Part shown: one piece after another, positions 1 through 64,000 of the stretch
How positions within the stretch are numbered: position 1 is the stretch's first letter
How the letters are laid out: each line of letters starts with the position of its first letter
Source of the DNA: a virus
Length of the DNA stretch: 64,000 nucleotides
Direction: 5' to 3' (one strand)
Virus record (IMG/VR): IMGVR_UViG_3300031414_000013
Location: 33,081-97,080 of that record
Made by a program: the position numbers and the translations under genes
Notes under the pieces: generated by a model
Told to the model about the DNA's origin: nothing
What the model saw: only the letters and a program-made list of their open reading frames with translations
Database searches by the model: none

Positions 1-439
1 AACTCGCACCCAGTCGTTCCAGCAACACTTCGTATACTGGTTTGAAGAACGGTGCAAACTTCTCATGTACGTCACCTGGTAAGAAACCCAGATCTTCGTC
101 GGCTTGCAGCACCGGACGCGTCACCACGATACGAGCAACTTCTTTGTTCATCAATGCATCTGCTGCTTTAGTAGCGGCGATGTATGTTTTACCAGAACCG
201 GCTGGTCCATGTCCAAAGATCAGATCCTTCGTATCCAGCGCAAGGATGTAATGTCCCTGCGCTTCGTTCTTGGCTTCTAAAGGAGCGCGATTGCGCCCAA
301 CAGCCATGCCTATTTGTTCAACAGCCTGAGCGGGATCAAGTTGTTCAACATTGCGACGACTACCATTGCGCTTGGTGCTACGCTTATCCGCGCGACGCGC
401 TTCATGCTTAACCTGGTTAGCAAACTTCTGTCGACCCAT
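1..439 (-). CDS. phoH: PhoH-family ATPase (3' end runs off the window)
   Basis: Manually translated, absent from the ORF track: MGRQKF...IFGHGPAGSGKTY...IVVTRPVLQADEDLGFLPGD, very similar to enterobacterial PhoH; AAGGA RBS upstream. Confidence 0.95.
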   Translation of the reverse strand, partial: MGRQKFANQVKHEARRADKRSTKRNGSRRNVEQLDPAQAVEQIGMAVGRNRAPLEAKNEAQGHYILALDTKDLIFGHGPAGSGKTYIAATKAADALMNKEVARIVVTRPVLQADEDLGFLPGDVHEKFAPFFKPVYEVLLERLGAS

Positions 440-545
440 AGGTAGGTTCCTTACTGGATGTGCCTTAGCCGGTGAAACTAAGACAGCAGGAGTGTTGTTC
501 GAGAACAAGTTAAGTACATGCTTTCGAACGACGAGTTTCAGGACA

Positions 546-582
546 ATTAAAAGATGGCCTAAAGTATCACCCTTAGACCATC
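546..582 (-). terminator. Intrinsic terminator
   Basis: Minus strand GATGGTCTAAG-loop-TTTAGGCCATC followed by TTTTAATT. Confidence 0.65.
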
Positions 583-615
583 ACCTCGTTCGTAGTTAAC
601 GAACATTGCACATCA

Positions 616-2349
616 TTAGTTAAGACCGACGATCTTAATTGCTTCAGTGATCTCACCCAGTGGTAATGCTATTGCATTGTAGGACGTAGGAGAGGTCTGT
701 GAGAGCATGAGGATAGACGGATACACACGACTGGCGGTAGGAACCGGACGAGCTTCTAACCAATGTGAGGCAGCCCATTCGGCGACGGCGTCATCGTGTC
801 CCTGTGCAGTGTTGACGATGTAGACACCCGAACGAACTTCGATAAACTGAACACGCTTTTCATCAGGACGAATCTTGACGTTATCAGTAGGCAGGTACTG
901 GCGAATGTGCGCTGCGCTCATCGGGTAAGCTTTAAGATAGTAATCGGTCATCTCTTTCCAGTTGGAAACTTCGCCGATAATCTCACTGTATGTCGCAACG
1001 TACTGCATTGCAGCGAGAGTTCCCTGCTTAGGGTACCCTTGGGAGGCCACACCAGTTAAGATCTTCAGAATCTCGTCTGGGAGCTTCAGTTGGGTAGTCG
1101 GGTCCATCTTAGTCTGAACCATTGAGCCGATTAACCGCAGGCGCTTTTCTTCAGCCCACTGTTGTGCATCTACCGGGAAGAAATGCTTAACGCTGTCGTT
1201 CTCGTAAATGACCGGGTTAGCCAACGGGGTAAGGACGTGAGACTGTTTACCTAACCACTTGATAGTCGTGCCGGTTTCCATCCAGAGAGTAGCGTATGGG
1301 TTAGGGGTGAGCGTGTACTCAAGGGCACCTAACTCGAAACCTTCCTCAGTGCGGCGACGCGATACCCGGATATCGCGATACGCCTCGCCCTTAGCATTCC
1401 ATTCTGATTCAATGAACGCCTGGACGGGAACAATAGGTAGTCCGTTGGCCAGGCGCGCCAGATTGCGTCGGTAGACGGCCGGGTCACCAACCTGTCGCTT
1501 GCTAACCGCAATGCTAGTCATGCGAGAGCCGACTTCTGAGTATGTGCTGGCGTACTGACTAGGGCTGATGCCTTTGTCACTTAAGAACACAAGCAATGCA
1601 TCTACATCTGTACGCGCATGGCGAGTCAAGATACCTTCGTGCATCGCCAAACGAATCTCGCAATCCATAGACCAGTTCGACCGCATGTTCTCAGTTACAA
1701 ACTTCGGTGAGGTCAGTAACATATCGAGGTGCCACAGTTTAATGGCAAGGTCGTGCAGTGACGCAATGCGAGTAAAGTCGTCGTGCGTTTTAATGTCCTG
1801 GTTCCATGGTTGGTTCATCAACCAGACGTTCTCAGGGAGATCGTGTTTAGCGTCCCAGCGAGGACGGTCGTCTACCAGAGTAAAGTTACCTTCACCGAAT
1901 ACTTCAGTCAGGTGCTCTACCTTATCACCAGCTTTGACCGGATCTAAGATGATAGTGAAGTCGGGCCGCCAGCCCAGTTCAGCGAATGCCACTTCTGATA
2001 ATGCAGCTGCGTCAGGGTGGAAACCGCGATGCGTACAGATGCCGAGACTGGAGCCGTGTTTCTTCAACCGCTCTACAGTCTGATTGAAACGGTCGTTACC
2101 TTCACGTACACGACGTTCGGACATGAACAGTCCTTCGGCCAGCACTACGTCTAAACCGCCGTTGGTGTTAGCTGTGGTCAGATAAACACCCTCAGCTGGC
2201 AATGGGTAGCCTTTATCCGCAACGCGCTGACGCAGGGACAGGAATGTATCGTTCAGAGTGTCGTCCCAATCCAGAACGACGAAGTCCAACATGCGAGGAC
2301 TGGTAAAGGTTAAATCTTTGACGAAAGCGGGTTCTTCGATATTGTACAC
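616..2349 (-). CDS. HAD-superfamily phosphatase (5'(3')-nucleotidase-like) N-domain fused to a large unknown C-domain
   Basis: LDWDDTL (DxDxT), ICTHRG, LVDD and QPWN motifs; likely GTG start at 2349 behind AAGGA. Confidence 0.7.
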   Translation of the reverse strand: MYNIEEPAFVKDLTFTSPRMLDFVVLDWDDTLNDTFLSLRQRVADKGYPLPAEGVYLTTANTNGGLDVVLAEGLFMSERRVREGNDRFNQTVERLKKHGSSLGICTHRGFHPDAAALSEVAFAELGWRPDFTIILDPVKAGDKVEHLTEVFGEGNFTLVDDRPRWDAKHDLPENVWLMNQPWNQDIKTHDDFTRIASLHDLAIKLWHLDMLLTSPKFVTENMRSNWSMDCEIRLAMHEGILTRHARTDVDALLVFLSDKGISPSQYASTYSEVGSRMTSIAVSKRQVGDPAVYRRNLARLANGLPIVPVQAFIESEWNAKGEAYRDIRVSRRRTEEGFELGALEYTLTPNPYATLWMETGTTIKWLGKQSHVLTPLANPVIYENDSVKHFFPVDAQQWAEEKRLRLIGSMVQTKMDPTTQLKLPDEILKILTGVASQGYPKQGTLAAMQYVATYSEIIGEVSNWKEMTDYYLKAYPMSAAHIRQYLPTDNVKIRPDEKRVQFIEVRSGVYIVNTAQGHDDAVAEWAASHWLEARPVPTASRVYPSILMLSQTSPTSYNAIALPLGEITEAIKIVGLN

Positions 2350-2350
2350 G

Positions 2351-2986
2351 TTACAGTCCTTCTGGAATAAAGTTAATAGAGTGAAGTTCCTGAACCCAGT
2401 CAGGACGCGAGCTTTCAGTATCGCCACCAAACTTCAGGACGATGCGGTCGCTCTCCTGCATCCAGTACTTGTTGTTCAACCACACCAACACATTCGCGTC
2501 GTTGATAATCACCCGGTCGATGATATTGTAGTTAACACGAATAGGTTCACTGATTGAAACCGCGCTTGGTTCGATATCCAACTTACCTAACGGGGAGAGA
2601 ATACGTCCCAGCTTGTTCACCAAAGAAATGACGCCGATTGTGCCAACCAGCTCAACGGTCTTTGGTATAAGTCGGAATTTAACACGAATGCGAGAATCTT
2701 TCTTACTGAAGAGAATAGCACAACGATCGTAGGTGATCTGTTGTCCGAACTCAGACCCAACCAACTTAAACGGTCTCCGAGCTTTGAACACCAAACCATG
2801 ACGATTGTTATTCGATGTTGTATAGAGACTAACGATCAGTGCAAGTCGTAATGCCGCAATCTCTTCTGTAGACAGAGTAACCTCAACATCCTGTATCTTC
2901 ACTCTGAAAAACGCTTCCACTACAAGTCCGTGTTCTTGTGCATAGTCGAGCATATGCAAATACGCAGGCTTAGCTAAATCTACCAT
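2351..2986 (-). CDS. Hypothetical protein
   Basis: 211-aa ORF in operon, AGGTG RBS. Confidence 0.7.
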   Translation of the reverse strand: MVDLAKPAYLHMLDYAQEHGLVVEAFFRVKIQDVEVTLSTEEIAALRLALIVSLYTTSNNNRHGLVFKARRPFKLVGSEFGQQITYDRCAILFSKKDSRIRVKFRLIPKTVELVGTIGVISLVNKLGRILSPLGKLDIEPSAVSISEPIRVNYNIIDRVIINDANVLVWLNNKYWMQESDRIVLKFGGDTESSRPDWVQELHSINFIPEGL

Positions 2987-3003
2987 TTAATAAGCACCTT
3001 GTT

Positions 3004-3585
3004 TTATTTGTAAACGCCGGAGATGTGATGTTTCCGGCAGACAGACACGTAACGATCGTTGCCACCAATGACAACCTGTTCACCCTTACGTGAGACCTTA
3101 CCTTCGTCATCGATGCGCAGCACCATTGTTGCTTTGCGACCACAATGACAGATGGTTTTGATTTCTTCGAGTTTGTCAGCAATAGCCAACAGACGATGAC
3201 TACCTGGGAACAGTTCACCCTGGAAGTCGGTACGCAGACCATAACACATAACCGGGATGTCCAGCATGTCTACGATGTCAGACAACTGATCTACTTGGTC
3301 ACGAGTCAGGAACTGTGCTTCATCTACCATGATACACGCAATGCGACGTGCATCGTTAGCATGCACGGTGTATTGGTAAATGTTAGAATTCGGCAATACC
3401 GTGATTGCTTCGTGGGTCAGGCCAATGCGTGATACTGCTTCGGGCTTCGCTGTCTCACGTGTGTCGATTGCTGGCTTGAAGATAACGACATGCATACCGC
3501 GTTCTTCGTAGTTGTATGCAGCCTGAATTAAAGCGGTAGTTTTACCACTGTTCATCTGACCGTATTTAAAATAAAGGCTAGACAT
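3004..3585 (-). CDS. tdk: Thymidine kinase
   Basis: GQMNSGKT, VDEAQFL, YGLRTDFQGELFPGS, zinc ligands CHCG...CRKH. Confidence 0.97.
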   Translation of the reverse strand: MSSLYFKYGQMNSGKTTALIQAAYNYEERGMHVVIFKPAIDTRETAKPEAVSRIGLTHEAITVLPNSNIYQYTVHANDARRIACIMVDEAQFLTRDQVDQLSDIVDMLDIPVMCYGLRTDFQGELFPGSHRLLAIADKLEEIKTICHCGRKATMVLRIDDEGKVSRKGEQVVIGGNDRYVSVCRKHHISGVYK

Positions 3586-3623
3586 AATCTATTCTCTTAT
3601 GGTGGTTTTCTAAATGATTCAAC

Positions 3624-3662
3624 GGCATAATAAAAATTTACCAGGGGGCTAGCCCTGGTAAA
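3624..3662 (-). terminator. Hairpin with TATGCC-type tail
   Basis: TTTACCAGGG/CCCTGGTAAA stem, then TTTTTATTATGCC on minus strand. Confidence 0.75.
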
Positions 3663-3666
3663 CTTG

Positions 3667-4143
3667 TTAGTCGCACGGCTTCCAGTATTCGTCTGTGAAA
3701 TACAACTCTGTGGGAAGTTTCTTATCCGTGAGTAACTTCTGAACCTGAACACGAACACGCTCAAGTTGTGCCATGCAATCTTCATCTTTTCCTTCAACAT
3801 AGAGGATAGACATGTGCGGGGCGTAGTTGTCGTAGCTGTAACTGAAACCAGCATCGATCAACTCAAAGTGACGCTTCATGATTTTGTCTGATGAAAGCAA
3901 CAGAACAACGGCTTTACCCAAGACAGCCACACCCATTACACTGGCGTGATAAATCTCAGGTGGAATCTCGATATCGTCCGTGGTTTTACTGTTACGCTCA
4001 TCATACATCAGAGTGCAGTGAAGTTTCTCAATCGGAATCAGTTTCAATCCTTTAGGCAGATCCAGATCACGAATAGCCTTCAACACGTTATTGTGTGGGT
4101 TGATAATCGGCTTTAGTGCCGAGTACCCGATTTTTGTACTCAT
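3667..4143 (-). CDS. acb1: Acb1-like (T4 gp57B family) 2H phosphoesterase, putative anti-CBASS nuclease
   Basis: Two HxT/S motifs (LHCTLMY, PHMSILY) with the gp57B-type GFSYSYDNYAPH segment; start at MSTKIG. Confidence 0.8.
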   Translation of the reverse strand: MSTKIGYSALKPIINPHNNVLKAIRDLDLPKGLKLIPIEKLHCTLMYDERNSKTTDDIEIPPEIYHASVMGVAVLGKAVVLLLSSDKIMKRHFELIDAGFSYSYDNYAPHMSILYVEGKDEDCMAQLERVRVQVQKLLTDKKLPTELYFTDEYWKPCD

Positions 4144-4172
4144 TGCTAATCCTCTACGATAAATGCATAGAA

Positions 4173-4370
4173 TTAGCGACGGTTCCCACAATACCGACTT
4201 GCGGTTAGAATCAGGTAGATAAGGATAGGAAGCCACCCCGTTGCCAGAACAACACGTTTGATTGTCAGCCAACCGTCCGCATTGCAATAGTTACGTGAGT
4301 CACAGTGCTTCTCTAACATACGGTCGATCAGTAAAGCCACTATTAAATAGAGAGCCAGTCCATAATACAT
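4173..4370 (-). CDS. Small two-TM membrane protein
   Basis: 65 aa with two hydrophobic segments. Confidence 0.55.
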   Translation of the reverse strand: MYYGLALYLIVALLIDRMLEKHCDSRNYCNADGWLTIKRVVLATGWLPILIYLILTASRYCGNRR

Positions 4371-4379
4371 ACGACCACC

Positions 4380-4427
4380 AAAAAAAAAAGAAGATAGGCT
4401 GCGTAGGGAGCCTTTCGGCTCCCTACG
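4380..4427 (-). terminator. Hairpin with displaced T10 tract
   Basis: CGTAGGGAGCC-GAAA-GGCTCCCTACG, about 12-nt spacer, then T10. Confidence 0.8.
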
Positions 4428-4429
4428 GG

Positions 4430-4774
4430 TTAGATTGCTTCGGTGATATCACCGCCGGTCAGCTCACGATATGCACGTGCGATCTCAATACCGTCTTCGG
4501 TAACAGAGAAGCTTGCGCGCGACAGACCATGCTCAGCCAGGACTTCAGTGCGAGCAGACAGTGGGGTAAACAGACCCAGTGCCAGCCAGGTGATGGTCAG
4601 TACTTTACCATCGCTGTAGTCCGGGATTTCGGATGTAGTGTCAACAGTGAATTCGTGAATGAATTTACCGTTAGCACGAGCAACTGTAACCTTCATTGCT
4701 TCGCGACCACCTGCTACACACACGGTATCACGAGTAATGACGATATCACCTACAGCACGAAAATGTTCAGACAT
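4430..4774 (-). CDS. Hypothetical protein
   Basis: Start MSEHF behind AAAGGAAA. Confidence 0.7.
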   Translation of the reverse strand: MSEHFRAVGDIVITRDTVCVAGGREAMKVTVARANGKFIHEFTVDTTSEIPDYSDGKVLTITWLALGLFTPLSARTEVLAEHGLSRASFSVTEDGIEIARAYRELTGGDITEAI

Positions 4775-4784
4775 ACAATTTCCT

Positions 4785-5396
4785 TTATTTAATATAGCCG
4801 GTGTAACCAGCGACGTTAGTATTAACAAAATTCACCTTAGGGTCATATTCAACCTTGAGGCGTTTATTTGTTCCATTCTCCATGGTGGCTATCGCATCCC
4901 AGTGGTTAGGAGCACTTTCGCTAAGTAAAGTCACTTCCTTACACCCTGGCGCATTCACACCGTCATTCCGTTTGGTTACACCAGTGACAGTTTGACAAGC
5001 GGTGTCTGCAATGCCCACCTTATCTACTTTCAGCTCGTTGTACGCAAGCATAACGATACTGAATAATAACGCTGCCATCGACACATGGAATACGCGATGG
5101 TGTCTTCCAGTAAGGGTATCCCTTTTCCACGCATAGACCGGTATGAATAAAAACCAGATCCAGTGGGGTGGGCGATACCCAGCCTTTGCAAGTACACGCC
5201 TGTCGATAATAAACAGGGCAATTGCAATTGCAAGAGCCGCCACACTTACCGCAGTGTCAGCAAGCATTCCAAAGGTCGGAAGCAGACTGTGGATTGTCCC
5301 CAATGCAATCAGAACATAAATCCATTCTTTGGTGACGTACGGTTGGTGTCGAGGTGTCTGGAAAATATCACCATCGTAATCAGCGCTTCTCAGCAT
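4785..5396 (-). CDS. Multi-pass membrane protein with periplasmic C-domain
   Basis: Several TM segments, WFLFIPVYAWKR motif, two Cys in the C-domain. Confidence 0.7.
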   Translation of the reverse strand: MLRSADYDGDIFQTPRHQPYVTKEWIYVLIALGTIHSLLPTFGMLADTAVSVAALAIAIALFIIDRRVLAKAGYRPPHWIWFLFIPVYAWKRDTLTGRHHRVFHVSMAALLFSIVMLAYNELKVDKVGIADTACQTVTGVTKRNDGVNAPGCKEVTLLSESAPNHWDAIATMENGTNKRLKVEYDPKVNFVNTNVAGYTGYIK

Positions 5397-5429
5397 ATCT
5401 TCGGGTTCCTTTGTTTTAATTTACTAACC

Positions 5430-5456
5430 GGCATAAAACCCTCCTCGAAAGGAGGG
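5430..5456 (-). terminator. Hairpin + TTTTATGCC
   Basis: CCCTCCT-TTCG-AGGAGGG-TTTTATGCC. Confidence 0.8.
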
Positions 5457-5463
5457 CTGGTTA

Positions 5464-5856
5464 TTACAGTAAAGCGCTGGCTTCTTCACCACGCCCTAAC
5501 ACCAGGTGATGAACACGTGACGACTCGATCTCGCGTACAGTACGCAAGTCCGCGTTGAATGTCACCATGTTCCTAGCAACCTGTTCGTCGCTCAACCCTT
5601 CGGCCTTCTGACGCTCGGCGTATTCAGCCATAGCTACAGACGAAGGGTAAACGACGTACACTTCAAACTTTGCATCCACCGCAGCATTCAAGGCATCCAT
5701 TGTCAACGGACCACAGATCGACATAACATCCTCTGGAATGTCAGTCAGGTCATCCGCCGACAGTGTGTCTTTCCACAGTACTTTACTGGGGTCTGACGCT
5801 TGTTCAGCCCAGCGTTTCAATCCAACGCCCGGGTAGCCTAAAACGATACCTGTCAT
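5464..5856 (-). CDS. Degenerate P-loop kinase-like protein
   Basis: GIVLGYPGVGLK (imperfect Walker A) and VYVVYP..EY.ER pattern. Confidence 0.45.
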   Translation of the reverse strand: MTGIVLGYPGVGLKRWAEQASDPSKVLWKDTLSADDLTDIPEDVMSICGPLTMDALNAAVDAKFEVYVVYPSSVAMAEYAERQKAEGLSDEQVARNMVTFNADLRTVREIESSRVHHLVLGRGEEASALL

Positions 5857-6077
5857 TGCGAAGTACCAATAGTTGACTGACGCTGATAGTTCATCAACCA
5901 CTCACCGATCTTACCGAGGTAGCGACTTTCATCGCTGGGCAAGGAGAGAATGGCTTTTTCATCAGCACCAAAAGTGAGTGTTAAGTTAGTGGCGTCACTG
6001 GTCTTATCGTAAGTTGCTTCAGCAGCAACCAGTTCTTTCAACGCCAGGCGAGTGTGTCGCCTTCCTGACTTATCCAT
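5853..6077 (-). CDS. Hypothetical protein
   Basis: 74 aa, overlapping stop/start with neighbour. Confidence 0.6.
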   Translation of the reverse strand: MDKSGRRHTRLALKELVAAEATYDKTSDATNLTLTFGADEKAILSLPSDESRYLGKIGEWLMNYQRQSTIGTSQ

Positions 6078-6090
6078 TGACGCCCCCTAA

Positions 6091-6273
6091 TTAGATCTTA
6101 CAGCCGTCGCCGCAGTCGTTATCGCCTGCTGCCACTTCGATTGCTTCACCGCCACCAGAACGCATCTGGTCGACTTTCTCTTCTGACCCTTCCAGGTCCA
6201 GGTTGCCCAGCGCACCATCAATGTCCAGTTCCCCAGCTGATGCTTTACCCAGAATCTCGTCTACCTTACTCAT
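6091..6273 (-). CDS. Acidic 60-aa protein ending in an NrdA-like C-terminal cysteine tail
   Basis: Ends DNDCGDGCKI; AAGGA upstream. Confidence 0.65.
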   Translation of the reverse strand: MSKVDEILGKASAGELDIDGALGNLDLEGSEEKVDQMRSGGGEAIEVAAGDNDCGDGCKI

Positions 6274-6646
6274 CTTCGTTTTCCTTACAGTTAGGATTGT
6301 TAATCAACATACCATTGGCATCTTTGAACGTGACGTCAATAGAACCATCCAATAGACCTTGTAAAGTAGCCAACACTTCCTCTGCCCGACTGTATGCAAA
6401 GAACGTGTCGCTACTAATGAAGTACATAATCTCACGAACTTGCTGGTTCGTGGCTTTCTTACCCAGCTCGGTGGCCAAGGCACGCATGGTGCGGTTCTTC
6501 GGCTTCTTACAACCAGGTTCGTTGAGTTCGCGCATCTGCGTTGAGATACTCAAGAGTGCGCTAGATAACTCACGACCCATCTGTAGTAGCGGCAGGTGTT
6601 CCATGGTCTTCCTTATATAAGTAGTCGAGCGAAAGTCCGAAGGCAT
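6266..6646 (-). CDS. Hypothetical protein (start may be MEHL, ~6604)
   Basis: ORF in operon. Confidence 0.6.
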   Translation of the reverse strand: MPSDFRSTTYIRKTMEHLPLLQMGRELSSALLSISTQMRELNEPGCKKPKNRTMRALATELGKKATNQQVREIMYFISSDTFFAYSRAEEVLATLQGLLDGSIDVTFKDANGMLINNPNCKENEDE

Positions 6647-6902
6647 TGTTTATAAAACGATTGCCTGCTTTTGGATCAGGAGGGTTCTCAGTGCTCGAAT
6701 AATAGAACCCAACTTCAAGACCCTTAGACTTGTCTATGCTCAGTTTAACTCTGCGATCCAACCGATGTACTACGTCAGCTAGAAAGTTCTCCAGAGACCG
6801 ACTGACGTCGTCTACGGGGGTGTCGTACTGTGGATACGAACACACCCCAACGAGTTTGTCTTCTATGTCAGAATCGAAGAACGATAAGACTATAAAAGAC
6901 AT
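6570..6902 (-). CDS. Hypothetical protein
   Basis: ORF with AAGGA RBS. Confidence 0.6.
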   Translation of the reverse strand: MSFIVLSFFDSDIEDKLVGVCSYPQYDTPVDDVSRSLENFLADVVHRLDRRVKLSIDKSKGLEVGFYYSSTENPPDPKAGNRFINNAFGLSLDYLYKEDHGTPAATTDGS

Positions 6903-6912
6903 TTATCGTTCC

Positions 6913-7815
6913 TTAGTTTTCCACCGCAGTTTTGCTCAGGCGAGCTTGCGCATGGTTGTAAGTATCATCGCGACCGAAGTCAATCACGCGGATGCTGGAC
7001 TGCGCGATTATCGGGTACATAGTAATGACGATCGCTATAAAATAGTACCCGGCTTCAGCGTTATGACGCACTTCAACGGTGTGAGTGTAGCCGAAGTTTT
7101 CAGCACGCAGTAATCCTGCATAGTCGTCTACAAGCTCTTTACTCTCATGACGCAACGCAACAATCACACCGTTCCGATGGTGCTTAACCAAAACCGGCAT
7201 AACGTCAGATGGCACTGCCCAAGACTGAGGTGTAAGTTCCCGGTCAAGATTGAATTCGGCCTCATCCTCAATTGGTGCCTCCAGGAAACCCATGAAGTAA
7301 AGACGCAGTTTGTTCAGAATCTCGTACAGCACGCGAGTCTTCTCTGGAGTCTGCGCTGAGAACGTAACGCTACCGCCAGCAAAACCAACTACGATAGTGG
7401 TAGTGGCCGGACGAGGTTCTTCATCGCCGATGCGAGTCGGTTCTACCAAACTGATGCTGTAGGTGTTGGCCAGATCAAAACCGACTTCAGTAGGTACTGA
7501 GATCTGGTAGTGATAATGGTGCGGTACATTAACCACAGCAAGCACGCGACCAGTTTTAGAAATACGCAGGTTGCAAACTGACTTAAACTGCAAGAACGGG
7601 GCAAAGATCAAATCATCGAGGACGGTCTTAGCTTCAGACTTCTCGTCAATCAATTCTGCCAGTTCGTGCTCGAACACCAGGAACTCGATACCCATGGCAT
7701 CCTCTACGATAGCAGTGCCCGGTTCAGTACCAAAACCGAGATAGCGAACAGACTTAGAGCAGATGCCTTCGTCTGGGTCGTTCCATTGATACCAGGTATT
7801 CTTCACCAGTTTCAT
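6913..7815 (-). CDS. Hypothetical protein
   Basis: 300 aa, ATGA overlap with upstream gene. Confidence 0.75.
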   Translation of the reverse strand: MKLVKNTWYQWNDPDEGICSKSVRYLGFGTEPGTAIVEDAMGIEFLVFEHELAELIDEKSEAKTVLDDLIFAPFLQFKSVCNLRISKTGRVLAVVNVPHHYHYQISVPTEVGFDLANTYSISLVEPTRIGDEEPRPATTTIVVGFAGGSVTFSAQTPEKTRVLYEILNKLRLYFMGFLEAPIEDEAEFNLDRELTPQSWAVPSDVMPVLVKHHRNGVIVALRHESKELVDDYAGLLRAENFGYTHTVEVRHNAEAGYYFIAIVITMYPIIAQSSIRVIDFGRDDTYNHAQARLSKTAVEN

Positions 7816-8312
7816 TTGTTCTTTCCTTTCATTTTGAAGTTTGAGGCAAGAGCAGCAAGCTCGTCGAATGTACGAATAACAAACTGATGCTCTTTGGCGT
7901 CAGTTGCTTTACAGAAAAGCTTCACTGCGTCTTCCAGCGTATCCGTAAGCTCTAAGGCAGCGCGGGCATGCTCTTCTGCGGTAAGGTACTGAGATCGACA
8001 GGTCAACACACCCGGCCCGGTCATAATACGAACCTCACTGAGAAACGAATTTTCCTTATCGACGAAATAGTCACGCAAAACGCCATGCTCATCGACAACG
8101 GCAGTTATCCAGCGACTATCGTGGTTGATGTTATCGGAAACGCCGTCAGCGCGATAGTCCAGGAAGTTAGCGAACACCGGACTAGTCGGTACCAACACGC
8201 CGTACTTAGTAGTCAAAACAGCCAGCGGAATATGTGTGTACATGCCATTGGGACGAACTTCACCACACACGAAAGCAATTCGGTTGTCTCGAACCATATA
8301 AACGTTTGACAT
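7812..8312 (-). CDS. Possible degenerate Ntn-hydrolase/HslV-like subunit
   Basis: N-terminal strands MSNVYMVRDNRIAFV and C-terminal ARAALELTDTLEDAV helix pattern parallel the adjacent HslV-like gene; catalytic motifs lost. Confidence 0.4.
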   Translation of the reverse strand: MSNVYMVRDNRIAFVCGEVRPNGMYTHIPLAVLTTKYGVLVPTSPVFANFLDYRADGVSDNINHDSRWITAVVDEHGVLRDYFVDKENSFLSEVRIMTGPGVLTCRSQYLTAEEHARAALELTDTLEDAVKLFCKATDAKEHQFVIRTFDELAALASNFKMKGKNK

Positions 8313-8313
8313 C

Positions 8314-8835
8314 TCAACCTACCTTAATTGCTTTCAGTTTGTTAGCGTGATACACATCTACACCACGACCAGACAGGGTGTCCATTCGGTTAGCGAATTC
8401 AACGGCCTGTTTTGGTGTACGACCAGAGAGCATGGCGGAGGATGCGAAGGTAGCACCCGTACCAACTGTGAAGTAGTCGATGTGCTCGTCGGAGATTGAG
8501 ATCAACCCTTCGATGATACTGATAAACAGTTTGCGAGTCAGGATCAGGGTGGGTTTACGCACACGTTTACTAACCGCAAGAGCGAGTTCAGTGAATCCGG
8601 TGTCAGTCAACTGACCACCTCCCGCAAAGTGGTGAGCAACCATGCGGAACAGTTTCTCTAACTCGTCAGTGTGGTTCTTACTGAGATCGATGCCAGTAGA
8701 ACCGTAGACGAATGTACCGCAGTCAGACATTTTCAGCTTTGGACCATCAGCGAAATGCGTACCACCGTCGTCACCCTTGATTAGCAATTGGCGATCAGCG
8801 GCGATACATTTACTATTAACAACAATCGTTGTCAT
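8314..8835 (-). CDS. HslV/proteasome-beta-like Ntn threonine peptidase
   Basis: M-TTIV N-terminus, AADRQ, Lys near 33, VGTGATFA..AM..G.TP..AV..A...D..SG. Confidence 0.85.
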   Translation of the reverse strand: MTTIVVNSKCIAADRQLLIKGDDGGTHFADGPKLKMSDCGTFVYGSTGIDLSKNHTDELEKLFRMVAHHFAGGGQLTDTGFTELALAVSKRVRKPTLILTRKLFISIIEGLISISDEHIDYFTVGTGATFASSAMLSGRTPKQAVEFANRMDTLSGRGVDVYHANKLKAIKVG

Positions 8836-8865
8836 GTTTTGATTCCTTATGGTGCGAAATAGAAC

Positions 8866-8896
8866 GAGAGTGGGTTTTCACCCACTCTCTTATGCC
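8866..8896. terminator. Hairpin with TTATGCC on the plus side
   Basis: GAGAGTGGGT-TTTC-ACCCACTCTC-TTATGCC. Confidence 0.7.
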
Positions 8897-9217
8897 TTAG
8901 AAGCCGTTAGACTTCATGCTGCGATCTGGGCTACCACGACCTGTGCGTTCAGGGGTGCGCGCAACAGACTTAACTACATCGCGACCAATCAGCAGACCGG
9001 AGTCCAGCTGGAAAGTAATCGCGTCGCCAACAGACAGAGTTTTCTCACCTTCCAGATAGTCGACCTTAACCGGAACCTGGCAGTGGTCTTCACCAGAGAT
9101 AAAGATACCTTTCTTGTTGATGGCAACAACTTCAGCCTTGACGGTGGTGACGTCACCTGCTTTGCCTTCCTGGACATTCAGCAGTGGTTTGAATTTATCA
9201 GCAATGGTCAGTTTCAT
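8897..9217 (-). CDS. Small beta-rich (S1/OB-like) protein
   Basis: VKAEVVAINKKGIFI and LSVGDAITF resemble S1 strands. Confidence 0.45.
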   Translation of the reverse strand: MKLTIADKFKPLLNVQEGKAGDVTTVKAEVVAINKKGIFISGEDHCQVPVKVDYLEGEKTLSVGDAITFQLDSGLLIGRDVVKSVARTPERTGRGSPDRSMKSNGF

Positions 9218-9247
9218 TTCTTACGTTCCTATTAGTAAAGGGGAGCC

Positions 9248-11618
<2,371 letters not shown>

Positions 11619-11685
11619 TGTGTTTCCTTATATGGGTTAGTCAGAGAATTTCTCGTGCGTGTAAATTACTACCACATTCGCACTA

Positions 11686-11714
11686 GGATAATGTATACTT
11701 GAAACTTTGTTGAA
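11686..11714 (-). promoter_or_regulatory. Putative early (virion RNAP) promoter
   Basis: TTTCAAGTATACATTATCC, member of a 7-copy motif resembling the phiKZ early TATATTAC element. Confidence 0.7.
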
Positions 11715-11715
11715 C

Positions 11716-11760
11716 AAAAAAAGAAAAGGATAGAAAAGAGGAGACCCGAAGGTCTCCTCT
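11716..11760 (-). terminator. Hairpin with displaced T-rich tract
   Basis: AGAGGAGACC-TTCG-GGTCTCCTCT, then TTTCTATCCTTTTCTTTTTTT. Confidence 0.8.
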
Positions 11761-11770
11761 AGTTTGTTAG

Positions 11771-12337
11771 TTATGCCCGAATCTGATGTTCTGCTGCTTT
11801 ATAAATAGCGTCCATGAATTCGGTGTTTTCAGATACCGTGGCATTGAAACTCACGGGTCCATTGGACACATCGATTTTAGCTTCAACGTTGATGTCCAGA
11901 TCAGGATAACCTACCACCAACGTAACGGACTGGAGTTTGGTACCGAGATATTCTAAACGCATGCCGCCGGTGATGTTACCCTGAGTTTCAGTTTCGTAAC
12001 GAGTGGTCGTTACGGACGCAAAGTCCTCAATCATTACTTCGTTGTCCACCAGCCAGCTAGCGCCTTTACGACCATGTTCGATGAGGTCACGGATCTCAGC
12101 GCGCTCAGTATCAGACAACGCATTGTCTGCATTGTAGGACTGCACGTAAAGCGTACGCTCAAACTCACCGGTTTCAGCATAGCTAGACAACGGACGGGTT
12201 TCCCAGATCGGTTGAGTGGACATTGTGTCGCCAGTTGCACGATCCTGTACAACGATTTCGCCAACGCACGATTCGTCTGATTCTACGATGATAGCAAAAC
12301 GGACATTGGTAAGAGCGATAGAAAGAATAGATTTCAT
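11771..12337 (-). CDS. Hypothetical early protein (monocistronic cassette)
   Basis: 188 aa between early promoter and terminator; RBS TAAGGAATC. Confidence 0.8.
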   Translation of the reverse strand: MKSILSIALTNVRFAIIVESDESCVGEIVVQDRATGDTMSTQPIWETRPLSSYAETGEFERTLYVQSYNADNALSDTERAEIRDLIEHGRKGASWLVDNEVMIEDFASVTTTRYETETQGNITGGMRLEYLGTKLQSVTLVVGYPDLDINVEAKIDVSNGPVSFNATVSENTEFMDAIYKAAEHQIRA

Positions 12338-12393
12338 GTTTTGATTCCTTATAGAGATTAAGTTGAGTGAACAGCATTGTTACTGTTCACTCA

Positions 12394-12424
12394 GGTCTTA
12401 TATATCTGAAAATTTATTGAAACG
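12394..12424 (-). promoter_or_regulatory. Putative early promoter, 31-nt exact repeat copy 1
   Basis: CGTTTCAATAAATTTTCAGATATATAAGACC, identical to 50004-50034. Confidence 0.8.
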
Positions 12425-12427
12425 ACA

Positions 12428-12919
12428 CTAGCGGTCACGAACCCGCACCAGTGCATCTCCCAACATATTCAGACCACGCCAACACGTTTGATCCATGTGG
12501 TCCGGATGATCAACGTCCATCCCAATTCCCCAGAGCGTATCTGTAGGTGAGGCTTCTACCAGCAGTCGCTTACCGGTTGCTTTCAGTTCAGCCATCATCT
12601 CTGGGTTCTGTTCAAACTTGGCAGACAGTACGTCACACATCGTAGCAAATCGCTCGCCAGCCCATACCTGATCGTTGTAAGGAGATACTTCACGACCCAG
12701 CATTTTACAGATGAACGGGGCATTACGTTTGCCTGGATCTACGGCAGCGATTTTAGCAGCCACCCGGTAGTCCTTAAAGTGCATTGCCTTCAACCACATG
12801 AATGCCTGTTCTGAGCAGAAGAAATTCACGCCCGCCAAGTTAAACTCGCAACGATAGAAGTTGCTGTAGATGTCGTCCCCATAATAGAAGAAGACAAACT
12901 CATCAGTTGTCTTTACCAT
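12428..12919 (-). CDS. NADAR (YbiA-like) family protein
   Basis: YSNFY, SEQAFMWLKA..F.D, KMLGR, KFEQN, LVEASPTD..WGIG, GLNMLG. Confidence 0.93.
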   Translation of the reverse strand: MVKTTDEFVFFYYGDDIYSNFYRCEFNLAGVNFFCSEQAFMWLKAMHFKDYRVAAKIAAVDPGKRNAPFICKMLGREVSPYNDQVWAGERFATMCDVLSAKFEQNPEMMAELKATGKRLLVEASPTDTLWGIGMDVDHPDHMDQTCWRGLNMLGDALVRVRDR

Positions 12920-13163
12920 GTGTCTCCACCGTACATTCGAGGACAATAGCAGGAGGGAAGAAGTCAGGCTTGTTGGTAATGCTATCCCACTGCACCTGAA
13001 TCTGCTCACGTAGTTGCTGTTGTAATATCAGCTTGAGCTTAAACACTGGACACTGATACTTACGGCGACCTTTAGGAATGACCTGGTACGGGTTCTTACG
13101 ATGCAGGTTTTTCTTTTCCTGTCGAGTCAGAACAGCCGTTGGGTCTATGTACGACTTTGGCAT
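12903..13163 (-). CDS. Hypothetical basic protein
   Basis: 86 aa in operon. Confidence 0.55.
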   Translation of the reverse strand: MPKSYIDPTAVLTRQEKKNLHRKNPYQVIPKGRRKYQCPVFKLKLILQQQLREQIQVQWDSITNKPDFFPPAIVLECTVETHGKDN

Positions 13164-13657
13164 TTTAACATCCTCTTCATTTTCTCAGAGAAAGAAACCT
13201 TCTCTTTGATGACTGGTTCGAAATAGCTAAAGAAGGCGGCTACCGAATGACATGCGTTCGCTGCCAGGATACAATTCAACAGCACCGCATGCTCTTCGCT
13301 TTTCAGTGGGTTCAGTCCAGGCATATTGAACGGATGTCGTCTACCCGCATCGATGTTCTCCTGTGTCCACAGTGGAGCCACAGCCAACCCTGGATGTTTG
13401 TACCCAATAACATCATTCACAAGCCACGTACCGTCGCATGTGACGATCAAGGCTTTATGCGTGAGGTTGCCGTAGAAGCTATCGCCCTTCTCAAGATAGC
13501 CTTCCAGTAGGAAGTCAAGGTGCTCACGGAATGCGAATACACCAACCATGATAATCTGACTACCTGCCCATTTAGCATCTGGACCATTTTTACTGTAGGC
13601 GAAACAGAGCTGCGCTGCGCTGTCCTCCACACCGTTAGATGAAAGCATGACTCTCAT
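13145..13657 (-). CDS. Hypothetical protein, possible degenerate Ntn-fold paralog
   Basis: WAGSQIIMVG...ALIVT..TWLV parallels WGKEVILAVAG...MLVLT..CYEV of 14474..15118. Confidence 0.5.
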   Translation of the reverse strand: MRVMLSSNGVEDSAAQLCFAYSKNGPDAKWAGSQIIMVGVFAFREHLDFLLEGYLEKGDSFYGNLTHKALIVTCDGTWLVNDVIGYKHPGLAVAPLWTQENIDAGRRHPFNMPGLNPLKSEEHAVLLNCILAANACHSVAAFFSYFEPVIKEKVSFSEKMKRMLKCQSRT

Positions 13658-14103
13658 TGGAGACTCCCGTTAAATACGTACTCGAGTTTACCACGACGAT
13701 ACGCACCTTTAACAACTTCATCTAGTGAGTAGCCATAGCGATTAACAAAGATCCTACTGTACTGACCTAGTAGCTCCTCAGACACGGTCACGAGCGGTGC
13801 GCTGGTCTCCAGAAGCTCCATGCCTCGCTCTAGGAGTCGTAACCCTAAGCCAGTGTTCTGATGACTTGGGGAGACCCTTACACAACGTAGTTTCTTTTCG
13901 TCCCCATTTTTAGCCAAAACAAAACCGGCCAGCGTCCCGCCAACAAAAGCTCCTATTGCTAGGTTGCTTTCATTGGCGGGGTCAGATAGGACTTTGTTAC
14001 GATACCAGTTGTCAATGTTCGGGTAGTACTGATCTAATGTCAGCAGGGATGGAGTGAGGAGCCGAAGCTCCTCCAACGTGTTAAGTTTTCTTATTTCTAA
14101 CAT
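13654..14103 (-). CDS. GNAT acetyltransferase
   Basis: KLRCVRVSPSHQNTGLGLRLL acetyl-CoA binding motif A. Confidence 0.85.
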   Translation of the reverse strand: MLEIRKLNTLEELRLLTPSLLTLDQYYPNIDNWYRNKVLSDPANESNLAIGAFVGGTLAGFVLAKNGDEKKLRCVRVSPSHQNTGLGLRLLERGMELLETSAPLVTVSEELLGQYSRIFVNRYGYSLDEVVKGAYRRGKLEYVFNGSLQ

Positions 14104-14464
14104 TGTTCAACCAGAAGACAAACCGTAACCAAAGTCGGCCCCACCAATGCTTGTTCAATTTAGTGAACATCTGAACCGACTCACCCATTTCTTTAAAGAC
14201 TTCGGAGTTGGAGAAAACACCAACCTGACCGTATGGCGTATGCAATGCCGCATACCAACCGTAGGCGTCGTCTGGTTTATCCTTGATCTCCTTAAGCTCC
14301 CAGCCAGGATAGCTCTCCGCAATAACATCACGCATTGCACCTGGGTCGTACAGATAGTCAGTGCGAAGACTATCTTTGATATGTTCGGGCGCGTTGTCGT
14401 GCCACCAGTCACGAGCCGCTGGATTTTCATCAAGCCACTCTTTTGCTATTTTCAAACTATCCAT
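14081..14464 (-). CDS. Hypothetical Trp-rich protein
   Basis: 127 aa, AAGGA RBS. Confidence 0.7.
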   Translation of the reverse strand: MDSLKIAKEWLDENPAARDWWHDNAPEHIKDSLRTDYLYDPGAMRDVIAESYPGWELKEIKDKPDDAYGWYAALHTPYGQVGVFSNSEVFKEMGESVQMFTKLNKHWWGRLWLRFVFWLNNVRNKKT

Positions 14465-14473
14465 TGTGATTCC

Positions 14474-15118
14474 TTAATATTTAAATGTGTTGTTGTACCA
14501 AGTGCCGAATCTTACCGCATAGCTAAGCAAGCAACCGTAGTACACGCGAAGCATTGGATAACGATAGTGCTTAGTGACCATCTTAGGTTCACGCGCATTT
14601 GTATCGTACATACGCAGGTATCCACCGCAGCCAGCCGATAAGGCTATCGCTGCACAGACAGTACCAATTTCATCTGTCTTGAAAAACCGTGTGATGACTT
14701 CCACCGGAGCACGCCCAGATCCAATGCATACGAATTCATCACGCTTGTGATTTTTAACCACAAATGCTGAACCTTCACTTGACCGACGGAAGTTGACTTC
14801 GTAGCAATGGTTAGCTGTCAAGACTAACATAGTGCAATCCAACCCAACTGCCGCTTTTATAGCACGCAACACTTTATACGAGTCGAGTGCTTCCTTGCCG
14901 CCCTTTAGTAGCATTTCCGTTGCGATAGTGATTGCATCAGACGCACCTGCACCAGCAACAGCCAGGATAACCTCTTTACCCCAAACCGCAAGTTTCTCCT
15001 CTTGCCTATATGCCGGGTAAGGTGTGATCTTTACAATGTTATCGTGTTGAGACACACCGCGTGCTACCGTTCTTGAGTCCGCATAAAAGACACCATCGCG
15101 CTGAACAATGACCGTCAT
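14474..15118 (-). CDS. Second HslV/proteasome-beta-like Ntn peptidase
   Basis: M-TVIV, YADSR, IVKI, VAGAG, CIGSG, SAGCGG. Confidence 0.75.
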   Translation of the reverse strand: MTVIVQRDGVFYADSRTVARGVSQHDNIVKITPYPAYRQEEKLAVWGKEVILAVAGAGASDAITIATEMLLKGGKEALDSYKVLRAIKAAVGLDCTMLVLTANHCYEVNFRRSSEGSAFVVKNHKRDEFVCIGSGRAPVEVITRFFKTDEIGTVCAAIALSAGCGGYLRMYDTNAREPKMVTKHYRYPMLRVYYGCLLSYAVRFGTWYNNTFKY

Positions 15119-15120
15119 CA

Positions 15121-15453
15121 TTACTCCTTAATTAACACCAGAACTTCACCGTCCATATCCGCTACACCAGCAGCATAGACCAACGCATCCTCGACACCCA
15201 GGCCGTTAGAGTCGCCTTCCAGTAGCAATTCAATTATGCGACTGGCTAGCCAGGTCGGCAACGTATGCGTAGTGTTGCCTTTGACTAAAGCAACCGTGTT
15301 TACTTTGTCATACGGACCTTCAAAATAAATCATGAAGGAATGTGACGGCGTGATGCACTTCCGGTCAACAACACGATTGACTTTATAAAGAAGTACGGTG
15401 TCCCAAACTGTAAACTGACGCTTGGTCACTTGGATTGGGTTTTTGTTGATCAT
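15121..15453 (-). CDS. Hypothetical protein
   Basis: 110 aa, translationally coupled. Confidence 0.6.
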   Translation of the reverse strand: MINKNPIQVTKRQFTVWDTVLLYKVNRVVDRKCITPSHSFMIYFEGPYDKVNTVALVKGNTTHTLPTWLASRIIELLLEGDSNGLGVEDALVYAAGVADMDGEVLVLIKE

Positions 15454-15731
15454 ACGACCTCCGGGTGCGTGTTATAGATGACCCATTGTTTACAGCGTTC
15501 CATGATTTCCTCTACGGCATCGCGCTCCACACCTGCGTCCAACAAACCAGTCTCGATGTCCGGTAAGGTTTGGAAGTCCCAACGGCCGTCGGCTCGCGCT
15601 GCCGTAATAAAAGCTATCCAGTCTACCCGCATTTTTCTTTTTACGATGATCTCATTTAAAGAAACGTCGAGTGGTAATCCGTGGGTTGCTTTGAGTTGAA
15701 ACAGTTTGTCGCCTGGAAATAAAATAGACAC
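15450..15731 (-). CDS. Alanyl-tRNA synthetase helical-fragment-like protein
   Basis: PGDKLFQLKATHGLPLDV...MRVDW..F resembles AlaRS G..AF.LYDTYGFP.D...VD...F. Confidence 0.65.
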   Translation of the reverse strand: MSILFPGDKLFQLKATHGLPLDVSLNEIIVKRKMRVDWIAFITAARADGRWDFQTLPDIETGLLDAGVERDAVEEIMERCKQWVIYNTHPEVV

Positions 15732-15750
15732 GGCGGCTCCCTAATAAAGT

Positions 15751-15786
15751 GACGTAATAAAACCAGGTACGGGTTTCCGTACCTGG
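15751..15786 (-). terminator. Intrinsic terminator
   Basis: CCAGGTACGG/CCGTACCTGG followed by TTTTATTAC. Confidence 0.75.
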
Positions 15787-15797
15787 CTAGTATGCTG

Positions 15798-16394
15798 TTA
15801 CTTGCTGGTTGAAGACCGTGAGAAGCTCACAGGTTCATTCAGTCCGGTCTCAAAAGCCTTGCGCGAGTGGGAATCACTTACCACTTTGCAGACTTCTTTC
15901 AGATCAATCTTCGGATACCCAGCGAAGCGCAGGAAGGCACCGCCAATAACAAAGTTCAGACGCTTCTGGTAATCACGACAAGATTCAATCTTCCGTGACT
16001 GTGAGATCTGGAACTCTTTACGGCCACCGTTAATAATGTCTTGCACTTTGGCATACACAGACGAATCGAGAGTCGGGTTCTGCTCTTTGATCCACTGCAT
16101 GGTTGCCTTAGACCCTTCCGCACCATAGCGCCCGGTCATTGCCGCAGCCAGTGAGTCCTGGAAGTCCTGAGCATACACGTTAACGATACCGGCCTGTTCC
16201 TTGATGTTCGTGGTAACAGACGAGAGTACGTTCTCGCTATCGCTATTCAGCGCTTCGATGTTTGCTTCCATTGTTGCACCAGTGTTAGATGCCGAGATGT
16301 AGCTAACTACCACACCTACCACACCGGCTGCCAGAAGCAACACAATACCAATCAGGATCAGGGTACCCAGATTCAAACTTTTCTTATCAGACAT
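15798..16394 (-). CDS. LemA-like membrane-anchored helical protein
   Basis: Single N-terminal TM, coiled coil, WIKEQNPTL motif. Confidence 0.6.
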   Translation of the reverse strand: MSDKKSLNLGTLILIGIVLLLAAGVVGVVVSYISASNTGATMEANIEALNSDSENVLSSVTTNIKEQAGIVNVYAQDFQDSLAAAMTGRYGAEGSKATMQWIKEQNPTLDSSVYAKVQDIINGGRKEFQISQSRKIESCRDYQKRLNFVIGGAFLRFAGYPKIDLKEVCKVVSDSHSRKAFETGLNEPVSFSRSSTSK

Positions 16395-16404
16395 CTTACT
16401 TTCC

Positions 16405-17466
16405 TTAAGCGAAATCATTTCGTTTCATGTAGAGGCTCACCGCGATACTGGCGGTCAGATTAATTACTACAAAGATTAACACACCCCACCAACTAGGCTG
16501 GTAGCTGTCTTCCAAATACGCAAAGGTTTGTGCGGGCAAGCGCTCGTACTTTCCTTTTATTACCGCGTACTGTTTGGTGACGAGGTCCAGGTTTAAAGTC
16601 TGCCCCGATGCAATCGTAGCCAGCTCAGATAACAAAACCTGATTGCCCTGTCCATCACCATAAGTCATTGCACGGAACCATTTGATTTTACCTGTTGGTT
16701 CTACGCCGTACATCAGAACTGTGTCGTTCTTACGGACACCTTTCCAATATTCATTGATCACCTCAAAGTAGTCATCGTCTTTTGACGTAACTAACATCGT
16801 GATGTTCAACTGTTTCGCCTTACCGTCCACTTTAAGGGCATCGTCCAGATACTCTTTGATAGTAGACAAATCCATCTGCGTTTCGTTGACAATACGGTTA
16901 AAGCGATAGTAGTCGTATACGCGAGGATACTTAGGCAACTCTACACCCTTGTATTTCTCACGCACAGTAGCTGAGGTATTGAAACGATCCTCATCAACCA
17001 TCAGATAACTACGCACGCTCTCTTCCGCAGAAGCAGCTTCGCCAATCTTAACTGCTAGCCAACGAGGAGGTGGTGTGAGTCCACGCCTGTCCACACGTTC
17101 AATCGAACTACTGCCTACTGTACTGTCAACATTCCAATCCACGTCGTATGCGTGGTCCTTACAGTAAACGGGATGGCAAGTACGATTCTTACCCGACCCG
17201 CTACAAGACTGCCCGCAAACGTGCTCATGCTCACAAGTAACATGCTCAGAGTACTTCTTTGTTACTACACCGTTCAAGATATCAAAGTCCGACATGGCGT
17301 GGTACTTACCAATGGACAAAAAGCCTATACATAGGACAGTAGTGACAACGCAGGCGAGTAACTGATAGCCCCACTCTTTTAGAGTTATTTCGTGTGGCCA
17401 TAAAACTTTAGTAAAGATCGCAACGATTATACTTGGCGCTGCGATGAGAAACCAATAAATGCCCAT
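16405..17466 (-). CDS. Membrane protein with Cys-rich segment and TPM-like periplasmic domain
   Basis: 2 N-terminal TM and 1 C-terminal TM; CEHEHVC...TCHPVYC; YWKGVRKNDTVL. Confidence 0.6.
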   Translation of the reverse strand: MGIYWFLIAAPSIIVAIFTKVLWPHEITLKEWGYQLLACVVTTVLCIGFLSIGKYHAMSDFDILNGVVTKKYSEHVTCEHEHVCGQSCSGSGKNRTCHPVYCKDHAYDVDWNVDSTVGSSSIERVDRRGLTPPPRWLAVKIGEAASAEESVRSYLMVDEDRFNTSATVREKYKGVELPKYPRVYDYYRFNRIVNETQMDLSTIKEYLDDALKVDGKAKQLNITMLVTSKDDDYFEVINEYWKGVRKNDTVLMYGVEPTGKIKWFRAMTYGDGQGNQVLLSELATIASGQTLNLDLVTKQYAVIKGKYERLPAQTFAYLEDSYQPSWWGVLIFVVINLTASIAVSLYMKRNDFA

Positions 17467-17507
17467 AGCGCTTTTCCGAAGAAGGGGCGACTAGCGCCCC
17501 TGTAGTG

Positions 17508-17984
17508 TTATCCAGCCAAATAGACAACTACGTTATCGCTAGCGACACCAGAGATCGCACGAAACGTTTTGTCGTAGGAGAACAACCCAAAGTAACGAGA
17601 GGCTTCATCAATGATGATTGTATCGAACTGATTGCAATCACCTATTATCGGCGATTTACCGCGCCGTTCCTGTTCGCTGTAAAACGCACCACTCCAGATA
17701 AAGGGTTTGGGTACACCACTGAGTTCCTGCTCCCAGCGTTGTTCGAAAGACTCCCGCAAGGTCCGATCGGGGAAAACGATGAGCGTTTTACCATGGTCCT
17801 TCAGAGCCAGATTACGCACGGTATGTGTCATGCCTGTCTGTCTTGTACCCCGAAAGCCAATCGTTCTGAACTCAGCGATCGCCCTGTAGCGCGGACTGTT
17901 GATACACATGGCTCTATCTGAGTCCAATGCGACTACACCCTTTAACAGTTCTTCCACCACTGCGTTATAGTTTACGCGGGTCAT
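17508..17984 (-). CDS. Small terminase/helicase-like ATPase domain with degenerate Walker A
   Basis: RGTRQTGMT and IIIDEA. Confidence 0.55.
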   Translation of the reverse strand: MTRVNYNAVVEELLKGVVALDSDRAMCINSPRYRAIAEFRTIGFRGTRQTGMTHTVRNLALKDHGKTLIVFPDRTLRESFEQRWEQELSGVPKPFIWSGAFYSEQERRGKSPIIGDCNQFDTIIIDEASRYFGLFSYDKTFRAISGVASDNVVVYLAG

Positions 17985-18011
17985 AGAAACTTCCTCTCTT
18001 TTATTAGTTGA

Positions 18012-18515
18012 TTAATCGATGCGCACTTCTGTGCCGCTGGCGTAATACTTAGTGCGAGTAAGCACGTAACCAGTTTCATCGATGTTGATTTGAATGTCGT
18101 TGATAAAACGACTCATTGACGGTACGTACTCACCGGTATCCAGAACCAGACGTTCGGTGTTTAATACACGACCGATTGCATGGGACGCGATACTGATGGC
18201 ACTTACCACTTTCAGCGGGATGTTTTCGATTAACAGATCATCATTGACCTGGTCATCTTCTAACTCTAGCTTATCTACTTCGACGGTATCACGAAGCTCT
18301 TTGACCGCTTGCAATAGCGTCTCGTATTTTTCCAACGCCGCAGGAAGCAGATCTTCCCGGGTCACCTTTACAACCAGCAGCAGTTTAGTCACACGCCGGT
18401 CGACTACGATACCACTTAAACCTAATGAGGTATAAGGATACATCGCTTCTACGTTAATGTGTTGTTGGTCTTGCAACTGTGCTGGGGTGAATGGTAACTT
18501 GCGTTCTTTCATCAT
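18012..18515 (-). CDS. Hypothetical protein
   Basis: 167-aa ORF. Confidence 0.7.
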   Translation of the reverse strand: MMKERKLPFTPAQLQDQQHINVEAMYPYTSLGLSGIVVDRRVTKLLLVVKVTREDLLPAALEKYETLLQAVKELRDTVEVDKLELEDDQVNDDLLIENIPLKVVSAISIASHAIGRVLNTERLVLDTGEYVPSMSRFINDIQINIDETGYVLTRTKYYASGTEVRID

Positions 18516-19198
18516 GCGTCCTTCAACATAGTTGCGTTATCGGCCAGGTACACCTGGAGCATGGACTTCTCATCCGCACCACGGAATTCACCGAAGTACG
18601 TATCTGACGCAAAGACCAGTTTGGAGACATGACCTGCACGCTTCAGGTTCTGATTTCCATTGAAGGCATCTACGTCAACCAGACGACGCGGCGTACCGTG
18701 TTGGTCTGGGATATAAAGGTTAACGTAAGAACCGTTAGAGATTGTAACATCGCCGTAGCCAGTCGGAATAAACTTCTCTTCTGACAGATGATAGTCGTCA
18801 CGCATCAGTGTGAGTTTGTCGTTCCCAGTTACGCTAAAGAGCAGAGCACTGAGTTGACGCATCAGGTCCAAACGATCAACCACGAACTGCTGATCGATGT
18901 GCGGACCCAGTACGAACGTTACTTCTTCGTACGGCGTGTTGGTGTCATCCCCTTCACTCTCCACGCCACTGCCAGTCACTACGAAACGACTGGTGGTCTG
19001 TGGTGGCCAATTAGCTTCAACGTCAGAGAACTTAAAATCGGCGGCCAGCTCGCCGTGGTAGGTTGTCAATCCATCCTTAGCCCAGCTAACCCCGGTGGAG
19101 AACATTAACAGCCCAAAAGCTTCACGCAGTCCAATGTGGATGGAGGTTTCGTTATCCAGTTGCAGTGCGATACGGTCTACTACAGAAGATACTTTCAT
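18512..19198 (-). CDS. Hypothetical protein
   Basis: 228 aa, AAAGGAAA RBS. Confidence 0.75.
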   Translation of the reverse strand: MKVSSVVDRIALQLDNETSIHIGLREAFGLLMFSTGVSWAKDGLTTYHGELAADFKFSDVEANWPPQTTSRFVVTGSGVESEGDDTNTPYEEVTFVLGPHIDQQFVVDRLDLMRQLSALLFSVTGNDKLTLMRDDYHLSEEKFIPTGYGDVTISNGSYVNLYIPDQHGTPRRLVDVDAFNGNQNLKRAGHVSKLVFASDTYFGEFRGADEKSMLQVYLADNATMLKDA

Positions 19199-19236
19199 TT
19201 TGTTTCCTTTACTAAGTGTGAGGGTAAAAGCGAGGA

Positions 19237-20259
19237 TTACTCGCCTACATTTGCATAGACGGGAACTACACGAACAACGCCATAGAGACCAGCTACCTTG
19301 GCGGCTTCAGTCAGACGCTCAACATCTGGGTCGCGATCTTCACGGCGGCCAAAGCGGTTGTAAGCGTCAAAAGCTTCGTTGGTGAATTCAACTTCACGCC
19401 CATCACAGACAAACTTACCGGTTACGATAAAACGATCGTCGTCTTCTTCGCAGTCTTCGATGATCAGCTTAATGGTGTCGTTAGAGTAACTCACACTCAA
19501 TGCAACATCACGACTGATACCCTGTTTGACTGCTGCCGCTTTAGCCGACTCTTCAGTGATAAAGCCTTCTTCGTTCAACAGAGTGACCAGAGACTTATCG
19601 CATAAGCCCATGCAGGTCTGCTCGCCAGAGAACTCAGCGCGGGTAGGAACACGACCCCACTCGAGATTATCCGGCAACGTGACCTTCATGTCATCGATGC
19701 GCGCATTATTGCGAATCATCTTATCGGCGAAGTTGGTAATGATACCACCATTCTTCAGGTTGTCGTATGAACCGCTATGGTGCGTCCAGATTTCCATACC
19801 GAAGTGACCGTAGTCGGCAGTATCCTCGGTATCACGCAGTCCAGCACAACCGAGAATACGAATGCCAGGTGCTGTCAGCATTGCATCCCACCGGTCAGCA
19901 GATAACTTAGTACGGTCCCACGTTTCTGTTGACACAGCCACCACGTCTGGTTCAGCGTGCGGGTTGATTTCGTGGTAGGTAACATCAGCCTGTTGGTTCA
20001 GAGCAAATGCAGTGGTGTTCTGATACGAAGGACAATCAGCACCCGACAGTACCAACGGGCTACCCTTGCGACGGATAACAGCCATCTTTTCGCTGGAGAT
20101 CTGGTAGTCAACGTTATTCAGGATACAGTGGTCATCCAGTTCGGTCAGTGTCACCACGTCGTCGTCCTCATCGCCATGTGCGATAACAACTGGTGTAGTA
20201 CCAGACACGCCATTCTGCTTCAGCTTATAAAGCAGGGTTTGTAATTGATCGATGTTCAT
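19237..20259 (-). CDS. Hypothetical multidomain protein
   Basis: 340-aa ORF. Confidence 0.75.
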   Translation of the reverse strand: MNIDQLQTLLYKLKQNGVSGTTPVVIAHGDEDDDVVTLTELDDHCILNNVDYQISSEKMAVIRRKGSPLVLSGADCPSYQNTTAFALNQQADVTYHEINPHAEPDVVAVSTETWDRTKLSADRWDAMLTAPGIRILGCAGLRDTEDTADYGHFGMEIWTHHSGSYDNLKNGGIITNFADKMIRNNARIDDMKVTLPDNLEWGRVPTRAEFSGEQTCMGLCDKSLVTLLNEEGFITEESAKAAAVKQGISRDVALSVSYSNDTIKLIIEDCEEDDDRFIVTGKFVCDGREVEFTNEAFDAYNRFGRREDRDPDVERLTEAAKVAGLYGVVRVVPVYANVGE

Positions 20260-20268
20260 TGTGTGGCC

Positions 20269-20685
20269 TTATTGAAGTAGAGTGCGGTTAAAGATCTTGT
20301 AGAGTTGGTTCAACTCCACTACCAATGCATTAGTAATGCGCTTGTCCTGCTCAATGCGGTGAGAGGCAACCTCAATGCAGCGTAACGCATCGAGTAGCGT
20401 TTGTGACTCACCAACGATGATACCCCGTGCCTCTTTAGGGATAGGGACCATAGACTCACTTGAGTCACGTTTGATTGTATCGGTCTTATACAACCATAAC
20501 GCAAAGGCATCAAACTGACAGCTCAGACCATTATAGTCTTCGGTTGTCGCCAGTGCCTCCAACACACCTGCCATCATTCGACGCGCCTCAAGATCAATGG
20601 CACAACTGCTAGCCCGATCCAACATCGGTGGATACGTCATGTAGAACTCAAACACTTCCGGGCATTTCTGTTTTAAGGTTGTCAT
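20269..20685 (-). CDS. Hypothetical protein
   Basis: 138-aa ORF. Confidence 0.7.
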   Translation of the reverse strand: MTTLKQKCPEVFEFYMTYPPMLDRASSCAIDLEARRMMAGVLEALATTEDYNGLSCQFDAFALWLYKTDTIKRDSSESMVPIPKEARGIIVGESQTLLDALRCIEVASHRIEQDKRITNALVVELNQLYKIFNRTLLQ

Positions 20686-20698
20686 TTAACCCTGCCAG

Positions 20699-21397
20699 TT
20701 ATTCAGGTTTAGTGGACTCGACAATGGCATCGTCCATCAGTTTCTTAACGTCATCGCGATCGATGTGGTTAGTATCGGAATACGTCAGATTCATCAGGGA
20801 CCGCAGCATGTGATGCAAAGCACGCGAGTTACGTTTGATAGATCCGGTCTTCTCACCGGCGTAGGACTGCTCGTAGCTGAGGTTAGCTGTAGCCTCGTCT
20901 AAGCGCTCACAGAACTCAGCGATAGCAACCAACGTGCGCTCAGGGATCTCTACCGTAGGGCCGTCTGGATGGCGTGTAATTGAACGAACCTCGTAGTAGG
21001 TGTTGTTCTCCATCGGTTCAGCCAGATGCTTCATGTACGTATCCAGCGTACAAGGTTTCCAGTAGGTCCACTGGCCATTGTGAGTACGACTACGAATCTG
21101 ATAGATCTGCCCCACCATGCGGGTGTTAGCACCAGACATCGGTAAGTTGAGATCAATCAGGTGCAGGTGCGTTTCTTTCTCATTCAACTGTCGAACGATT
21201 TCACGCATGTACTGCTCATCGAAGTTGGTGATGTCAAGATCACGGTCCTGACAATCCACAGACACCAGTTTATTGTTCGGGTCGAAGCCCAACTGCTTCA
21301 GGCCGTGCCATAACACTTTGCCCATAAACGTTTTACCGGAACTCACGTAGTTGCCGCGAATATCTACGGTAATCATTCTTTTAATTCCACGGTTCAT
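20699..21397 (-). CDS. Protein with N-terminal P-loop-like motif
   Basis: IRGNYVSSGKT. Confidence 0.55.
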   Translation of the reverse strand: MNRGIKRMITVDIRGNYVSSGKTFMGKVLWHGLKQLGFDPNNKLVSVDCQDRDLDITNFDEQYMREIVRQLNEKETHLHLIDLNLPMSGANTRMVGQIYQIRSRTHNGQWTYWKPCTLDTYMKHLAEPMENNTYYEVRSITRHPDGPTVEIPERTLVAIAEFCERLDEATANLSYEQSYAGEKTGSIKRNSRALHHMLRSLMNLTYSDTNHIDRDDVKKLMDDAIVESTKPE

Positions 21398-21431
21398 TCT
21401 GCTGCCTTATATTTAATTGAGGTTGACGCAA

Positions 21432-21668
21432 CTAAGGGGTTAGTGCGTTTCGTTGTATTGCAGCCACATCGGCCACAACATCATTGGACACTGCCAGCTT
21501 GTCACAAATCCCACGGACGAAGGGTTCTTTACAACGCTTCTTAACCAAGGCTGCGCACTTGCGCAGCTTGGAGTTGGATTTACGGTGATTCGCTTGACAG
21601 ATTCGAAGTGTAAGAACCAAGTCAATCAGTTCGTTAATTTGCCGAATAGACTGTTTGATATCTGACAT
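21432..21668 (-). CDS. Hypothetical protein
   Basis: 78-aa ORF. Confidence 0.6.
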   Translation of the reverse strand: MSDIKQSIRQINELIDLVLTLRICQANHRKSNSKLRKCAALVKKRCKEPFVRGICDKLAVSNDVVADVAAIQRNALTP

Positions 21669-21695
21669 TCTATTGCCTGCCTTTGTTAAATAAAA

Positions 21696-22220
21696 CTACT
21701 CTGCTTCTGCGATGGGACTACGCACGAAGATAACGGACGGGGTGTCACGCAGCGTGGTGTAGATAATAGACGCCGGTCCCATAACACGATTCGGTTTTGT
21801 ACGGATGTGGGAATCGCCCAACAGAACAGCGCAACGCCCTCTTTCCGCATAACCACAAATGACCGACAGCATCTGCTTTTCACGAACAGCGAAACTGTAG
21901 GAACAGTCGAGATACATGCCGTCTTTGTCTTTACGATCCAGCTGATGAATCTTGTCGTCCCAAACATCAATACCGATACAGGGGATGCCAAACTTCAATG
22001 CGAGTTCGTAACTGCCCGGACCGATAGCATAGTTGCGCTCTTTAATAGCACGGCGCAACTTATCGGGAGTATCGAGGATATTGTTACCGGCTTCTTCCGA
22101 CAGAATGTAATCGAATGGAGCAGCACGATTATCCATACGAATCAGGCGTTCGACGCGTTCACGCTCTTCTCTGGTGTGGAGTTCACCATAGATGATAACC
22201 TGCTTCATTCGACGCTCCAT
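21696..22220 (-). CDS. TraB/ChaN/erythromycin-esterase-fold protein
   Basis: YGELH, ILSEE, RE..M and LLGDSH motifs. Confidence 0.6.
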   Translation of the reverse strand: MERRMKQVIIYGELHTREERERVERLIRMDNRAAPFDYILSEEAGNNILDTPDKLRRAIKERNYAIGPGSYELALKFGIPCIGIDVWDDKIHQLDRKDKDGMYLDCSYSFAVREKQMLSVICGYAERGRCAVLLGDSHIRTKPNRVMGPASIIYTTLRDTPSVIFVRSPIAEAE

Positions 22221-22888
22221 GATCCCCGGGTGTTATCAAACTCATGCTGAAGGCCATACTGATCTTCAGCCGCCGCTTTACCAGTTTGATAGCCAATGCG
22301 AATCTCTTCACACAGCTCTAACCAATAATCTTCATCTGGACAATTTTCCCACCGATGGTACAGTGGGTTTTCTGTGTCGACCAGATCAGACATAAGCAGC
22401 GGGAACATGAGTGGTTTGCGAAGTCCAGCTTCATAGTGCTCTACTGCGCGCTTGAAGTCGTCCACTTTGTCATCCGGCAAACTCAGTGTATGGTACGACG
22501 ACTCCGGTAGGGAACCACCATCCGTTATATAGTGCTGGAGAATTAACGAAGAGACGAATGGGAACATACAACCGAAGCCGAAGATCAGTTGTCCTTTATA
22601 CAGCACCAGCGTAATGTCTGGCATGTAGAACATCCCGGTGAACGTCAGAAGATGTTGGTCGTACGACACCGGATCTTTCGGACCATCGCTGTAGCAGCTA
22701 TTGCAACCACCTGCGGTTTCGATTTTACCATTGACATCGAAGTTGATATAACCCAAACCCAGCTCATCACGAATCTGTGTCCATCCCTTTTTAAAGGTAG
22801 CTTTGTCTACCCGCATGCCTTCTGGCCAACTTACATTTGCAACATCAGTCATACTACGCTCCGTTGAAAATACCACGAGTGTGGTCAC
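22205..22888 (-). CDS. Hypothetical protein
   Basis: 227-aa ORF. Confidence 0.65.
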   Translation of the reverse strand: MTTLVVFSTERSMTDVANVSWPEGMRVDKATFKKGWTQIRDELGLGYINFDVNGKIETAGGCNSCYSDGPKDPVSYDQHLLTFTGMFYMPDITLVLYKGQLIFGFGCMFPFVSSLILQHYITDGGSLPESSYHTLSLPDDKVDDFKRAVEHYEAGLRKPLMFPLLMSDLVDTENPLYHRWENCPDEDYWLELCEEIRIGYQTGKAAAEDQYGLQHEFDNTRGSWSVE

Positions 22889-23285
22889 GTTCGTCGTTAA
22901 CGCTAATCACGCCATTGGCACAAAGCACGCCCTGAATGTAACCCAACCAACGATGCTTCTTGGTAAGTGACATTGTTTCGTCAGTATCCAATTTGATAAG
23001 CATATCGATCAGGTGTGCAGGACGTTGGTATTCGTCCTTGGGTTTGATCAACTCACCCTCAGTTACGATAGCACTGTAATAGCGCTCGATTAACTCAGGG
23101 TAGAACAACCGACCTTCAAACGTACGCCAGATCCAGTCGAGACCATAGGCACTTTGACGCTCATGTGGTCCCCAGACGTCTACCATGGTAAACATATCGA
23201 AGCCATTGGCGTGATCAGGAATAAACGGCTGGTCTTCGGTTAGTGTGCGTTCGTGTTTCCACTTCTTAAAGGTAACACTCATCAA
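22854..23285 (-). CDS. Conserved phage hypothetical protein
   Basis: C-terminal KKHRWLGYIQGVL...ERDHTR motif familiar from phage proteins. Confidence 0.7.
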   Translation of the reverse strand: MMSVTFKKWKHERTLTEDQPFIPDHANGFDMFTMVDVWGPHERQSAYGLDWIWRTFEGRLFYPELIERYYSAIVTEGELIKPKDEYQRPAHLIDMLIKLDTDETMSLTKKHRWLGYIQGVLCANGVISVNDERDHTRGIFNGA

Positions 23286-24412
23286 TCAACCTCCATCCGG
23301 TAGAAGAGTTCGCAGCTATAGCGATCTTTGAACTCTTTGAAGAATTGTGCTGGCCAATCAAACTTCTGGGCCTTGCTACGGCGGTTCAGTAGGAACAGGT
23401 CACTCTTACTGAGGATCTGGAATAACTCACGACCTTCCATGCCCGCGTACTTCTCGACCATCGCATCAATAGTCGCTAACCAGAGACGGTAGTCGGTAGC
23501 AACTTTAGTCGCAGCAAGTTCGGCTTGATCCAGCACCGGACTACCCGCAAAGCGTTGTGCTAAATACGCCAACGCATCATCGATGTTCTCACCCAGTACC
23601 AGCTTAGCAATCGAACGCTCACTTAAGTTACCCACTAAGTGATGACGCTTGATGTACCAGTCAGTTTTGAGTTTGAACATCTTACCGTGGACATGCAGCA
23701 CCCAACCCTCAAAGTTCTCACGAGTGCGTTGTGCTTCCATCAACTCGTCAAAGTCTTTGAATACGTCGAAGTCCTTCAGGCGAATGTAACCAGTTTCTAC
23801 TTGCAGGTTGAAGTCTGAGTTCTCTTCCCACTCGTAGATATCTTTGTATTCACCGGTGACGTTATCTCGAATAGCCAGCAGGACCAGATGGTCTTCATCG
23901 TACTCTAGCAGATGCTGATGGTCAGGACCCAGTTTCTTATAGACACGTTCAAAGATGACAGTGACTTCACCTAAGTCCTCACGAATTGCGCGGACGACAG
24001 GAATAGCACGGTTGTAGAATGGATCTTTCACCAGCGCACGTTTAGTTGCAACCAGCAGACTACCTTGGTAGATAGTAGCCGCCACCATACTGCCGTCGCT
24101 TTTGTGTTCGATGCAATACCCTTGCTTTCGCTTAGGATACATGGCACGCACCACGGGCAGTTGAGATTCTGCCTTCTCACCCACGTTAAAGAACTTGTGG
24201 AATGGACGCAGGATAATCTCATTGGTGTCGGTGTTGATCAACACACCGCGCAGTTCACGACGCAGAGGGCTGTCAAAGGAGTCACGCTCTGAGATGTTGT
24301 AGCAGAGGCTGGCCAGGTTAGTGCCAGGGTGACGACAGACCGCAAACTCAGGTCGGCCAACCATAGCCCCCAAGAGAGGCTCGGCGTTAGGTAGGAAAGG
24401 ATACAGATACAT
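23282..24412 (-). CDS. rnl: T4 Rnl1-like RNA ligase
   Basis: RELRG, RPFHKFFNVGE, HKSDGS (motif I), FEGWV, FKLKTDWY. Confidence 0.93.
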   Translation of the reverse strand: MYLYPFLPNAEPLLGAMVGRPEFAVCRHPGTNLASLCYNISERDSFDSPLRRELRGVLINTDTNEIILRPFHKFFNVGEKAESQLPVVRAMYPKRKQGYCIEHKSDGSMVAATIYQGSLLVATKRALVKDPFYNRAIPVVRAIREDLGEVTVIFERVYKKLGPDHQHLLEYDEDHLVLLAIRDNVTGEYKDIYEWEENSDFNLQVETGYIRLKDFDVFKDFDELMEAQRTRENFEGWVLHVHGKMFKLKTDWYIKRHHLVGNLSERSIAKLVLGENIDDALAYLAQRFAGSPVLDQAELAATKVATDYRLWLATIDAMVEKYAGMEGRELFQILSKSDLFLLNRRSKAQKFDWPAQFFKEFKDRYSCELFYRMEVD

Positions 24413-24912
24413 TACGCTTCCTTAGGGGTAGTGAGCATAGGGGCATTATCGTCAACACGGTAATGGTACGTCAGTGTAGCCAGATCGTCATCGCTACGCG
24501 GTGGGTAGACACCATCAATGACCCAGTGTCCATCGACCTTATCGAGCACATGGCGACGCACACCGTTTGCAGGGTCGTGCGATGAGTAGGCAGAGTTGAA
24601 TGCATTTGCCAGCGTCACGGCGACATGCTCAGGCACCAGGTTGATGTATGTAGCGAGGTTCAAGAAGGCGTTATTGAATTCGAGGGACTTGGTCCACTCC
24701 GCTACTTTATTGTCCGCATCGATCCAGCGACCACAGTGGTCAAACTCTTCACGAGCACCACTTAAAATGCCAGCGTCAGAACACATAGCGGCTTCAAAGC
24801 CCAGTCCGGGAATGTAGATTGGATGTTCGCCTTCGTCTGACATCAAGAGTGTCATGGTAGGTAAAGTCTCAATCGGTACTGCTAACCAAAATACGAGATT
24901 AGATTTATTCAT
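24412..24912 (-). CDS. Hypothetical early protein
   Basis: First gene after early promoter, AAGGAA RBS. Confidence 0.75.
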   Translation of the reverse strand: MNKSNLVFWLAVPIETLPTMTLLMSDEGEHPIYIPGLGFEAAMCSDAGILSGAREEFDHCGRWIDADNKVAEWTKSLEFNNAFLNLATYINLVPEHVAVTLANAFNSAYSSHDPANGVRRHVLDKVDGHWVIDGVYPPRSDDDLATLTYHYRVDDNAPMLTTPKEA

Positions 24913-24952
24913 TTATGTTTCCTTAATTATAGTTGATCATTTGTCTTACACA

Positions 24953-24972
24953 GGGGTAATGTATATCTAAAA
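24953..24972 (-). promoter_or_regulatory. Putative early promoter
   Basis: TTTTAGATATACATTACCCC. Confidence 0.7.
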
Positions 24973-24985
24973 GCCAGATGAGTCC

Positions 24986-25025
24986 AAAAAAGAAAGACGG
25001 AATAAAGGGGAGCAAAAAGCTCCCC
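24986..25025 (-). terminator. Hairpin with T tracts
   Basis: GGGGAGC/GCTCCCC, then TTTATTCCGTCTTTCTTTTTT. Confidence 0.7.
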
Positions 25026-25036
25026 GTCTTATGTTG

Positions 25037-25192
25037 TTACATGATTGCCACTGCTATTGCCAGCACAATCAATACCCATCCTGAGACAGCAAACTCAGCC
25101 ATCAGATAGTGGAAGTGACCTGCAATGCCAAAGCAGATAATAGCAGCCACACTGAGTGCAATCGTAACCGTATTGCGAAAGCGCCTCAGCAT
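25037..25192 (-). CDS. 51-aa two-TM membrane peptide (not in ORF track)
   Basis: MLRRFRNTVTIALSVAAIICFGIAGHFHYLMAEFAVSGWVLIVLAIAVAIM; TAATG coupling to thyA stop. Confidence 0.6.
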   Translation of the reverse strand: MLRRFRNTVTIALSVAAIICFGIAGHFHYLMAEFAVSGWVLIVLAIAVAIM

Positions 25193-26415
25193 TATTTGCT
25201 CACCGGGATAGACACACGTGGATGTGGATCATATCCTTCAAGGGTGAAGTCTTCAAAGATGAAGTCCTTCGGGTCCGTGACGGTACGGCCTTTGGTGTTA
25301 ATTACCAGCTTAGGCAACGGACGTGGTTCACGATCAATGAACTCTGGGATTTTATCCAGTTGGTTATTGTAGATGTGAACATCACCACCGATCCAGATTA
25401 ACTCATCCACCGTGTAGTTGAGGATGTGTGCGAACATGTGACATAGCAGTGCATAGCCAGCGATGTTGAACGGCGTGCCCAGCAGGATATCCTGAGAACG
25501 ACAGTATACGGAAAGAGACAGGGCGCGAGTAGGGACGTTCATGCGGTTAAGCAGCAGCGTATAGTCCTTGTCTTCATTCCACATGGCCGGTAACTCAACA
25601 CCACTGCGTGATGCATACTCGGCCTTACGCTCTTCGTAGGACAGCTCACGGGTATACGCCTGAAGCAGTGTGTGGCACCAGGCCAATGCCGCATTACCAA
25701 CCAATACGTTTTCTTGAGGAGACAGGTTCATCTCATCTGGTAACTCGCTGGCGTTCCAGTTATTCACAATGTGACGGCGTGAGTCTGGGCGAGCTTTCAG
25801 CAGATAGAGCAGCTCGGCGATCTGGTCGCGCGCAGCATCGCTGTAGTCCATCAACTGACTTAAACGGGCAAGATCGATCTTACCATCAAATTCAGCACGA
25901 CGGATTTTATCATCCAGTTGACGACGGTCGATAAAACCAGAGTTCCACTTACGCATTTGTTTGCCGTAGACAGGACCTAAGTCGCCGATACGCAAACCGT
26001 CTTTCAATACCAGGTTAACGTCGCCACCTACGGTATCGCTCTTCACCCACTCCAGTGCTTTGGTGGGTTGCCGATGGAATGAAACGTCCAGTAGGTGTGG
26101 AGGCACCAGACTTTTCAGCTTCTCAATATCAACATGTTCCCACTTGATATCTTCGATGCCAACTGCCCAGTCGTTCCAGATTTTGACGTTCTTCTCGCGT
26201 AGGGTTTCGTTGTTGGTATCCCCGTTTAAGAACCACAGGTTTTCTTCAACGATTGGGCGGAAAGGCGTATGCTTCACGGTAACTAACGGTAAGCCTTCAC
26301 GTAGGTTAAAGCGCATGGTGCGATGGAACACAGATACTGTGCCTGTGCCGGTGCGGTCGCCTTTGTTGTTACCATTGTCACGAACATCTTTAATTAAATC
26401 GATATACTGTTGCAT
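25192..26415 (-). CDS. thyA: Thymidylate synthase with insertions
   Basis: DRTGTGT, LGPVYGKQ.R, DSRR, ALAWCH, RSQD..LG.PFN, DVHIY; start MQQY. Confidence 0.96.
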   Translation of the reverse strand: MQQYIDLIKDVRDNGNNKGDRTGTGTVSVFHRTMRFNLREGLPLVTVKHTPFRPIVEENLWFLNGDTNNETLREKNVKIWNDWAVGIEDIKWEHVDIEKLKSLVPPHLLDVSFHRQPTKALEWVKSDTVGGDVNLVLKDGLRIGDLGPVYGKQMRKWNSGFIDRRQLDDKIRRAEFDGKIDLARLSQLMDYSDAARDQIAELLYLLKARPDSRRHIVNNWNASELPDEMNLSPQENVLVGNAALAWCHTLLQAYTRELSYEERKAEYASRSGVELPAMWNEDKDYTLLLNRMNVPTRALSLSVYCRSQDILLGTPFNIAGYALLCHMFAHILNYTVDELIWIGGDVHIYNNQLDKIPEFIDREPRPLPKLVINTKGRTVTDPKDFIFEDFTLEGYDPHPRVSIPVSK

Positions 26416-26978
26416 TAGAACCCCATGGTCTCTGCCGCTAAAAAGGAACACTCTGGATCTGCGGTACGAATGATCTTACATACAGCAGCCAATTTATATT
26501 CGAAGTCTTCGTACTCTGAGGATAAACGCTCACGAGTCCAAGGCTCGCCCGCATCTCGGTCAAACGAATACCCGCCATCAATATCTTCTCGATAGCGAGT
26601 ACCCATAGTAAAGTGTGCATCGTAGTGAATGCCTTCTACTGGATCACACAACCACACATGAAAGGGGTCGCCCAGTAAAATAAGATCTACACCCATCAGT
26701 TCCAACTGTCCACGTACCAGTGCAGCAAAGGTGTGGCAGAGTCCACAATTGACCAAGTCTGTAATGTCTTTGACGGTTGCATTAACCGCCATAAACGGTG
26801 ACAGCTTTGAGCGCAGTGGTGACAACACCGAACGCAGTTCATTGATCGTGCGGGTGATCAATTGGTTACGTGGAGTTAGAGTCGGCGTCAAGTACGACTC
26901 ACCTTCCTCAAGAAACGGATACGCGAATTTCGCATGTGCGTTAAATAAGTCAGTTGTAGTGATGGGTGTAGTAAACAT
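26415..26978 (-). CDS. Transglutaminase/papain-like Cys-His-Asp protein
   Basis: NCGLCHTFA...HVWL...HYDA. Confidence 0.6.
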   Translation of the reverse strand: MFTTPITTTDLFNAHAKFAYPFLEEGESYLTPTLTPRNQLITRTINELRSVLSPLRSKLSPFMAVNATVKDITDLVNCGLCHTFAALVRGQLELMGVDLILLGDPFHVWLCDPVEGIHYDAHFTMGTRYREDIDGGYSFDRDAGEPWTRERLSSEYEDFEYKLAAVCKIIRTADPECSFLAAETMGF

Positions 26979-26979
26979 A

Positions 26980-27681
26980 TCAAATGCCTTCTTGAATCTT
27001 TAAGAGCGTAAGAGGCTGTTCTTTCTTATACGCCCCGGTCGCAATGTAAATGTGATTGTGATACAACTCGACTTCATTGGTGTGGTTATGACCATGTACA
27101 AAGAGATCTGCACCAGTCGTTGGTTTCCCACCACCTTTCTTTCGAGCCAGGTAATAGTCGCGATCCCACGTACAGGCGAAGGTATCGACCTTCTTACCGT
27201 ATTCGTATTGATCGTGCGGATAGGTAGCATGGACAACAACTACCTTCTGGTCCTTGCAGTTGACTTCAATGATAAACGGGAAATCTGCCGTTTTCATCAG
27301 CTTGCCAACCACATGGTCACGTTCCTTACCGACTTCAAGGTCTAAGATCCACGTGCCGCCATTATACAGCCAGAGACCAACAGCATTCTCCTCCAACTGC
27401 TCAATAGCAGACGTGGCTAGATCTTCGTGATTACCGCGCGTCATGACAAACCAAGGCTCGCCAATCAGTTCGACCATTTTCACGGAGTCAGGACCACGGT
27501 CAATAATGTCACCAACAGAAATCAGAAGGTCGAGTTCACGATCGAACTCAACGTCATCCAATTGCTCCATCAGTTTTTCATACTGTCCGTGTACGTCACC
27601 TACGACAAAGATGTTCCGGTACTTTGACCCGTCGATTTGCATATACACTTCTTCGGGTTGTTTGACTACCAGTCGAGTCAT
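26980..27681 (-). CDS. Ser/Thr protein phosphatase (lambda NinI/PphA-like metallophosphoesterase)
   Basis: GDVHG, GDIIDRG, RGNHE, HGH. Confidence 0.93.
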   Translation of the reverse strand: MTRLVVKQPEEVYMQIDGSKYRNIFVVGDVHGQYEKLMEQLDDVEFDRELDLLISVGDIIDRGPDSVKMVELIGEPWFVMTRGNHEDLATSAIEQLEENAVGLWLYNGGTWILDLEVGKERDHVVGKLMKTADFPFIIEVNCKDQKVVVVHATYPHDQYEYGKKVDTFACTWDRDYYLARKKGGGKPTTGADLFVHGHNHTNEVELYHNHIYIATGAYKKEQPLTLLKIQEGI

Positions 27682-28418
27682 TAGTGCACCTGTAAGTGTG
27701 CGCTACCCGGAAGGTTATCGGTGGGTTTACCTTCAAACCAGAACCGCCCTGCCAGGCTCAGTCCACTTACTTTGACATCGGTAGTTGCAACGTCAATAAG
27801 CAGTTTAGTGAGTGTAGGCAAAACAAGTTCACTACCAGGCAACATGGCTGGGGTGAAACCGAGGAAAGCCTTGTACTGGTTGTAAGCATCCACAACGACC
27901 TGGATGCTAGGTTCAAGGTTTGTCATTCCACGGTGGTAAAGACACGGCCAATCGTTATCATCGAATACAGCCACATTCATGATACCGTATGCTTCAACCA
28001 TGCCAGTGATTGTGTCCTGTGCACTAACATGCAGTGCGAACTTCTTCCAGAACTCCAACAGCTCGCCGTGTGCTTCGACCATTGCATATTCGCTTGGTGT
28101 CAGATCACGTTCCTCATGCGCCTTAATGATGGCGATGAAGTCATCCTTGTTCTCCGGGAAATAATCCGGATTAGCCAGAATGCTTTCAACCTGTTGATGG
28201 ATAGGCGAGAACAGCGTATATGTCACCGGACGACGACGTGCGAAGTCGTTAGCCGCAGTAATGTTCTCTACGGTTGTCGAGATACCCAATCGCTCAGCGA
28301 TGTTCATCGCCTCCTGGATTTGAATGGTCTCGCCCATACCAGCCTCACCGAGAATGATTTGGCACAGGTTGGCAACCGCAAGATCTTCGTAATTAAAACC
28401 AATGGTTAACTTATCCAT
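27681..28418 (-). CDS. Hypothetical protein
   Basis: 245 aa, coupled on both sides. Confidence 0.75.
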   Translation of the reverse strand: MDKLTIGFNYEDLAVANLCQIILGEAGMGETIQIQEAMNIAERLGISTTVENITAANDFARRRPVTYTLFSPIHQQVESILANPDYFPENKDDFIAIIKAHEERDLTPSEYAMVEAHGELLEFWKKFALHVSAQDTITGMVEAYGIMNVAVFDDNDWPCLYHRGMTNLEPSIQVVVDAYNQYKAFLGFTPAMLPGSELVLPTLTKLLIDVATTDVKVSGLSLAGRFWFEGKPTDNLPGSAHLQVH

Positions 28419-28684
28419 TATGTTTCCTTATTGATTACAGTGATAAAATCGCCATCCGGTAAAGCGAAGGGCTTCAGGGTTTCGCTGTCGAAATACTTTG
28501 GCTCAACGCCAGACATGGATGGCTCACCGTGCCCTCCACCGCCAGAGATACCAGACGGTGTCACCAAGAGTACTCGATCGCAATGCTTTGCTCTAAAGGG
28601 CATCTCTACCGCCACCGCGTTGCCCTCAGTGTCAACCCAATTACCTAACGGCCAATAGAAAAACTGCCATTTAACGTCCATCAC
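28418..28684 (-). CDS. Hypothetical protein
   Basis: 88 aa, coupled. Confidence 0.6.
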   Translation of the reverse strand: MMDVKWQFFYWPLGNWVDTEGNAVAVEMPFRAKHCDRVLLVTPSGISGGGGHGEPSMSGVEPKYFDSETLKPFALPDGDFITVINKET

Positions 28685-29274
28685 TCAGGCTCACTATTCA
28701 GATGGTTAGCGATAGCGATGAACTTTCTGGCCTCTGCTTCTGAGGTACCGATGAAACGAGTACTACAGTCTTCAGTAAACCAGATCTGTTCAACGGTCTC
28801 TTCTTCCGGCAAAGCCATCACATACCAACCAACATGCTTAGAGCCAGTTAGGGTATGGCGTGTGCTGATATCGAGGGTTGCTTTAAAGGCAGGGATGATA
28901 CGCAGCCGACACGGCGTGTCCGAATGGAAACCATCCATGCTGATCATATCCAGACTGCCCTGATAACGAACGCGCAGGCTTAAGAGTGCAGCCGTCAATT
29001 CATACGCCTGTACAGCTACCGTAGCTGACATTGGTGTATTGCAGAACACCTCAGTCCAGTTTACTAGCAGTGGGTTTTGTGACAGATTGTGACCCATAAA
29101 AGCGGTGCGCGATTTAGCCAACGCCATGTAGTACTCACGATAGTGGTCTAAACTCACTGCTGGAATCGATTTTGTGTACTCGATGATGCTCGCGGCGAGA
29201 GCACCATCCTGAATAAACTCACCGTTGATGCTAAAGGCGGGACAGATATCCTCCCGAGACATTGGTCTAATCAA
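28681..29274 (-). CDS. Hypothetical protein
   Basis: 197 aa, coupled. Confidence 0.7.
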   Translation of the reverse strand: MIRPMSREDICPAFSINGEFIQDGALAASIIEYTKSIPAVSLDHYREYYMALAKSRTAFMGHNLSQNPLLVNWTEVFCNTPMSATVAVQAYELTAALLSLRVRYQGSLDMISMDGFHSDTPCRLRIIPAFKATLDISTRHTLTGSKHVGWYVMALPEEETVEQIWFTEDCSTRFIGTSEAEARKFIAIANHLNSEPE

Positions 29275-29807
29275 AGTGCCTCCAGTTCTTTCAGGTATTC
29301 GTTAATACGCTTAGCAATGCTGATTTGCAGTACGCGCAGTACATCGCGTTTCTTGTCAATGCCAATTTTTGGGTTAGACATTACCTGCTGTGCTACCAGG
29401 AATGGCGCGCCTGGTGTGCCAGAGGCCGCCATGCTAACATAGTGCGGGTTTAAGAAACGCTCCGGATGGACGAGATGCTCAATTTCATCGGCCGTGCCGG
29501 ATGCAGATAATTCGTTGTTTTTGTAAATTTCTACTGCACGCGATAACACACGCCGTGGTTCGTACTCGTTGAGTCCAATGCCACCGTTATATTGACGGTA
29601 AGATGTGGATTCAAAGAGGTGGAGGTTTCGGTTAAGCTCTTGGGCATACTCGATGATGCCATCAATGGTCTTACGACGTTCGCGTTTGATATACCAACGA
29701 GTCGTTTTGATAAGACTACGGATAGTGCCCAGACACATAACGAAAACGAACAACGCATTTAATGCAACCAGCAGCACTGTGATCTTCAATAACGTAAGTA
29801 AGTCCAT
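29271..29807 (-). CDS. N-terminally anchored membrane protein
   Basis: Long hydrophobic N-terminus followed by a basic stretch. Confidence 0.7.
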   Translation of the reverse strand: MDLLTLLKITVLLVALNALFVFVMCLGTIRSLIKTTRWYIKRERRKTIDGIIEYAQELNRNLHLFESTSYRQYNGGIGLNEYEPRRVLSRAVEIYKNNELSASGTADEIEHLVHPERFLNPHYVSMAASGTPGAPFLVAQQVMSNPKIGIDKKRDVLRVLQISIAKRINEYLKELEAL

Positions 29808-29821
29808 TGTTTATTCCTAAC

Positions 29822-29864
29822 AAAAAAGATAAATAGAAAAGAGGAGACCGAACTGGTCTCCTCT
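29822..29864 (-). terminator. Hairpin with displaced T tract, near-duplicate of 11716-11760
   Basis: Shares ATAGAAAAGAGGAGACC...GGTCTCCTCT. Confidence 0.8.
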
Positions 29865-29872
29865 CTGTGTTA

Positions 29873-30307
29873 TTAATCGAAATAACCGACCCAGATGTTT
29901 CTGCTAGCAAACCCACTCTTGAAGTCTGCTGTCTTATGTTCAGAGTCGATCATATACCGCAATAGTTTTTCATCTAATGCGAATGCTCTACTCTTGAACT
30001 CTTCAGACACATCCATATCGCGAACCGCAGTCCAGATGCCGTGGTGAACTGGCCAGTAACCGTGATTAGCAATAATGTCGTCCGGGTTAAGCTCTAACCA
30101 CTCGGTATGAGTGTCGCCACAGAACTCACGAAACTCTTCAAGTGTCTCACAGGACTTACCACCCCGCATGCAGCCTGGGAATTCACCAGCAGCAAAGTAA
30201 CCGTCTTTATACAGCACGTAACCACCGCACTGCACAAAGCCAGAGTTTGTACTGATTATCTCAAACGCACGCTCTACGGAAACCGGTGTCCCGGCACTAA
30301 TTTGCAT
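29873..30307 (-). CDS. Hypothetical protein
   Basis: 144-aa ORF. Confidence 0.7.
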   Translation of the reverse strand: MQISAGTPVSVERAFEIISTNSGFVQCGGYVLYKDGYFAAGEFPGCMRGGKSCETLEEFREFCGDTHTEWLELNPDDIIANHGYWPVHHGIWTAVRDMDVSEEFKSRAFALDEKLLRYMIDSEHKTADFKSGFASRNIWVGYFD

Positions 30308-30887
30308 CAGTCATATCCAGGAACTCAATGCCCTGGAAGACACATCCGTTACTCGACTGAATGTCAGAGTTCGAATACATCACGCGAATGCGAGTTTCAA
30401 AGCCGCGTACCATGCGAACTTTAAATTCGATAGGGTGAATGTACTGCTCTTTACGGACAGGGTTTCTGAAAGCCGGAGGGAAGGAAGGCGTACTGCTATC
30501 ACTTACAGATGGCGGGTAGTCATAACCAGCTGCCTGCGAATATGTCGCACCAACGGTAGTCGCTTTTTCACGAGCATCGGCTGCACACACCTTGGCATAT
30601 TTGTCATCAGGTGAGTTGTAACCTTTGGCGGCTTGTGCGTGTTGCACCGGCTGCTCAACTACTGCGCTTCGACTTTCCTGTTCCTTCTGGCGTGTCTCTG
30701 CTACCTTCAGCTGTCGGGTTGACTCTTCCGAAGCCAGACGTGCCTTTTCACTTACTGCACGAGCGTGGTTGCTGACAACATCTGCTGAACTAATGATCTC
30801 AGCAGTTGGGGCTACAGCGGCATGCACTGGATTGGCAAAACCACACAACGCCAACATCGTGGCGAGTACAACGGTTAACTTTTTCAT
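30297..30887 (-). CDS. Secreted protein with Sec signal peptide
   Basis: MKKLTVVLATMLALCGFANPVHA signal. Confidence 0.75.
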   Translation of the reverse strand: MKKLTVVLATMLALCGFANPVHAAVAPTAEIISSADVVSNHARAVSEKARLASEESTRQLKVAETRQKEQESRSAVVEQPVQHAQAAKGYNSPDDKYAKVCAADAREKATTVGATYSQAAGYDYPPSVSDSSTPSFPPAFRNPVRKEQYIHPIEFKVRMVRGFETRIRVMYSNSDIQSSNGCVFQGIEFLDMTDAN

Positions 30888-30896
30888 TTACTTTCC

Positions 30897-32246
30897 TTAG
30901 GCTGCTATTTGAAGGCGACGTTGTCCTTCTTCGTAGAGGGCATCTACAAAGCGCTGTACGTCAGTGGGGTTTGACTTAAAGGTTTTCTGTACCGTCGCAC
31001 CAGGTAATGAAGGGAAAGGCGCGTTGGCTACATACGTTTCGCCAGGGAACATCAACTCAACGTAACGACGCAGTTCCTTATCTTCCAGGTAATCGATACA
31101 GACACGGGCATCAACACGTTCATCTCGAATCAATGCTTCGTCCAGTTGTTCAGGATGGTTAGTGGTCATAATGACAATGACGTCATCTAAACCTAACACA
31201 CCATCCAGACCATTAAGTAGCTCCGACAGATTGCCACTCAGATACTCATCAATGACATCGCGTTGTAACGGCTCAGCCACTGGTGCAGTATTGGACTCGC
31301 CATCGCGTTCCTTCTTGATCTTCTTAACGATACCAAACTCAGGGTCTGTTTCCTGATTGTCACGGCGACGAGAAACAGAATAAGTATCGATATCTTCGAT
31401 CAAGACCACGCCACCTTTGGCACTCTGTAAGAGAGTGTTGTATGATGACGTACCATCGGGCTTGAGGATGTGTATAGGGCGATTAAGCATCGAAGCTATA
31501 GCAGCCGCCAGTGAACTCTTGCCTGTCCCTGGAGGGCCATACAGGAGCACGGTGAACTTATAGTTGAAACCACGCTTACGATACCAATCCCGGTTGGTTT
31601 GGAATTTGACGAGCGGGTCTAACAGCTCAGTCTGCACTTTATCGCTAACAACAACTGTGTTAGGGTCACGCTTATTCATTCGCGTAATCCAGTTCCATTC
31701 TGACTTACCGCTTTCGAATACATTCAACTGGTGGTGTTCTGCATCGACGTCCATGAATGCATCCATCAGTCTGAACAGAGGACCTTTACTACGACCCAAT
31801 GTGGAGATACTGATGCGGTATTTCGATTGGTTGGATTGGTTCGCCTGGTCTTCAGCAATCGTGAAGAAATAGAAGCGGCGCATATAGATGAAGAAGTGAG
31901 TACCAACCCCTGGGCCTACTGACCCACGAGCATTCCCACCATCCAACGTAATCACACGGCTCCACTTAAACCACGAGTTCTTAGAGAACCATTCCAAGAA
32001 TGCAATATACTGACGGCTGTTGTATTCAGACCAGTTAGTTGATGCAGTAGAGAAGCTCAACTTTGTCATGCACTGTGTACGAACTAAATGCATGACGCGT
32101 TGCGGTAACTTCCACAGTAAGAAACCAATCCCGCCAGTAAAGACCAGAGAACTTGTTGTAACAATCGCCGCTTGTGCAGCAGGCCACGGTTTAGCATAGT
32201 CAAGAATGACTTGATATAGCGCCAGCAGATGTTCTATCATGACCAC
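30897..32246 (-). CDS. BCS1-like membrane-anchored AAA+ ATPase
   Basis: N-terminal TM; WY..RG..YK..VLLYGPPGTGKS; IEDID; LSELLNGLDG; TTNHPEQLDEALIR..RVD. Confidence 0.85.
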   Translation of the reverse strand: MVMIEHLLALYQVILDYAKPWPAAQAAIVTTSSLVFTGGIGFLLWKLPQRVMHLVRTQCMTKLSFSTASTNWSEYNSRQYIAFLEWFSKNSWFKWSRVITLDGGNARGSVGPGVGTHFFIYMRRFYFFTIAEDQANQSNQSKYRISISTLGRSKGPLFRLMDAFMDVDAEHHQLNVFESGKSEWNWITRMNKRDPNTVVVSDKVQTELLDPLVKFQTNRDWYRKRGFNYKFTVLLYGPPGTGKSSLAAAIASMLNRPIHILKPDGTSSYNTLLQSAKGGVVLIEDIDTYSVSRRRDNQETDPEFGIVKKIKKERDGESNTAPVAEPLQRDVIDEYLSGNLSELLNGLDGVLGLDDVIVIMTTNHPEQLDEALIRDERVDARVCIDYLEDKELRRYVELMFPGETYVANAPFPSLPGATVQKTFKSNPTDVQRFVDALYEEGQRRLQIAA

Positions 32247-33121
32247 GCCTTATAGTGAGTAACCAATGCCAATGCAGCGCTGAATACGCCACACACTGTT
32301 TTAGCGCAGACCGTAATTGAGCCTACGCGAATACGGAATGGACGATTGTTTGGTGCGTCCACCGTAACCGGTACGTCCAACAGCGTTGCGATTTCCAGCA
32401 ACTGTGTGTGGTCGTTGTGGAAGTCCGGACCTTCAAAGTCGTCGTAGTCGTATGCTGGTTGGGACAACGCGTAGCTCTGACTGTTATTCAACTTAACGTA
32501 CGTCGGTTCCAGTTCGATGGCACTGGTTCCGTCATAGGTGGCAGGCACACCCACCTTACGCGCAACAGTCTTTATTAATTCAGCGGCTACTGTAATCTTC
32601 CCCAGATAGTCGCCTAACAACACCAGACCATCAATGCTCTCTTTCGGGAAGAAAGGCTCATTGGGAACAGACTGCGCTGTATTAACCAACGCAATAGTCT
32701 GCTCAATGAGATCGTGCATTGCAGCACCCAGTGGTTTGTTCATTGAGAACGCCAGAGGCTTATCGTGCTTGTCTACAACAACGCCATTGTACAGATTAGT
32801 GCTACTGATCTTGCGCAGTACCAGAGAGCCTTGTAGGGCTTCTACGTGCACCCAGAGTTTCTGGTGGTCACGCACGAACTGTGGACACACATCAGTGTAG
32901 TTAGGAACCTCAACACTGGCAGCAGGACCAGTATCGAGAATGGTACGCAGATTACGGTCTCTGGAAATCAGGGTCGCCTTTAAGCCACGCTCAACCAACG
33001 CCGCCGCCGCATGATAGACGTAGGGATTTAAATCCATCTCCCCATTAGGTTGTTGTTTCAGAGAGAACCCGTGTGTCAAACAGACCTCACGGATTTCGTC
33101 CTTAGTTAAAATGCTTTTCAT
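32237..33121 (-). CDS. Hypothetical protein
   Basis: 294 aa; N-terminal HGFSLKQQPNG..DLNPYVY motif familiar from phage proteins. Confidence 0.7.
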   Translation of the reverse strand: MKSILTKDEIREVCLTHGFSLKQQPNGEMDLNPYVYHAAAALVERGLKATLISRDRNLRTILDTGPAASVEVPNYTDVCPQFVRDHQKLWVHVEALQGSLVLRKISSTNLYNGVVVDKHDKPLAFSMNKPLGAAMHDLIEQTIALVNTAQSVPNEPFFPKESIDGLVLLGDYLGKITVAAELIKTVARKVGVPATYDGTSAIELEPTYVKLNNSQSYALSQPAYDYDDFEGPDFHNDHTQLLEIATLLDVPVTVDAPNNRPFRIRVGSITVCAKTVCGVFSAALALVTHYKAWS

Positions 33122-33173
33122 GGATTCTTGTCCTTGTTAATAATGTCACTTAATTAGTGCGGTCAGTTTTTTG

Positions 33174-33992
33174 TTATTTTAATTTGACATCGGTCTTATC
33201 GAAAAACCAATTAGGTCGTGGGTTATGGATGGGCAACGACGCTGGGTCACGCACCTGAGACACAACGCGAGTGAATGACAGAGAACCGTCCGCGTACTTA
33301 ATGTTAGCTGCGGTTTGATCTTTGGCTTCCTCTGCCCGACGTTGACGGTTTATCAGCAACTTCGTGTGGATAGTGTACCCATTAGTCTGTTTGTAGTCGG
33401 CAAGGGTTTGCTTAGCCATACGACACGGACGACAATTGCCGCACTGCTTAATCTGATCTCCCTCACCCATAGTCGGTTGCTCACATACCCAGATCATGGT
33501 AATCAGTTCAGGGTCAATTTGATCAAGAAGTTGGTACTTCTCAATATCGATCAACGGCCATGTAACTGGGATTGGTTCGTGCCAGCGGGAGAACGACTGT
33601 AAGTTGTTCCATGCAGCTTCGATGTTTGGAAGCCAGCGACAGAAACCACCATCACTATATACATACCCAATGCGTAGCTCACTATGTCGCCCCGCGTCAA
33701 TTACGGCCAGCGCTGCGAATATCCACGCCGCCGGTTGAGAGTAACGGTTGCCGGGCGATTGAGCAAAAGAGATATGCGGTGCGCGGTAATCGTTCTGTAC
33801 CTTGTGCGGGCAAGTATCATTCAGGTAGCCGATGATCTTCTCACGCGCTTCTAACTCACGGGTGATCTTAATAGGATGTTGTCCGCCATCGGCATACATC
33901 ACATCACACGGTCCAATCTGCAACTGCTTATAAAGGAGAGCAGTTGAGTCCAAACCGCCAGAGAACAAAATCAGTGGAATTTTAGTAGTCAT
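33174..33992 (-). CDS. QueC-like PP-loop ATP pyrophosphatase
   Basis: FSGGLDS, PL...K, WVC...CGNCRPC zinc site. Confidence 0.8.
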   Translation of the reverse strand: MTTKIPLILFSGGLDSTALLYKQLQIGPCDVMYADGGQHPIKITRELEAREKIIGYLNDTCPHKVQNDYRAPHISFAQSPGNRYSQPAAWIFAALAVIDAGRHSELRIGYVYSDGGFCRWLPNIEAAWNNLQSFSRWHEPIPVTWPLIDIEKYQLLDQIDPELITMIWVCEQPTMGEGDQIKQCGNCRPCRMAKQTLADYKQTNGYTIHTKLLINRQRRAEEAKDQTAANIKYADGSLSFTRVVSQVRDPASLPIHNPRPNWFFDKTDVKLK

Positions 33993-34010
33993 TTCTTTTC
34001 CTTGTTAAAG

Positions 34011-34037
34011 AGCATAAAACCAGAGCCGAAGCCCTGG
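34011..34037 (-). terminator. Hairpin + TTTTATGC
   Basis: CCAGGGC-TTCG-GCTCTGG-TTTTATGC. Confidence 0.7.
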
Positions 34038-34043
34038 TGATAG

Positions 34044-34508
34044 TTATACGTAAATCCAATACTGAGGTACATTCGCTTTATCGAGAGACGCACTGAACTG
34101 CTGCTCACTAATCTCACCGGATTTCCATTTGGCGACATCAATGTAAGAACGATTGCAGCCCTTCAGACATGAGACGTGGTACCGACTCTCAATGTCGATA
34201 ATCTGACCCACTGCTAGCCCACCATTTGCGAAGAGCTTTGACATGGCTTTAAAGCGTCTGCGGACTGTTGAGGCAGACCCTTTCACCGGGAAAGCGATAA
34301 CGCGTTCGTCACGGGTTGGTCGTTTACCCAATACCGGTAGGACTACATCGTCATTGAACGCATGCATGACACGCACACTACGTTCCGTTAAAAAGGAGAC
34401 CATGAATACGTCATCACCTGCAACGGTGCGTATCGACAACTGGATGTCAAGTTCTGGATTCACTCTGTTTCCTCGTGTGTCGAATAACTTCATCGATCTG
34501 TAAGGCAA
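34044..34508 (-). CDS. Hypothetical protein
   Basis: ORF in operon; start uncertain. Confidence 0.6.
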   Translation of the reverse strand: MPYRSMKLFDTRGNRVNPELDIQLSIRTVAGDDVFMVSFLTERSVRVMHAFNDDVVLPVLGKRPTRDERVIAFPVKGSASTVRRRFKAMSKLFANGGLAVGQIIDIESRYHVSCLKGCNRSYIDVAKWKSGEISEQQFSASLDKANVPQYWIYV

Positions 34509-35226
34509 TGGCTACTGGTAAAGCGGCAGCAAACATCTTCTCACCCACTTCAGTCTGGAACGTACCACGCAGGCTAACACCGTAATCGATGTTACGCTTC
34601 AACCATACCCCGTAGTCAGACACCCCAAAGCGAGGACCCAACTCAGAGAACAGACGTTGCGACAACTCTGCGTTTAAGAAGTAGGTAGCATAGATCTGAT
34701 CGGCATCGCGCAGCATGCCAGCAGGAAGATCGATATCGCGACCCTCAGGCAGAGGCCAGATAGTATCACCAATTAACCGCAGTGTTTCGTCATGGTACTT
34801 CGGATAGATGTGCAACAGTGCACCTAACTTCTTAACATCGCGAATGGTGTTCTCAATGTTGACAGCGTCGTCATAGCTGGCCGAATGATTGTAGTCGTGT
34901 AACAACGCAGCATAGATCAACGGTGGGTAGATCTCCCCGCCACCTGATTTTGATAACACATACGTGAGCCAGGCTACACCGATCAAGTGGTGGGTAGAAT
35001 GGTAACTACCGCCCGGTGTGTTAGTCGCAGTCACAAACCGAATGATGTCGTTGTACTCCTGGAAGAAGTCATTAGACCAGATGATCGGTGGAAGCTCCGT
35101 CTTAGTACGAAGATTGGGACTAATGTCATCCACCTTTAACGGTACGGTGAATACCAGATCCATTGGACTGGCTTCCGGTACGTTAGTTTTGTAACCAACG
35201 AGACTGATTGATGTTGTTTCAGACAT
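34447..35226 (-). CDS. HD-domain phosphohydrolase (cyclic-nucleotide PDE-like motifs)
   Basis: YHSTHH, AALLHDYNH, LRDAD. Confidence 0.8.
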   Translation of the reverse strand: MSETTSISLVGYKTNVPEASPMDLVFTVPLKVDDISPNLRTKTELPPIIWSNDFFQEYNDIIRFVTATNTPGGSYHSTHHLIGVAWLTYVLSKSGGGEIYPPLIYAALLHDYNHSASYDDAVNIENTIRDVKKLGALLHIYPKYHDETLRLIGDTIWPLPEGRDIDLPAGMLRDADQIYATYFLNAELSQRLFSELGPRFGVSDYGVWLKRNIDYGVSLRGTFQTEVGEKMFAAALPVAIALQIDEVIRHTRKQSESRT

Positions 35227-35258
35227 AGTAAAACGGGGAGCCGAGACTCCCCCTCCGA

Positions 35259-36578
35259 TTAATTGGTCGTTGGGCTATCGCAGTCAGGTGTCGGTGCGCT
35301 AGCAACATCGATTTCATGTTTGGGGTGCGGAACATTCAGAGATTCGCGCATACGGTACAGCCAGTCAGACTGATCACCGGCAACAACCAGAACATGTCCT
35401 GCATCCTGGGTCACGTGATAGACACTCTTCTCGCTGGTAAGGATATCGTCCCAACGAAGGCAAACCAGCTCAGTCTTCTCCCAGCCCGACATATCCGATT
35501 TGACGTGATATACCGGCAGAGCTTTGAACTGTCCGTCTTTCAGATCACCGGCGTCAGCGTAGAACTTACCGTCACGCACCACTACCCCATCAGGAATCAT
35601 GGCGATGGTACGCTTGATGTGTGGAAGCAGAGAGAAGGCTACACTTACACCAACTACCTCTACCTCATCCGGCTCACCTTCATCGCTATCGTACATGCTT
35701 GCCCAGCGAAGATCTTTCAACACTGAGACATGTCGCTCATGTGGGTATTCGATTTCAGGCATTTCGATTTCTGCGTGTGCCCAGATATCCAATGTAGCCT
35801 GCTCAACCAACTGAGCCAGATGTGGTGTGATCTCCTCAGTCTCACGGTACACAACCGGATCAATGCGTTGACCAGATGCAGACGCCAATGCCAGATATGT
35901 GATCATCTGACGAGCTGGGTCGGTGTCTACAGGCATGCGCAGCCGCTGCGACTCATCAGTGTAATGTACGCGCTGGGGCTGAGCCTCGTTGTTGAACGGG
36001 AACGAGATCTTGCCACGGCGTGTGTGACCAGACCAAGCCTGGAAGTCATGCCATGGTGAAGGGAACTCTACCGCAAAACGATCCAGCCAATACGCTTCCT
36101 TCGTATTCGGGTCACGGAAGATAGTACCGAAACGAACGTTCTGATCGGAGTTGCCAGGACCGTGTGACATCCATTCATCGTCGGTGCCCTGGAGTGGGGT
36201 AAACGGACGGAAGGTTACGGCGGCAATGAGATACTGAATCATGCGTGCCATAACCGGCAGGTTGAATTGAATCAGTTCACGGTAGACCGGCTTTTCCACA
36301 TCTATCGCAGCAACCAACTCGGGGTAATCACCTCCGATTCTGGTGTAGAACACCGCTGTATCCGGGAACTCGCCTTCCGCGACCAACGACTCCAATTGGG
36401 ACATGAGGTTATCGGCAACGGTGTTAACGACTTCGCGCAGAGCGTACAGATTCCCTGCTGTGCCACCTTCACGACCAGAGTGAGCCAGGCAACGATGCGC
36501 TGAAGCGATTTGCTCATCAGTCAGTGTTGACTTTGGCAGGTAGGATAACTCTTTATCAAAATGACTTTTATACGACAT
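35259..36578 (-). CDS. Hypothetical multidomain protein
   Basis: 439 aa; central TPLQGTDDEW...QNVR..TIF motif familiar from phage proteins. Confidence 0.75.
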   Translation of the reverse strand: MSYKSHFDKELSYLPKSTLTDEQIASAHRCLAHSGREGGTAGNLYALREVVNTVADNLMSQLESLVAEGEFPDTAVFYTRIGGDYPELVAAIDVEKPVYRELIQFNLPVMARMIQYLIAAVTFRPFTPLQGTDDEWMSHGPGNSDQNVRFGTIFRDPNTKEAYWLDRFAVEFPSPWHDFQAWSGHTRRGKISFPFNNEAQPQRVHYTDESQRLRMPVDTDPARQMITYLALASASGQRIDPVVYRETEEITPHLAQLVEQATLDIWAHAEIEMPEIEYPHERHVSVLKDLRWASMYDSDEGEPDEVEVVGVSVAFSLLPHIKRTIAMIPDGVVVRDGKFYADAGDLKDGQFKALPVYHVKSDMSGWEKTELVCLRWDDILTSEKSVYHVTQDAGHVLVVAGDQSDWLYRMRESLNVPHPKHEIDVASAPTPDCDSPTTN

Positions 36579-36609
36579 AACGCTTTCCTTATTTTAGCGA
36601 TACTGTATT

Positions 36610-36954
36610 TCAATTGGTAGGTGTTGTTGTATACCACCAGCCGTCTTCATTTAACTCAACGTTGTAGCGCTGAGTTGCTGCGACACGCTTATTATAGCGT
36701 GACATGATTGCCCGCACGGTATTAGGTAGTTTCACGATTTGGCTGATAACCTCATCGGTGATATCCTCCTCACCCACCTTGAATCGAAGAGTCGACGTTT
36801 CTTCATCGAACTCAACTTCCACCCAGCGCGGTGCACCCATTGCTTTATACACCGCCGTGTTAATGCGAAGTCCACTCCACTTATTAACGCTAACGGTATA
36901 TTGTTCCGGTGCTTTGATGTCTTCCGGTAGTTCTCTTGTTTTAACCCACGCCAT
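36610..36954 (-). CDS. AbrB-like beta protein, tandem paralog 2
   Basis: VSVNKWSGLRIN...VEFDEE...LRF...DGWWY; start MAWVK. Confidence 0.6.
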   Translation of the reverse strand: MAWVKTRELPEDIKAPEQYTVSVNKWSGLRINTAVYKAMGAPRWVEVEFDEETSTLRFKVGEEDITDEVISQIVKLPNTVRAIMSRYNKRVAATQRYNVELNEDGWWYTTTPTN

Positions 36955-37312
36955 CTTTATCTCTCCAACGTCGAGGACTTTTAGTGATGTACCACCACCC
37001 ATCATCGGCCAGCCCCACCACATGCCTGCGAGTTCTATATACCCCCAGGTCCTGATAGTAGGTATAATACTTAGCTAAACCTTTACCTATCGAAACTTGG
37101 TTGTATCTCAGACGATGGCCAGTCAGACTTGGTCTAAACCGGAGCTTGCGTGCCTCGGGATCGTATTGAATCTCAAGACACGGTAAGTCACTTTGTTCGA
37201 TCTTCTGTCTAACATTAACATTGAGGCGCACCCCACCCTGTGGAGAAATGCTAACAAAGTGGGTAGCAGGTTCTGCCTGACGTTCATTAACCTTCACGGG
37301 TAGGTATGCCAT
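36941..37312 (-). CDS. AbrB-like beta protein, tandem paralog 1
   Basis: VSISPQGGVRLN...IQYDPE...LRF...DGWWY. Confidence 0.6.
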   Translation of the reverse strand: MAYLPVKVNERQAEPATHFVSISPQGGVRLNVNVRQKIEQSDLPCLEIQYDPEARKLRFRPSLTGHRLRYNQVSIGKGLAKYYTYYQDLGVYRTRRHVVGLADDGWWYITKSPRRWRDKDGVG

Positions 37313-37314
37313 GG

Positions 37315-37551
37315 TTACTCCGGTGCGTAGTGAAGTTTAGCTACAGCGTAGCCTTCCGCAGTAAGTACACAGAGGTGCGTGTCTTTACCTTTCGGTGCCA
37401 CCGGAACATCTACGCGTTTGCACAGACCAAGTGCAGACAATTCCGCCTCACCTGACTTAGCAGGGATCTCACCAGCTTCACGAGGACCAAACCAAAACAA
37501 GGCGTGCAGTGTATCGATAGCGCCGCCGCTGAGTTTATTAACGTTAACCAT
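37315..37551 (-). CDS. Small winged-helix-like protein
   Basis: GP...GEIPAKSG..EL...GLC...LT.EG. Confidence 0.5.
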   Translation of the reverse strand: MVNVNKLSGGAIDTLHALFWFGPREAGEIPAKSGEAELSALGLCKRVDVPVAPKGKDTHLCVLTAEGYAVAKLHYAPE

Positions 37552-38014
37552 CTAATTCCCTAAGAATAAATTTAGCCAACCACGCCCAGTTGTGTTCGGA
37601 CGGCGTTGCCTCAAGTGCCATCGATAACACTATTAGTGCCTCGTAGACAAATGGGAACTCCGCCACTAACGTCTTCCGATCGTCATAATCGAAGAGCTGG
37701 TCATGCGGCCAACGGGTTTCTGGCGTACCTGCGGAATCAAACCACTCGCCTTCCCACTCAATCCAAACGTGGGTGGGAGACCCAGTCAGATAACACTTGA
37801 TACCCATCTCTTTCAAACGTGTCTGTGCGAGTAATGCGTAAGCATGACACAGTCCGTTATTAATGTAGGTATCGATAGGGACGGGTGTGCCGTCGTCTGC
37901 CTTAGGCTTCTCACTACATTCATACCCAAACGCCCAGTACGACAACATGCGCACGCTAGGCGAGAGGCAACTATTAAGATCAGTCAATACTCTACGGATT
38001 ACCGCGTGCGACAT
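37544..38014 (-). CDS. Transglutaminase/papain-like Cys-His-Asp protein, paralog of 26415..26978
   Basis: NNGLCHAYA...HVWI...WFDS; start MSHAV. Confidence 0.6.
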   Translation of the reverse strand: MSHAVIRRVLTDLNSCLSPSVRMLSYWAFGYECSEKPKADDGTPVPIDTYINNGLCHAYALLAQTRLKEMGIKCYLTGSPTHVWIEWEGEWFDSAGTPETRWPHDQLFDYDDRKTLVAEFPFVYEALIVLSMALEATPSEHNWAWLAKFILRELDG

Positions 38015-38024
38015 GTTGGCTTCC

Positions 38025-38951
38025 TTATGCGTCGGATTCTTTGATGAACACACCGTCGTTGTTCATGTAACCTTTACGGTCTTTGATTTCGTGCCAGGCA
38101 TCGGACATACACTCTTCTACAGTGATGTCGTAGCAGTCAGCCAGATCGTACAGACAGAGCAGTGCGATTTCGATGTCGTCTTTTGAGAGACGCTCAGCCA
38201 GACGGCCACTGTGTACCGCGAAGTTACCCAGGACATTAACCATGGCCTTCATGTGCATCTGCAACAGCTCATGTGGGTCATCGCTCAGAGTGGTGCCCTG
38301 GGTCTTAGAAACTTCGTCCTCAACGCGACGAATGTAGGTACGCAGATCACGCTTGGCAATGCCCATGACGTTGGTCAACACGACAATGCTGTCGCCGATG
38401 CTATCCACAATCAGTGGCAGCTTATTACGACAGATGCCAGAAGCCAGCTCACCGACTTCTTCGTAGTACTTAGAAATCTGACCATTGATCTTACCGCAAG
38501 TCAGAATCTTACGATCAGTTGACCAACCCAATACCTTACCCACAACATCCAGGGTAGGGTAAAGGGTTTTAGTCTTTACCAGGTCGATTGAGATCAGGTT
38601 GATCAGTGCCTTAGTGCCGTCGGGAAATGCAGTGGCGGTACCGCGAATGGCGAATTCACAACCATACGGACGAGCCAGCACCGCAGCAGGAATACGACCG
38701 ACGTCCTGACCTTTAATGATTGCGCCGTCTTTGGTCAGCTCTACTGTTACATCCTCCACCAAACGTTTGGACGGAACTCGTTCGAACAAAGCGTCCGGAT
38801 GTTCGGAATAACCGGTCAGGCGATCTTCACCCCAACGTTGCTCGATAGGGCGGGCATTAAACTCGGCAACTGCCTTTTCCAGTGACTCTTTGGTATACTG
38901 GTTGGTGAGGACTACCGGGAAAGTGAAATACCCGTTTTCATCGTGAGACAT
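38025..38951 (-). CDS. Prohead-protease-like N-domain fused to MazG-like NTP pyrophosphohydrolase
   Basis: C-domain EEVGEL...DSIGD..VVL...EC...AW.EIKDRKG...GVFIKE; N-domain Y.K..LEKAV, GE..EHP, FAIRG, IDLV. Confidence 0.75.
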   Translation of the reverse strand: MSHDENGYFTFPVVLTNQYTKESLEKAVAEFNARPIEQRWGEDRLTGYSEHPDALFERVPSKRLVEDVTVELTKDGAIIKGQDVGRIPAAVLARPYGCEFAIRGTATAFPDGTKALINLISIDLVKTKTLYPTLDVVGKVLGWSTDRKILTCGKINGQISKYYEEVGELASGICRNKLPLIVDSIGDSIVVLTNVMGIAKRDLRTYIRRVEDEVSKTQGTTLSDDPHELLQMHMKAMVNVLGNFAVHSGRLAERLSKDDIEIALLCLYDLADCYDITVEECMSDAWHEIKDRKGYMNNDGVFIKESDA

Positions 38952-39038
38952 ATTTGAATCCTTTAACTTAGTTAGCGTTTCTTTATAGCACGCGGTCGGT
39001 TGTAAAAGGTCGCCACGGCGCAGCGACGTCGGGATTAC

Positions 39039-39485
39039 TTAGTGAACCAGTTTTAGTGAAGGTTTGGACTTGACCGGTACATCTTCTTTAGCCTGACCGT
39101 CGCCGAAGTTCTCGAACCAGGACTTAGCGCTGGCATAGTCGCACACAGGTTGACCGATTAAAGTTGTGCGGCCATACATTACTGCGATCTGTTGGTAGGC
39201 CAGAACTACGTTGTGTTCTTTTCCACCGAAACGACAATTGAAGGTCAAATACTCAGGACCGAAATTAAGATTGCCTGTGGCTGCCGGGTTAACGTTCAGG
39301 ACGATAGTAGGTACGGCACCTTCGCCCTGCGCTGGTTGGGTGAAGCCGAGTAACACGGGGTCAGTCACAAAGTCAGCGAACAGTTGAACGTAGGGTACAT
39401 CGAATTCACAAACCCAACGGTGCGTTGCTTCTGCAAAGTGTGGCAGGAATGAAGGAACAACGATTTCTTTTTCAGATTGGCTCAT
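39039..39485 (-). CDS. sspB: SspB-like ClpXP adaptor
   Basis: W....PY, IVLNV.P.A.GNL, FNCRFGG, C-terminal KPSLKLVH XB-like tail. Confidence 0.88.
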   Translation of the reverse strand: MSQSEKEIVVPSFLPHFAEATHRWVCEFDVPYVQLFADFVTDPVLLGFTQPAQGEGAVPTIVLNVNPAATGNLNFGPEYLTFNCRFGGKEHNVVLAYQQIAVMYGRTTLIGQPVCDYASAKSWFENFGDGQAKEDVPVKSKPSLKLVH

Positions 39486-39539
39486 GATTCTAATCCTTAT
39501 TTAAGTGTCAGATAATAGTTAGGTCGTGTAAATTAAAAC

Positions 39540-39570
39540 GGCATAAAAGGGAAGGGATTAGCCTTCCCTT
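39540..39570 (-). terminator. Hairpin + TTTATGCC
   Basis: AAGGGAAGG/CCTTCCCTT followed by TTATGCC. Confidence 0.75.
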
Positions 39571-39583
39571 GATATTATATACC

Positions 39584-40039
39584 CTAAATGTCTTTGAACT
39601 TTGCTGAGCACATAACAAAGATTTCATCGGGTGGGAATTTAAGTGTGTCGCGATTAACGCACTTAACTTCGACGGTGGCCAACTCAGGTCGCTCTTGTTT
39701 ATAGATCTTGTCTTTTACTTTCGTATAGACAAACTCCAGCTCAAGTTTCTCGCCGTATAAACCATCAGCAATAACTTTAGCACGCACACAGCCTGTGGCG
39801 TATCCGCAGTCAGTTAATGCTGTAGTCTCAATGGGTAGTGTAATTCTTTCTACCGTAAAAGGTACAGACGTACCATTCACAATAACTGCATTCACTTCCC
39901 CGGACTCGTATTTACTGTGCAAGCCCACACCCATAAATGCATCAACCAGCTTCAATGGGTGGTCGATATCGAATCGTACTTCACGCAGTGCCATAGCCCT
40001 GTCCTCATTGTCTTCGTTCATATTATGAACTAACCCCAT
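39584..40039 (-). CDS. Hypothetical protein
   Basis: 151-aa ORF divergent from the helicase. Confidence 0.6.
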   Translation of the reverse strand: MGLVHNMNEDNEDRAMALREVRFDIDHPLKLVDAFMGVGLHSKYESGEVNAVIVNGTSVPFTVERITLPIETTALTDCGYATGCVRAKVIADGLYGEKLELEFVYTKVKDKIYKQERPELATVEVKCVNRDTLKFPPDEIFVMCSAKFKDI

Positions 40040-40068
40040 TTTAACCTACCCTGGTCGGAGTAAAAGAA

Positions 40069-42081
40069 ATGCAAGATTACCTGAGTAGACTACTCGGGAT
40101 GATAGACGTTAAAGAGGAAGGCAATAACGTCATTATCACGGGTCTGCCAGGCGATGATGTCGTGGCTGATATCTATCGTTACTGGCGCACAAGCAAAATC
40201 GCCTCCAACATGTTTAGCTTCCAGGGTAAGTCTAAAATCATACTTCCCAAGTTCTTCGCGCTTGAATTCATGTACATGCTCGATGAACTACGTCGCTCCA
40301 ACACTGGACGCACGTCAGCCCGAACGCTGAATAATATCCGTAAAGAACTCGTTGAGAAAACGTGGTTATCTGGTATTACGTCTGACAATGTTCCTCGTTT
40401 CTTGAACCGTAGCCGTTTGGGGCTGTTTGTTAAGCAACCACTCAAACATCAGCGTGAGTTCCTCGATGCCTACGAGGACATCACCCCGCGATACAACCTT
40501 AATGGTTACGTAGTTGCGATGGGTGTGGGTACGGGCAAGACGCTGGCTTCACTATATCTGGCAGAGTGTCTCGATGTAGATTGCATCCTGATGATCCCAC
40601 CGGCACGTGCAGTCAAGACAGTATGGATTCCAACACTCAAGTCTGAGTACAAGAAACCAAACGATGTCTGGGTTGCATCCGACGGTACGCCTTTCCCAAA
40701 CAAACCACCGCGCTATAGCATCTTCCACTACGAGTCACTTCCGTATCTGAAAGAATGTATCAAAACCTTCCGTGGTAAGCGTGTGGCCGTTATCCTCGAT
40801 GAGTCACATAACCTCAACGAGTTGTCTGCTGAACGCACACAGATGATGTTGGCGGCGGTAGAAGCCATCAATCCAGTCTCAACGATGTGGTGCTCTGCTA
40901 CCCCAATCAAAGCACTGGGTTCAGAAATGATTCCAATGCTCCGTTCGTTTGACCCACTGTTCACACCAGACGTAGAGATGCGCTTTAAGCAGATCTTTGG
41001 TAAGAACAGTTCCAAGGCGACCGACATCATTAACAACCGCATGGGTGTAGTGAGTTACAAGGTTGAGGTGGTTAAATCCAAACCGTCTTACAGTGACGTA
41101 CCGATTCAGGTGCCCAACGCAACACCATTCACACTGGACCAGTTGAAAGATGACATGATTCGTTTCATTAAAGAACGCATGAATTATTATAAGGCGAACT
41201 TTAAACAATTCGAAGACATCTACAACCGGGCGTTGCTTATCCATCAGCAGTCATTGCGCACCACTGAAGAGATGACCGACTTCCGCACCTATAACGAATA
41301 CGTTAACATTATTCGTAAGGGTTACGATCCAGCAACAATGGTTGATATGGCAGCCTTCTGTAACAAATACGAACTGAATCGTATTATGCCATCCTTACCT
41401 CAGCAGATGCGTGCTATCTTCAAAGACAGTCGCTCTGTAATCAAGTATGTCGACTTGAAGGTACGTGGTGAGTGTCTGGGTCGTATTGTTGGGCGTCGTC
41501 GTACTGAGGCTGTTCTGGCTACGATTCCACATGCACGTATTCCAGAGATCGTTCGCGGTGCTCAGAAGAAGACGGTTATCTTCACGTCTTATGTTGAAGG
41601 CGTGCAGATGGCAGAAGCCATTTGTAAACAGGCCGGTCTGAAACCATTGGTTGTTTATGGTGATACCAATAAAAACCTGAAGGCGATTACTGATCAGTTT
41701 ACCAACGATCCAAATGCTAACCCGTTGATTGCGACCTACCAGTCTCTTTCTACAGCGGTTCCGTTGACAGCAGCATCTACGATGCTTGCGTTAAATTTAC
41801 CTTTCCGTGAGCATGACTATCAGCAAGCTGTTGGACGTATTGACCGTATCAACCAGGATACCCCAACTGAGGTCATTAACCTTGTGCTGGATACCGGTAA
41901 GATGGAAAACATCACTGGTCGTACTGTCGATATCTTGCGTTGGTCTAAAGATCAGGTTGATCAGATCATGGGTGAGAAAGCAGGCTACACGGTTGAGTTG
42001 TCAATGGAGAGTTACAACCATAACAACTTGATCGAAAACTGCTACGGTCTGCGTGTTCCGTACTTCTCTCGTGCAGCATAA
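40069..42081 (+). CDS. SNF2/DEAH-like SF2 helicase (phiKZ-type)
   Basis: MGVGTGKT, LDESH, SATP, QAVGRIDRINQ. Confidence 0.9.
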   Translation: MQDYLSRLLGMIDVKEEGNNVIITGLPGDDVVADIYRYWRTSKIASNMFSFQGKSKIILPKFFALEFMYMLDELRRSNTGRTSARTLNNIRKELVEKTWLSGITSDNVPRFLNRSRLGLFVKQPLKHQREFLDAYEDITPRYNLNGYVVAMGVGTGKTLASLYLAECLDVDCILMIPPARAVKTVWIPTLKSEYKKPNDVWVASDGTPFPNKPPRYSIFHYESLPYLKECIKTFRGKRVAVILDESHNLNELSAERTQMMLAAVEAINPVSTMWCSATPIKALGSEMIPMLRSFDPLFTPDVEMRFKQIFGKNSSKATDIINNRMGVVSYKVEVVKSKPSYSDVPIQVPNATPFTLDQLKDDMIRFIKERMNYYKANFKQFEDIYNRALLIHQQSLRTTEEMTDFRTYNEYVNIIRKGYDPATMVDMAAFCNKYELNRIMPSLPQQMRAIFKDSRSVIKYVDLKVRGECLGRIVGRRRTEAVLATIPHARIPEIVRGAQKKTVIFTSYVEGVQMAEAICKQAGLKPLVVYGDTNKNLKAITDQFTNDPNANPLIATYQSLSTAVPLTAASTMLALNLPFREHDYQQAVGRIDRINQDTPTEVINLVLDTGKMENITGRTVDILRWSKDQVDQIMGEKAGYTVELSMESYNHNNLIENCYGLRVPYFSRAA

Positions 42082-42139
42082 AAAAAAAATAAGCCTGAGT
42101 GCTCCTCTTCCCCGAAGGGAAGAGGAGTCTCTTTATGCC
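42080..42139. terminator. Bidirectional terminator between convergent genes
   Basis: CTCCTCTTCC/GGAAGAGGAG stem; TTTATGCC on plus side; displaced T10 on minus side. Confidence 0.85.
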
Positions 42140-42717
42140 ATCTTTGCCAGCGGCTCGAAATGTTCGTGCTTACTAACCAATCGAGTCTTCCTACTGTAAA
42201 CTACTGACTTTACATTAGGCCGCGACATGACTTCTATCAATACCCGTCCCTGTATCTTCAGGAAAGTCTTGTCCTTGCCGAACAACCCAGACTCCAACTC
42301 ACGATGGATTAGTATGTTACCCATACGCAACAGGAACAAGTCTACCTCGCCGTCACTGACCGCCAAAGTGTCTGCACCTGGGTTTAGTTTCAGCTTATAC
42401 AGGTTCTTGCGCGAGCTACGTCCTTTATCCGTACCCAAGTGGATCATGCGTCCGATGGCGTCGCAAATCAGCTTACGTGAGAGCGGATACAGGTCTCCAT
42501 GATAATAGATACCTATCAACTGGGTTAATTCACCCTGTGTGTTTATCACAGTGATACCGTCAAAGTCTTGCACACGATGCATATCGCTGGATAGACTCAG
42601 GATTGGTCTTTCTTTGCTGTAGATTGTGGCACTCTCGACTTCGCCGTGTTTACCCACACATCCGTAAATAGACATTGCTCCATCTTTAGCGTAGAAAGTT
42701 TGGTTAGTCTTGCGCAT
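42133..42717 (-). CDS. Hypothetical protein
   Basis: 194 aa, AAGGAAAA RBS. Confidence 0.7.
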   Translation of the reverse strand: MRKTNQTFYAKDGAMSIYGCVGKHGEVESATIYSKERPILSLSSDMHRVQDFDGITVINTQGELTQLIGIYYHGDLYPLSRKLICDAIGRMIHLGTDKGRSSRKNLYKLKLNPGADTLAVSDGEVDLFLLRMGNILIHRELESGLFGKDKTFLKIQGRVLIEVMSRPNVKSVVYSRKTRLVSKHEHFEPLAKMA

Positions 42718-42733
42718 TTCTTTTCCTTATAAC

Positions 42734-42769
42734 GGACATAATAGCGAGAGGGTGTGGCCACACCCTCTC
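42734..42769 (-). terminator. Hairpin with TATTATGTCC tail
   Basis: GAGAGGGTGT/ACACCCTCTC. Confidence 0.65.
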
Positions 42770-42780
42770 TTGTTGGTAAT

Positions 42781-43497
42781 TTAAATGTGCGCCTTTTGTG
42801 TGCGGCTATGGGTAGTGTAAGCGTAGTCGTACTTCATCAACGCGCGAGCGGATGCTTCCGAACCATAAGTACGCTTAGGTGCATTCATCATGCCAGCCAT
42901 CTTTGTTTTGAATTGGCCGACAGTCATCGCCTTCCCATTGTTATAGAAATGGTTACGATTGTGCTTAGCCTGCATCGGAGTGACGTCACGTGCCAATCGA
43001 TTGTTACCGGCTTTAAGCATTTTGATAGCGCCGCCTATTCCTAAGAAGTGGGCAGTGTAGACTTCAGAAGGTGTTACCTCACGGTGTAGTCGCGCAACAA
43101 GAATCCCGCGATTCTTCTTCCACAGTTCAGCACTCATTAAAGCATTCGCCATTGGGTTGGACATTTTGGTTTTCCGGCTCAAGCCGTACTTAGGTCCAAA
43201 CTCTTTTAACATGGCTTGCCAAGTACCAGGTTCAAACTGAAATAGACCACGTTTATGGTCGCCTTTGAATTTAGATTCAATGTAGGCAACGGCTGCCATA
43301 TTGGCAGGGTCTACTTGAGCTTTGACAGATGCCTTTACAATAACAGAGCGGTGCTTAGCCCAATTATCGTAGTGGGGGTTGGCCGCAGAAACAGATGCGT
43401 GTGCGTTAGTTTGTAAGAACATGAGTAAGCACAGGGCTAGCGCAATATACGCTACAAAGCCGAAGCTCATTTTCTTACAGAAGTTAGTGGATTTCAT
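42781..43497 (-). CDS. Lytic transglycosylase (phiKZ gp144-like catalytic domain) with signal peptide
   Basis: AYIESKF (catalytic Glu), GLFQF..GTW, YTAHFLG.GGA; N-terminal TM ending AHA. Confidence 0.88.
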   Translation of the reverse strand: MKSTNFCKKMSFGFVAYIALALCLLMFLQTNAHASVSAANPHYDNWAKHRSVIVKASVKAQVDPANMAAVAYIESKFKGDHKRGLFQFEPGTWQAMLKEFGPKYGLSRKTKMSNPMANALMSAELWKKNRGILVARLHREVTPSEVYTAHFLGIGGAIKMLKAGNNRLARDVTPMQAKHNRNHFYNNGKAMTVGQFKTKMAGMMNAPKRTYGSEASARALMKYDYAYTTHSRTQKAHI

Positions 43498-43608
43498 TTT
43501 TAAAGATCCTTAGCGTTTTCGGCCTAGCGACGGCCATGCGTTCAGGTAGCAGGATTGCTGTGTGTGTTGTCGCTTATGGTTATCCTTTTTATTACGACGT
43601 GAGGTGAT

Positions 43609-44193
43609 TTATACAATGGGAGAGAACTGTACTTTATTACCCGGTGAACACAGGACTTGTTTGTACAAGCTGTGCATCGCGGCGTAGGTACCGTCAACAC
43701 TCCAATCGATGTTTGCTTTCTTAGAACGAGATAGCGTGAACTCTCCGTGGCATTGCCGTAGCAGAGGGTGCTTCGCATACAATGTATACCAGTATTCGTG
43801 CTTTCTTATCTCCAACGTTGTTGAGAAATAGACAACCACAGGCGGGTACCCTGGTGTCGTATACGAATCGTGGAACCAGGTAGAGATAGCATAGGCTACG
43901 TTCTCCAGTTCGATGTCCGTTGGTGCTACTTGATACAACCATACACTAGCATAGCGAGTGGGTGTGACTTTCATATACAACCAAGCACACGGCTTTGGCC
44001 TACCACGTGTCAACGCCTCACTTGCATAAAAAGTTAGCTGGCCATCAACTTCAATGTAGAAATCTTTCAGGTGTTTAGTTTTTGGTCGTCTGTTCCTTAG
44101 TATGGACACACGTTTTGATTTGAAAGATCGCTTGGAAAGGCTAGAGTTGTCTACGCCCCAAGTAGGCAGCAACTCAATGGTGCTCTGTGACAT
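43609..44193 (-). CDS. Hypothetical basic early protein
   Basis: Start MSQST behind AAGGAA, just after an early promoter. Confidence 0.7.
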   Translation of the reverse strand: MSQSTIELLPTWGVDNSSLSKRSFKSKRVSILRNRRPKTKHLKDFYIEVDGQLTFYASEALTRGRPKPCAWLYMKVTPTRYASVWLYQVAPTDIELENVAYAISTWFHDSYTTPGYPPVVVYFSTTLEIRKHEYWYTLYAKHPLLRQCHGEFTLSRSKKANIDWSVDGTYAAMHSLYKQVLCSPGNKVQFSPIV

Positions 44194-44225
44194 TTGGTTC
44201 TGTTCCTTTATGGTGACTCTACAGT

Positions 44226-44252
44226 AGGATAATGTATATCTGAAAATGTGAT
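44226..44252 (-). promoter_or_regulatory. Putative early promoter
   Basis: ATCACATTTTCAGATATACATTATCC. Confidence 0.75.
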
Positions 44253-44281
44253 GGCATAAAACCCACCCCCGAAGGAGTGGG
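44253..44281 (-). terminator. Hairpin + TTTTATGCC abutting an early promoter
   Basis: CCCACTCC-TTCG-GGGGTGGG-TTTTATGCC. Confidence 0.8.
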
Positions 44282-44288
44282 CTACGTA

Positions 44289-45812
44289 TTACTTGGTATA
44301 CATCTGCAACCAACGACCTACATCACGCAGGTAGTGGCAGAACATGAAGAGAGGCGAGTACGTAAAGTCACTTGCACTATCCGGACGGGATTGGAAATAG
44401 AACTCATCATACAGCTCTTCGCCAAACTCTGAGTCATAACCAAATGCATCGTTCTCCCACACGCCGCTATCACAACCTGAACCCATGAAAGGAATCATGT
44501 CGTGGAGTTTAGCGTAGTCGGTAGCAAAGCTCAGCAGGGCTTTACCAGCAGCCACTACGTCTTCTTCGGTCAGGTCAGGTACATCGAGTGCTTCTTTGTA
44601 CGTAACCTTGATCTCTTCTACCGCATTGAACTTGGCCTTTGGATTATAACGCAGAACGTAACCACCCATCAGCTCACCGCTAGTGAGATTAGGTTTAAGC
44701 GGGTACGGAATTTTCTGCGCTTTATCCAGAGTGTCTTTGGCTACCGCTTCAGCATCTTCACCACGCTTGATACGTGTCTGTGCGTCATCTTCCAGATCGC
44801 TCAATGCCTTAGCATAAGTTTTACACGCCGGGAGAACAGAGTCCAAGAGCACTTTAATGCGGCGCAGTGCTTCTGGTACGCCCTGGGCTGGCAGCAACAC
44901 TTTACCGTCTACAGACAGTCGACACGCCAACTCTTTATCGATTGTTCCCGACAGGGGGTGGTAGTTGTGTTTTACCCAGCCTGGATTAGCGAAGGTCTTC
45001 TCGATCTCTTTACGTTGTTCCTGCGCCCAACGAGAGTCAGTCAGTTTCTTACCGTCCTTCTCATCGCCTGGTGAGGGTTTATTATAACCCTTGAACATCG
45101 CTACGATACCATCAAAGATGCCTTCCTGTGAGACTGTGAAAGACTCAGTAGAAGCTTGTGTGTTGATAGCGCCGGTGTTACCGGTTGCAGGGGAAGTACC
45201 AGGCTCAGCCTGTGCAGGTTGCGAAAACTCCTGCGCGCGTTCTTCCTGGACTGCATTAACCAGACCTGCCGCCGTGACAGGCGCTTTCGGTGTGTCCGCC
45301 GGTGGTGCTGCATCCTGTTGTTCCGCCTTACGCACTAAAGCCTGAGTATCCAGAAGTTTGCCATCTGGGGATTTGTCATTGTACTGGTTAAACCAATCAA
45401 TGAGTTCTTCCATACTCAGCAGAACAGTTACATTGTTACGCTCGAGAAGACGCTTAGCGGAAACAATGGAACTCCACTGTTGTTCACTAAAGGCTTTGTC
45501 TTCGAAGCTTGGTAGAAATGCCACAACCACAACTTTCTCAGAACGGATTGCGTCTTCAGTCATTTCGAGGTAACTGTAGCAACCTTCCTGATACGGCGTG
45601 ATGGCATAAAGGATAACGTCTGCTTCCCCACGCACAGCCAGTTCAGTTTCTTTGGCTTCCTCAGTCCATTCACTGACGATTGGATTGAACCAGCGGAAAC
45701 TTTGACCCACCTGTTGGCAGAGACGCTCACGCCACTTTGGTCCTGTGCTCGTACCGCCCATGAAGACGATAGGCGCATTCCCTTCAGCAGCAAGTGCTTC
45801 ACGAATACCCAT
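44289..45812 (-). CDS. Probable head protein with N-terminal nucleoside 2-deoxyribosyltransferase-like domain
   Basis: VFMGG....WR...FNP...W....E...AD..L..I.P....SYLE; Ala/Pro/Thr linker with S/A-x-E sites; SQEGIFDGI. Confidence 0.65.
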   Translation of the reverse strand: MGIREALAAEGNAPIVFMGGTSTGPKWRERLCQQVGQSFRWFNPIVSEWTEEAKETELAVRGEADVILYAITPYQEGCYSYLEMTEDAIRSEKVVVVAFLPSFEDKAFSEQQWSSIVSAKRLLERNNVTVLLSMEELIDWFNQYNDKSPDGKLLDTQALVRKAEQQDAAPPADTPKAPVTAAGLVNAVQEERAQEFSQPAQAEPGTSPATGNTGAINTQASTESFTVSQEGIFDGIVAMFKGYNKPSPGDEKDGKKLTDSRWAQEQRKEIEKTFANPGWVKHNYHPLSGTIDKELACRLSVDGKVLLPAQGVPEALRRIKVLLDSVLPACKTYAKALSDLEDDAQTRIKRGEDAEAVAKDTLDKAQKIPYPLKPNLTSGELMGGYVLRYNPKAKFNAVEEIKVTYKEALDVPDLTEEDVVAAGKALLSFATDYAKLHDMIPFMGSGCDSGVWENDAFGYDSEFGEELYDEFYFQSRPDSASDFTYSPLFMFCHYLRDVGRWLQMYTK

Positions 45813-45852
45813 TACAAACTCCTTAACGGCGGGCTTTCACCCGCCTCAGTTT

Positions 45853-46851
45853 TTACATAAAGAAACCGTCTTCAGTAGGCTGGTCTTTATCGTCGATAAT
45901 GCTGCGGTTGTCTTTACGAGCCGCGCGGCGTTTCTCAACTTCTTCCAGCTTACCTTTGACCAGATCAGCGATAGCCGGGATTGCCTGAACGCTCACAACA
46001 AAGTGATAGCTCTGGTATTCACGGCCGTCTTTAGGATGGTAGCCAACGGTGCTGTAGTCCGGCATCACGCCACCCAGGGTTTCAGACGCATTGCTGATAA
46101 CAGATGCGATTGAGATTGGGTCAGCTACGTCAGACAGTTGTGACGCGTCGGTAACAACCTGCATCAGTGCCAGCTGTGGCTTAACATTGATACCTGGGAT
46201 ACGATCGGGACGCAGGAAGTTCAGGATGTCTGCGGTGTCCAGCTCGGTAATACGCGGACCACACATGACACTGACTGCGGCAATGATCGCTTTTACTTTA
46301 GCATCAACTGCTGCACGCTCTGAGTTATCGCCATTGTCTTCATAGGCAACCGGAATGAACATCCCGTTGGTACGGGCTTTACCGTCCAGCGTCTTTAACG
46401 CGTCCAGGGTGTTCTTAACGGTCAGCGCATTTTCGCTACTGCCCACGACGATACCGATCGCGCGTTCGCCACGTTTGATTAGTTCCATCAGTACGTTGGT
46501 ACCTTCAGTGTTACCGGAACCACCAGACAGAGAGAAGGCAACGATGTTCATTGCAGCAGGCGGCATGTTCAACAGAATCTGATTTGTTGAGTTATCCGCG
46601 CTAAATGCTTTGTGGGACTCAATGCGCAGTTTACCTGCACCGTCCATACCTTGAACGACATAGACGTCTTCGTCGCGCTCATCACCGCGCAGGTTAGCGG
46701 TTTTACTGGTGTCGACGTAACCCACCTTAATTTCCGGCAGATTAGTGGCTTCGATCAGTTCTTTGTTTTCTGGCAGCGACAGATCCCATGGGCGAGTGGT
46801 GTTAATACCAAAACCGCCAACCCCATAGATACGTACAGATCCTAAACTCAT
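45853..46851 (-). CDS. phuZ: PhuZ phage tubulin
   Basis: GVGGFGIN, DTS, GAGK, SLSGGSG, LDTADI, acidic tail IIDDKDQPTEDGFFM; start MSLGS. Confidence 0.93.
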   Translation of the reverse strand: MSLGSVRIYGVGGFGINTTRPWDLSLPENKELIEATNLPEIKVGYVDTSKTANLRGDERDEDVYVVQGMDGAGKLRIESHKAFSADNSTNQILLNMPPAAMNIVAFSLSGGSGNTEGTNVLMELIKRGERAIGIVVGSSENALTVKNTLDALKTLDGKARTNGMFIPVAYEDNGDNSERAAVDAKVKAIIAAVSVMCGPRITELDTADILNFLRPDRIPGINVKPQLALMQVVTDASQLSDVADPISIASVISNASETLGGVMPDYSTVGYHPKDGREYQSYHFVVSVQAIPAIADLVKGKLEEVEKRRAARKDNRSIIDDKDQPTEDGFFM

Positions 46852-46895
46852 TGTAAGCCTCATTTTGTAAATTAGTCCATACCATTGGAGGTTGT

Positions 46896-47711
46896 ATGAA
46901 CGCCATTGATAAGGCACTGCAAGAAATCAGAGCGACCATTCCGCTTCCGATTCTACAGCGCTCCTTTATTAACACAATCGAACATTACCAGATGTTGAAC
47001 GTTTCTCTGGATAGTGTTATTCGTGACCAGGTCATTTCCCAGCGCGTTTGGGCAGACTGTAGCTTGCAAGGTGCACAGCAAGTCTTGATCCCATTCAGTA
47101 ACTTGAAGCCTATCCAACCGGACACGTATTCCTTCATCTATCGCATTCCAAAAAGCATGACCAATGGTCGTAGCATAATGTCTGTGTTGGATGTAGTTTA
47201 TTACGTAGCCCAAGGGGTAGTTGCTTCCGGTGGTACGTTCAAAATGGGGAACACTAACGAGAACTCACCATTACTTCAGGCAGGTAAAGCATTGCTTGAT
47301 GTCGAGGGTAATATCTCGCAGATCTCCACAGCGAACGCACAGATCATCGGTGAGAACGTAATCTTCGTTAACGATAACTCCGGACTAGTAGTATCCGGTG
47401 GCGCACACGTTAAACTGGCGCATGACGAACAGTTCTCGAATATCAAACCTGAACTCTACGGTGCCTTCGCTAAACTCTGCGTACTGGCAACCAAAGCCTG
47501 GATCTTTAACAACATGGAGATCATCATCGATCGAAATGAAGTCTGGTCCGGCATGGTGGTAGGTAAGTTCAAAGAGATTGTGGATCGCTATTCGAGTGCT
47601 GAAGAAATGTACCAGGAGTACAAAGACACAACGTGGCGTAAAGCACAGGTGTCCGCTGACTATGTGACTTCTAACCGCATCATTCGCGGGATGTTCGGTT
47701 TCGCTCGTTAA
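46896..47711 (+). CDS. Conserved phiKZ-like protein, probably structural
   Basis: 271 aa, GGAGG RBS, divergent from phuZ. Confidence 0.75.
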   Translation: MNAIDKALQEIRATIPLPILQRSFINTIEHYQMLNVSLDSVIRDQVISQRVWADCSLQGAQQVLIPFSNLKPIQPDTYSFIYRIPKSMTNGRSIMSVLDVVYYVAQGVVASGGTFKMGNTNENSPLLQAGKALLDVEGNISQISTANAQIIGENVIFVNDNSGLVVSGGAHVKLAHDEQFSNIKPELYGAFAKLCVLATKAWIFNNMEIIIDRNEVWSGMVVGKFKEIVDRYSSAEEMYQEYKDTTWRKAQVSADYVTSNRIIRGMFGFAR

Positions 47712-48189
47712 GATAAGCCAACGTCAGTCGACCAGCCAACTCAACAGTGTACTCTTTACCCGGCACGATAAGTTGATGTCCCATGTGGATGTAGTACCAG
47801 TAGTCTGGTTGACCACGGCGATAGAACGGAATGTTCGTTCCTTGGCCTGGTATCGGATAGGTCGTTACCACGCCGAGTAAATTATCGTCCAGGTACAGGT
47901 AATGAACGAATAGGTCGGAGTCATCTAAGATCAACTCGCCCACATCCAGTATCTGATGCGGTTCTTCAAGCTTGGTCTTCACCCAGCGCTGTAAGATCTC
48001 CAGGTAAGGTTCAGGCGAACGATCTTCGCTACGGTCCATCTTAACCAGACTATAGTTACCGTGTTCGTCCAACAGTAACGCAATCAGATTGCCGACACTG
48101 TAATCAAGACTAAAGGTAACTTTGCCGTCGCTGGTTTCCATGACAGTCATGGGATCTGGTACTTCACTTTCAACAACGTTAGTTTCCAT
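47680..48189 (-). CDS. Early paralog family member
   Basis: See the paralog-family finding. Confidence 0.7.
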   Translation of the reverse strand: METNVVESEVPDPMTVMETSDGKVTFSLDYSVGNLIALLLDEHGNYSLVKMDRSEDRSPEPYLEILQRWVKTKLEEPHQILDVGELILDDSDLFVHYLYLDDNLLGVVTTYPIPGQGTNIPFYRRGQPDYWYYIHMGHQLIVPGKEYTVELAGRLTLAYLNERNRTSRE

Positions 48190-48198
48190 AATCTCACC

Positions 48199-48250
48199 AA
48201 AAAAAAAATAGTCTTAGGCTAGCCTCCCGATGGGAGGCTAGTTTATGCCC
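48199..48250. terminator. Bidirectional-type terminator
   Basis: CTAGCCTCCC/GGGAGGCTAG; TTTATGCC on plus side; displaced T10 on minus side. Confidence 0.8.
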
Positions 48251-48261
48251 GCAGATGCGGA

Positions 48262-48621
48262 TTAATGAAAGCAGCGTTTAATCATGGTTTGAATATCGAA
48301 CAGTTCGATAGACCCACCAACGACTTTACCGACTACAGTCTTACCCAACTTAACTTCGCCGTTCTTCTCACGCAGCTCACCTACCGCCCATACTTTGAAT
48401 GGGATGCGCGTGGCTTTAGCGTAATCAACAGCTGCTTCGATTACCGACTCTGGGAGCAGGCGATCAGATGGGTCTACCATCGGGTATGCACGCATCAGTA
48501 CCAACTCACCGTTCTGCTGAACGAGTGCGGTCACTGTATTGATGCTCAGTTCAGTACTCAGAACGATCTCTGCGTTGAAATCGTTGTCGGTGTTCAGGAT
48601 GATATTGGTTGATGCGTTCAT
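48262..48621 (-). CDS. Early paralog family member
   Basis: 119 aa, TAAGGAA RBS. Confidence 0.75.
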   Translation of the reverse strand: MNASTNIILNTDNDFNAEIVLSTELSINTVTALVQQNGELVLMRAYPMVDPSDRLLPESVIEAAVDYAKATRIPFKVWAVGELREKNGEVKLGKTVVGKVVGGSIELFDIQTMIKRCFH

Positions 48622-48632
48622 AATGGTATTCC

Positions 48633-49211
48633 TTATAAGTAAGTGGCGATCTTCTCAGCGAGCAGTCTGTTACCCGCATAGATCACAATATGGCGATCGG
48701 CCATGTAATCATTATCGATAAAACCGATCTGTTGATTTTCTGTGGTGTCAACCACAATCAGTCGATACTTAACAAACGGACAGTCTATGACCGTGACGTT
48801 GTCTGTACCCTTTAACAGCTCTACCAGTCTGGTGATTTGGTTGTGCGCATGGTTCCCCGACTTGTAGGTCTTACGGAACATTGCCGAGATAGAACTGTTT
48901 CCGTTCCGGAGATGCTTAACCGCGAAGTTCTTGTCGTAGTGACCAACTTCGCTAAAGTTCACGCTGTCGCCATCTTCAGAACCATGTGTCTCAATGACGT
49001 AGTAGCCATCAGGTCCAGGTGTGAGTTTACTCAACTCTGCTCGGTCGCAGGTACCGCAGTTAATATGGCCAACCACCTTAGCTTCGGTTAGAAGGCTAGC
49101 GTGTTGCGGGGTAGCATACACCACGATATCCAGACCAGTGCAAGACTTGATCCAATCACGCAATGTTTCACCGCCTGGAACTTTTGAGCGCATCTGAAAC
49201 TGTGAGTACAT
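48633..49211 (-). CDS. Hypothetical early protein
   Basis: 192 aa, AAGGAA RBS. Confidence 0.75.
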   Translation of the reverse strand: MYSQFQMRSKVPGGETLRDWIKSCTGLDIVVYATPQHASLLTEAKVVGHINCGTCDRAELSKLTPGPDGYYVIETHGSEDGDSVNFSEVGHYDKNFAVKHLRNGNSSISAMFRKTYKSGNHAHNQITRLVELLKGTDNVTVIDCPFVKYRLIVVDTTENQQIGFIDNDYMADRHIVIYAGNRLLAEKIATYL

Positions 49212-49277
49212 AATCTATTCCTTTTCATAATAAGAGTTTAGGCTGTATTTAAATACAGCCTAGTTTAAAACGACCAA

Positions 49278-49490
49278 CTACAGCTTACGCATTGCTGTGT
49301 CGATTGCGATACCGGCAGCAACTGCTGCGGCAGTAACGCAGAACGAGATGCCCAGCGTAGCGAATTCGCCAACTGGTTCTTCACCGTCTTTCTTGGGTGC
49401 AACGATAGCAGTTGTAACAGATGCTGCTACCAGACCCATAGAAACGCCTACCAGGATAGACGGGATATTTCGTACATTGATATCTAACAT
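49278..49490 (-). CDS. Small two-TM membrane protein
   Basis: 70 aa with two hydrophobic helices. Confidence 0.7.
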   Translation of the reverse strand: MLDINVRNIPSILVGVSMGLVAASVTTAIVAPKKDGEEPVGEFATLGISFCVTAAAVAAGIAIDTAMRKL

Positions 49491-49498
49491 GTGGCCCC

Positions 49499-49675
49499 CT
49501 AATCGGACATAGAACGGATAACTTTCTCAACAGTGGTGCTTACAACTACACCACAAACGATGACGCCAACGCGGCGCAGTATCTCATGCTCCTCGCCAAC
49601 ATATTTGCGAGATTCGCGGTCTACCACATAACTGGTAAGACCACCCGCTACAGCACATGCAATGCGAGTTAACAT
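49499..49675 (-). CDS. 58-aa hydrophobic protein (not in ORF track)
   Basis: MLTRIACAVAGGLTSYVVDRESRKYVGEEHEILRRVGVIVCGVVVSTTVEKVIRSMSD; GAGAGG RBS. Confidence 0.65.
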   Translation of the reverse strand: MLTRIACAVAGGLTSYVVDRESRKYVGEEHEILRRVGVIVCGVVVSTTVEKVIRSMSD

Positions 49676-49729
49676 AGGTACCTCTCTTTACAGTAAATGG
49701 GGACCTTACGATCCCCGACAGCTCAGCAC

Positions 49730-49924
49730 TTAACTTTGCGCTTCACGCACAACTTCAGCCACTGAGTCGGCAGCGTCATTAACGACTTCTGCCACGGTTT
49801 CAGTCAGGGTGCCAGTGTCGTCACCGTTAGCACGTTTCCACGCCCAGTAACCGAAACCAGCTGCCGCTGCAACACCAACAACGATACAAGTAGCGATAGT
49901 AACTTTCTTAGTAGTTGAAGACAT
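49730..49924 (-). CDS. 64-aa single-TM protein, first gene after the duplicated early promoter
   Basis: MSSTTKKVTIATCIVVGVAAAAGFGYWAWKR; TAAGGA RBS. Confidence 0.75.
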   Translation of the reverse strand: MSSTTKKVTIATCIVVGVAAAAGFGYWAWKRANGDDTGTLTETVAEVVNDAADSVAEVVREAQS

Positions 49925-50003
49925 AATTTGAATCCTTATAGAAATGATAGAGTGAGGGCATAAAACCCAAGGAAGTGAAGCATTACTGCTCCACATTCAC
50001 AAG

Positions 50004-50034
50004 GGTCTTATATATCTGAAAATTTATTGAAACG
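50004..50034 (-). promoter_or_regulatory. Putative early promoter, 31-nt exact repeat copy 2
   Basis: Identical to 12394-12424. Confidence 0.8.
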
Positions 50035-50039
50035 GTGGT

Positions 50040-50507
50040 TTAGTTAATAAACCGTGCACCACGCAGGTAGTTGAAGATACCGTCGCCCCAGGCGCGAGTA
50101 AACGTCATGCTCATCTGACCTGCTTCCATCGATGCAGTACGTGCTTCCCACACTGGCAGCCATACGCCACCTTCACGGGTAGGGAGTGCGAAGTAGTTCA
50201 TGGTGAAGTTACATGCACCCGGCAGATACCAGTCATAGGCACCATTCATAGCACCTTGCAGACGCTGGATGATGTCCATGTGGATTGCCAGCATGTGCTG
50301 GTTACACTCTTCGGTTGTGTAGACACGGAAGAGCTGCTCAGGAGCAGGCTGATACTCGACCGCAAAGCCAGGCACTGCATGCAGTACGTTGATAAAGTCA
50401 ACGATAACTGGATTCAGGCTACGACCCTGCTGATACAGGAAGTCCATAGTGCGCTGGCGGATAGTGTTGATCTGAGCATAGTCTGGGTAACGGGTTTGCA
50501 TAACCAT
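50040..50507 (-). CDS. Hypothetical protein
   Basis: 155-aa ORF. Confidence 0.7.
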   Translation of the reverse strand: MVMQTRYPDYAQINTIRQRTMDFLYQQGRSLNPVIVDFINVLHAVPGFAVEYQPAPEQLFRVYTTEECNQHMLAIHMDIIQRLQGAMNGAYDWYLPGACNFTMNYFALPTREGGVWLPVWEARTASMEAGQMSMTFTRAWGDGIFNYLRGARFIN

Positions 50508-50513
50508 TCCTTA

Positions 50514-51230
50514 TTAGTAGCGAGTTAGCCAACTAAAGAAGTTGGGCGACACGACGTTTCCTTTAGCATCCAGGTAACGTGTCTCTTCTGTTGTGTCAGC
50601 AGAGAGATCGTAATCTACCAGAACGCTTTCAGCCAGCCGGAAATTTAAATCAAGGCCAAACTGAGTAAAGGTTGCGACGGTCTTGTTGTTGAAAGAAGCA
50701 TTGTGTGGAAAGAACGTTTCATCCTTGTTAGGTGCGACCAGTGTAAATACACCGGCATCTAACACATTCATGGTAGGATGTTTAAGCTCAGCAAATGCAC
50801 GAATCAGCTGGCGGGTAAGTTTGGCACCCAGCTCACTGTCCGTGAAAATACTGATGAAGCTTTGTGAGTCGCCAAGCCATTGCGAGAGCAGACCACCTTT
50901 AGGATCATTCAAAGTAAGACTAACATCGTTAGGGCAAATGCGTCGTTTACCTTTAAGCTCCAGACGGTGGGCAACGAGACTCTGGTTGGTTTGCGTTAAC
51001 ATACCGTAGAATCCGTTTACTGCTCCCGGCTTCAGGCTGTAGACCTCTTCCCAAAGTAAGAGTTCAGACGGGCGACCTGGATGTGGAATCTGACTAACCG
51101 GCATATGAAGATCGGTACGCTGTGCACTGGCTGTCTTATAGTTAAGGATGAACCCTAACGTAAAGCCACCGGTGGGCGTTGATACAACATGTGCTGATTT
51201 GATTTCGGGTTCGTAGATTGAGAAAAGCAC
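50514..51230 (-). CDS. Early paralog family member (extended)
   Basis: MNVLDAGVF...ASFNNKTVATF; GTG start. Confidence 0.65.
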   Translation of the reverse strand: MLFSIYEPEIKSAHVVSTPTGGFTLGFILNYKTASAQRTDLHMPVSQIPHPGRPSELLLWEEVYSLKPGAVNGFYGMLTQTNQSLVAHRLELKGKRRICPNDVSLTLNDPKGGLLSQWLGDSQSFISIFTDSELGAKLTRQLIRAFAELKHPTMNVLDAGVFTLVAPNKDETFFPHNASFNNKTVATFTQFGLDLNFRLAESVLVDYDLSADTTEETRYLDAKGNVVSPNFFSWLTRY

Positions 51231-51242
51231 GTGAGTGTCCCC

Positions 51243-51692
51243 TTAGCTGGTAACGCTGTGTAATACCTCCAAGCGCACCATGCGATTGAGTAAGCGCTCA
51301 CTGTCTGAGTATTTGTAACCCGTGCATTCAAGCCTGGTAAGACCTGCTGCACTGAAGTTAAAACGCCCGTCAGTAATTGCCCCTAACGTCACGTTAGCAA
51401 TGGTAAGGTTGCTACCCGGCTTATTCATCCAGAGCTGACCCATTACACGCACTGTACCACCTGCCGCTTTAGCAATTAGTACCTGCGCACGATCACCCAT
51501 TGCACCATATTCTTCAGGTACAACTTTGTCACCGTTTTCCAATGCATAGACGTGAACCACATCATTCGCAGTAAAGGCGACTACAATATCCTGAAGACTG
51601 ATTTCTTTAGTCAGTCGCATGAGTACAGTATTGTTCTCACGCATCTCCAGGAAGTCGGACTTTGAAGTCTTCACCCAACGGCAGTTAATCAT
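51243..51692 (-). CDS. Early paralog family member
   Basis: Aligns with 48262..48621. Confidence 0.7.
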   Translation of the reverse strand: MINCRWVKTSKSDFLEMRENNTVLMRLTKEISLQDIVVAFTANDVVHVYALENGDKVVPEEYGAMGDRAQVLIAKAAGGTVRVMGQLWMNKPGSNLTIANVTLGAITDGRFNFSAAGLTRLECTGYKYSDSERLLNRMVRLEVLHSVTS

Positions 51693-52114
51693 CAGAACCT
51701 CAGCGTTGTTTTGCCAATGTCAATACAGATGGTTTTCGATTTAGGACTTTCGCGATACATAACGAAGCCTGCGATGGCCAGCGGGTTTTCCAGATCCCAA
51801 TTTACTTTGAGCGGAGTCAGCCACAGAAGGCGACGAGCCATGACTTTCAAAGTCGGGTAAAGTTTATAAACGTCGGCGATCTTAGACTCTTTGGTCACCA
51901 TCGGATCTTCAGCGATGTCGCGGATAACGCGAACAAACTTTGCTGCGTCCAGATTGATGTCATAGTTGCTGCGACCACCGACACCCATGTTCTTATCGTA
52001 AATCGGGAAAACTGACAGGACACCTTCGTTGGCGAAAGTTGGGATATGCGCATATGCAGTAATCATGTTGATGTTCCTTATAGAAGTGTTAGGTCTGAAT
52101 GGTGAATACGTCAC
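51692..52114 (-). CDS. Hypothetical protein
   Basis: ORF in operon; start probably MITAY. Confidence 0.6.
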   Translation of the reverse strand: MTYSPFRPNTSIRNINMITAYAHIPTFANEGVLSVFPIYDKNMGVGGRSNYDINLDAAKFVRVIRDIAEDPMVTKESKIADVYKLYPTLKVMARRLLWLTPLKVNWDLENPLAIAGFVMYRESPKSKTICIDIGKTTLRF

Positions 52115-52304
52115 CGGATAAAGTTACAATGATACGTTTAGGTAAAACCTCAACGCTGAATTGTTCGTTCTTGCAGGCCACAAGGTCTTTACGACACTGA
52201 TATAACATAGTGTGCATAAATGATTTTAAACGTGGTTTTGCTGTGGCGATCTTTGCTCCAACGATGTAGTTGTTGAAGGCTTTGGTGATATGGTTAGGCA
52301 ACAT
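52089..52304 (-). CDS. Hypothetical protein
   Basis: 71-aa ORF. Confidence 0.55.
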   Translation of the reverse strand: MLPNHITKAFNNYIVGAKIATAKPRLKSFMHTMLYQCRKDLVACKNEQFSVEVLPKRIIVTLSGDVFTIQT

Positions 52305-52860
52305 GCTCGCGGTCCGGGATAATGGCTACTACATTGTCACTGTCGATGCGGTTAATGCGGTAGCGAGTTACGGTAGCTAACCCACGTGTAGCTGGGGTAG
52401 CGAAGAACACCGTACGTGTGCCCAGGAAATAACCCTCACAGACACGCAGAGGATTTTGCCCTGCAACCAGAGGTGGGATTTGGCGGACACTGACGACGGT
52501 TTCGATATCAACTATCGTACGATTGGGCACGCCAACGAAATCCCAGAACAAACGATGCAGGTATGCACAGTTGCGTAACGTCTCCAGAGCACGAGCAATC
52601 TGAAGGGTATAGACAGACAGACTCAGACGAGCGAGTCCATCGGTAGTAACCTGGAATGCGATCTTCTGGTTGATCAGCAGTGGTCGAATAACCAGCGCTT
52701 CTTTAACCTCACCGATGGTGACATAGTAGTTACCACCTGCCATGTTACAAACAATGCTAACATCGCCAGCGGCCAAAATAACAATACCTGGTCTTGCTGT
52801 GAGCGTTTGTTTGACGAAACGCATCACCTCTTTCTTCTCGTCGAAATAAAGGGTAGCCAT
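52294..52860 (-). CDS. Hypothetical early protein, possible paralog family member
   Basis: First gene after early promoter, GAGGAG RBS. Confidence 0.7.
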   Translation of the reverse strand: MATLYFDEKKEVMRFVKQTLTARPGIVILAAGDVSIVCNMAGGNYYVTIGEVKEALVIRPLLINQKIAFQVTTDGLARLSLSVYTLQIARALETLRNCAYLHRLFWDFVGVPNRTIVDIETVVSVRQIPPLVAGQNPLRVCEGYFLGTRTVFFATPATRGLATVTRYRINRIDSDNVVAIIPDREHVA

Positions 52861-52890
52861 TAGTTCTCTCCTCTTATGGGCTATCTACAC

Positions 52891-52920
52891 GGAAATAATA
52901 TGTATTTGAAATTTGAATGA
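52891..52920 (-). promoter_or_regulatory. Putative early promoter
   Basis: TCATTCAAATTTCAAATACATATTATTTCC. Confidence 0.6.
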
Positions 52921-52936
52921 TGTCTAAGGAACCGTT

Positions 52937-54148
52937 ATGGCCGATACTTTAAAGACGGTCTTTGATCGAAACTGTCCAGATATTGTTGCTGACAGTAAGT
53001 TCGCACAATCGATCATCGACTTCGCAAAAGCTTTCGTTAATAAGAATCCAGATCACGTACGGTTCTTTGGCGGAGCACTCATTGGAGTCTATCCACTGCG
53101 TTGGGTAAACTCAGACCTGGATAAGTGGTACGACGTCATCTTGAAGGGTGCGGATGAGATTGCTATCCGTAAGCAGCTCCACGCATTGCCAGGTATTGAC
53201 GCTAGTTGGGTACGCGGCGCTGATGAAACAAACCACTCGATGATCTACTGTCTGCATCTGCTTGAGCATGGTAACATCCCTGCCAAGTTGAAACTGGAAG
53301 CTCAGATTGCCTCAATGGAAATCATGCAGTATAAGTTCCTGTCCAGTCTGATGTATCACTACTTCCCCCACCCAGCTGCCATGTCAGTAGCACAGGCGAC
53401 GTACAACGCACTGTCGAAGAAGTTCGACCTTAAAGTGTGTGGTAACTGGGGTGAGTTGGTTAAAGAGCGTGCAATCGATATCATCGCGCCTAAGAGCATA
53501 CACCGTAAAGCCTTCACTGACTTTACTGATGCAAAAGGCATCGTCTACATTATCACAGACGTACAGGGTCGCTTGCGCAGCATCGTTAAGAACATCACCG
53601 CTGTTTTCTATAACGTTAAGGAAGCAGGTAAAGGAGTACTGTCCGAGTCCACGATGGTTGAAGGCGAAGACGGTATGTATCTCAAGGACAAGACGACCGC
53701 TATCCGTGACGGTGTGAACTATCTCACCAGTATCGTTAACGATAAGCGTGGGTTCGTACGTAAAGAGATCTTGCGTCTGGTCAACCGTAAGATGTCAACG
53801 TCTCGTGACTGGTTAGTGGAATCTTCACTCAACCTTCTCTCTGAACGTTACGGTGATCCTAAGTACCCTGCGGTACAAGAGCTTTGTAAAGAGACTCTTC
53901 TACACGCGTTCGAAGTCATGACCGCCAAGAACATTCGCACCAACGATTATCCGCTCATTATGGATACGCTGAAGAAAAGCTACATGGCTTCTCGTGAGAC
54001 ACACCCTGGTGTGTTGAAGATGCGTAAGTTAGGTGACGAGTTAGTACTGGCAGCGCTACCACCAGGGCGTAGCAATGTTGTCGCACCAGATCGTGGGGCC
54101 GTGTTGCTGTACATTGTGTTGCGTACTCTTACAAAGCACAATTTCTAA
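52937..54148 (+). CDS. Conserved phiKZ-like protein, probably virion structural
   Basis: 403 aa, TAAGGAA RBS, plus strand near terminase. Confidence 0.75.
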   Translation: MADTLKTVFDRNCPDIVADSKFAQSIIDFAKAFVNKNPDHVRFFGGALIGVYPLRWVNSDLDKWYDVILKGADEIAIRKQLHALPGIDASWVRGADETNHSMIYCLHLLEHGNIPAKLKLEAQIASMEIMQYKFLSSLMYHYFPHPAAMSVAQATYNALSKKFDLKVCGNWGELVKERAIDIIAPKSIHRKAFTDFTDAKGIVYIITDVQGRLRSIVKNITAVFYNVKEAGKGVLSESTMVEGEDGMYLKDKTTAIRDGVNYLTSIVNDKRGFVRKEILRLVNRKMSTSRDWLVESSLNLLSERYGDPKYPAVQELCKETLLHAFEVMTAKNIRTNDYPLIMDTLKKSYMASRETHPGVLKMRKLGDELVLAALPPGRSNVVAPDRGAVLLYIVLRTLTKHNF

Positions 54149-54200
54149 CAAAAAAAGAAAAGGCTGAGGCTAGGGACCGTTGGGTCCCTAGCCTTATGCC
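54149..54200. terminator. Bidirectional terminator
   Basis: GGCTAGGGACC/GGTCCCTAGCC; TTATGCC on plus side; displaced T tract on minus side. Confidence 0.85.
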
Positions 54201-54201
54201 G

Positions 54202-54585
54202 CTATAGCGCGCTCAGTGTGGCATACGGGAAAGCAGCAACCCAGTAGAGTTGATCATTCTCGTATATCGCACGAACGTGGTAATGACTCTTTATGCTGCG
54301 TTGCCTAGCATCAATGAACCCACCAAAGAATCTGGCGTTTTCATTCAGCTTAGCTGTAGTTAATAAGGTGTCGGGTTTAGCTATGCCAACTAACCCGCCA
54401 TCGAACATATAAAACGTATCCCCAACTTCGGCTTTCAAATGACGCAGTCCGGCAGGAGTAAATTTCATTTCCTTATTCTCACCGCCAAACAGCATGCGTT
54501 TACTAACCCGAGTAATGACGAATCGTTCAACTATACCTAGGGACGCGTTATTGGTTATTGGTCCCGATGGTGTTTTCATATGCAC
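54202..54585 (-). CDS. Hypothetical protein
   Basis: 127-aa ORF. Confidence 0.6.
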   Translation of the reverse strand: MHMKTPSGPITNNASLGIVERFVITRVSKRMLFGGENKEMKFTPAGLRHLKAEVGDTFYMFDGGLVGIAKPDTLLTTAKLNENARFFGGFIDARQRSIKSHYHVRAIYENDQLYWVAAFPYATLSAL

Positions 54586-55051
54586 TCCAGACTTTGTTCC
54601 GTAAGAAGTCTACGGAGCGTCCTGTTAGCACAGCTGACTCTACTTCCAGTTGCTGGTTGTCTACGGACACAACCTCAGCAAAGATAGTGTCTTCTAACAG
54701 GAACTCTACTGACCCCTCTCCAGTGTCAATGATTTCCATATTCCCGCATGCAAGTAATTCGTATTCGATAAAAGGCGGTGTGGTAATGTTCAGTAGTGTC
54801 AATAGCTGATTGTCAGTCTCACCTACATCCTCGTCTCCACGGAATGCAAGTAAGTCATACAACACCGGACCAGTGTGGTCTTCATGGTAATAACCAATCA
54901 ATACCCAGAAAGCCTTAGCTGCTTCTTCATCGGTTGGTAAGTAAAGTTCACCTACAATATCTTGTTTGTAGTCAAGCCATTTACCGCCAATTCGTTTTAG
55001 TGCACAGTCGGCCTTCGTGATCGCCTCCCAATTATCAAATAGTGTTTGCAT
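54548..55051 (-). CDS. Early paralog family member (acidic)
   Basis: YELLACGNMEI...FLLEDTIFAEV. Confidence 0.7.
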   Translation of the reverse strand: MQTLFDNWEAITKADCALKRIGGKWLDYKQDIVGELYLPTDEEAAKAFWVLIGYYHEDHTGPVLYDLLAFRGDEDVGETDNQLLTLLNITTPPFIEYELLACGNMEIIDTGEGSVEFLLEDTIFAEVVSVDNQQLEVESAVLTGRSVDFLRNKVWSAYENTIGTNNQ

Positions 55052-55084
55052 GATGTGTTTCCTTAAATAGATGTCCTTCGCACT

Positions 55085-55113
55085 GGTGTAGTATATATCT
55101 GAAAATGCGATGG
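55085..55113 (-). promoter_or_regulatory. Putative early promoter
   Basis: CCATCGCATTTTCAGATATATACTACACC. Confidence 0.72.
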
Positions 55114-55145
55114 GGCATAGGAGACTCCCCCGAAGGAGAGTCTCT
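55114..55145 (-). terminator. Hairpin + CTATGCC abutting an early promoter
   Basis: GAGACTCTCC-TTCG-GGGGAGTCTC. Confidence 0.7.
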
Positions 55146-55154
55146 GTATGAAAC

Positions 55155-55631
55155 TTAAAGATAACGTTCGATCAGAGCTGCCATTTGGGTTTTGAATCCA
55201 TCCTCACCTTCAGACGGACCAAATCCCATGAGTTGCAGATTAGTCACACGAGCCATGCCGTTGATGTGCGGTGTATCGAAAGTGGCCAGCGGCGTATTGC
55301 CCAATGTAGCCATCCAACGATCTCCATTACGGCTGACGGTAATGCCAAGTCCGTAACCGCACAGTTTCCACAGTGTATTCGTTTCACGCGTAGCGCGTTC
55401 TGCGATATAACCAACCAAGCACTCAGGAATACCCAGTGAAAGGTTAGACACAGACACACCGTAGAATACCATTCGTCCGGTAGGGTTTTGAATGATACAA
55501 ATTCCCTGCTCCATGGGAACTGCAAAAGGTGACAAAGTCATAATGCGCTGGCGTTCCTCGCCGTGGGCCAATGCTATCGCTGGACCCATAGCCAGATCAC
55601 ACTGATCCAGGAATCTCCGATCGATGTTCAT
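55155..55631 (-). CDS. Paralog family member
   Basis: IPE...WKLCGYG...ATLGNTPLATF. Confidence 0.65.
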   Translation of the reverse strand: MNIDRRFLDQCDLAMGPAIALAHGEERQRIMTLSPFAVPMEQGICIIQNPTGRMVFYGVSVSNLSLGIPECLVGYIAERATRETNTLWKLCGYGLGITVSRNGDRWMATLGNTPLATFDTPHINGMARVTNLQLMGFGPSEGEDGFKTQMAALIERYL

Positions 55632-55647
55632 TTAAGTCTCTCCTACA

Positions 55648-56043
55648 TTACGTGTAACCTCCCCTGGTAAGTGTACCCAGATACGCCACGTAATGGTCAA
55701 ATACATTTGTTAGTTGATGCGCAGAGGGATACACCACAATGGCGTGTGCCCTGGCAGTAGGCGCTGATGGATCTTGATAGAACATTACCCAGTCCTTATA
55801 AATTCCGGACGGTACATAGACCCGACCATTGTAATGCCAATACTGCTGCTTGAAGCAACAGATTAGAATTGTTACTGGATGGATCTCACCAAGAAACCGA
55901 ACGCTGTACAAACATCGCACTAGCTCCCCTTGCAGGAGTATGGGTTTGCGCTGTTTGCGTAGGCTCGTTCGTATGATTTCGAACACTATTTTTATTTTAC
56001 GCAGATAAGGCTTGATTAGCTTAATCATGCCCAAGTCCTCCAA
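55648..56043 (-). CDS. Hypothetical protein
   Basis: 131-aa ORF. Confidence 0.55.
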   Translation of the reverse strand: MEDLGMIKLIKPYLRKIKIVFEIIRTSLRKQRKPILLQGELVRCLYSVRFLGEIHPVTILICCFKQQYWHYNGRVYVPSGIYKDWVMFYQDPSAPTARAHAIVVYPSAHQLTNVFDHYVAYLGTLTRGGYT

Positions 56044-56057
56044 AAGAGGATAGCATA

Positions 56058-56435
56058 CTATTTCTCTAAGGCGACGATACGTTCTACTGCGCGGGTCTTA
56101 TTGATAGCGAGGATGAAGTCACGCATTGACCTCATGGGGTCAGTACCCAAATAGACCTTACTGTGCAGCGTTGTGCCGTCCTTTGGTTTCAAGGCATCCA
56201 TGTGGCCCTCCATCCGATGTTCTTGTCCCTCAACGCACCACACACGCACTGCTGGTACACGTTTGCGTTTACCACGAGATTTCGCCAGAACGGTGCCTGG
56301 TAATGCCATGACGATAACCGCCATACGCAACTCCGAGAGAGTAGCTGTGTCGAGACGATGTGGCGTAGCACCATGAGTCACGTCAAATGTACTCGCTGAG
56401 AACTGCGGCTTGAAGTAATCAAGTAAATTAAACAT
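56058..56435 (-). CDS. Hypothetical protein
   Basis: 125 aa, GGAG RBS. Confidence 0.65.
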   Translation of the reverse strand: MFNLLDYFKPQFSASTFDVTHGATPHRLDTATLSELRMAVIVMALPGTVLAKSRGKRKRVPAVRVWCVEGQEHRMEGHMDALKPKDGTTLHSKVYLGTDPMRSMRDFILAINKTRAVERIVALEK

Positions 56436-56532
56436 TGAAATCTCCGAGGCTGGTATTTTATTACCAGCCTGCTCTGTTTTTATGAATCAAACAAAAGTCC
56501 GGGGTTTTATGCCATTGGAGGGCATGTAGTGA

Positions 56533-58653
56533 TTAGAATCTACGTGTACGCATTGCTTTGGTACGTGCATCTTTGATGTCTTCCAGCAGTTCGTTCAGTG
56601 AGAAGCTTTCACCACCCATTGCTTTGATCTTAACATTCAAAACATTTAACTTGTGTTCGAGTTTACTTACAACATACATGTTGGTAGTACTTTTTAACTC
56701 TTCGACTACGCTATCCAGTTCTTCACGGTACGCCCTCTGAAGCTCAGCCTCAGCAGCAGCACGACGCTCCTCAGGTGAAGCCGCATCTCCAGTCGTTCTA
56801 GACAGGATAGCACCGCGAGGGATACCGTAGTGTGAGAGGTTGGATGCTTTCATGACGAACCAGAAGTTCAACAGCCAACTGATAACCATGTCATCGTGGC
56901 CAGAAGCTTTATGGTCAATACGACCGTTCTTCACAACCAGTGATGTGATTTCGTTGATCAGTGTTTTATCGCGAGTATGGCGACCAGCACGCTTAGCTGC
57001 TTCAGGTAACACTTCACCGTACAGAGTCATACGACTTTCTGCTGTGGTGTTGAAGCCGAACTTATTACGGACATCATCATAGAAGTAGTTACCACGTGCA
57101 CGCACTGGTGTGTTCACCATAGCGGCGGCATTCTTATCCACTTTCATCTCTTCAACAATCCAGTTGAAGATACGTTTGAATGGATCAATACCTTGCAACG
57201 GTAGGCGTAAGAGTAACGCATCGATCATGGTCTGTGCAGTAGACTTACGCTCGATAATCAGTGTAACGTTTGGATACTTGATTAACAGCTCACCGATGTA
57301 GTCAGCAAACTTAATCAGGTTCGTCTCGTTACAACGCCCTGCCCCAATAGTGCCCATGTCACGAATATCCGTGAACACCATACCGATGGCATCTCGACCT
57401 ACCGCTTCCGAGGTATCCATACCGAGCAGTACGTGAGAGCTTTCCATGAACTTCTCATGTTGAGCCTTCGGAACGTGCCAACCGATGCTGTAGCCATCCT
57501 TGTGATATTCTGTCCACAGCGGTTCGCGCTCAGAGTCACGGATGATGTTGTTCAGCTCAGTGGAAAGAGGGGAACGTAAAGAACCTGACGTCCAGCGATT
57601 GAAGAAGTCACGGTCGGCCTCTTCACCTTTTGCGCCGGAGTTCTGTAATGCGTCGCGGAGCCATTCTTCGCTAAGACCTAACTGACGATAACTCCACGTA
57701 CCGTTGATCATGATACGCGCACCTTTCTTACCGATGCGTTTGATCAATACGGCACGTAACTCATCCTGGTCTTTGAGGTCGTAGTACGACTCATCAAACA
57801 CAGCTGCGTCTGAAAGCATTTCGTAGACGTAAGCGCCTTCACGAGTATCCTTCTTCCCAGCCGTTGTTGTAAAGATGTTTGAGTAGGGTTGGTCGTTCTC
57901 ACGAGCAATCTGACGAGCCATTGTACCTGCCGCAAGAGCAGCTGGTATAGTGATGTCGATATTCGAACAGAACGGTACCTCATCGATATGCGTTACCTGA
58001 CACGTAGATCCACGCCCCAAGTTTAACGCCCCCGACTCCGTTTTCTGTGCCACCCCTGTAACGTAAGCATTACCCAGCAGGTTGTAAGTCAACTCTGATT
58101 GGTTGTCTGCATCTGCGCGGTCTTTTATCCAAAGGTAAGAAGGCAGCAGGTCACGGATAGCTTTCAAACGGTCGATGTTAGAACGACGCAGTGCGTCATC
58201 CTTTGTGATCAGATAAATCTTCCCTTTATACATCGTGAAATACATCAGGTTAATACTGATGGTATCCGACGAACCAGACTTACCTGTCTGACGTGGCTGG
58301 ATTAACATGTAGTCGATGTGGTTATAGAAACTCCAGATCAGACTGATGTTAGCACGGTTTGCTACGAAGCGACGAGGAACACTACCTGCCTCGAACCGTA
58401 CAATCTCACGATAGTAATACCAGGGGTTGAAGCGACACTCAATGGCAATCTTATTTTTGATTTCGGCTGAAAGGTCTGCCGCAAAAGGATCGACGTGTCT
58501 GAGTTCGGGCTGAAGTAATGACAGCATGAAAGTACAGTTACGTACACCCATTGCTTTATACAGCTCTGCCATATCCAAGAAGGACTGGTTGCTAGTCTCT
58601 CGGTGGACAACAGCTGTAGGGTAGAGCTTCCAATCTTGTTCGAATAAAATCAT
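56533..58653 (-). CDS. terL: Terminase large subunit (phiKZ gp25-like)
   Basis: NPWYY.RE, QPRQTGKS, HIDE, TTTAG, nuclease GMDTS and HDDMV. Confidence 0.93.
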   Translation of the reverse strand: MILFEQDWKLYPTAVVHRETSNQSFLDMAELYKAMGVRNCTFMLSLLQPELRHVDPFAADLSAEIKNKIAIECRFNPWYYYREIVRFEAGSVPRRFVANRANISLIWSFYNHIDYMLIQPRQTGKSGSSDTISINLMYFTMYKGKIYLITKDDALRRSNIDRLKAIRDLLPSYLWIKDRADADNQSELTYNLLGNAYVTGVAQKTESGALNLGRGSTCQVTHIDEVPFCSNIDITIPAALAAGTMARQIARENDQPYSNIFTTTAGKKDTREGAYVYEMLSDAAVFDESYYDLKDQDELRAVLIKRIGKKGARIMINGTWSYRQLGLSEEWLRDALQNSGAKGEEADRDFFNRWTSGSLRSPLSTELNNIIRDSEREPLWTEYHKDGYSIGWHVPKAQHEKFMESSHVLLGMDTSEAVGRDAIGMVFTDIRDMGTIGAGRCNETNLIKFADYIGELLIKYPNVTLIIERKSTAQTMIDALLLRLPLQGIDPFKRIFNWIVEEMKVDKNAAAMVNTPVRARGNYFYDDVRNKFGFNTTAESRMTLYGEVLPEAAKRAGRHTRDKTLINEITSLVVKNGRIDHKASGHDDMVISWLLNFWFVMKASNLSHYGIPRGAILSRTTGDAASPEERRAAAEAELQRAYREELDSVVEELKSTTNMYVVSKLEHKLNVLNVKIKAMGGESFSLNELLEDIKDARTKAMRTRRF

Positions 58654-58668
58654 AAGTAAGACTCCATA

Positions 58669-58708
58669 AAGGCATGGCGCTGGGTGTAGGGGTTTCCCCC
58701 TACACCCT
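58669..58708. terminator. Hairpin between structural gene and terminase
   Basis: GGGTGTAGGGG/CCCCTACACCC. Confidence 0.6.
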
Positions 58709-58712
58709 TTGC

Positions 58713-60422
58713 TTAGCTGGTCTTAGTCGTATTCAGGTGATGCACAACGAGCGGAGAACTACCCAGTTGCAGATCAACGTTAGCCAGTCGCTGGATAAAC
58801 TGCACCACAACAGACTCACCAACGTTCATACCAGTACGCGACGCAATTGTGGCGTTCCAGGAACCGACAGGATACTCTGTGACAATATCATTCATTACCA
58901 GACGGAAGTGGGTCGGCGTAGGTGCTTTCAGTTCCTCACCCTCGATGAACAGAGGCTGGGTACGATAGAACACCTGATCTAACCACAGGTCCAGTGATGT
59001 GATGCCACAGGAGATATCTACAGACCAGTTGCCGACTTTGTTGAAAGTAAAATCAGCAGACAGATTCATACCATACTCATTATCTGCGTTCTGACTGTAG
59101 CGGATGAGCCACGGCGTGTCGCTAGTTAATGGGTTACCCATGAGCGTGATGCCCAGGTTTTGGGTATGTAAATGTGGGTTCAGTGAAGGGTCAACTTTAG
59201 ACACCTCAACAGAAACACCCAGGTCTTGCAGGATGCCGTAACGCAGCGGACGGAAGGCTGGCGTGTTCGGGTTCCATTCGACGTATGGTGTCGCGTAGTA
59301 CGCACGCTTACGATCAGCGTTGTACAGATACCATTCGATTTCGTAACCAACGAACTCGTTTACCCAGACCGGGATTGGGAACAGTTTCAGGCTATAAGCA
59401 CCTTCAGCTGCAACACTGCGAGCATTGTACGCTTTGGTGATAAAGCGCTTAACGTTCTCGCTACCCACGATGCTGGACTCTTCGTCACTCAGGATATACG
59501 TCAACACCAACGGAATGCGTTCACCTTCAATGGTAGAAACGTATTGTTCCATGCCGTCGAGTTTGACTTTGCTGCCGTCGATTGGATAATCCTGATAGCC
59601 GTCGTTGAAGTGGACACGACACATCATCATCAGACTTTCGATGGTGGTGTTCAGCGCAACGTTCAATACAGTCTTGTCAGACTTATTGAGGTTCGGCGAT
59701 ACCAGTTCGATGCCCGTAATGACGCGCTGACCAATCTCAACAGGACGAGTGAACGTGGTGACTGAGGTAAACAGCACAGAGCGGCTCAGAACGCTACCGT
59801 CTTCACCGTAGAACACAACAGTGCACGGTTCACCCTCTTTTAACGTCGCCGTCGTATACGCCTGTACAGCCACGTAGATTGCGTCGTTGGTTACGTTGTT
59901 AGTGCCAACGAGTTCCAGTGGAATATTCTCGTTAGGACTTACGCCATTACCGTCGAACCAGATGCCGATTGGAGTATAACCTTCACCGGTGTTGTAACCA
60001 CGGAAGATCTTAGCCCACTTAGCTTCACGGCCGTAGATATAAAGCTGACGATCGATGTTCAGTGAATGAGGTGTTACCGCACCATTGAAATAGATACGCT
60101 GACTTTCTGATTGGAACAGTCCAGGTCCGGCACCGAGGATAACATCGTAATCGGTATCGGCGTTAGGGTCGCGTGGCATATACCAGCGGTCCAGTCGAGA
60201 CTCACCCGTAGTGTAGTCAACTTCCAGTACGCGCTTGATGCCATTTTCCCAGTCGATTACACCGTCGTCTGGATTCGGTACGTACTTACCCTTACCCTTC
60301 GGCCCCGTGTAGATCTCACGGATATGCCACCAACGGAAGCCACGCTCTGAGTCGCGCTCCGGGATAGTATCCGTGTTTGGATCTAACGTACCAATCGGTG
60401 GGTACTGAATAGAATCGGTCAT
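58713..60422 (-). CDS. Virion structural protein (phiKZ gp26-like by synteny)
   Basis: 569 aa, beta-rich, directly upstream of terminase. Confidence 0.7.
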   Translation of the reverse strand: MTDSIQYPPIGTLDPNTDTIPERDSERGFRWWHIREIYTGPKGKGKYVPNPDDGVIDWENGIKRVLEVDYTTGESRLDRWYMPRDPNADTDYDVILGAGPGLFQSESQRIYFNGAVTPHSLNIDRQLYIYGREAKWAKIFRGYNTGEGYTPIGIWFDGNGVSPNENIPLELVGTNNVTNDAIYVAVQAYTTATLKEGEPCTVVFYGEDGSVLSRSVLFTSVTTFTRPVEIGQRVITGIELVSPNLNKSDKTVLNVALNTTIESLMMMCRVHFNDGYQDYPIDGSKVKLDGMEQYVSTIEGERIPLVLTYILSDEESSIVGSENVKRFITKAYNARSVAAEGAYSLKLFPIPVWVNEFVGYEIEWYLYNADRKRAYYATPYVEWNPNTPAFRPLRYGILQDLGVSVEVSKVDPSLNPHLHTQNLGITLMGNPLTSDTPWLIRYSQNADNEYGMNLSADFTFNKVGNWSVDISCGITSLDLWLDQVFYRTQPLFIEGEELKAPTPTHFRLVMNDIVTEYPVGSWNATIASRTGMNVGESVVVQFIQRLANVDLQLGSSPLVVHHLNTTKTS

Positions 60423-60426
60423 GTCA

Positions 60427-62982
60427 TTAACCTTTGATTGTGACGAACTGGGTCAAGTCAACAGCACCGCTAAGGTAAAGCTGACAAATCCTTTCGAGAT
60501 ACAGATACTGACTGATAGTAACAGTTCTCGTTTTAACCCACGGGTGCGGGTGAACGGTAACGTACTCTAAGTCGACGCCATTGCGTGTTGGCTCATACTC
60601 AAGGATGTACTCGTACTCCTTCAGCGATTCCATAACGGTCTGGTCTGGTGCGGGCATCTGAGGCGGACTAAACCAACCTTTCTGAATGTCGGAAATCAGT
60701 TTAGTGATTAACGGACTAAACAGACGGTAACGCCACTTAGTAGTAGCCAGGTCTGTAAATTCAGGAGGTGTGAGTTTGGTAGTCAAGTAGTCACCTACTC
60801 GCTTATCCAGATCCTCCGCTTCCGAACGCAGTGCATCTGCATCGTAGTCTTTAATACCCGGCAACGGAACGTGTACGTCTGAGATCCAATACGGACGACC
60901 ATCCTCAACATTAGCAGACTCTTTAACACGCACACCGTAGCGCTGCTCAGCAAAGACCAGGTCGTCACGGTGGAATGTACGACCATCCGCAACAACACGA
61001 ATAACGTGGTCATCGCGAATCTGATAAATCTGGTCGTTAGAAAGAACGCCATGTTGGATAAAGCCGTAGTCAGCAGAAGGACGCATGGTGCCGTCGGCCT
61101 GTGCCCAATCGGTGCAACGTATATCAATGTTGTTCTCACCGGTAGGGTTTAACCATTCCTTGTTGACGACCACAATCTCAGGGTAGTTGTAGAAGAAGTC
61201 CAAGTTAGGAATCAGGCTGTGTTCATTTAACCACAACTCGATCTTACCAACCGGCAACTCCATAACCACACCTTGCACGTCGGTATAGTTCAGATGGAAG
61301 CGGAAGAATCCGTCATCCTGCTGCATGACTAACCGGTAAGCTAAGAACTTACTGTCAGTCACGGTAGCCACTACCTTACGAGATTCATCGTAAAGCCACT
61401 CGACCTTACCATCGACGACTTTAAAGAAACCATCGTCAGCAGTGATTTCACGCCAGTTGTTTTTCGTGGCGGAGTTACGCACATCAGAGATATAGAAGCG
61501 ATAGCTTTTCATCGTATCTAAGGTAAGATCGACTTTGCCGTAATACGCCTCGACGTTCTGAGTGCCTTCCCCACTAATCCCTTCAACCAACTCCGCTTTA
61601 CTATTGCGTGGATAGTAACGAGCACCTGAGGTGTGTCGATACCAACCTAACAGCAAACCATCTGCATCGTATTCATAAACCGTAGAGTTCAGTTGTAAAC
61701 CCCATGGCAATTCAACGTAGTTAAAACCGCCCGGCAGATGAATGACACGTTGTGGTGTCTGGCCAACGATTTCTGTCATGCTGTTATGACCGAGTGCTTT
61801 GATAGAGTCATCGGCATTCAGTTCATGGTACCAGCAAGACATTAGGTACGTGTAGAGGGAGGCTTCCAACCAATCGGCTGTCCATTCCTTCAGTACACTA
61901 TCCAGGCCCTGTAACGCTCTCAGGATGTCTTTATCCGAAAGCTTATACAACTCATGGATTCTGTTGGCCTCGTGCACCAGTGGCCTGTCATAGCCCGATT
62001 CACGCACTTGTACGCGGATGATCAAATCACTCGCATCGTTCTGCCATACCGCATCGTCTTTTACGAAACCTTTCACGTAAGTAGAAGGAATCGAGTAGTC
62101 ACGATGAGTCACCATGCGCAGGGAGTTCTCACGGTTACGGTGGTAATACAATCCATCGTAATTCCCATTGGTTTCTTTCTTAATAAGGAAGATATCAATG
62201 TCGTCGCGGAAGTAAATCCCTTCGTCACCGCGTTTAGGCGGATGCAGGATAAACTTAGCCAGGTTATCCAGACTTGAAGTAAATGAAGGAAGAGAGGACA
62301 TAGGAAAGTCGATAACCGCTGCGATAGACGGATCGTAGAAATACTCAACGTAATCGCCCGGTTTCACTTTGGCAGCAGAAACGTTATTCACGTAACGGCC
62401 GTTATGCCAGATATTGACATATCCGACTTTCGGTTTAATGTCCTGGATCTCAGCTTGCAGTGCGTTGATATCAGCCACGGTCTTCATCAGACCACCACGA
62501 CAAACTAACAGCTCGCGAGAACCGTTACTGCGCAATGAACCAAAGTAAGCATCTGTGTAGATACGCAGATTCAAATCTTCACGATTCAGGTCAGAGATCT
62601 TTAAGACCTCTTTCACACAGAGGACAAAGCTCTTATCGTGGGTACGGCAAATATAGGCTTCGTTGCGTGGAATCTGAATACCAGTATTAAGGTACAGATC
62701 AGCAACCATGCCCTGAGTGGTACACAGGTTAGCCAGGGAGATCCACGTGCCACGCTGAGGGAACAGCCCTAACTCAACTGGGCAGTTCTGTCCAATCTCG
62801 TATACGTGATACGGAGCATCGTCAGTGGGTAACGTGAGGTTTGTCCAACCGTAGCTGAAGCGGTGGCGTGAACCACCGAATTCAGTTAACCTTGCCAGCT
62901 TGAGGATTGCCTGACGGTCCTGTTTAGGACTGCACCAGATATTCTTCGTGACAAAGTCAAGCATCTTTTCCTTGAGGTCCAT
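60427..62982 (-). CDS. Virion structural protein (phiKZ gp27-like by synteny)
   Basis: 851 aa, IWCSP.QDRQ N-terminus, RDDIDIFL. Confidence 0.7.
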   Translation of the reverse strand: MDLKEKMLDFVTKNIWCSPKQDRQAILKLARLTEFGGSRHRFSYGWTNLTLPTDDAPYHVYEIGQNCPVELGLFPQRGTWISLANLCTTQGMVADLYLNTGIQIPRNEAYICRTHDKSFVLCVKEVLKISDLNREDLNLRIYTDAYFGSLRSNGSRELLVCRGGLMKTVADINALQAEIQDIKPKVGYVNIWHNGRYVNNVSAAKVKPGDYVEYFYDPSIAAVIDFPMSSLPSFTSSLDNLAKFILHPPKRGDEGIYFRDDIDIFLIKKETNGNYDGLYYHRNRENSLRMVTHRDYSIPSTYVKGFVKDDAVWQNDASDLIIRVQVRESGYDRPLVHEANRIHELYKLSDKDILRALQGLDSVLKEWTADWLEASLYTYLMSCWYHELNADDSIKALGHNSMTEIVGQTPQRVIHLPGGFNYVELPWGLQLNSTVYEYDADGLLLGWYRHTSGARYYPRNSKAELVEGISGEGTQNVEAYYGKVDLTLDTMKSYRFYISDVRNSATKNNWREITADDGFFKVVDGKVEWLYDESRKVVATVTDSKFLAYRLVMQQDDGFFRFHLNYTDVQGVVMELPVGKIELWLNEHSLIPNLDFFYNYPEIVVVNKEWLNPTGENNIDIRCTDWAQADGTMRPSADYGFIQHGVLSNDQIYQIRDDHVIRVVADGRTFHRDDLVFAEQRYGVRVKESANVEDGRPYWISDVHVPLPGIKDYDADALRSEAEDLDKRVGDYLTTKLTPPEFTDLATTKWRYRLFSPLITKLISDIQKGWFSPPQMPAPDQTVMESLKEYEYILEYEPTRNGVDLEYVTVHPHPWVKTRTVTISQYLYLERICQLYLSGAVDLTQFVTIKG

Positions 62983-62984
62983 CT

Positions 62985-63908
62985 TTAGCCCTCGTTTTGT
63001 TTAAGCAACAGCCCCAGCGCGTTCACGAAACGTTTGTCTTCGCCATCACGACCGAGGCGTTGAACCAACTGACCGATCGGCGTGTTGCGATAGGTTTTCT
63101 CTTGGCACGCAGCCCAGAGCATAGCAAGGAAAGTCGGCGGGTATTCAACAGCCACACCTACGACTTCACGAATGGCAGCACTGCCAAACCAGCTGGTTGC
63201 AATGGTGGTGAACAGCAGACCAACACTGACACTGGCGATACGAACACTGTTGATGGTCTTAACCGCTTCAACAAACTCTTTCGCATTGGTAATGGTTTTA
63301 CCGTAAGCCGCCAGATGGTCATAGACGCGCATCTGTGGGATACGAGTCAGACGATCAACTGCTTTGGCATACAGAACCATTTCACGCTCATCGAGCTTAC
63401 GTTGCGGACCTTCTTCAAACTGACACAAATAGAAGAAAGCAGCGAACGCTTGAATGGAGATGGTGGTCTGCACATCCAGAGACAGTTTGTTGGATAGCGT
63501 GTTAGCAACCCAGTTTGAGTAAACGGTCGCTGGTAGATCGCTCAGGTTCAACAGGTCAGGTGGATTCTTTTGATTCCACAACTGTTGCAGTCGAGCACGC
63601 ATCAGGTTGAACGGAACTGGTCCAGTATTTGGCAGCTCAACGTTGGCTTCACCGATGCGGCGAATTTGTGTGCGATACGGACGCAGGTCTACAGCAGTGT
63701 AGACTTTCTGGTCAACTACCGAGGTGAAAGTGATTGGGTGCGCGATAACCGGCACGTCGGCATCATTCAAAATAGAAAGAATAGAAGGCGCATCAGGGAT
63801 CAGCCCTGAAACTAAACTGCCCTCAGTACGTGCAACCTCAACGTCCTTAAATAGCCCACGAACGTCGTAGGGAGGAATCGCGGTCGCTTCATATGGACTT
63901 TTAAACAT
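62985..63908 (-). CDS. Conserved protein (phiKZ gp28-like by synteny)
   Basis: 307 aa, MF.SPYEAT, VDLRPY, AVEYPPT. Confidence 0.7.
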   Translation of the reverse strand: MFKSPYEATAIPPYDVRGLFKDVEVARTEGSLVSGLIPDAPSILSILNDADVPVIAHPITFTSVVDQKVYTAVDLRPYRTQIRRIGEANVELPNTGPVPFNLMRARLQQLWNQKNPPDLLNLSDLPATVYSNWVANTLSNKLSLDVQTTISIQAFAAFFYLCQFEEGPQRKLDEREMVLYAKAVDRLTRIPQMRVYDHLAAYGKTITNAKEFVEAVKTINSVRIASVSVGLLFTTIATSWFGSAAIREVVGVAVEYPPTFLAMLWAACQEKTYRNTPIGQLVQRLGRDGEDKRFVNALGLLLKQNEG

Positions 63909-64000
63909 GGACTAATACCTCGTGTAGATGATAAATACTGTGTTATTTTTTACTAATGACTATGATGTGGTAAATCGCCTGAACCATAACATTTACACCT

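What the first reader, a model, noticed from the sequence alone, without database searches (positions are those of the whole stretch)
6091..6273. Stand-alone ribonucleotide-reductase-type C-terminal cysteine tail
Seen: a 60-aa acidic, Gly-rich, probably disordered protein ending DNDCGDGCKI. Established: class I RNR alpha subunits end in a flexible tail with a redox Cys pair (E. coli NrdA ends ...CESGACKI) that shuttles electrons from thioredoxin/glutaredoxin to the active site. No nrdA is in this window. Inference: a trans-acting redox shuttle for host or phage RNR (possibly a split nrdA), or a competitor/decoy.
Basis: partly seen in the sequence, partly recalled or inferred. Interest (0 to 1): 0.7.

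Follow-up and report, generated by a model that had tools for sequence, protein, structure and literature searches.

The report
Phage copy of RNR redox tail
A jumbo phage with no ribonucleotide reductase (RNR) of its own encodes a small disordered protein whose end copies the cysteine-pair tail that recharges the host's RNR, which suggests an undescribed way for phages to tap or tune host DNA-precursor synthesis.

Summary
Window 6091-6273 (- strand) is a real gene for a 60-aa acidic, disordered protein. It is under strong purifying selection (dN/dS 0.08) and has a Shine-Dalgarno site.

Its last ~11-25 residues match the C-terminal redox tail of enterobacterial class Ia RNR alpha (NrdA). A matrix built only from 30 host NrdA tails scores the family's C-termini at 18-32 bits. 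The best of 5 million random 11-mers scored 20.5, and host tails score 26-36. NrdA's C-terminus is the top or only hit of the family profile in two whole bacterial genomes. Both cysteines are present in all 37 tailed homologues collected.

New findings:
- The ~48-aa module occurs alone or fused to the C-terminus of three N-terminal domain families that share no detectable sequence similarity. One of these families is the window's own upstream gene, so the ORF is a detached tail.
- Ten complete phage genomes that carry the module have no NrdA. "Split nrdA" is therefore rejected.
- All five Chaseviridae checked also carry an orphan NrdB.

Best reading (about 0.4): a trans-acting dithiol shuttle acting on host NrdA. 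Rivals are an Sml1-like inhibitor or decoy, a docking tag, or an unrelated role. I found no published description. This scan's index held only this same stretch, not other DNA.

The parts
6091..6273 (-). 60-aa module protein (with stop codon): acidic, Gly-rich, mostly disordered
   Evidence: dN/dS 0.079; low pLDDT; member of phrog_10239, E 1.5e-4
6094..6162 (-). Residues R38-I60: NrdA-like C-terminal redox tail (R-x-GGGE, acidic run, C54-x3-C58-K-I); Cys codons at 6112-6114 and 6100-6102
   Evidence: Profile hits to the NrdA C-terminus; host-tail PSSM 19.4 bits; E43, C54 and C58 invariant in alignments A2/A3
6193..6225 (-). Residues D17-L27: conserved acidic-hydrophobic motif (D-hydrophobic-D-x-x-A-L-x-N-hydrophobic-D-hydrophobic); binding partner unknown
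   Evidence: Conserved in 37 homologues; its resemblance to the NrdB tail is not statistically supported
6163..6192 (-). Residues E28-M37: short predicted helix linking the motif and the tail
   Evidence: Helix 130-141 of P0009 and 158-170 of P0031 in AF2 models, low confidence
6282..6286 (-). Shine-Dalgarno AAGGA, 8 nt upstream of the ATG
   Evidence: read from the sequence
6266..6646 (-). Upstream partner gene (N2 domain; probably starts at M15, position 6604, giving 112 aa). Predicted four-helix bundle. Its stop overlaps the module's ATG by 8 nt. Fused in frame to the module in relatives P0009, P0023 and P0032
   Evidence: orthologous overlapping gene pair in pEa_SNUABM_54, L001 3688-4008 / 4001-4177

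Best explanation
The gene encodes an intrinsically disordered stand-alone copy of the C-terminal redox tail of the host's class Ia ribonucleotide reductase alpha subunit (NrdA). It is made by a phage that has no RNR alpha of its own. It appears to be translationally coupled to the upstream gene for a small helical-bundle protein, and in relatives it is fused to that protein. I propose that it enters the host NrdA electron relay. Its two cysteines would reduce the active-site disulfide that NrdA forms at each turnover. Host thioredoxin or glutaredoxin would then re-reduce it. Extra tails supplied in trans would speed the recharge step and raise dNTP supply for phage replication. Shown: gene reality, disorder, family-wide conservation of the Cys pair, statistical identity of the tail with host NrdA tails, absence of phage NrdA, and co-occurrence with an orphan NrdB in Chaseviridae. 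Inferred: binding to NrdA and to Trx/Grx, thiol-disulfide exchange, and the direction of the effect. The broader claim, that it acts somewhere on the host NrdA-Trx/Grx relay in either direction, I put at about 0.65.
For: (1) A PSSM built from the last 11 aa of 30 Enterobacterales NrdA proteins scores the phage C-termini at 18-32 bits. Random 11-mers have mean -9.6 and sd 3.7, and the best of 5 million scored 20.5. Host tails score 26-36. The non-Cys columns alone give 7-20 bits. (2) The family profile searched in six frames over the whole E. coli K-12 chromosome returns one hit, the last 17 aa of NrdA (E 0.145). In a Leclercia genome the NrdA end is again the top hit (E 0.06). Among 201 Gammaproteobacteria the best hit is the C-terminus of another NrdA, which also carries the R-D-GGGE element (E 1e-3, profile positions 32-56). 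(3) Both Cys, one Gly between them and a final Ile/Leu are present in all 37 tailed homologues. Retaining both Cys fits a cycling dithiol better than a dead-end trap. (4) None of 10 complete genomes with the module has PF02867. The three jumbo phages tested (pEa54, SPLA10, Miami) also lack NrdB, NrdD, Trx and Grx, so these phages depend on host RNR. (5) All 5 Chaseviridae tested carry an orphan NrdB that resembles E. coli NrdB, with no NrdA. A phage that supplies beta to host alpha presumably wants alpha active. (6) Host trxB is reported to be needed for infection by Serratia jumbo phage PCH45 (PMC11797060). The annotation of the Miami homologue cites a PCH45 protein as its match. (7) From my own knowledge, not checked here: re-reduction is rate-limiting for E. 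coli RNR in the steady state, and the yeast Rnr1 tail acts in trans.
Against: There is no binding, redox or phenotype data. Host NrdA already carries its own tail at very high local concentration, so a free tail may add little unless it is anchored, and no anchor site has been identified. The window's tail is C-x3-C, whereas all 30 host tails are C-x4-C. The module is fused to three N-domain families with no detectable similarity and no recognisable function, which a simple shuttle does not explain. The gene lies among counter-defence genes (Acb1, NADAR), so an anti-defence role is possible. The trxB dependence of PCH45 has other possible causes.
Confidence: 0.4

Rival explanations
1. Competitive inhibitor or decoy, analogous to yeast Sml1. 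The tail mimic occupies the NrdA active-site entrance, or soaks up Trx/Grx. This blocks recharge of host RNR and shuts down host dNTP synthesis, while the phage lives on salvage (it encodes thymidine kinase).
For: The tail mimicry is the same as for the best explanation. Small disordered proteins that inhibit RNR by interfering with regeneration of the large subunit are known in yeast (Sml1, as summarised in PMC6382339). A thymidine kinase gene lies nearby at 3004-3585.
Against: These phages have no RNR of their own and have large genomes, so blocking host RNR looks self-defeating. Chaseviridae add their own NrdB to host NrdA. Keeping both Cys in every member is unnecessary for a blocker, and a resolving Cys would release any mixed-disulfide trap.
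Confidence: 0.2
2. Portable docking tag. The disordered tail recruits whichever folded domain it is attached to or co-expressed with (N1, N2 or N3) to host NrdA or to Trx/Grx. The unknown N-domains would be the real effectors.
For: The same module is found on three N-domain families with no detectable sequence similarity. It is repeatedly split from or fused to two of them. The two modelled domains have different confident folds, a helical bundle and an alpha/beta domain.
Against: Chaseviridae have the module alone. In the three loci with a tRNA annotation or ORF scan of the upstream DNA, tRNA-type sequence lies just upstream; in PYps3T a short annotated CDS does. No N1-N3 homologue is recognisable next to it in any of the five. 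A pure tag would not need both Cys. The N-domains match no known fold or family.
Confidence: 0.15
3. Unrelated function with a convergent or relic tail. Examples: a metal-binding acidic peptide, an internal virion or pro-peptide, or a counter-defence decoy aimed at a host factor other than RNR.
For: The neighbourhood contains counter-defence genes (Acb1 at 3667-4287, NADAR at 12428-13009). The homologue in phage SA002 lies next to virion genes. Short tails can converge.
Against: The match covers 11-25 residues, is anchored at the C-terminus on both sides, and in several members is indistinguishable from host tails. It has persisted across several phage lineages under purifying selection.
Confidence: 0.1
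4. Split nrdA: the tail belongs to a phage NrdA encoded elsewhere that lacks its own Cys pair.
For: The window's own record is only about 36% complete, so a distant nrdA cannot be excluded for this exact phage.
Against: None of 10 complete module-bearing genomes has PF02867. This includes pEa_SNUABM_54, whose gene order matches the window's across this region. Two larger fragments of closer relatives also have none.
Confidence: 0.02

Closest known systems
C-terminal redox tail of class Ia RNR alpha (E. coli NrdA C754/C759)
   Same: An acidic flexible stretch ending in Cys-x-x-G-x-Cys-Lys-Ile. In several family members the last 10-11 residues fall within the natural variation of Enterobacterales NrdA tails. 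The R-x-GGGE element also occurs in a real NrdA.
   Different: It is not attached to an RNR catalytic barrel. It is free-standing or fused to unrelated small domains. The window's copy and 10 others have C-x3-C instead of C-x4-C. The phages that encode it have no NrdA.
Sml1 / Spd1-type small disordered RNR regulators of yeasts
   Same: A small, intrinsically disordered protein proposed to act on the large subunit at the step where the C-terminal Cys pair regenerates the active site (PMC6382339).
   Different: No sequence relationship is claimed or was tested. Sml1 is an inhibitor that does not copy the Cys-pair tail, whereas this protein is a copy of the tail itself. This one is viral rather than cellular.
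Phage-encoded RNR electron donors (for example T4 NrdC thioredoxin, NrdH-type redoxins)
   Same: A phage supplies a component of the electron relay that recharges RNR (my own knowledge, not checked here).
   Different: Those are folded thioredoxin-fold proteins that serve the phage's own RNR. This is a disordered tail mimic in phages without NrdA, Trx or Grx.
R2 (NrdB) C-terminal peptides that compete for the R1 binding cleft
   Same: An acidic-hydrophobic short motif. A one-way PSSM test was suggestive (P 8e-5 against random sequence, 2.6e-3 against shuffles).
   Different: The reciprocal test with a host NrdB-tail matrix against shuffled modules was not significant (median P about 0.25). The motif is internal here, not C-terminal.

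Membership tests
NrdA (class Ia RNR alpha) C-terminal redox tail | Two Cys near the extreme C-terminus, spaced C-x4-C, followed by two residues ending in Ile/Leu | tested here: met
   All 37 tailed homologues end C-x(3-4)-C-x-[IL]. 26 have C-x4-C like all 30 host tails, and 11 (the window's included) have C-x3-C.
NrdA (class Ia RNR alpha) C-terminal redox tail | Sequence similarity of the surrounding tail to genuine NrdA tails beyond the Cys pair | tested here: met
   Non-Cys columns score 7-20 bits (P 4e-4 to below 2e-5). NrdA's end is the top or only profile hit in whole genomes.
NrdA (class Ia RNR alpha) C-terminal redox tail | Tail is covalently part of an RNR large subunit (PF02867 barrel) | tested here: not met
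   No Pfam domain in the 60-aa protein. Fused forms carry unrelated N-domains. No PF02867 in the record or in 10 complete genomes.
NrdA (class Ia RNR alpha) C-terminal redox tail | Reduces the NrdA active-site disulfide and is re-reduced by Trx/Grx | not testable with these tools
   Needs biochemistry.
Sml1/Spd1-like disordered RNR inhibitors | Small intrinsically disordered protein | tested here: met
   pLDDT below 50 over the module in two AF2 models, and Atlas pLDDT 0.50.
Sml1/Spd1-like disordered RNR inhibitors | Binds the large subunit and inhibits it; homology to Sml1 | not tested
   No Sml1 sequence was compared. Binding is not testable here.
NrdB C-terminal alpha-binding tail | Motif matching host NrdB tails better than composition alone explains | tested here: inconclusive
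   The forward test was suggestive. The reciprocal scan against shuffled modules was not significant: median P about 0.25, and 0.4-0.7 for the window's protein.
PHROG phrog_10239 (unknown function) | Profile match | tested here: met
   E 1.5e-4, residues 14-60 against profile positions 5-47 of 47.
RiPP / double-glycine-leader peptide precursor | Stand-alone leader-plus-core peptide with a maturase or transporter nearby | tested here: not met
   No Pfam match among the immediate neighbours. The only enzyme families found within about 8 kb are thymidine kinase, Acb1, NADAR and a GNAT acetyltransferase, none of them a peptide maturase or transporter. The module is often the C-terminus of folded proteins of 160-300 aa.

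The most novel reading that the evidence does not exclude
Phages that lack the RNR catalytic subunit take over the host's NrdA by supplying its mobile parts in trans. All lineages would supply a free copy of the alpha redox tail, and Chaseviridae would also supply their own beta subunit. This would be a new mode of metabolic hijack, in which a virus speeds or re-wires a host enzyme's catalytic cycle with a mimic of that enzyme's own disordered tail.
Probability: 0.35. Interest if true: 0.85.

Novelty: new variant of a known kind. Interest (0 to 1): 0.7.

Why it matters
RNR sets the supply of DNA precursors, and its recharge through the alpha C-terminal tail is a mechanistic bottleneck. No free-standing, virus-encoded copy of that tail turned up in the literature searches made here. 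If it works as a shuttle, it shows that the tail can act as a diffusible cofactor and gives a natural tool to probe the recharge step. If it works as an inhibitor, it would be, as far as I know, a bacterial-virus counterpart of Sml1 and a lead for peptide RNR inhibitors. Either way it would help explain how RNR-less jumbo phages and Chaseviridae secure dNTPs. It also assigns a testable role to an unannotated family (phrog_10239) found in at least 61 sequenced phage genomes.

Tried and rejected
- Split nrdA is rejected. PF02867 is absent from 10 complete module-bearing genomes.
- NrdB-tail mimicry by the acidic-hydrophobic motif looked good by eye and in a one-way PSSM. It failed the reciprocal test against shuffled modules, so I treat it as unsupported.
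- Pfam, PHROGs and the PDB sequence search on the single protein gave no named family.
- The profile search against PDB ranked designed TIM barrels first through repeated weak matches. E. coli R1 residues 745-761 was the best natural single-stretch hit, at non-significant E 1.6-2.9.
- Foldseek and VIA-align searches of the two modelled N-domains gave only generic matches, with best Z 6.3 and 5.2.
- The Atlas search was uninformative.
- Megablast of the region against sequenced phages found nothing.
- The search for related loci with the broad alignment failed for lack of a conserved stretch. With the narrow alignment it found only two loci.
- A class-wide search with the E. coli NrdA tail found few tails in the sample. 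The order-level search worked.
- Five literature searches aimed at phage proteins or peptides acting on RNR found no description of a phage-encoded RNR tail.
- The Zhang et al. 2007 paper on Sml1 is not held. I cite it only through PMC6382339.
- A double-glycine leader / RiPP reading and a prohead-protease pro-peptide reading were considered. I set them aside because of the fusions to folded domains and the specific NrdA match.
- Co-folding the module with NrdA was not possible with these tools.

Full report
**Observation**

The ORF at 6091-6273 lies on the - strand and encodes 60 aa. By my count from that translation it has 15 acidic and 5 basic residues and 11 glycines, and it ends C-x3-C-K-I.

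An AAGGA Shine-Dalgarno site lies 8 nt upstream of the ATG. The ATG overlaps the stop codon of the upstream ORF (6266-6646) by 8 nt. This arrangement suggests translational coupling.

Against the homologue in IMG/VR locus L010 (83% identity) there are 24 synonymous and 12 non-synonymous changes, giving dN/dS 0.079. All 12 non-synonymous changes fall in the N-terminal half. The gene is real and constrained.

The window is part of a 97-kb fragment of a virus record that CheckV estimates to be about 36% complete. Gene order and protein identities across 0.6-11 kb match Erwinia jumbo phage pEa_SNUABM_54 (272 kb), with thymidine kinase at 73% and Acb1 at 68% identity.

**The family**

- A tblastn search finds the protein in 61 sequenced phage genomes. 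These include jumbo phages of Erwinia, Salmonella, Klebsiella and Serratia, among them the Miami group. The eight Escherichia and Yersinia 52-kb genomes I opened are Chaseviridae.
- A HMMER profile search of 1.84 billion representative proteins gives only 14 hits.
- A search restricted to longer proteins adds 21 fused forms.
- In 37 sequences the conserved unit is about 48 aa. It consists of an acidic-hydrophobic motif, a short helix, an R/Q-x-GGGE element (replaced by a Lys-rich stretch in Chaseviridae), an acidic run, and C-x(3-4)-C-x-I/L at the very C-terminus.
- In alignment A2 (21 sequences) D19, E43, C54 and C58 are invariant. The only hit without the tail, P0018, matches only profile positions 3-39 and looks spurious.

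**Resemblance to NrdA**

E. coli NrdA ends with an acidic stretch and C-x4-C-K-I.

Three independent checks tie the module to this tail:

1. The family profile was searched in six frames over the whole E. coli K-12 chromosome. It returned a single hit, the last 17 residues of NrdA (E 0.145). In a Leclercia genome, 21 candidates were scored and the NrdA end was again first (E 0.06).
2. Among 201 sampled Gammaproteobacteria the best hit (E 1e-3) is the C-terminus of another NrdA. Its tail also has R-D-GGGE directly after the conserved Tyr-Tyr, and it aligns to profile positions 32-56.
3. I built a position matrix from the last 11 residues of 30 Enterobacterales NrdA proteins only (loci).
   - Phage C-termini score 18-32 bits.
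   - Five million random 11-mers reach at most 20.5 bits.
   - Host tails score 26-36 bits.
   - The nine non-Cys columns alone give 7-20 bits.
   - Several family members cannot be told apart from host tails.
   - The window's copy scores 19.4 bits with one gap, because it is C-x3-C.

The match is anchored at the C-terminus on both sides. I conclude that the C-terminal half of the module is a homologue or close mimic of the enterobacterial NrdA redox tail.

**A detached tail**

Clustering the N-terminal parts of the fused forms gives three families with no detectable sequence similarity:

| Family | Examples | Relation to the module |
|---|---|---|
| N1 | Salmonella phage SPLA10, 282 aa | Fused in every form seen |
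| N2 | The window's upstream ORF | Fused in frame in P0009, P0023 and P0032; separate with the same 8-nt overlap in pEa_SNUABM_54 |
| N3 | SA002 and ten others (fused) | A separate gene in pEa_SNUABM_37 |

- AlphaFold2 models N2 as a confident four-helix bundle and N3 as a confident alpha/beta domain. In both models the module is a low-confidence tail with one helix.
- Neither domain has an informative match by Foldseek or VIA-align. Pfam and PHROGs gave no informative match for N1, N2 or N3 either.
- In the five Chaseviridae loci opened, the module stands alone. tRNA-type sequence lies just upstream in SKA49 and phiEcoM-GJ1, and a short annotated CDS does in PYps3T.

**No phage RNR alpha**

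- PF02867 is absent from the window's record.
- It is also absent from two larger fragments of close relatives, and from ten complete genomes that carry the module: pEa_SNUABM_54, SPLA10, SKA49, pEa_SNUABM_37, SA002, Miami, phiEcoM-GJ1, PYps3T, flopper and ST32.
- pEa_SNUABM_54, SPLA10 and Miami also lack NrdB, NrdD, thioredoxin and glutaredoxin families.
- Split nrdA is therefore rejected.
- All five Chaseviridae tested carry a class Ia NrdB that resembles E. coli NrdB, with the conserved Tyr-containing tail, but no NrdA. These phages encode a beta subunit and an alpha tail, yet rely on host alpha.

**Mechanism**

Established chemistry, as summarised in PMC6382339, is as follows. The tail Cys pair re-reduces the active-site disulfide after each turnover and is itself reduced by thioredoxin or glutaredoxin.

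- A free copy that keeps both Cys, the Gly between them and the acidic context is chemically a competent dithiol shuttle.
- Its presence in phages that depend on host NrdA, and alongside a phage beta subunit in one lineage, favours a productive role. That role would be extra tails in trans that speed recharge. I put this at about 0.4.
- A Tn-seq study found host trxB to be needed by Serratia jumbo phage PCH45 (PMC11797060). The annotation of the Miami homologue cites a PCH45 protein as its match. This is compatible with the shuttle reading but not specific to it.
- The main rival is an Sml1-like competitive inhibitor or redoxin sink (0.2).
- A docking-tag role for the attached domains (0.15) and an unrelated function (0.1) remain possible. 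The latter includes counter-defence, given the neighbouring Acb1 and NADAR genes.
- The broader claim, that the protein acts on the host NrdA-Trx/Grx relay in either direction, I put at about 0.65.

**What failed**

The upstream acidic-hydrophobic motif resembles NrdB C-terminal tails by eye. A phage-derived matrix scores the E. coli NrdB end at 10.3 bits (P 8e-5 against random sequence, 2.6e-3 against shuffles). The reciprocal test used a matrix from about 28 distinct host NrdB tails to scan the modules against their own shuffles. It was not significant (median P about 0.25). I do not claim NrdB mimicry, and the partner of this motif is unknown.

**Novelty**

Five literature searches aimed at phage proteins or peptides acting on RNR found no description of a phage-encoded RNR tail. 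The family's only label is phrog_10239, of unknown function. The scan's own index holds only this same stretch.

I class it as a new variant of known kinds. The known kinds are the RNR redox tails themselves, small disordered RNR regulators, and phage-supplied RNR electron donors. The function is testable directly with standard E. coli RNR biochemistry.

Noticed in passing
L123:3784-4884 (Escherichia phage SKA49); also L159-L162: All five Chaseviridae examined encode a class Ia NrdB that resembles E. coli NrdB, but no NrdA. This is an orphan RNR beta subunit that must pair with host alpha. SKA49 annotates it as class Ib nrdF.
   Followed up: partly
window 3667-4287 (-): Homologue of the anti-CBASS phosphodiesterase Acb1 (PF23474, E 1e-13). 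It lies next to a thymidine kinase at 3004-3585 (PF00265, E 2e-53).
   Followed up: no
window 12428-13009 (-) and 13654-14103 (-): A NADAR-domain protein (PF08719, E 3e-37) and a GNAT acetyltransferase. Together with Acb1 they suggest an accessory or counter-defence region around the finding.
   Followed up: no
window 9248-11302 (-): A 684-aa ORF that looks like an NAD-dependent DNA ligase from its sequence (my reading, not scanned against a family library). It is 49% identical to the pEa_SNUABM_54 counterpart.
   Followed up: no
protein P0019 (metagenomic homologue): One stand-alone family member has an extra N-terminal Cys-rich stretch (five Cys in the first 11 residues) in front of the module. 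This may be a metal- or redox-related variant.
   Followed up: no
L008 (Stenotrophomonas phage BUCTxx100) vs L007 (Klebsiella phage Miami): The two records have almost the same gene layout around the module (one CDS start differs by 3 nt) and the same tblastn identity to the query. The Stenotrophomonas host label of a Miami-like phage may deserve a check.
   Followed up: no
L155:481-575 (phiEcoM-GJ1); L003:2981-4001 (SKA49): In these two Chaseviridae the module gene lies just downstream of tRNA-type sequence. In phiEcoM-GJ1 this is a tRNA-Arg annotated as possibly intron-containing. In SKA49 a 1-kb stretch is unannotated, and one metagenomic gene call (P0014) appears to read through tRNA-like sequence.
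   Followed up: no

Follow-up and report, generated by a model that had tools for sequence, protein, structure and literature searches.

Gene organization of the locus

The window analyzed here, a 64-kb stretch of DNA, is part of a 97-kb jumbo-phage fragment in IMG/VR that is ~36% complete. Five open reading frames, designated A to E, are all present on its minus strand where a sequence-only reading had placed them; that reading had taken B and D for active Ntn peptidases and A, C and E for degenerate subunits of the same fold. These genes and the features around them are as follows:

6913..7815, minus strand: 300-aa ORF, sharing 4 nt with the end of A
7812..8312, minus strand: A, catalytically dead protein of HslV/proteasome-beta fold, phrog_8172 family, 166 aa
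8314..8835, minus strand: B, Ntn peptidase of the proteasome-like HslV family, 173 aa, start M-TTIV
8866..8889, minus strand: terminator-like hairpin immediately upstream of B, 10-bp stem with 6 GC pairs
8897..9217, minus strand: small ORF upstream of B, 106 aa
13145..13657, minus strand: C, 170-aa clade-restricted ORF; proposed as a degenerate subunit, unsupported
14474..15118, minus strand: D, another Ntn peptidase of the HslV family, 214 aa when counted from its second ATG, start M-TVIV
15121..15453, minus strand: E, 110-aa ORF adjoining D; proposed as a degenerate subunit, unsupported

The hairpin separates B and A from a ligase/small-ORF unit, and a terminator is annotated at the equivalent position in Serratia phage Moabite. 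The place of the small ORF upstream of B is occupied in relatives by ORFs of 97–114 aa, with 19–75% identity in an alignment of five lineages. The window copy gave a weak Pfam S1_2 match that lies under the cut-off (E 0.039) and, unlike the copies of Ea35-70 (3.6e-66) and Moabite (0.004), no match to phrog_11059; whether this ORF belongs to the B–A module is uncertain. On the other side, the 300-aa ORF matched no Pfam or PHROG family and is probably co-transcribed with A. The third gene after A was considered as a member of the module and rejected because it differs between lineages: the window's 300-aa ORF resembles neither the third gene of Moabite nor that of pEa_SNUABM_54. A megablast search of the region against GenBank phages returned no match, and ORFs A to E gave no match in Pfam or NCBIfam.

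B and D belong to the HslV peptidase family

The PHROG model phrog_1040, 'peptidase HslV family', matched both B (E 1.2e-13) and D (E 4.2e-9) over their full length, starting from residue 1–2. As a control, the same model gave matches in E. coli, B. subtilis, and archaeal genomes, which bear HslV or proteasomes. Alignment of the B family with the D family by hhalign gave a probability of 94% at E 1.1e-7 (92–94% over the comparisons), and a B-family HMM searched against all ORFs of the window reached D at 5.8e-5. Judged by these profile comparisons, B and D are homologous, and both are divergent HslV-family Ntn peptidases. Their divergence is considerable: neither protein matched PF00227 in Pfam at E<=10 or any NCBIfam model, and no HslV was found in PDB by sequence or profile searches, for which B, D, and alignments of the A, B, and D families served as queries. 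The only PDB matches, to designed repeat proteins, were rejected as spurious helix-loop-helix similarity.

The catalytic and motif residues named for both proteins in the sequence-only reading proved to be conserved. In B, T/S2, D14, K33, G48, G125, and G127 are invariant in six lineages; in D, T2, D14, K30, the AGAG stretch (A55–G58), and G133-S134-G135 are invariant in five homologues. Equivalents of Asp17, Lys33, and Gly47, together with the GxG motif before helix 3, are present in both. The nucleophile at position 2 is Thr or Ser in all six B lineages and Thr in 5/5 D homologues. A Shine–Dalgarno-like AAGGA lies 8 nt ahead of the B ATG, and in D the spacing of AAGGAG favors the second ATG over the first; with starts consistent with this spacing, mature B and D are predicted to expose an N-terminal Thr/Ser nucleophile.

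D differs in its C-terminal extension of ~40 aa and in its distribution. Together with E it is restricted to a very narrow clade; a tblastn search with D gave no match, and pEa_SNUABM_54 and L012 carry NAD-salvage genes in place of D and E. D is a second HslV-like peptidase, distinct from the B–A pair and specific to its clade, and probably acts without an inactive paralogue.

A adopts the same fold and lacks the catalytic residues

Structure prediction bore out the earlier by-eye assignment of A as a degenerate Ntn protein: the model has the alpha-beta-beta-alpha Ntn sandwich fold, and its top 50 Foldseek matches were filled by proteasome subunits. Structure comparison placed A no nearer to alpha than to beta subunits specifically. 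The N-terminal gating helix of alpha subunits was not seen in the model, which opens with a strand at residues 4–8.

Similarity at the level of sequence is faint. BLASTP of A, B, C, and D against one another gave nothing significant, and a Pfam search with all 45 A-family members found no match. The pairing of ARAALELTDTLEDAV with ASSAMLSGRTPKQAV, noted previously as an echo between A and B, lies in the sole segment of the A and B families that hhalign aligned, but that alignment is not significant (E 0.05–0.06).

In structural alignments, residue 3 of A falls on Thr1. This position is Asn in 26/45 family members. At position 2, 16 of the 45 have Ser and 3 have Thr; K36 is found in 14/45 only, and strand 2 is not followed by a conserved acidic residue. 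A is without the Thr1/Asp17/Lys33 catalytic set. The family nevertheless retains N22, T35, G38, P42 (45/45), D52, R95, R106, and E113/E114, and this conservation of residues of its own despite triad loss indicates that A is under selection for some function. Decay as a pseudogene was rejected on the same grounds, given 45 diverse members with strongly conserved residues. Clustered at 50% identity, the family forms 40 groups in a set of 1.8 billion proteins. Scans of IMG/VR, JGI metagenomes, and GTDB genomes for further sequences to align yielded no more than two contigs that are near-identical, a single partial relative, and IMG/VR copies nearly identical to PhiEaH1 and RAY.

The B-then-A gene pair is conserved across jumbo-phage lineages

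We examined synteny in seven genomes: the window phage, its relative G001, pEa_SNUABM_54, PhiEaH1, Ea35-70, Moabite, and Ralstonia phage RSF1. The B-then-A adjacency is kept in all seven, which represent, besides the window phage and a close relative, five other jumbo-phage lineages infecting Erwinia, Serratia, and Ralstonia. In the window phage the ATG of A begins 1 nt past the stop of B; the two genes are 1 nt apart or overlap by 4–8 nt in 6/7 genomes and are 12 nt apart in pEa_SNUABM_54. Exactly one phrog_8172 gene, directly downstream of a phrog_1040 gene, is present in 6/6 genomes tested by these models. RSF1 was treated separately, and the pair is present there once the start of ORF137 is corrected. 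No phrog_8172 match was found in 14 cellular control genomes.

Existing annotation treats the two genes unequally. GenBank entries for PhiEaH1 and for Serratia phages Moabite and 2050HW label the B orthologue, in the same gene position, 'peptidase HslV family', and the annotators of Moabite report an HHpred match of its B orthologue to T. maritima HslV 1M4Y; the A orthologues downstream are annotated 'hypothetical protein' or phrog_8172 'unknown function'. The start of RSF1 ORF137 is mis-annotated in its record.

A putative complex of active and inactive subunits

The pairing of B with A is supported by their shared fold, by the loss of the triad in A with other residues kept, and by strict adjacency with tight junctions. 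When B and A were co-folded, from alignments of 4 and 45 rows respectively, the ipSAE was 0.47 (0.47, 0.48, 0.47) against 0.00 for the best control, with pLDDT ~85 for B, a partner pLDDT of at least 86, and agreement between runs in 100% of contacts. In calibration, the pass mark was reached by 58/80 solved complexes and 2/110 mismatched pairs, and scores of up to 0.60 were obtained by only 7/80 solved complexes plus both passing mismatches, counts that hold only roughly here because the B–A run used custom alignments. Since both proteins resemble proteasome subunits, the pass may also reflect memory of solved rings. The model weakly suggests a physical association of B and A.

We give a probability of about 0.5 to the reading that catalytic B and its inactive paralogue A form a hetero-oligomeric HslV-like particle that degrades selected proteins during infection. 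B is a divergent HslV-type peptidase with an N-terminal threonine; Thr1 would be uncovered once the initiator Met is cleaved off, and no propeptide would be needed. A is a paralogue of the B fold that has lost the triad and become fixed as the partner of B, and both would be expressed from one transcript. The two might assemble into mixed rings, or an A ring might stack on a B ring; A would then serve as a non-catalytic structural, gating, or substrate-docking subunit, much as proteasome alpha does beside beta. The targets of the complex would be selected proteins of the host or the phage, with the unfoldase being that of the host or none at all. No AAA_2 (HslU-type) gene was found in the 97-kb fragment, itself ~36% complete, and of five related genomes, Ea35-70 alone carries such a gene; the B–A system may use host HslU.

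A bolder form of this reading is speculative and rather doubtful: Enterobacterales and Ralstonia jumbo phages would encode a minimal two-gene 'viral proteasome', in which an HslV-like catalytic subunit and an obligatory inactive paralogue, as a cap or in alternating ring positions, independently re-invent the alpha/beta division of labor known from the 20S proteasome and remove specific host or defense proteins.

The particle reading must be weighed against the view that B is an ordinary homo-oligomeric HslV-like peptidase and A a separate protein, a mimic poisoning or titrating host HslV/HslU or docking its substrates, their adjacency reflecting an old tandem duplication and shared timing. 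HslV and BPH are indeed homo-oligomeric (PMC8665760), sequence similarity between A and B has been lost, the conserved polar residues of A are its own and unrelated to the catalytic site, and the lack of a consistent AAA+ partner in the phages makes a link to host HslU or ClpX plausible. This view is nonetheless unlikely: the pair stays tight in seven genomes of gamma- and betaproteobacterial phages while every other flanking gene varies, and a decoy should remain recognizably similar to host HslV, whereas A matches no HslV by sequence.

B and A could also form a non-degradative Ntn-type enzyme, for instance a sequence-specific ligase/transpeptidase resembling archaeal connectase, or an amidase that acts in processing; A would then be the half that binds the substrate. 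We consider this improbable, as the nearest HMM family of B is the HslV-type PHROG and the reported HHpred match of the Moabite orthologue is likewise to HslV 1M4Y.

C and E as proposed further subunits

The possible heteromer of active and dead Ntn subunits envisaged in the sequence-only reading is supported for the B–A pair; no support was found for extending it to C and E as subunits or to a dead partner for D. C had been described as a neighbor of D, yet two genes lie between them (14081–14464, and a GNAT acetyltransferase at 13654–14103). Its assignment as a degenerate Ntn subunit found no support: C matched no HMM, hhalign probabilities were at most 4%, and the models were unusable (AF2 pLDDT 36.7 with a 4-row alignment; ESM 0.35). 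The best hhalign result, against the A family, set C 51–78 in register with A 50–79 (4%, E 0.01), and BLASTP paired PG..SEEHA in C with PG..AEEHA in A at E 1.9. Only 2 homologues of C were found, within a very narrow clade, and tblastn with C gave no match.

E does adjoin D, its stop overlapping the first ATG of D. No similarity of E to anything was detected. Searches with E of Pfam, PHROG, and NCBIfam gave no match, hhalign against the A and B families gave probabilities below 1%, and the ESM Atlas model (pLDDT 0.41) had no usable match. At 110 aa, E is also short beside the 166–214 aa of A, B, C, and D.

Rings built from up to five paralogues, with C and E as further degenerate subunits, are hinted at by the two C–A alignments, by the overlap of E with the start of D, and by charge, E being acidic (pI 5.6) and its neighbor D basic (pI 9.2), as A and B are, but with C unmodellable, C and E devoid of HMM or profile matches, C distant from D, E short, and C and D/E limited to a very narrow clade, this arrangement is highly improbable.

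Comparison with known proteasome-like systems

Phage homologues of the proteasome are already known; the conserved inactive partner seems to be without earlier description. The active/inactive pair provides a concrete handle on these proteasome-like phage genes and would be a small natural model of the divergence that catalytic and non-catalytic proteasome subunits undergo once duplicated, and phrog_8172, a family of 'unknown function', gains a fold and a likely role.

Bacterial HslV (ClpQ) is homo-dodecameric and works with HslU. The phage system differs from it in that an inactive paralogue is fixed beside the active gene, and from HslUV in that the phages have no consistently co-occurring HslU-type gene. 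B and D are moreover so divergent from HslV that PF00227, NCBIfam, and PDB sequence searches miss both. Like the 20S proteasome, the B–A pair combines an active Ntn subunit with a homologous inactive subunit of the same fold, here as seen in genes and models; for the four stacked heptameric rings of the 20S particle, no counterpart is evidenced in B–A.

The closest precedents are PPH, AAH, CPH, and RPC (Fuchs, Alva and Lupas 2021, PMC8665760), compact divergent proteasome-like genes of tailed phages for which no AAA+ partner was identified. RPC, by its description, has a C-terminal extension, as D does. In that study the catalytic triad was reported to be retained in all homologues and genomic context to be uninformative (PMC8665760), whereas the jumbo phages considered here carry a triad-less partner family in a fixed gene pair with the active peptidase.

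HslV-like peptidases

The window covers bases 33081-97080 of a linear IMG/VR virus record of 97 kb. CheckV puts the completeness of this record at 36%, so that the full genome would be that of a jumbo phage of about 270 kb. The region is common to only two near-identical contigs (protein identity 72-89%), and the closest isolate is Erwinia phage pEa_SNUABM_54 (272.6 kb). Every gene between 6 and 17.5 kb of the window lies on the minus strand, including the five ORFs considered here as Ntn-type subunits.

ORFs considered as Ntn-type subunits
7812-8312 (-), A, 166 aa, proposed degenerate subunit
8314-8835 (-), B, 173 aa, HslV-family peptidase
13145-13657 (-), C, proposed degenerate subunit
14474-15118 (-), D, 214 aa, HslV-family peptidase
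15121-15453 (-), E, 110 aa, proposed degenerate subunit

B and D both gave full-length matches to phrog_1040 ('peptidase HslV family'), aligned from residue 1-2 (E 1.2e-13 and 4.2e-9, respectively); as a control, this model also picked up HslV or proteasome genes in 9/14 control genomes. A profile built from the B orthologues of six phage lineages aligned with the D family (hhalign 94%, E 1.1e-7, 153 columns from residue 1; 92% in an earlier run between the two families), and the B-family HMM retrieved D among the 161 window ORFs (E 5.8e-5). The residues defining the proteasome-like family, Thr1/Ser1, Asp17, Lys33 and Gly47 (PMC8665760), are kept in both proteins: T/S2, D14, K33, G48 and G125/G127 are invariant in B, and T2, D14, K30, the AGAG stretch (A55-G58) and GSG 133-135 in D. 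These matches and conserved catalytic residues confirm the Ntn threonine-protease signatures that the sequence-only reading had noticed in both genes. Shine-Dalgarno spacing favours starts giving M-TTIV (B) and M-TVIV (D), so removal of the initiator Met alone would expose the nucleophile, with no propeptide.

Sequence searches of Pfam PF00227, NCBIfam and the PDB matched neither protein; B and D are very divergent family members. GenBank already labels B orthologues 'peptidase HslV family', and D had no tblastn match anywhere in GenBank phages. PhiEaH1 contains a second, solitary phrog_1040 match (NC_023610.1, 134225-134755, E 2.9e-5), distant from its B-A pair, and so has two HslV-like genes, like the window phage.

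A non-catalytic copy of the fold

The sole match of A was phrog_8172, of 'unknown function', a family of 40 clusters at 50% identity in an exhaustive HMMER search. None of 45 aligned members had a Pfam family match, and the family profile matched no solved structure. An AlphaFold2 model built from the family alignment (pLDDT 92.7, pTM 0.88) retrieved only 20S proteasome subunits among its top 50 Foldseek matches in the PDB (E about 5e-3). In BFVD, its own orthologues ranked first (PhiEaH1, TM 0.86; Ralstonia RSF1, 0.81), followed by phage 'proteasome subunit beta' and HslV entries.

Thr1 aligned with residue 3 of A, which is Asn in 26/45 members; position 2 is Ser in 16/45 and Thr in 3/45. No equivalent of Asp17 or Lys33 is conserved among the 45 members. 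Together with the proteasome-like model, this bears out the degenerate nature first proposed for A. The family nevertheless strongly conserves N22, T35, G38, P42, D52, R95, R106, S107, E113 and E114, which rules out a decaying gene; lacking catalytic residues yet conserving its own, A is, on the modelled structure, a selected, non-catalytic paralogue in the same fold. The motif pair by which A and B had been matched by eye does fall in helices 3-4, the sole A-B segment aligned by hhalign, but the alignment falls short of significance (E 0.05).

Conservation of the B-A gene pair

Exactly one phrog_8172 gene per genome was found directly 3' of a phrog_1040 gene in 6/6 genomes (the window phage, its close relative G001, pEa_SNUABM_54, PhiEaH1, Ea35-70 and Moabite). 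In most of these genomes the two genes are separated by 1 nt or overlap by 4-8 nt; in pEa_SNUABM_54 the gap is 12 nt. The arrangement also extends, by tblastn, across the Agricanvirus and Moabitevirus groups. In Ralstonia phage RSF1, ORF136 is A-like (hhalign 99%, E 2.6e-18) and is preceded by ORF137 with a 4-nt overlap. As annotated, ORF137 (L022 1235-1804, NC_028899.1) has no nucleophile and no PHROG match. Moving its start from the annotated GTG to an ATG 72 nt further upstream gives a protein that starts MSLIVLY and can be aligned to the B family beginning at residue 1 (hhalign 96%, E 3.4e-9); the annotated start appears to lie 72 nt too far downstream. The synteny check proposed for related jumbo phages returned B-then-A in the window phage and five other genomes, plus RSF1 after start correction.

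The remaining flanking genes vary between lineages. A terminator-like hairpin lies upstream of B, and Moabite has one annotated likewise. phrog_8172 was not found in 14 cellular control genomes, nor were A relatives found in a pattern scan of GTDB genomes. Also upstream of B, the 106-aa ORF at 8897-9217 (-) has a weak S1_2 match below the cut-off (E 0.039); all lineages examined carry a 97-114-aa ORF there, with faint mutual similarity (QVP.KV, basic C-terminal tail).

C and E

C and E had been proposed as degenerate subunits beside D, and neither proposal found support. Two genes separate C from D; C has only two homologues, its models were unusable (pLDDT 36.7; ESM 0.35), no profile matched it, and the best hint, at 4% probability, was that C aligned in register with A. 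E adjoins D, yet this short protein matched nothing; tblastn detected neither D nor E in L012, a partial relative. The charges of neighbours differ (B pI 8.9 and A pI 5.9; D pI 9.2 and E pI 5.6), a pairing that could be coincidence or a hint at partner binding.

Gene neighbourhood and candidate unfoldases

Neighbouring and partner-candidate genes
9248-11302 (-), NAD-dependent DNA-ligase-like ORF, 684 aa, named by eye; pEa_SNUABM_54 52% identity
11271-11618 (-), 115-aa ORF, weak Phage_gp49_66 match below cut-off (E 3e-4)
12428-13009 (-), NADAR-domain protein, Pfam 3.2e-37; pEa_SNUABM_54 64% identity
13654-14103 (-), GNAT acetyltransferase, phrog_13728, 5e-39; pEa_SNUABM_54 73% identity
15450-15731 (-), 93-aa ORF, weak AlaRS family match PF01411 below cut-off (E 4.5e-4)
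30897-32246 (-), BCS1-like AAA ATPase, 449 aa, Pfam AAA 2.7e-18, BCS1_N 2.5e-8
L012 6930-9535 and L003 16-1746, NAD-salvage genes of relatives pEa_SNUABM_54 and L012
Ea35-70 NC_023557.1, about 86.0-87.2 kb (L020/L021), 580-aa open frame with AAA_2 (HslU/Clp-type) matches

The ligase-like, NADAR and GNAT genes sit between the two peptidase genes and are all kept in pEa_SNUABM_54, which shares the order GNAT acetyltransferase, NADAR, NAD-dependent ligase, small ORF, B, A. Upstream of the GNAT gene, pEa_SNUABM_54 and L012 carry a NAMPT-like gene (Pfam NAPRTase + NAMPT_N), and L012 a PRPP-synthetase-like gene too; D and E occupy this region in the window phage. NADAR and the NAD-dependent ligase share the neighbourhood of these NAD-salvage genes.

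No unfoldase consistently co-occurred among the fragment and related genomes. The 97-kb fragment (about 36% of the genome) contains no AAA_2 gene, and only Ea35-70 among five related genomes has an HslU-like one. The BCS1-like AAA protein might serve the peptidases as an unfoldase, though its gene lies 16-22 kb away; it has homologues in G001, pEa_SNUABM_54 and Moabite and none in PhiEaH1 or Ea35-70.

A putative two-subunit particle and known systems

The sequence-only reading had envisaged rings of active and dead subunits. In the main alternative, A works independently of B. When B and A were co-folded, support for a complex was weak; the two genes stay adjacent across lineages. The most likely reading, at a probability of roughly 0.5, is a putative two-subunit HslV-like particle with A as the non-catalytic partner of B, which would bear on proteasome evolution and jumbo-phage biology.

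No paper describing such an inactive partner turned up in our literature search. Salmonella phage pSal-SNUABM-04 is reported to have two HslV genes and to lack HslU, and the RAY preprint describes gp116 as a member of the HslU family that co-localises with phage DNA. Fuchs, Alva and Lupas 2021 (PMC8665760), who described PPH, AAH and CPH as proteasome homologues of phages, found neither informative genomic context nor an AAA+ partner and reported that every homologue carries the triad.

What the first reader, a model, noticed from the sequence alone, without database searches (positions are those of the whole stretch)
38025..38951. Catalytically dead prohead-protease-like domain fused to a MazG-like pyrophosphatase
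Seen: the first ~125 aa contain YTKESLEKAV, WGE..EHP, FAIRG and ISIDLV in that order. Established: T4 gp21-type maturation proteases have YP...LEKAV, LGEL.HP, a catalytic Ser in (V/F)S(S/I)R and a downstream D.V. Here that Ser position is Ala. The C-terminal half is MazG-like (EEVGEL, DSIGD, EIKDRKG) with an internal insertion. Inference: prohead proteases are reported triggers of some defence systems, so a pseudo-protease tethered to a nucleotide hydrolase could act as a decoy that brings nucleotide destruction to the sensor. Alternatively it targets MazG to procapsids or regulates the real protease.
Basis: partly seen in the sequence, partly recalled or inferred. Interest (0 to 1): 0.8.

Follow-up and report, generated by a model that had tools for sequence, protein, structure and literature searches.

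The report
Dead prohead-protease domain fused to MazG
A giant-phage gene joins a copy of the capsid-maturation protease that has lost its cutting residues to an intact nucleotide-destroying MazG enzyme; the dead protease part most likely docks the enzyme onto a partner protein, and the partner is unknown.

Summary

- **N-domain fold.** Residues 1-130 fold confidently (pLDDT 82.9). In an unbiased scan of 48,161 PDB chains, T4 gp21 prohead protease is the only strong match (Z 9.3). Herpesvirus assemblins come next.
- **Motifs.** Four collinear gp21 motifs are present. Catalytic Ser140 corresponds to Ala101, and is Ala, Gly or Thr in all 14 domain copies. The catalytic His is lost. The Asp (D123) is invariant.
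- **Sequence profiles.** These give only marginal support, so the homology call rests mainly on the predicted structure plus the motifs.
- **MazG half.** Residues ~135-308 are a MazG-like NTP pyrophosphohydrolase with its acidic metal-binding motifs intact and a ~75-aa helical insert.
- **Real protease.** Relatives, including the 272-kb Erwinia phage pEa_SNUABM_54, carry a separate S80-type prohead protease. The N-domain is therefore a pseudo-enzyme.
- **Modularity.** The N-domain occurs single, in tandem, or alone. It always sits next to an SspB-like gene.

Function is inferred: a non-catalytic docking module that places MazG on a partner. A 2026 preprint showing that gp21 activity trips CBASS makes it more plausible. 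Diverged protease paralogs in giant phages are known (SPN3US gp117); this fusion is not. The scan had not noted this before on other DNA.

The parts
38025..38951 (-). Whole gene: 308-aa pseudo-protease / MazG fusion protein (stop codon 38025-38027)
   Evidence: ORF list. Full-length homologs at 50-90% identity, P0001-P0008. 48% identical to a 'hypothetical protein' of Erwinia phage pEa_SNUABM_54.
38959..38964 (-). Ribosome-binding site AAAGGA, 7 nt upstream of the ATG
   Evidence: Sequence read.
38562..38951 (-). N-domain (aa 1-130): gp21/assemblin-fold pseudo-protease
   Evidence: AF2 model of the domain alone: pLDDT 82.9, pTM 0.78. VIA-align against 48,161 chains: 5jbl (T4 gp21) Z 9.3, rmsd 3.0 over 119 aa; next are VZV protease at Z 5.2 and HCMV protease at Z 3.6. 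Foldseek top hit is 5jbl. No Pfam or PHROG hit.
38868..38897 (-). Motif Y19TKESLEKAV28, equivalent to gp21 Y57PKRILEKAV66
   Evidence: BLASTP and hhalign align this stretch. Y19, L24 and A27 are invariant in homologs.
38826..38837 (-). Motif R39-W-G41-E42, equivalent to the G81-E82 of gp21 'GELNHP'; the His position is Leu45 here
   Evidence: R39, G41 and E42 are invariant. The real protease of relative pEa54 reads GELGHP. His51 of 'EHP' is not conserved.
38640..38654 (-). Motif F100-A101-I102-R103-G104, where Ala101 replaces the catalytic Ser
   Evidence: Equivalents are gp21 V139-S140-S141-R142-G143, SPN3US gp245 F-S153-L-R and the pEa54 real protease Q-S-I-R. The position is A, G or T in all 14 domain copies.
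38577..38591 (-). Motif S121-I-D123-L-V125: retained third triad residue (Asp)
   Evidence: Equivalents are gp21 V167-D168-A-V, gp245 T-F-D178-W-V and pEa54 protease T-Y-D-H-V. D123 is invariant.
38028..38549 (-). MazG-like all-alpha NTP pyrophosphohydrolase domain (aa ~135-308)
   Evidence: phrog_7855 at 2.7e-44, phrog_1992 at 1.1e-37, phrog_715 at 2e-26. Pfam MazG at 0.013, below its cut-off. A domain profile hits PDB MazG-like proteins 1vmg (1.4e-5), 2gta, 2yxh, 5ie9 and 2q73. VIA Z 6.1-6.6 to HisE/MazG structures, on a low-confidence part of the model.
38448..38462 (-). First acidic metal-binding motif, E164-E165-V-G-E168
   Evidence: Invariant in all homologs. Aligned to 'EEvGELA' of PDB MazG-like proteins.
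38391..38405 (-). Second acidic motif, D183-S-I-G-D187
   Evidence: Invariant. Aligned to the 'E(E/D)xxD' helix of MazG-like structures.
38127..38354 (-). Helical insertion of ~75 aa (aa ~200-275) inside the MazG domain
   Evidence: Absent from short MazG-like relatives P0009-P0016, present in this clade and P0017. Predicted helical.
39039..39485 (-). Conserved upstream neighbour: SspB-like protein (context, not part of the gene)
   Evidence: phrog_8945 at 1.6e-12. Pfam SspB at 2.9e-5. The same neighbour lies directly upstream of the fusion in L039 and pEa_SNUABM_54.

Best explanation
The protein has two modules.

**Module 1 (aa 1-130)** derives from the gp21/S80 prohead-protease core. It keeps the fold, the triad Asp (D123) and the motifs that line the former active-site cleft (Y..L..AV, R-x-G-E, x-I-R-G, I-D-L-V). 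The Ser nucleophile is Ala101 and the general-base His is Leu45, so it cannot cut (shown by structure prediction and alignment).

**Module 2 (aa ~135-308)** is a MazG-type NTP pyrophosphohydrolase with all its acidic metal ligands. It is presumably active on (d)NTP-like substrates (inferred from the motifs).

**Most likely mechanism (inferred).** The dead protease domain is a non-catalytic docking module. It would bind either a peptide segment of the kind the phage's real protease recognises (S/A/G-x-E-type) or a protease-like partner, and so place the pyrophosphatase on that partner. The partner is unresolved. Candidates are phage head-assembly proteins or a host protein that senses protease activity. 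The enzyme half would clean or deplete a nucleotide pool, as proposed for other jumbo-phage MazG-like enzymes.
For: **Fold.**
- The domain-alone model has pLDDT 82.9.
- Of 48,161 PDB chains, only T4 gp21 reaches Z >= 8 (Z 9.3, rmsd 3.0, 119 of 132 residues). Ranks 2 and 3 are herpesvirus assemblins. Foldseek agrees, as does VIA-align on Foldseek's candidates.
- BFVD matches include real prohead proteases and ~125-160-aa proteins of phiKZ-like phages. One is a 145-aa 201phi2-1 protein, the length reported for gp206 in PMC5694885.

**Dead active site with a conserved cleft.**
- Ser140 aligns with Ala101 (A/G/T in 14 copies). The His is not conserved. D123, R103-G104 and G41-E42 are invariant.

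**A separate real protease exists.**
- pEa54 102638-103432 matches SPN3US gp245 at 2.5e-32 and reads GELGHP / QSIR / TYDHV. G001 has an 83% identical copy.

**The domain is modular, as expected for a binding module.**
- Two tandem copies plus MazG in P0004-6.
- A stand-alone 154-aa form, P0019, whose C-terminus equals the alternate frame over this gene's start.
- A remnant of that gene in L002.

**MazG half.**
- Membership and motifs are intact.
- The same MazG core is fused to other accessory domains in other phage proteins.
- Jumbo-phage MazG-like enzymes have been proposed to degrade unmodified NTPs (PMC7824862).
Against: - No binding partner was shown, and no multimer modelling was possible.
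- Sequence-profile support for protease homology is marginal. hhalign against a gp21-family alignment gives E 0.0081, and 1 of 40 column shuffles scored higher. Pfam PF03420 and phrog_207 do not hit. The case therefore leans on a predicted structure built from only 11 sequences.
- The MazG part of the full-length model is low-confidence.
- MazG enzymes oligomerise on their own, so the N-domain could be a purely internal regulator.
Confidence: 0.5

Rival explanations
1. Anti-immune shield or decoy. The dead protease domain binds, without cutting, the protease 'tripwire' loops of host sensors such as CBASS CD-NTases. This blocks their activation by the phage's real prohead protease. The fused MazG removes NTP substrates or 5'-triphosphate intermediates at the sensor.
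For: - T4 gp21 protease activity activates CBASS by cleaving a CD-NTase activation loop, and the gp21 active site is required (PMC12991175).
- Prohead-protease mutations allow escape from type I CBASS (Richmond-Buccola 2024, as cited and summarised in PMC12359967 and PMC13728456).
- The N-domain keeps the cleft motifs but lacks Ser and His. That is the design of a substrate trap.
- The gene sits among non-structural genes.
Against: - No test was done here, and no known anti-CBASS family matches.
- MazG enzymes cut NTP pyrophosphate bonds, not cyclic-nucleotide phosphodiesters.
- The family is tiny: one isolate among 50,697 phage records and six hits among 1.84 billion representatives, three of them repeat-rich false positives.
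- A stoichiometric shield would need high expression.
Confidence: 0.1
2. Capsid cargo. The protease-like domain co-assembles with the real protease or scaffold core of the prohead. MazG is then packaged and ejected into the next host with the DNA.
For: - T4 gp21 is a pentameric component of the prohead core, about 55 copies (PMC9958956).
- SPN3US-like giant phages package many ejection proteins (PMC5694885).
- The phage lineage has an S80-type protease.
Against: - The C-terminal extension thought to target real proteases into the prohead is absent; MazG replaces it (PMC5694885 section 20).
- No conserved S/A/G-x-E site lies in the N-domain/MazG linker.
- The gene lies with helicase, SspB-like and nucleotide-metabolism genes.
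- The SPN3US MazG (gp235 by my numbering) is not mentioned in the SPN3US virion-proteome paper or in its held supplements. This is weak evidence, because its N-extension is not detectably related to this one.
Confidence: 0.15
3. Internal regulator or oligomerisation domain. The N-domain only controls assembly or activity of its own MazG domain and has no external partner.
For: - gp21 is pentameric and herpes proteases are dimeric (established knowledge).
- Nearly all jumbo-phage MazG proteins checked (277-313 aa) carry some N-terminal extension of ~95-125 aa.
Against: - A stand-alone N-domain gene exists (P0019), and tandem copies occur. Both show the domain can function without being attached one-to-one to MazG.
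- Conservation is concentrated on former active-site motifs rather than on a MazG-facing surface.
- The full-length model gave no confident interdomain packing (pTM 0.41).
Confidence: 0.2
4. Not a protease relative at all. The fold match is convergence or an artefact of a shallow-alignment AlphaFold model, and the motif matches are chance.
For: - Profile searches fail or are marginal.
- One of 40 shuffled alignments beat the real hhalign score.
- The model rests on 9-11 sequences.
Against: - All five models agree (pLDDT 80.5-82.9).
- gp21 is the single outlier among 48,161 chains, and assemblins follow it.
- Four motifs are collinear and fall exactly on the catalytic-site motifs of gp21 and of the phage lineage's own protease.
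- The composite motif has no false positive in 321,754 residues.
- In the same shallow set-up, accepted homologs (S80 proteases against the gp21 family) score only E 0.0021.
Confidence: 0.05

Closest known systems
T4 gp21 prohead (capsid assembly) protease, PDB 5jbl, MEROPS S77
   Same: Same fold: Z 9.3, rmsd 3.0 over 119 aa, 17% identity. Collinear motifs Y-x-K-x-x-LEKAV, GE, x-R-G and x-D-x-V. The triad Asp is retained.
   Different: - No Ser nucleophile (Ala101) and no His.
- About 30 residues shorter in the core.
- No N-terminal autoinhibitory peptide or C-terminal extension.
- No Pfam PF03420 or phrog_207 match.
- Fused to an enzyme.
S80-type prohead proteases of giant phages (SPN3US gp245; pEa_SNUABM_54 102638-103432)
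   Same: Encoded in the same phage lineage. Shares the local motifs x-S/A-I/L-R and T/S-x-D-x-V.
   Different: The real enzyme has GELGHP, QSIR and TYDHV plus a ~70-aa C-terminal tail. The N-domain is a separate, inactive copy. hhalign between the two is not significant (E 0.38).
Diverged prohead-protease paralogs of giant phages (SPN3US gp117, 201phi2-1 gp206, PhiPA3 gp143; PMC5694885)
   Same: A small (~135-160 aa) second copy of the protease fold in a giant phage, lacking the catalytic His, function unknown. A 145-aa 201phi2-1 protein is a BFVD structural match (E 5.9e-5, TM 0.56).
   Different: Those paralogs are stand-alone and keep the Ser and Asp (gp117 S126, D144). This domain has lost the Ser as well, is fused to MazG, and shows no detectable sequence similarity to gp117 (hhalign E 0.15; phmmer shows nothing).
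Jumbo-phage 'mazG nucleotide pyrophosphohydrolase' (SPN3US YP_009153529, Machina gp247, phiEaH2; phrog_7855/1992)
   Same: The MazG core with its helical insertion is 35-41% identical. These proteins also have an N-terminal extension of ~95-125 aa and lie near thymidylate synthase.
   Different: Their N-extension shows no detectable similarity to this N-domain or to gp21 (hmmsearch and hhalign).
Short MazG-like NTP pyrophosphohydrolases (PDB 1vmg, 2gta YpjD, 2yxh, 5ie9, iMazG 2q73; cyanophage S-2L MazG 7ody)
   Same: The EExxE ... DxxxD acidic motifs and helical core.
   Different: This protein carries a ~75-aa insertion and the N-terminal pseudo-protease. Its substrate is unknown.

Membership tests
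gp21/S77-S80 prohead protease (assemblin-like fold) | Assemblin/gp21 three-dimensional fold | tested here: met
   Predicted model only. 5jbl scores Z 9.3 and is the only chain of 48,161 with Z >= 8; VZV and HCMV proteases come next. Foldseek top hit is 5jbl.
gp21/S77-S80 prohead protease (assemblin-like fold) | Match to the family's sequence profiles (Pfam Peptidase_S77, phrog_207) | tested here: not met
   No Pfam or PHROG hit for aa 1-130 at E <= 10. No PF03420 or phrog_207 hit in the record. hhalign against a home-made gp21-family alignment gives E 0.0081, with 1 of 40 shuffles higher.
gp21/S77-S80 prohead protease (assemblin-like fold) | Catalytic Ser nucleophile (gp21 S140) | tested here: not met
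   The aligned position is Ala101. It is A, G or T in 14 domain copies and never S.
gp21/S77-S80 prohead protease (assemblin-like fold) | Catalytic His (gp21 H85 in GELNHP) | tested here: not met
   After the conserved G41-E42 the aligned residue is Leu45, and it varies in homologs. His51 of 'EHP' is not conserved.
gp21/S77-S80 prohead protease (assemblin-like fold) | Third triad residue Asp (gp21 D168; gp245 D178) | tested here: met
   D123 in S-I-D-L-V is invariant in all copies. The triad identity comes from PMC5694885.
gp21/S77-S80 prohead protease (assemblin-like fold) | C-terminal extension removed by autocleavage and thought to target the enzyme into the prohead | tested here: not met
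   The domain ends at ~aa 130 and is followed by MazG. The real proteases of gp245 and pEa54 have ~70 further residues.
MazG-like all-alpha NTP pyrophosphohydrolase | Profile match to MazG-like families | tested here: met
   phrog_7855 at 2.7e-44 and phrog_715 at 2e-26. A domain profile hits PDB 1vmg at 1.4e-5, plus 2gta, 2yxh and 5ie9. Pfam MazG scores 16.2 bits, below its 22-bit cut-off.
MazG-like all-alpha NTP pyrophosphohydrolase | Acidic metal-binding motifs EExxE ... (E/D)xxxD | tested here: met
   E164, E165, E168, D183 and D187 are invariant and aligned to the motifs of solved MazG-like proteins.
MazG-like all-alpha NTP pyrophosphohydrolase | Four-helix MazG fold | tested here: inconclusive
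   VIA Z 6.1-6.6 to HisE/MazG structures, but helical matches at this Z are common, and residues 127-184 of the model have pLDDT < 50.
MazG-like all-alpha NTP pyrophosphohydrolase | NTP pyrophosphohydrolase activity | not testable with these tools
   Needs an enzyme assay.
Giant-phage diverged protease paralogs (SPN3US gp117 class) | Sequence relationship to gp117 and its homologs | tested here: inconclusive
   hhalign of the N-domain alignment against the single gp117 sequence gives E 0.15. phmmer of gp117 against all ORFs of pEa54 and G000 finds nothing. No gp117-family alignment was available.
Giant-phage diverged protease paralogs (SPN3US gp117 class) | Stand-alone small protein that keeps Ser and Asp but lacks His | tested here: not met
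   Here the Ser is also lost and the domain is fused to MazG. A stand-alone relative, P0019, exists, but it too has Ala at the Ser position.

The most novel reading that the evidence does not exclude
The dead protease domain is a substrate trap aimed at host immune 'tripwires'. It would bind the activation loops that CBASS CD-NTases offer to phage prohead proteases, and would mask them from the phage's real protease. The tethered MazG would destroy the sensor's NTP substrates. That would be a new class of anti-CBASS protein built from a pseudo-enzyme copy of the very trigger the host senses. The stand-alone protease paralogs of other giant phages (the gp117 class) might then do the same job.
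Probability: 0.1. Interest if true: 0.9.

Novelty: new variant of a known kind. Interest (0 to 1): 0.6.

Why it matters
Second, diverged copies of the prohead protease in giant phages were reported in 2017 and still have no function. This is a clearer case. Both the nucleophile and the base are gone, the cleft motifs are kept, and the domain is wired to an enzyme with a readable activity.

That gives an experimental handle. Whatever the dead domain binds is where the phage wants nucleotide hydrolysis. Protease activity is now known to be a signal that bacterial CBASS immunity senses. A phage-made inactive copy of that protease is therefore a direct, testable candidate for immune masking or for control of the real protease.

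An isolated phage, Erwinia phage pEa_SNUABM_54, carries the gene, so the tests are feasible.

Tried and rejected
**Searches that found nothing or too little**
- Pfam and PHROG scans of aa 1-130 gave no hit.
- PDB sequence searches with the protein and with a full-length profile found neither a protease nor, from the full profile, MazG.
- A megablast of the region against 50,697 phage records found no match.
- The phmmer search of the N-domain against 1.84 billion representatives returned six hits. Three (P0018, P0020, P0021) are repeat-rich false positives.
- Scans of IMG/VR with P0019 and P0004 found nothing.
- The ESM Atlas gave only sub-threshold leads, including a cluster in which 39% of members carry Peptidase_S77, and DUF2213.
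- The list of T4 gp21 homologs showed only proteins at >= 65% identity. I therefore fetched eight diverse proteases one by one to build the profile.

**Family searches that missed known or expected proteases**
- PF03420 and phrog_207 found no protease in the window's record, its relatives, or even SPN3US. These models simply miss S80-type enzymes. The real protease was found with SPN3US gp245 instead.

**Ideas tested and dropped**
- The N-extension of SPN3US-type MazG proteins shows no detectable similarity to this domain.
- No tail-tube or Hcp-like match scored above Z 2.5, so a tube-protein reading was dropped. MCE/MlaD matches at Z 3-4.8 were treated as generic beta-barrel resemblance.

**Unavailable**
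Only L039 was obtained, by another route.
- The Richmond-Buccola 2024 paper is not held.
Full report
**Where and what.** The interval 38025-38951 holds one ORF of 308 aa on the minus strand. The plus strand there is closed. An AAAGGA ribosome-binding site lies 7 nt before the ATG.

The window is part of a 97-kb IMG/VR virus record estimated to be 36% complete. The window also encodes a large terminase, an NAD-dependent ligase, a thymidylate-synthase-like enzyme, an RNA ligase and a helicase. The nearest isolate is the 272-kb Erwinia phage pEa_SNUABM_54. Its orthologue is 48% identical and annotated 'hypothetical protein'.

**The C-terminal half is MazG-like and looks active.**
- Residues ~127-308 match PHROG families annotated as MazG pyrophosphatases at 2.7e-44 to 2e-26. 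Pfam MazG itself is sub-threshold.
- A profile of the domain together with short relatives hits solved MazG-like proteins: 1vmg at 1.4e-5, plus 2gta, 2yxh, 5ie9 and 2q73. The alignment runs through 'EEvGELA' and the second acidic helix.
- E164, E165, E168, D183 and D187 are invariant.
- This clade carries a ~75-aa helical insertion (about residues 200-275) that short relatives lack.
- The same alignment shows this MazG core joined to several unrelated accessory domains in other phage proteins.

**The N-terminal 130 residues have the prohead-protease fold.**
- Sequence libraries are silent.
- AlphaFold2 on the full protein (9 sequences) gave the N-domain a block-mean pLDDT of 51-89, mostly 67-89. 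On the domain alone (11 sequences) all five models agree: pLDDT 80.5-82.9, pTM 0.78.
- Foldseek against the PDB puts T4 gp21 (5jbl) first for both models: E 8.2e-4 and 1.3e-2, probability 0.99-1.00.
- The Foldseek-independent scan of 48,161 chains gives 5jbl Z 9.3 (rmsd 3.0, 119 aligned residues, 17% identity). It is the only chain with Z >= 8. VZV protease (Z 5.2) and HCMV protease (Z 3.6) follow, and everything else is at Z 3.5 or below. A second look at Foldseek's candidates gave Z 9.7.
- In the viral predicted-structure library the matches include annotated prohead proteases and 125-160-aa proteins of phiKZ-like phages. One is a 145-aa protein of 201phi2-1.

**Motifs and the active site.** The T4 gp21 triad is His85, Ser140 and Asp168. 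The His-Ser-Asp triad identity comes from PMC5694885.

| gp21 | This protein |
|---|---|
| V49VNRN...Y57PKRILEKAV | (V/T)NxxY19TKESLEKAV |
| G81E82LNH85P | G41E42DRL45 |
| V139-S140-S-R142-G143 | F100-A101-I-R103-G104 |
| V167-D168-A-V | I122-D123-L-V |

The real protease of the same phage lineage reads GELGHP, Q-S-I-R and T-Y-D-H-V, which makes the Ser-to-Ala change explicit. In 14 domain copies the nucleophile position is Ala, Gly or, once, Thr. Meanwhile Y19, R39, G41, E42, F100, I102, R103, G104 and D123 are invariant. The domain is therefore catalytically dead, yet selection has held on to the residues that frame the former cleft.

**How strong is the homology claim?** On sequence alone it is weak.
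- BLASTP and hhalign against single sequences give E 0.07-0.15.
- hhalign against my 16-member gp21-family alignment gives E 0.0081 over 105 columns. One of 40 column-shuffled controls scored higher.
- As a positive control, accepted homologs (S80 proteases against the gp21 family) reached only E 0.0021 in the same shallow set-up. The published value with deep alignments is 1.1e-11 (PMC5694885).
- A post-hoc composite regular expression hit 13 of 14 N-domains, 11 of 16 diverse gp21 relatives, and nothing else in 321,754 residues of six-frame ORFs.

Taken together with the structure result, I put protease ancestry at about 0.85-0.9.

**It is not the phage's working protease.** SPN3US gp245 finds a 258-aa S80-type protease in pEa_SNUABM_54 (2.5e-32). 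An 83% identical copy lies in G001, a metagenomic relative whose fusion protein is 86% identical to this one. The window's own record is a fragment and lacks that region.

**Distribution and modularity.** The family is small.
- Eight 90%-identity clusters have full-length matches.
- There are three real hits among 1.84 billion representatives.
- One isolate is found among 50,697 phage records.

The architectures vary:
- b-type N-domain plus MazG (this gene, P0001-3, P0007, P0008);
- a-type N-domain plus MazG (pEa54);
- a-type plus b-type plus MazG (P0004-6, 455-459 aa);
- a stand-alone a-type protein (P0019, 154 aa).

The last nine residues of P0019 (KGFKYVSR plus stop) are exactly the alternate-frame reading across this gene's ribosome-binding site and start codon. 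P0019's gene must therefore overlap the start of a window-like fusion gene. L002 keeps about 22 codons of that gene's tail in its intergenic spacer. In P0004-6 the two are in frame. The domain is thus gained, lost, fused and duplicated as a unit, which is the behaviour of a binding or targeting module.

In all three lineages with context, the fusion gene directly follows an SspB-like gene and lies near a divergent helicase.

**What is known.** Thomas and colleagues (PMC5694885, section 17) described 'extremely diverged' second copies of the prohead protease in giant phages: SPN3US gp117, 201phi2-1 gp206 and PhiPA3 gp143. These are stand-alone, keep the Ser and Asp, lack the aligned His, and have no known function. 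The present domain is a further step. It has neither Ser nor His, it is fused to an enzyme, and it shows no detectable sequence tie to gp117.

Other jumbo-phage MazG proteins also have N-extensions, but I could not relate them to this one. I found no paper describing a protease-like domain on a MazG.

**Mechanism.**
- Shown or strongly supported: the fold, the loss of the triad Ser and His, the intact MazG motifs, the separate real protease, and the modularity.
- Inferred: the N-domain is a non-catalytic docking module that uses the old cleft or the old oligomer contacts, and MazG hydrolyses (d)NTP-like substrates at that site.
- Unresolved: which partner it binds.

The capsid-cargo version is weakened by the missing C-terminal targeting tail, the lack of a conserved cleavage site in the linker, and the non-structural gene neighbourhood.

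The immune-shield version gains logic from Hobbs & Kranzusch (PMC12991175). They show that gp21's catalytic activity switches on CBASS by cutting a CD-NTase loop. No data here bear on it.

An internal-regulator role remains possible.

**Limits.**
- All structure evidence is predicted, from shallow alignments.
- No multimer modelling was available, and no residue-level structural superposition could be exported.

Noticed in passing
window 39039-39485 (-); L039:4006-4437; L001:5536-5979: The gene directly upstream is SspB-like (phrog_8945 at 1.6e-12; Pfam SspB at 2.9e-5, 4.2e-8 and 5.5e-4 in the three lineages). It ends ...KPSLKLVH (RPKLTIVK in pEa54). From memory, that resembles the ClpX-binding tail of E. 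coli SspB. It may be a phage-encoded ClpXP adaptor. It is conserved next to the fusion gene in all three lineages.
   Followed up: partly
window 38941-38967 (-), alternate frame; L002 about 7905-8000: The alternate frame over the fusion gene's ribosome-binding site and start reads VKGFKYVSR-stop. Its last eight residues plus the stop equal the C-terminus of the stand-alone N-domain protein P0019. L002's spacer keeps ~22 codons of that tail (RDKTDTPTKFKGFEYVP). This is a footprint of a lost or overlapping upstream N-domain gene.
   Followed up: partly
window 29271-29807 (-): A 178-aa ORF with a hydrophobic N-terminus carries ELNRN...YEPRRVLSRAVEIY...HLVHPER. This resembles the N-terminal gp21 motifs VVNRNKRLYPKRILEKAVKDY...GELNHP (hhalign against the gp21 family E 6.8e-4). 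It has no Ser region and no Pfam hit. It is either a protease-derived fragment or chance.
   Followed up: partly
window 38930-38951 (-), protein N-terminus: The N-terminus MSHDENGYF contains DENGY, reminiscent of the NDENY part of the ssrA tag that SspB binds (from memory). It is present only in the closest homologs (P0001-3), not in P0007 or P0008, so it is probably coincidence.
   Followed up: no
window 25192-26451 (-): A thymidylate-synthase-like protein of 419 aa whose match to a 335-position profile spans residues 12-418. It therefore carries a large insertion. Together with MazG, this hints at nucleotide-pool engineering.
   Followed up: no
P0009-P0015 (proteins): The same MazG-like core is fused in other phage proteins to unrelated accessory domains: N-terminal ~130-aa extensions in P0009, P0013 and P0014, and a C-terminal PF12957 domain in P0011 and P0015. 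Accessory-domain swapping seems general for this MazG family.
   Followed up: no
BFVD entry A0A345BLR6 (Erwinia phage Wellington, 460 aa): It is annotated as a putative nucleotide pyrophosphohydrolase and is a structural match to the full model (E 3.3e-6). Its length suggests extra N-terminal domains like those of P0004-6. It did not appear among the listed sequence hits in the phage collection (top 40 of 622 records; top 12 of 91).
   Followed up: no

What the first reader, a model, noticed from the sequence alone, without database searches (positions are those of the whole stretch)
47680..55631. Cryptic expanded paralog family of about 7 divergent early ORFans
Seen: a shared pattern of hydrophobic strands, then (D)xxPE, a helix, hhhG(E/Q/N/D)h, and h(G/D/N)xxxh(G/A). 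48262 reads LSTELSINTVTAL..DRLLPE..VWAVGEL..VKLGKTVVG. 51243 reads LTKEISLQDIVVA..DKVVPE..VRVMGQL..LTIANVTLG. 47680 reads FSLDYSVGNLIAL..DRSPE..ILDVGEL..LYLDDNLLG. More distant members are 54548 (LLACGNM..FLLEDTIFA), 55155 (IPE..LCGYG..TLGNTPLA), 50514 (VLDAGVF..SFNNKTVA) and 52294 (ILAAGDV..VTIGEV); 4430 (FRAVGDI) is possible. Most lie behind the early promoter motifs and are interleaved with core genes. Inference: a diversified scaffold used as a panel of host-takeover or anti-defence binders.
Basis: partly seen in the sequence, partly recalled or inferred. Interest (0 to 1): 0.75.

Follow-up and report, generated by a model that had tools for sequence, protein, structure and literature searches.

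The report
Jumbo-phage ORFans, seven-member paralogy unsupported
The seven small genes are real, conserved, single-copy accessory genes of a nucleus-forming jumbo phage, but they are not demonstrably one gene family; at most three of them (and perhaps a separate pair) may be very old duplicates.

Summary
The window is a fragment of a Chimalliviridae-like jumbo phage; its nearest named relative is Erwinia phage pEa_SNUABM_54. All seven ORFs exist as quoted. Each has one syntenic orthologue in three relatives and dN/dS of 0.06-0.28, so they are real genes.

The seven-member family fails every standard test:
- No BLASTP or HMM cross-hits.
- No all-vs-all hhalign probability above 5%.
- Iterative HMM searches never join families.
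- A merged A/B/C profile finds no further copy in four related records, including two complete phage genomes.

Single motif elements occur at chance frequency. The fold test stayed incomplete: only B (48262) gave a usable AlphaFold model, and it matched no solved structure.

A weaker signal remains for B, A (47680, adjacent) and C (51243). Their alignment is collinear over about 100 columns, the motifs sit on conserved columns, and leave-one-family-out profiles rank the omitted family first. This trio is the clear outlier among 455 control triples. I put trio homology at about 55%, a separate D/G pair at about 30%, and treat E, F and the 4430 ORF as chance.

The early-promoter motif is real and precedes D and the operon holding G, C and F. 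No function was established.

The parts
47680..48189 (-). Gene A, 169 aa. ORFan adjacent to B; possible remote paralogue of B and C.
   Evidence: Orthologues at 66% (L003) and 31% (pEa_SNUABM_54). dN/dS 0.076. Top hit of the deep B profile among 92 window proteins: score 24.8, P 0.0018, 87 columns. The score falls to 16.5-17.3 when A's orthologues are added.
48262..48621 (-). Gene B, 119 aa. The only candidate with a usable structure model: three strands, a helix, a four-strand meander, then a C-terminal helix.
51243..51692 (-). Gene C, 149 aa. ORFan; possible remote paralogue of B and A.
Evidence: Eight homologues. The B+A profile ranks C first of 51 families, score 23.7.
54548..55051 (-). 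Gene D, 167 aa. First gene behind an exact early-promoter motif; weakly similar to G only.
   Evidence: hhalign D-G: 22.8, P 0.009, 79 columns, reciprocal best hits. Not found by the trio profile.
55155..55631 (-). Gene E, 158 aa. Independent ORFan; its motif match is not conserved.
   Evidence: 'LCGYG' reads 'VIAYD' in the pEa_SNUABM_54 orthologue. hhalign to the other families is at noise level. No early motif upstream.
50514..51230 (-). Gene F, 238 aa. Independent ORFan in the G...C-F operon.
   Evidence: No hhalign score above noise to any candidate. Orthologues at 73% and 44%.
52294..52860 (-). Gene G, 188 aa. First gene behind a degenerate early-promoter motif; weakly similar to D only.
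   Evidence: hhalign G-D: 20.8, 79 columns. The G motif lies at residues 28-34, so the N-terminal strands and helix of the A/B/C layout are absent.
55092..55104 (-). Early-promoter-like motif TTTCAGATATATA, 41 nt upstream of D's start.
   Evidence: Exact 13-mer, one of three exact copies in the window. All lie on the minus strand in intergenic DNA.
52899..52911 (-). Degenerate early-promoter-like motif TTTCAAATACATA, 39 nt upstream of G. Heads the operon G, 52089, 51692, C, F, 50040.
   Evidence: Two mismatches to the motif. The genes behind it are separated by 12 nt or less, or overlap.
50009..50021 (-). Exact early-promoter-like motif ahead of three small hydrophobic ORFs (49278-49996). Gene 48633-49211 and B follow downstream.
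48190..48261 (-). B-A intergenic region holding a GC-rich hairpin followed by a T10 run (terminator-like).
   Evidence: Read directly from the sequence. The consensus scan missed it because the T run starts 10 nt after the stem.

Best explanation
The region is a syntenic block of lineage-restricted, fast-evolving, single-copy accessory genes. It lies between the PhuZ tubulin gene and the large terminase gene of a Chimalliviridae-like jumbo phage. The genes are transcribed leftward, several of them from early (virion-RNAP-type) AT-rich promoters.

The seven candidates are not one demonstrable family. B, its neighbour A, and C probably (about 55%) descend from one small ancestral gene through old local duplications. 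That gene would encode a domain of three strands, a helix that begins at the D-x-x-PE segment, a strand ending in an invariant Gly, a beta-meander and a final helix. The duplications predate the split from pEa_SNUABM_54, and the copies have since diverged beyond standard detection.

D and G, each the first gene of an early operon, may (about 30%) be a second old pair. E, F and the 4430 ORF share only short hairpin-like motifs that occur at chance frequency.

Function is inferred, not shown. The proteins are small and soluble, with no catalytic motif, no Pfam or PHROG hit and no transmembrane segment. Some sit in early operons. They most likely act by binding host or phage proteins early in infection.
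For: Real genes and synteny:
- 1:1 orthologues in L003/L004 and pEa_SNUABM_54.
- dN/dS 0.06-0.28.

No seven-member family:
- No BLASTP hit between candidates among 93 window ORFs.
- Family HMMs give no cross-hits.
- Iterative HMM over 1123 ORFs never merges families.
- hhalign maximum is 2.4-4.5% probability; the tool's hhalign gives 0.2-0.84%.
- The merged trio profile finds only its three training families in the window's own record, in the related IMG/VR contig and in pEa_SNUABM_54 (272 kb), and nothing in Ea35-70 (271 kb). It does not raise D, E or G above noise.
- Single motif elements occur at chance frequency.

Trio:
- The motifs fall on invariant columns of the B and C alignments.
- B's best hit among 92 window proteins is the adjacent gene A.
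- Leave-one-family-out profiles put the omitted family first of 51.
- In 1365 control runs the three trio rotations (26.3, 23.9, 23.6) all exceed the 99th percentile (22.9). The trio's minimum of 23.6 compares with 17.4 for the next of 455 triples.
- B and C conservation profiles correlate, rho 0.25, with 0 of 107 shifts reaching it.
- 7 of B's 9 predicted secondary-structure elements recur in C in register.

Early promoters:
- Three exact and four near copies of TTTCAGATATATA, all on the minus strand, 13-75 nt upstream of the annotated or orthologue-supported start codons.
- This fits the roughly 10-nt AT-rich early motif described for RNAP-encoding jumbo phages (PMC7598289).
Against: For the trio:
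- No pairwise score is significant.
- B-A drops from 24.8 to about 17 when A's orthologues are added.
- A-C alone is nil.
- B-A and A-C conservation profiles do not correlate.
- A's 'PE' is not conserved.
- Merging with unrelated families inflates hhalign scores: G+F029->D scores 30.8 against 22.8 for G->D.
- Fold identity is untested. B's model rests on 1 of 5 AF2 models and C's failed.

For function and timing:
- There is no direct evidence at all on function.
- B and A lie behind hairpins, not directly behind an early motif, and E has none.
Confidence: 0.6

Rival explanations
1. One reading: all seven (or eight) ORFs are one cryptic, diversified paralogue family sharing a scaffold.
For: The motif Gly is invariant within families A, B, C, D, F and G. 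Candidate pairs fill the top ranks of low-scoring hhalign lists. B's model finds several uncharacterised proteins per genome in other jumbo phages in BFVD, at Foldseek E 3e-3 to 3e-2 and TM 0.36-0.52.
Against: The merged A/B/C profile does not detect D, E, F or G in any genome, even at E<=5, nor by hhalign. There is no trio-to-D/G link in the 455-triple calibration. E's motif is not conserved. G and the 4430 ORF lack the N-terminal half of the layout. The single motif elements occur at chance frequency.
Confidence: 0.07
2. There is no paralogy at all. The seven are unrelated ORFans, and the A/B/C and D/G resemblances are chance plus the generic sequence grammar of small beta-alpha-beta proteins (alternating hydrophobic strands, Gly at hairpin turns, S/D/P-x-x-E helix caps).
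For: Every pairwise profile comparison is non-significant. B-A weakens when orthologues are added. A-C shows nothing. There is selection bias over very many possible triples. Control runs with unrelated families reach 22-23.
Against: The trio's minimum of three rotations (23.6) is far above every other triple (17.4 or less of 455). A and B are adjacent. Similar motif variants appear across genomes, for example D-Y-x-x-G-N-h-h-A-L in A of the window and in B of pEa_SNUABM_54. B and C conservation profiles correlate.
Confidence: 0.33

Closest known systems
Hypothetical proteins pEaSNUABM54_00148, 00147, 00141, 00135, 00134, 00143 and 00138 of Erwinia phage pEa_SNUABM_54 (MW879341.1)
   Same: They are 1:1 syntenic orthologues of A, B, C, D, E, F and G, with the same order, strand and flanking core genes (PhuZ, DUF7484, the 403-aa head-associated protein, terminase).
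   Different: Only 30-51% amino-acid identity, against 54-69% for neighbouring core genes. All are annotated 'hypothetical', so they add no functional information.
Ea357_193 (YP_009004987.1, 90 aa) of Erwinia phage Ea35-70 and its Agricanvirus-like relatives
   Same: Probable remote homologue of B. Three weak lines agree: Foldseek hit W6ATE2 (90 aa, E 9e-3), a B-family HMM hit at E 0.039 among 1010 ORFs, and hhalign probability 25-48%. It lies in a similar position upstream of the 403-aa core gene.
   Different: It is shorter. Only the C-terminal meander (B residues about 77-109) aligns. Identifying W6ATE2 with Ea357_193 rests on length alone. No A-like or C-like partner was detected in Ea35-70.
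Early accessory (host-takeover) genes of phiKZ-like phages, transcribed by the virion RNAP
   Same: Small ORFan genes arranged in operons behind a conserved AT-rich motif of about 10 nt, as described for RNAP-encoding jumbo phages (PMC7598289).
   Different: No sequence or fold relationship to any characterised early protein was found. Timing is inferred from the motif only.
T7 Gp2 (RNAP inhibitor; PDB 2lmc, 2wnm)
   Different: These scores are far below the level at which such matches carry meaning, and there is no sequence similarity. This is a lead only, not membership.

Membership tests
Single paralogue family of the seven ORFs | Significant sequence or profile-profile similarity between members | tested here: not met
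   BLASTP gives no hits. HMM searches give no cross-hits. hhalign probabilities are 4.5% or less and 0.2-0.84% with the tool.
Single paralogue family of the seven ORFs | A profile built from the core members recovers the distant members | tested here: not met
   The merged A/B/C profile finds only A, B and C in the window's own contig, a related IMG/VR contig and pEa_SNUABM_54, and nothing in Ea35-70, at E<=5. D, E and G are absent from the top 14 hhalign hits.
Single paralogue family of the seven ORFs | Shared predicted fold | tested here: inconclusive
   Only B was modelled usefully (pLDDT 73.9). C's model failed (41.6). The Atlas models of A and C have pLDDT 0.35 and 0.33.
A/B/C remote paralogue trio | Collinear alignment with motifs on conserved columns and matching spacing | tested here: met
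   MAFFT alignment A5. Motif spacings (PE to Gly, then Gly to Gly) are 24 and 17 in B, 26 and 19 in C, and 25 and 22 in A. The Gly is invariant in all 18 sequences.
A/B/C remote paralogue trio | Statistical support beyond chance after allowing for selection | tested here: inconclusive
Leave-one-out ranks are 1 of 51 for each family. The trio is the outlier among 455 control triples.
Early (virion-RNAP) transcription units of RNAP-encoding jumbo phages | Conserved AT-rich motif of about 10 nt shortly upstream of the operon | tested here: met
   TTTCAGATATATA occurs exactly three times, with four near copies, all on the minus strand and intergenic. It lies directly upstream of D, of G (which heads the operon containing C and F), and of the 49730-49996 gene. 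It is not directly upstream of A, B or E.
Early (virion-RNAP) transcription units of RNAP-encoding jumbo phages | Early transcripts observed | not testable with these tools
   No expression data exist for this uncultured phage.

The most novel reading that the evidence does not exclude
B, A and C (and separately D and G) are survivors of repeated in-cluster duplication of a small beta-alpha-beta scaffold. The same scaffold would recur several times per genome across nucleus-forming jumbo phages, as hinted by the BFVD hits in Eowyn, FBKp24, PhiEaH1, Ea35-70, RAY and Psa21. That would make it a widespread fold family of early accessory proteins that sequence comparison cannot see.
Probability: 0.15. 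Interest if true: 0.55.

Novelty: new member of a known kind. Interest (0 to 1): 0.22.

Why it matters
Jumbo-phage genomes consist largely of ORFans. Knowing whether these arise by duplication and divergence of a few scaffolds or independently affects how their functions are searched for. Here the answer is mostly negative: the block is an ordinary set of single-copy accessory genes with orthologues already deposited as hypothetical proteins. Only a possible three-member remote family, and perhaps one pair, remains. The practical gains are a verified early-promoter motif, operon boundaries, and a cultured relative (pEa_SNUABM_54) in which the orthologues could be tested.

Tried and rejected
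- PHROGs and Pfam scans of the seven ORFs and their neighbours found nothing.
- PDB sequence-profile searches for B and C found nothing below E 0.5.
- Foldseek of C's low-confidence model against BFVD gave noise only.
- ESM Atlas searches for C and A were uninformative because the Atlas models are poor.
- tblastn of B and C against 50,697 phage records hit only pEa_SNUABM_54.
- Scans of IMG/VR with the B alignment returned only the two known contigs, and scans with the distant B homologues P0018, P0019 and P0020 returned nothing. No bridging genome context was obtained.
- The first leave-one-out test used sub-alignments of a joint alignment and, through a script slip, skipped all non-candidate families. 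I discarded it and redid the test with independent realignment and a control set.
- Literature searches found no described paralogue family matching these genes.
- Earlier scan notes on this genome concern other loci and were not used.
Full report
**Context.** The window is bases 33081-97080 of a 97-kb IMG/VR viral contig estimated to be 36% complete. It encodes a PhuZ-like tubulin (45853-46917), a DUF7484 protein (46896-47711), a 403-aa protein conserved in 290 jumbo-phage records and a large terminase (56533-58653). This identifies a phiKZ-like, nucleus-forming (Chimalliviridae-type) phage. The nearest named relative is Erwinia phage pEa_SNUABM_54, at 54% identity in the 403-aa protein. Two IMG/VR contigs are closer, at 93%.

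**Are the ORFs real?** All quoted strings are present in minus-strand ORFs at the stated coordinates. I label them as follows:
- A: 47680-48189
- B: 48262-48621
- C: 51243-51692
- D: 54548-55051
- E: 55155-55631
- F: 50514-51230
- G: 52294-52860

Each has exactly one syntenic orthologue in the IMG/VR relatives (66-92% aa) and in pEa_SNUABM_54 (30-51% aa). Pairwise dN/dS is 0.06-0.28. They are therefore genuine genes under purifying selection, and they diverge faster than the neighbouring core genes. None has a Pfam or PHROG hit. B and C have no tblastn hit in 50,697 phage records other than pEa_SNUABM_54. An exhaustive profile search for B found only four clusters among 1.84 billion proteins.

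**Is the motif more than chance?** The individual elements are common. The G element occurs in 18 of 93 window proteins (13.6 expected), the h[GDN]xxxh[GA] element in 50 of 93 (45 expected), and PE in 45 of 93 (36 expected). Only the ordered composite is specific to A, B and C, and I wrote that pattern after seeing them. Across orthologues the motif Gly is invariant in A, B, C, D, F and G. In contrast, A's PE and E's LCGYG are not conserved. In G and in the 4430 ORF (4430-4774, minus strand) the G motif lies near the N-terminus, which is incompatible with the A/B/C layout.

**Seven-member family.**
- All-vs-all BLASTP of 93 window ORFs gives no hit between candidates. The only true paralogue pair in the window lies elsewhere.
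- Family HMMs give no cross-hits, and iterative HMM searches over 1123 ORFs from 12 related loci never merge families.
- hhalign among 16 region families peaks at 2.4% probability and among 53 families at 4.5% for D-G.
- The tool's own hhalign gives 0.84% for B-A, 0.29% for B-C and 0.2% for A-C.
- A profile merged from A, B and C finds only those three genes in the window's own contig, the related contig and the complete pEa_SNUABM_54 genome. It finds nothing in Ea35-70 and does not lift D, E or G out of the noise.

The family of about seven is not supported.

**Fold test.** B's AlphaFold model reached pLDDT 73.9, in only one of five models. Its elements are E15-20, E30-36, E39-47, H57-71, E76-86, E89-92, E95-101, E104-107 and H110-118. 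It matches no solved structure. In BFVD its best, sub-threshold matches are uncharacterised proteins of other jumbo phages, several per genome. C's model failed at pLDDT 41.6 and both prediction jobs were then used. The Atlas models of A and C are also poor.

**The A/B/C trio.**
- The motifs sit on invariant columns of the B and C alignments, with similar spacing.
- The deep B profile's best hit among 92 window proteins is the adjacent gene A (24.8, P 0.0018, 87 columns; the next hit scores 19.4). The score falls to about 17 when A's orthologues are added.
- With independent realignment, B+A ranks C first of 51 families (23.7), A+C ranks B first (27.9) and B+C ranks A first (18.0).
- In a calibration of 1365 'merged pair against third' runs on 15 families, the median was 13 and the 99th percentile 22.9. 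The three trio rotations scored 26.3, 23.9 and 23.6. The trio's minimum of 23.6 compares with 17.4 for the next of 455 triples.

Several caveats apply. Merging with unrelated families inflates scores. Conservation profiles correlate for B-C (rho 0.25) but not for B-A or A-C. I put trio homology at about 55%.

**D and G.** These are reciprocal best hhalign hits over about 79 columns (P 0.009-0.02) and are the other outlier in the calibration. Each is the first gene behind an early motif. I put homology at about 30%. Neither links to the trio.

**Transcription.** TTTCAGATATATA occurs exactly at 12399, 50009 and 55092, with near copies at 11692, 24960, 44233 and 52899. All copies are on the minus strand, 13-75 nt upstream of the annotated or orthologue-supported start codons. 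This matches the roughly 10-nt AT-rich early motif reported for RNAP-encoding jumbo phages (PMC7598289). It precedes three units:
- D;
- G, which heads the operon G, 52089, 51692, C, F, 50040;
- a trio of small hydrophobic ORFs, with gene 48633-49211 and B downstream of them.

A follows a hairpin and T10 terminator-like element. E has no such motif. 'Behind early promoters' is therefore true for D, G, C and F, uncertain for B and A, and unsupported for E.

**Remote relative of B.** Three weak lines point to Ea357_193 (90 aa) of Erwinia phage Ea35-70, which lies in a comparable position: a Foldseek hit to a 90-aa Ea35-70 protein, a B-family HMM hit at E 0.039, and hhalign probabilities of 25% and 48%.

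**Verdict.** This is an ordinary block of single-copy, lineage-restricted accessory genes, partly early-transcribed. A possible three-member remote family and a possible pair remain. No function was established. The binder-panel idea stays an untested inference.

Noticed in passing
window 37544-38053 (-) and 26415-26978 (-): This is the only statistically clear paralogue pair in the window: BLASTP E 9e-12, 33% identity over 105 aa. Neither protein has a Pfam hit.
   Followed up: partly
window 12399-12411, 50009-50021, 55092-55104 (exact); 11692, 24960, 44233, 52899 (near); all minus strand: Conserved AT-rich motif TTTCAGATATATA, 13-75 nt upstream of start codons. It is probably the early (virion-RNAP) promoter of this phage lineage.
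   Followed up: partly
upstream of genes 3004-3585, 4785-5396, 39039-39485, 42133-42717, 54548-55051 and 56533-58653: A GC-rich hairpin is followed within a few bases by T(T)ATGCC or TATG. It looks like a terminator coupled to a phiKZ-type late 'TATG' promoter.
   Followed up: no
window 47680-48621: Against the IMG/VR relative L003, adjacent genes differ tenfold in synonymous divergence (B dS 0.34, A dS 3.19). This suggests a recombination breakpoint or allele replacement in the B-A intergenic terminator region.
   Followed up: no
window 49278-49490, 49499-49675, 49730-49996 (-): Three consecutive small ORFs with strongly hydrophobic, transmembrane-like segments lie directly behind an exact early-promoter motif.
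   Followed up: no
window 43609-44313 (-): The longest ORF probably starts too far upstream. A near-exact promoter motif lies inside it at 44233-44245, and the orthologues are about 193 aa against 234 aa here.
   Followed up: no
L005:6375-6647 (-) (Erwinia phage Ea35-70, Ea357_193) and L005:8212-8637 (-) (Ea357_189): Ea357_193 is a probable remote homologue of B. Ea357_189 (141 aa) gives long but weak hhalign alignments to B, to C and to the trio profile (scores about 19.6, 59-82 columns for B and the trio).
   Followed up: partly
window 46896-47711 (+): The plus-strand gene next to PhuZ is a full-length DUF7484 protein (PF24302, E 2.7e-76). It is conserved beside PhuZ in a distant metagenomic relative (L017).
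   Followed up: partly
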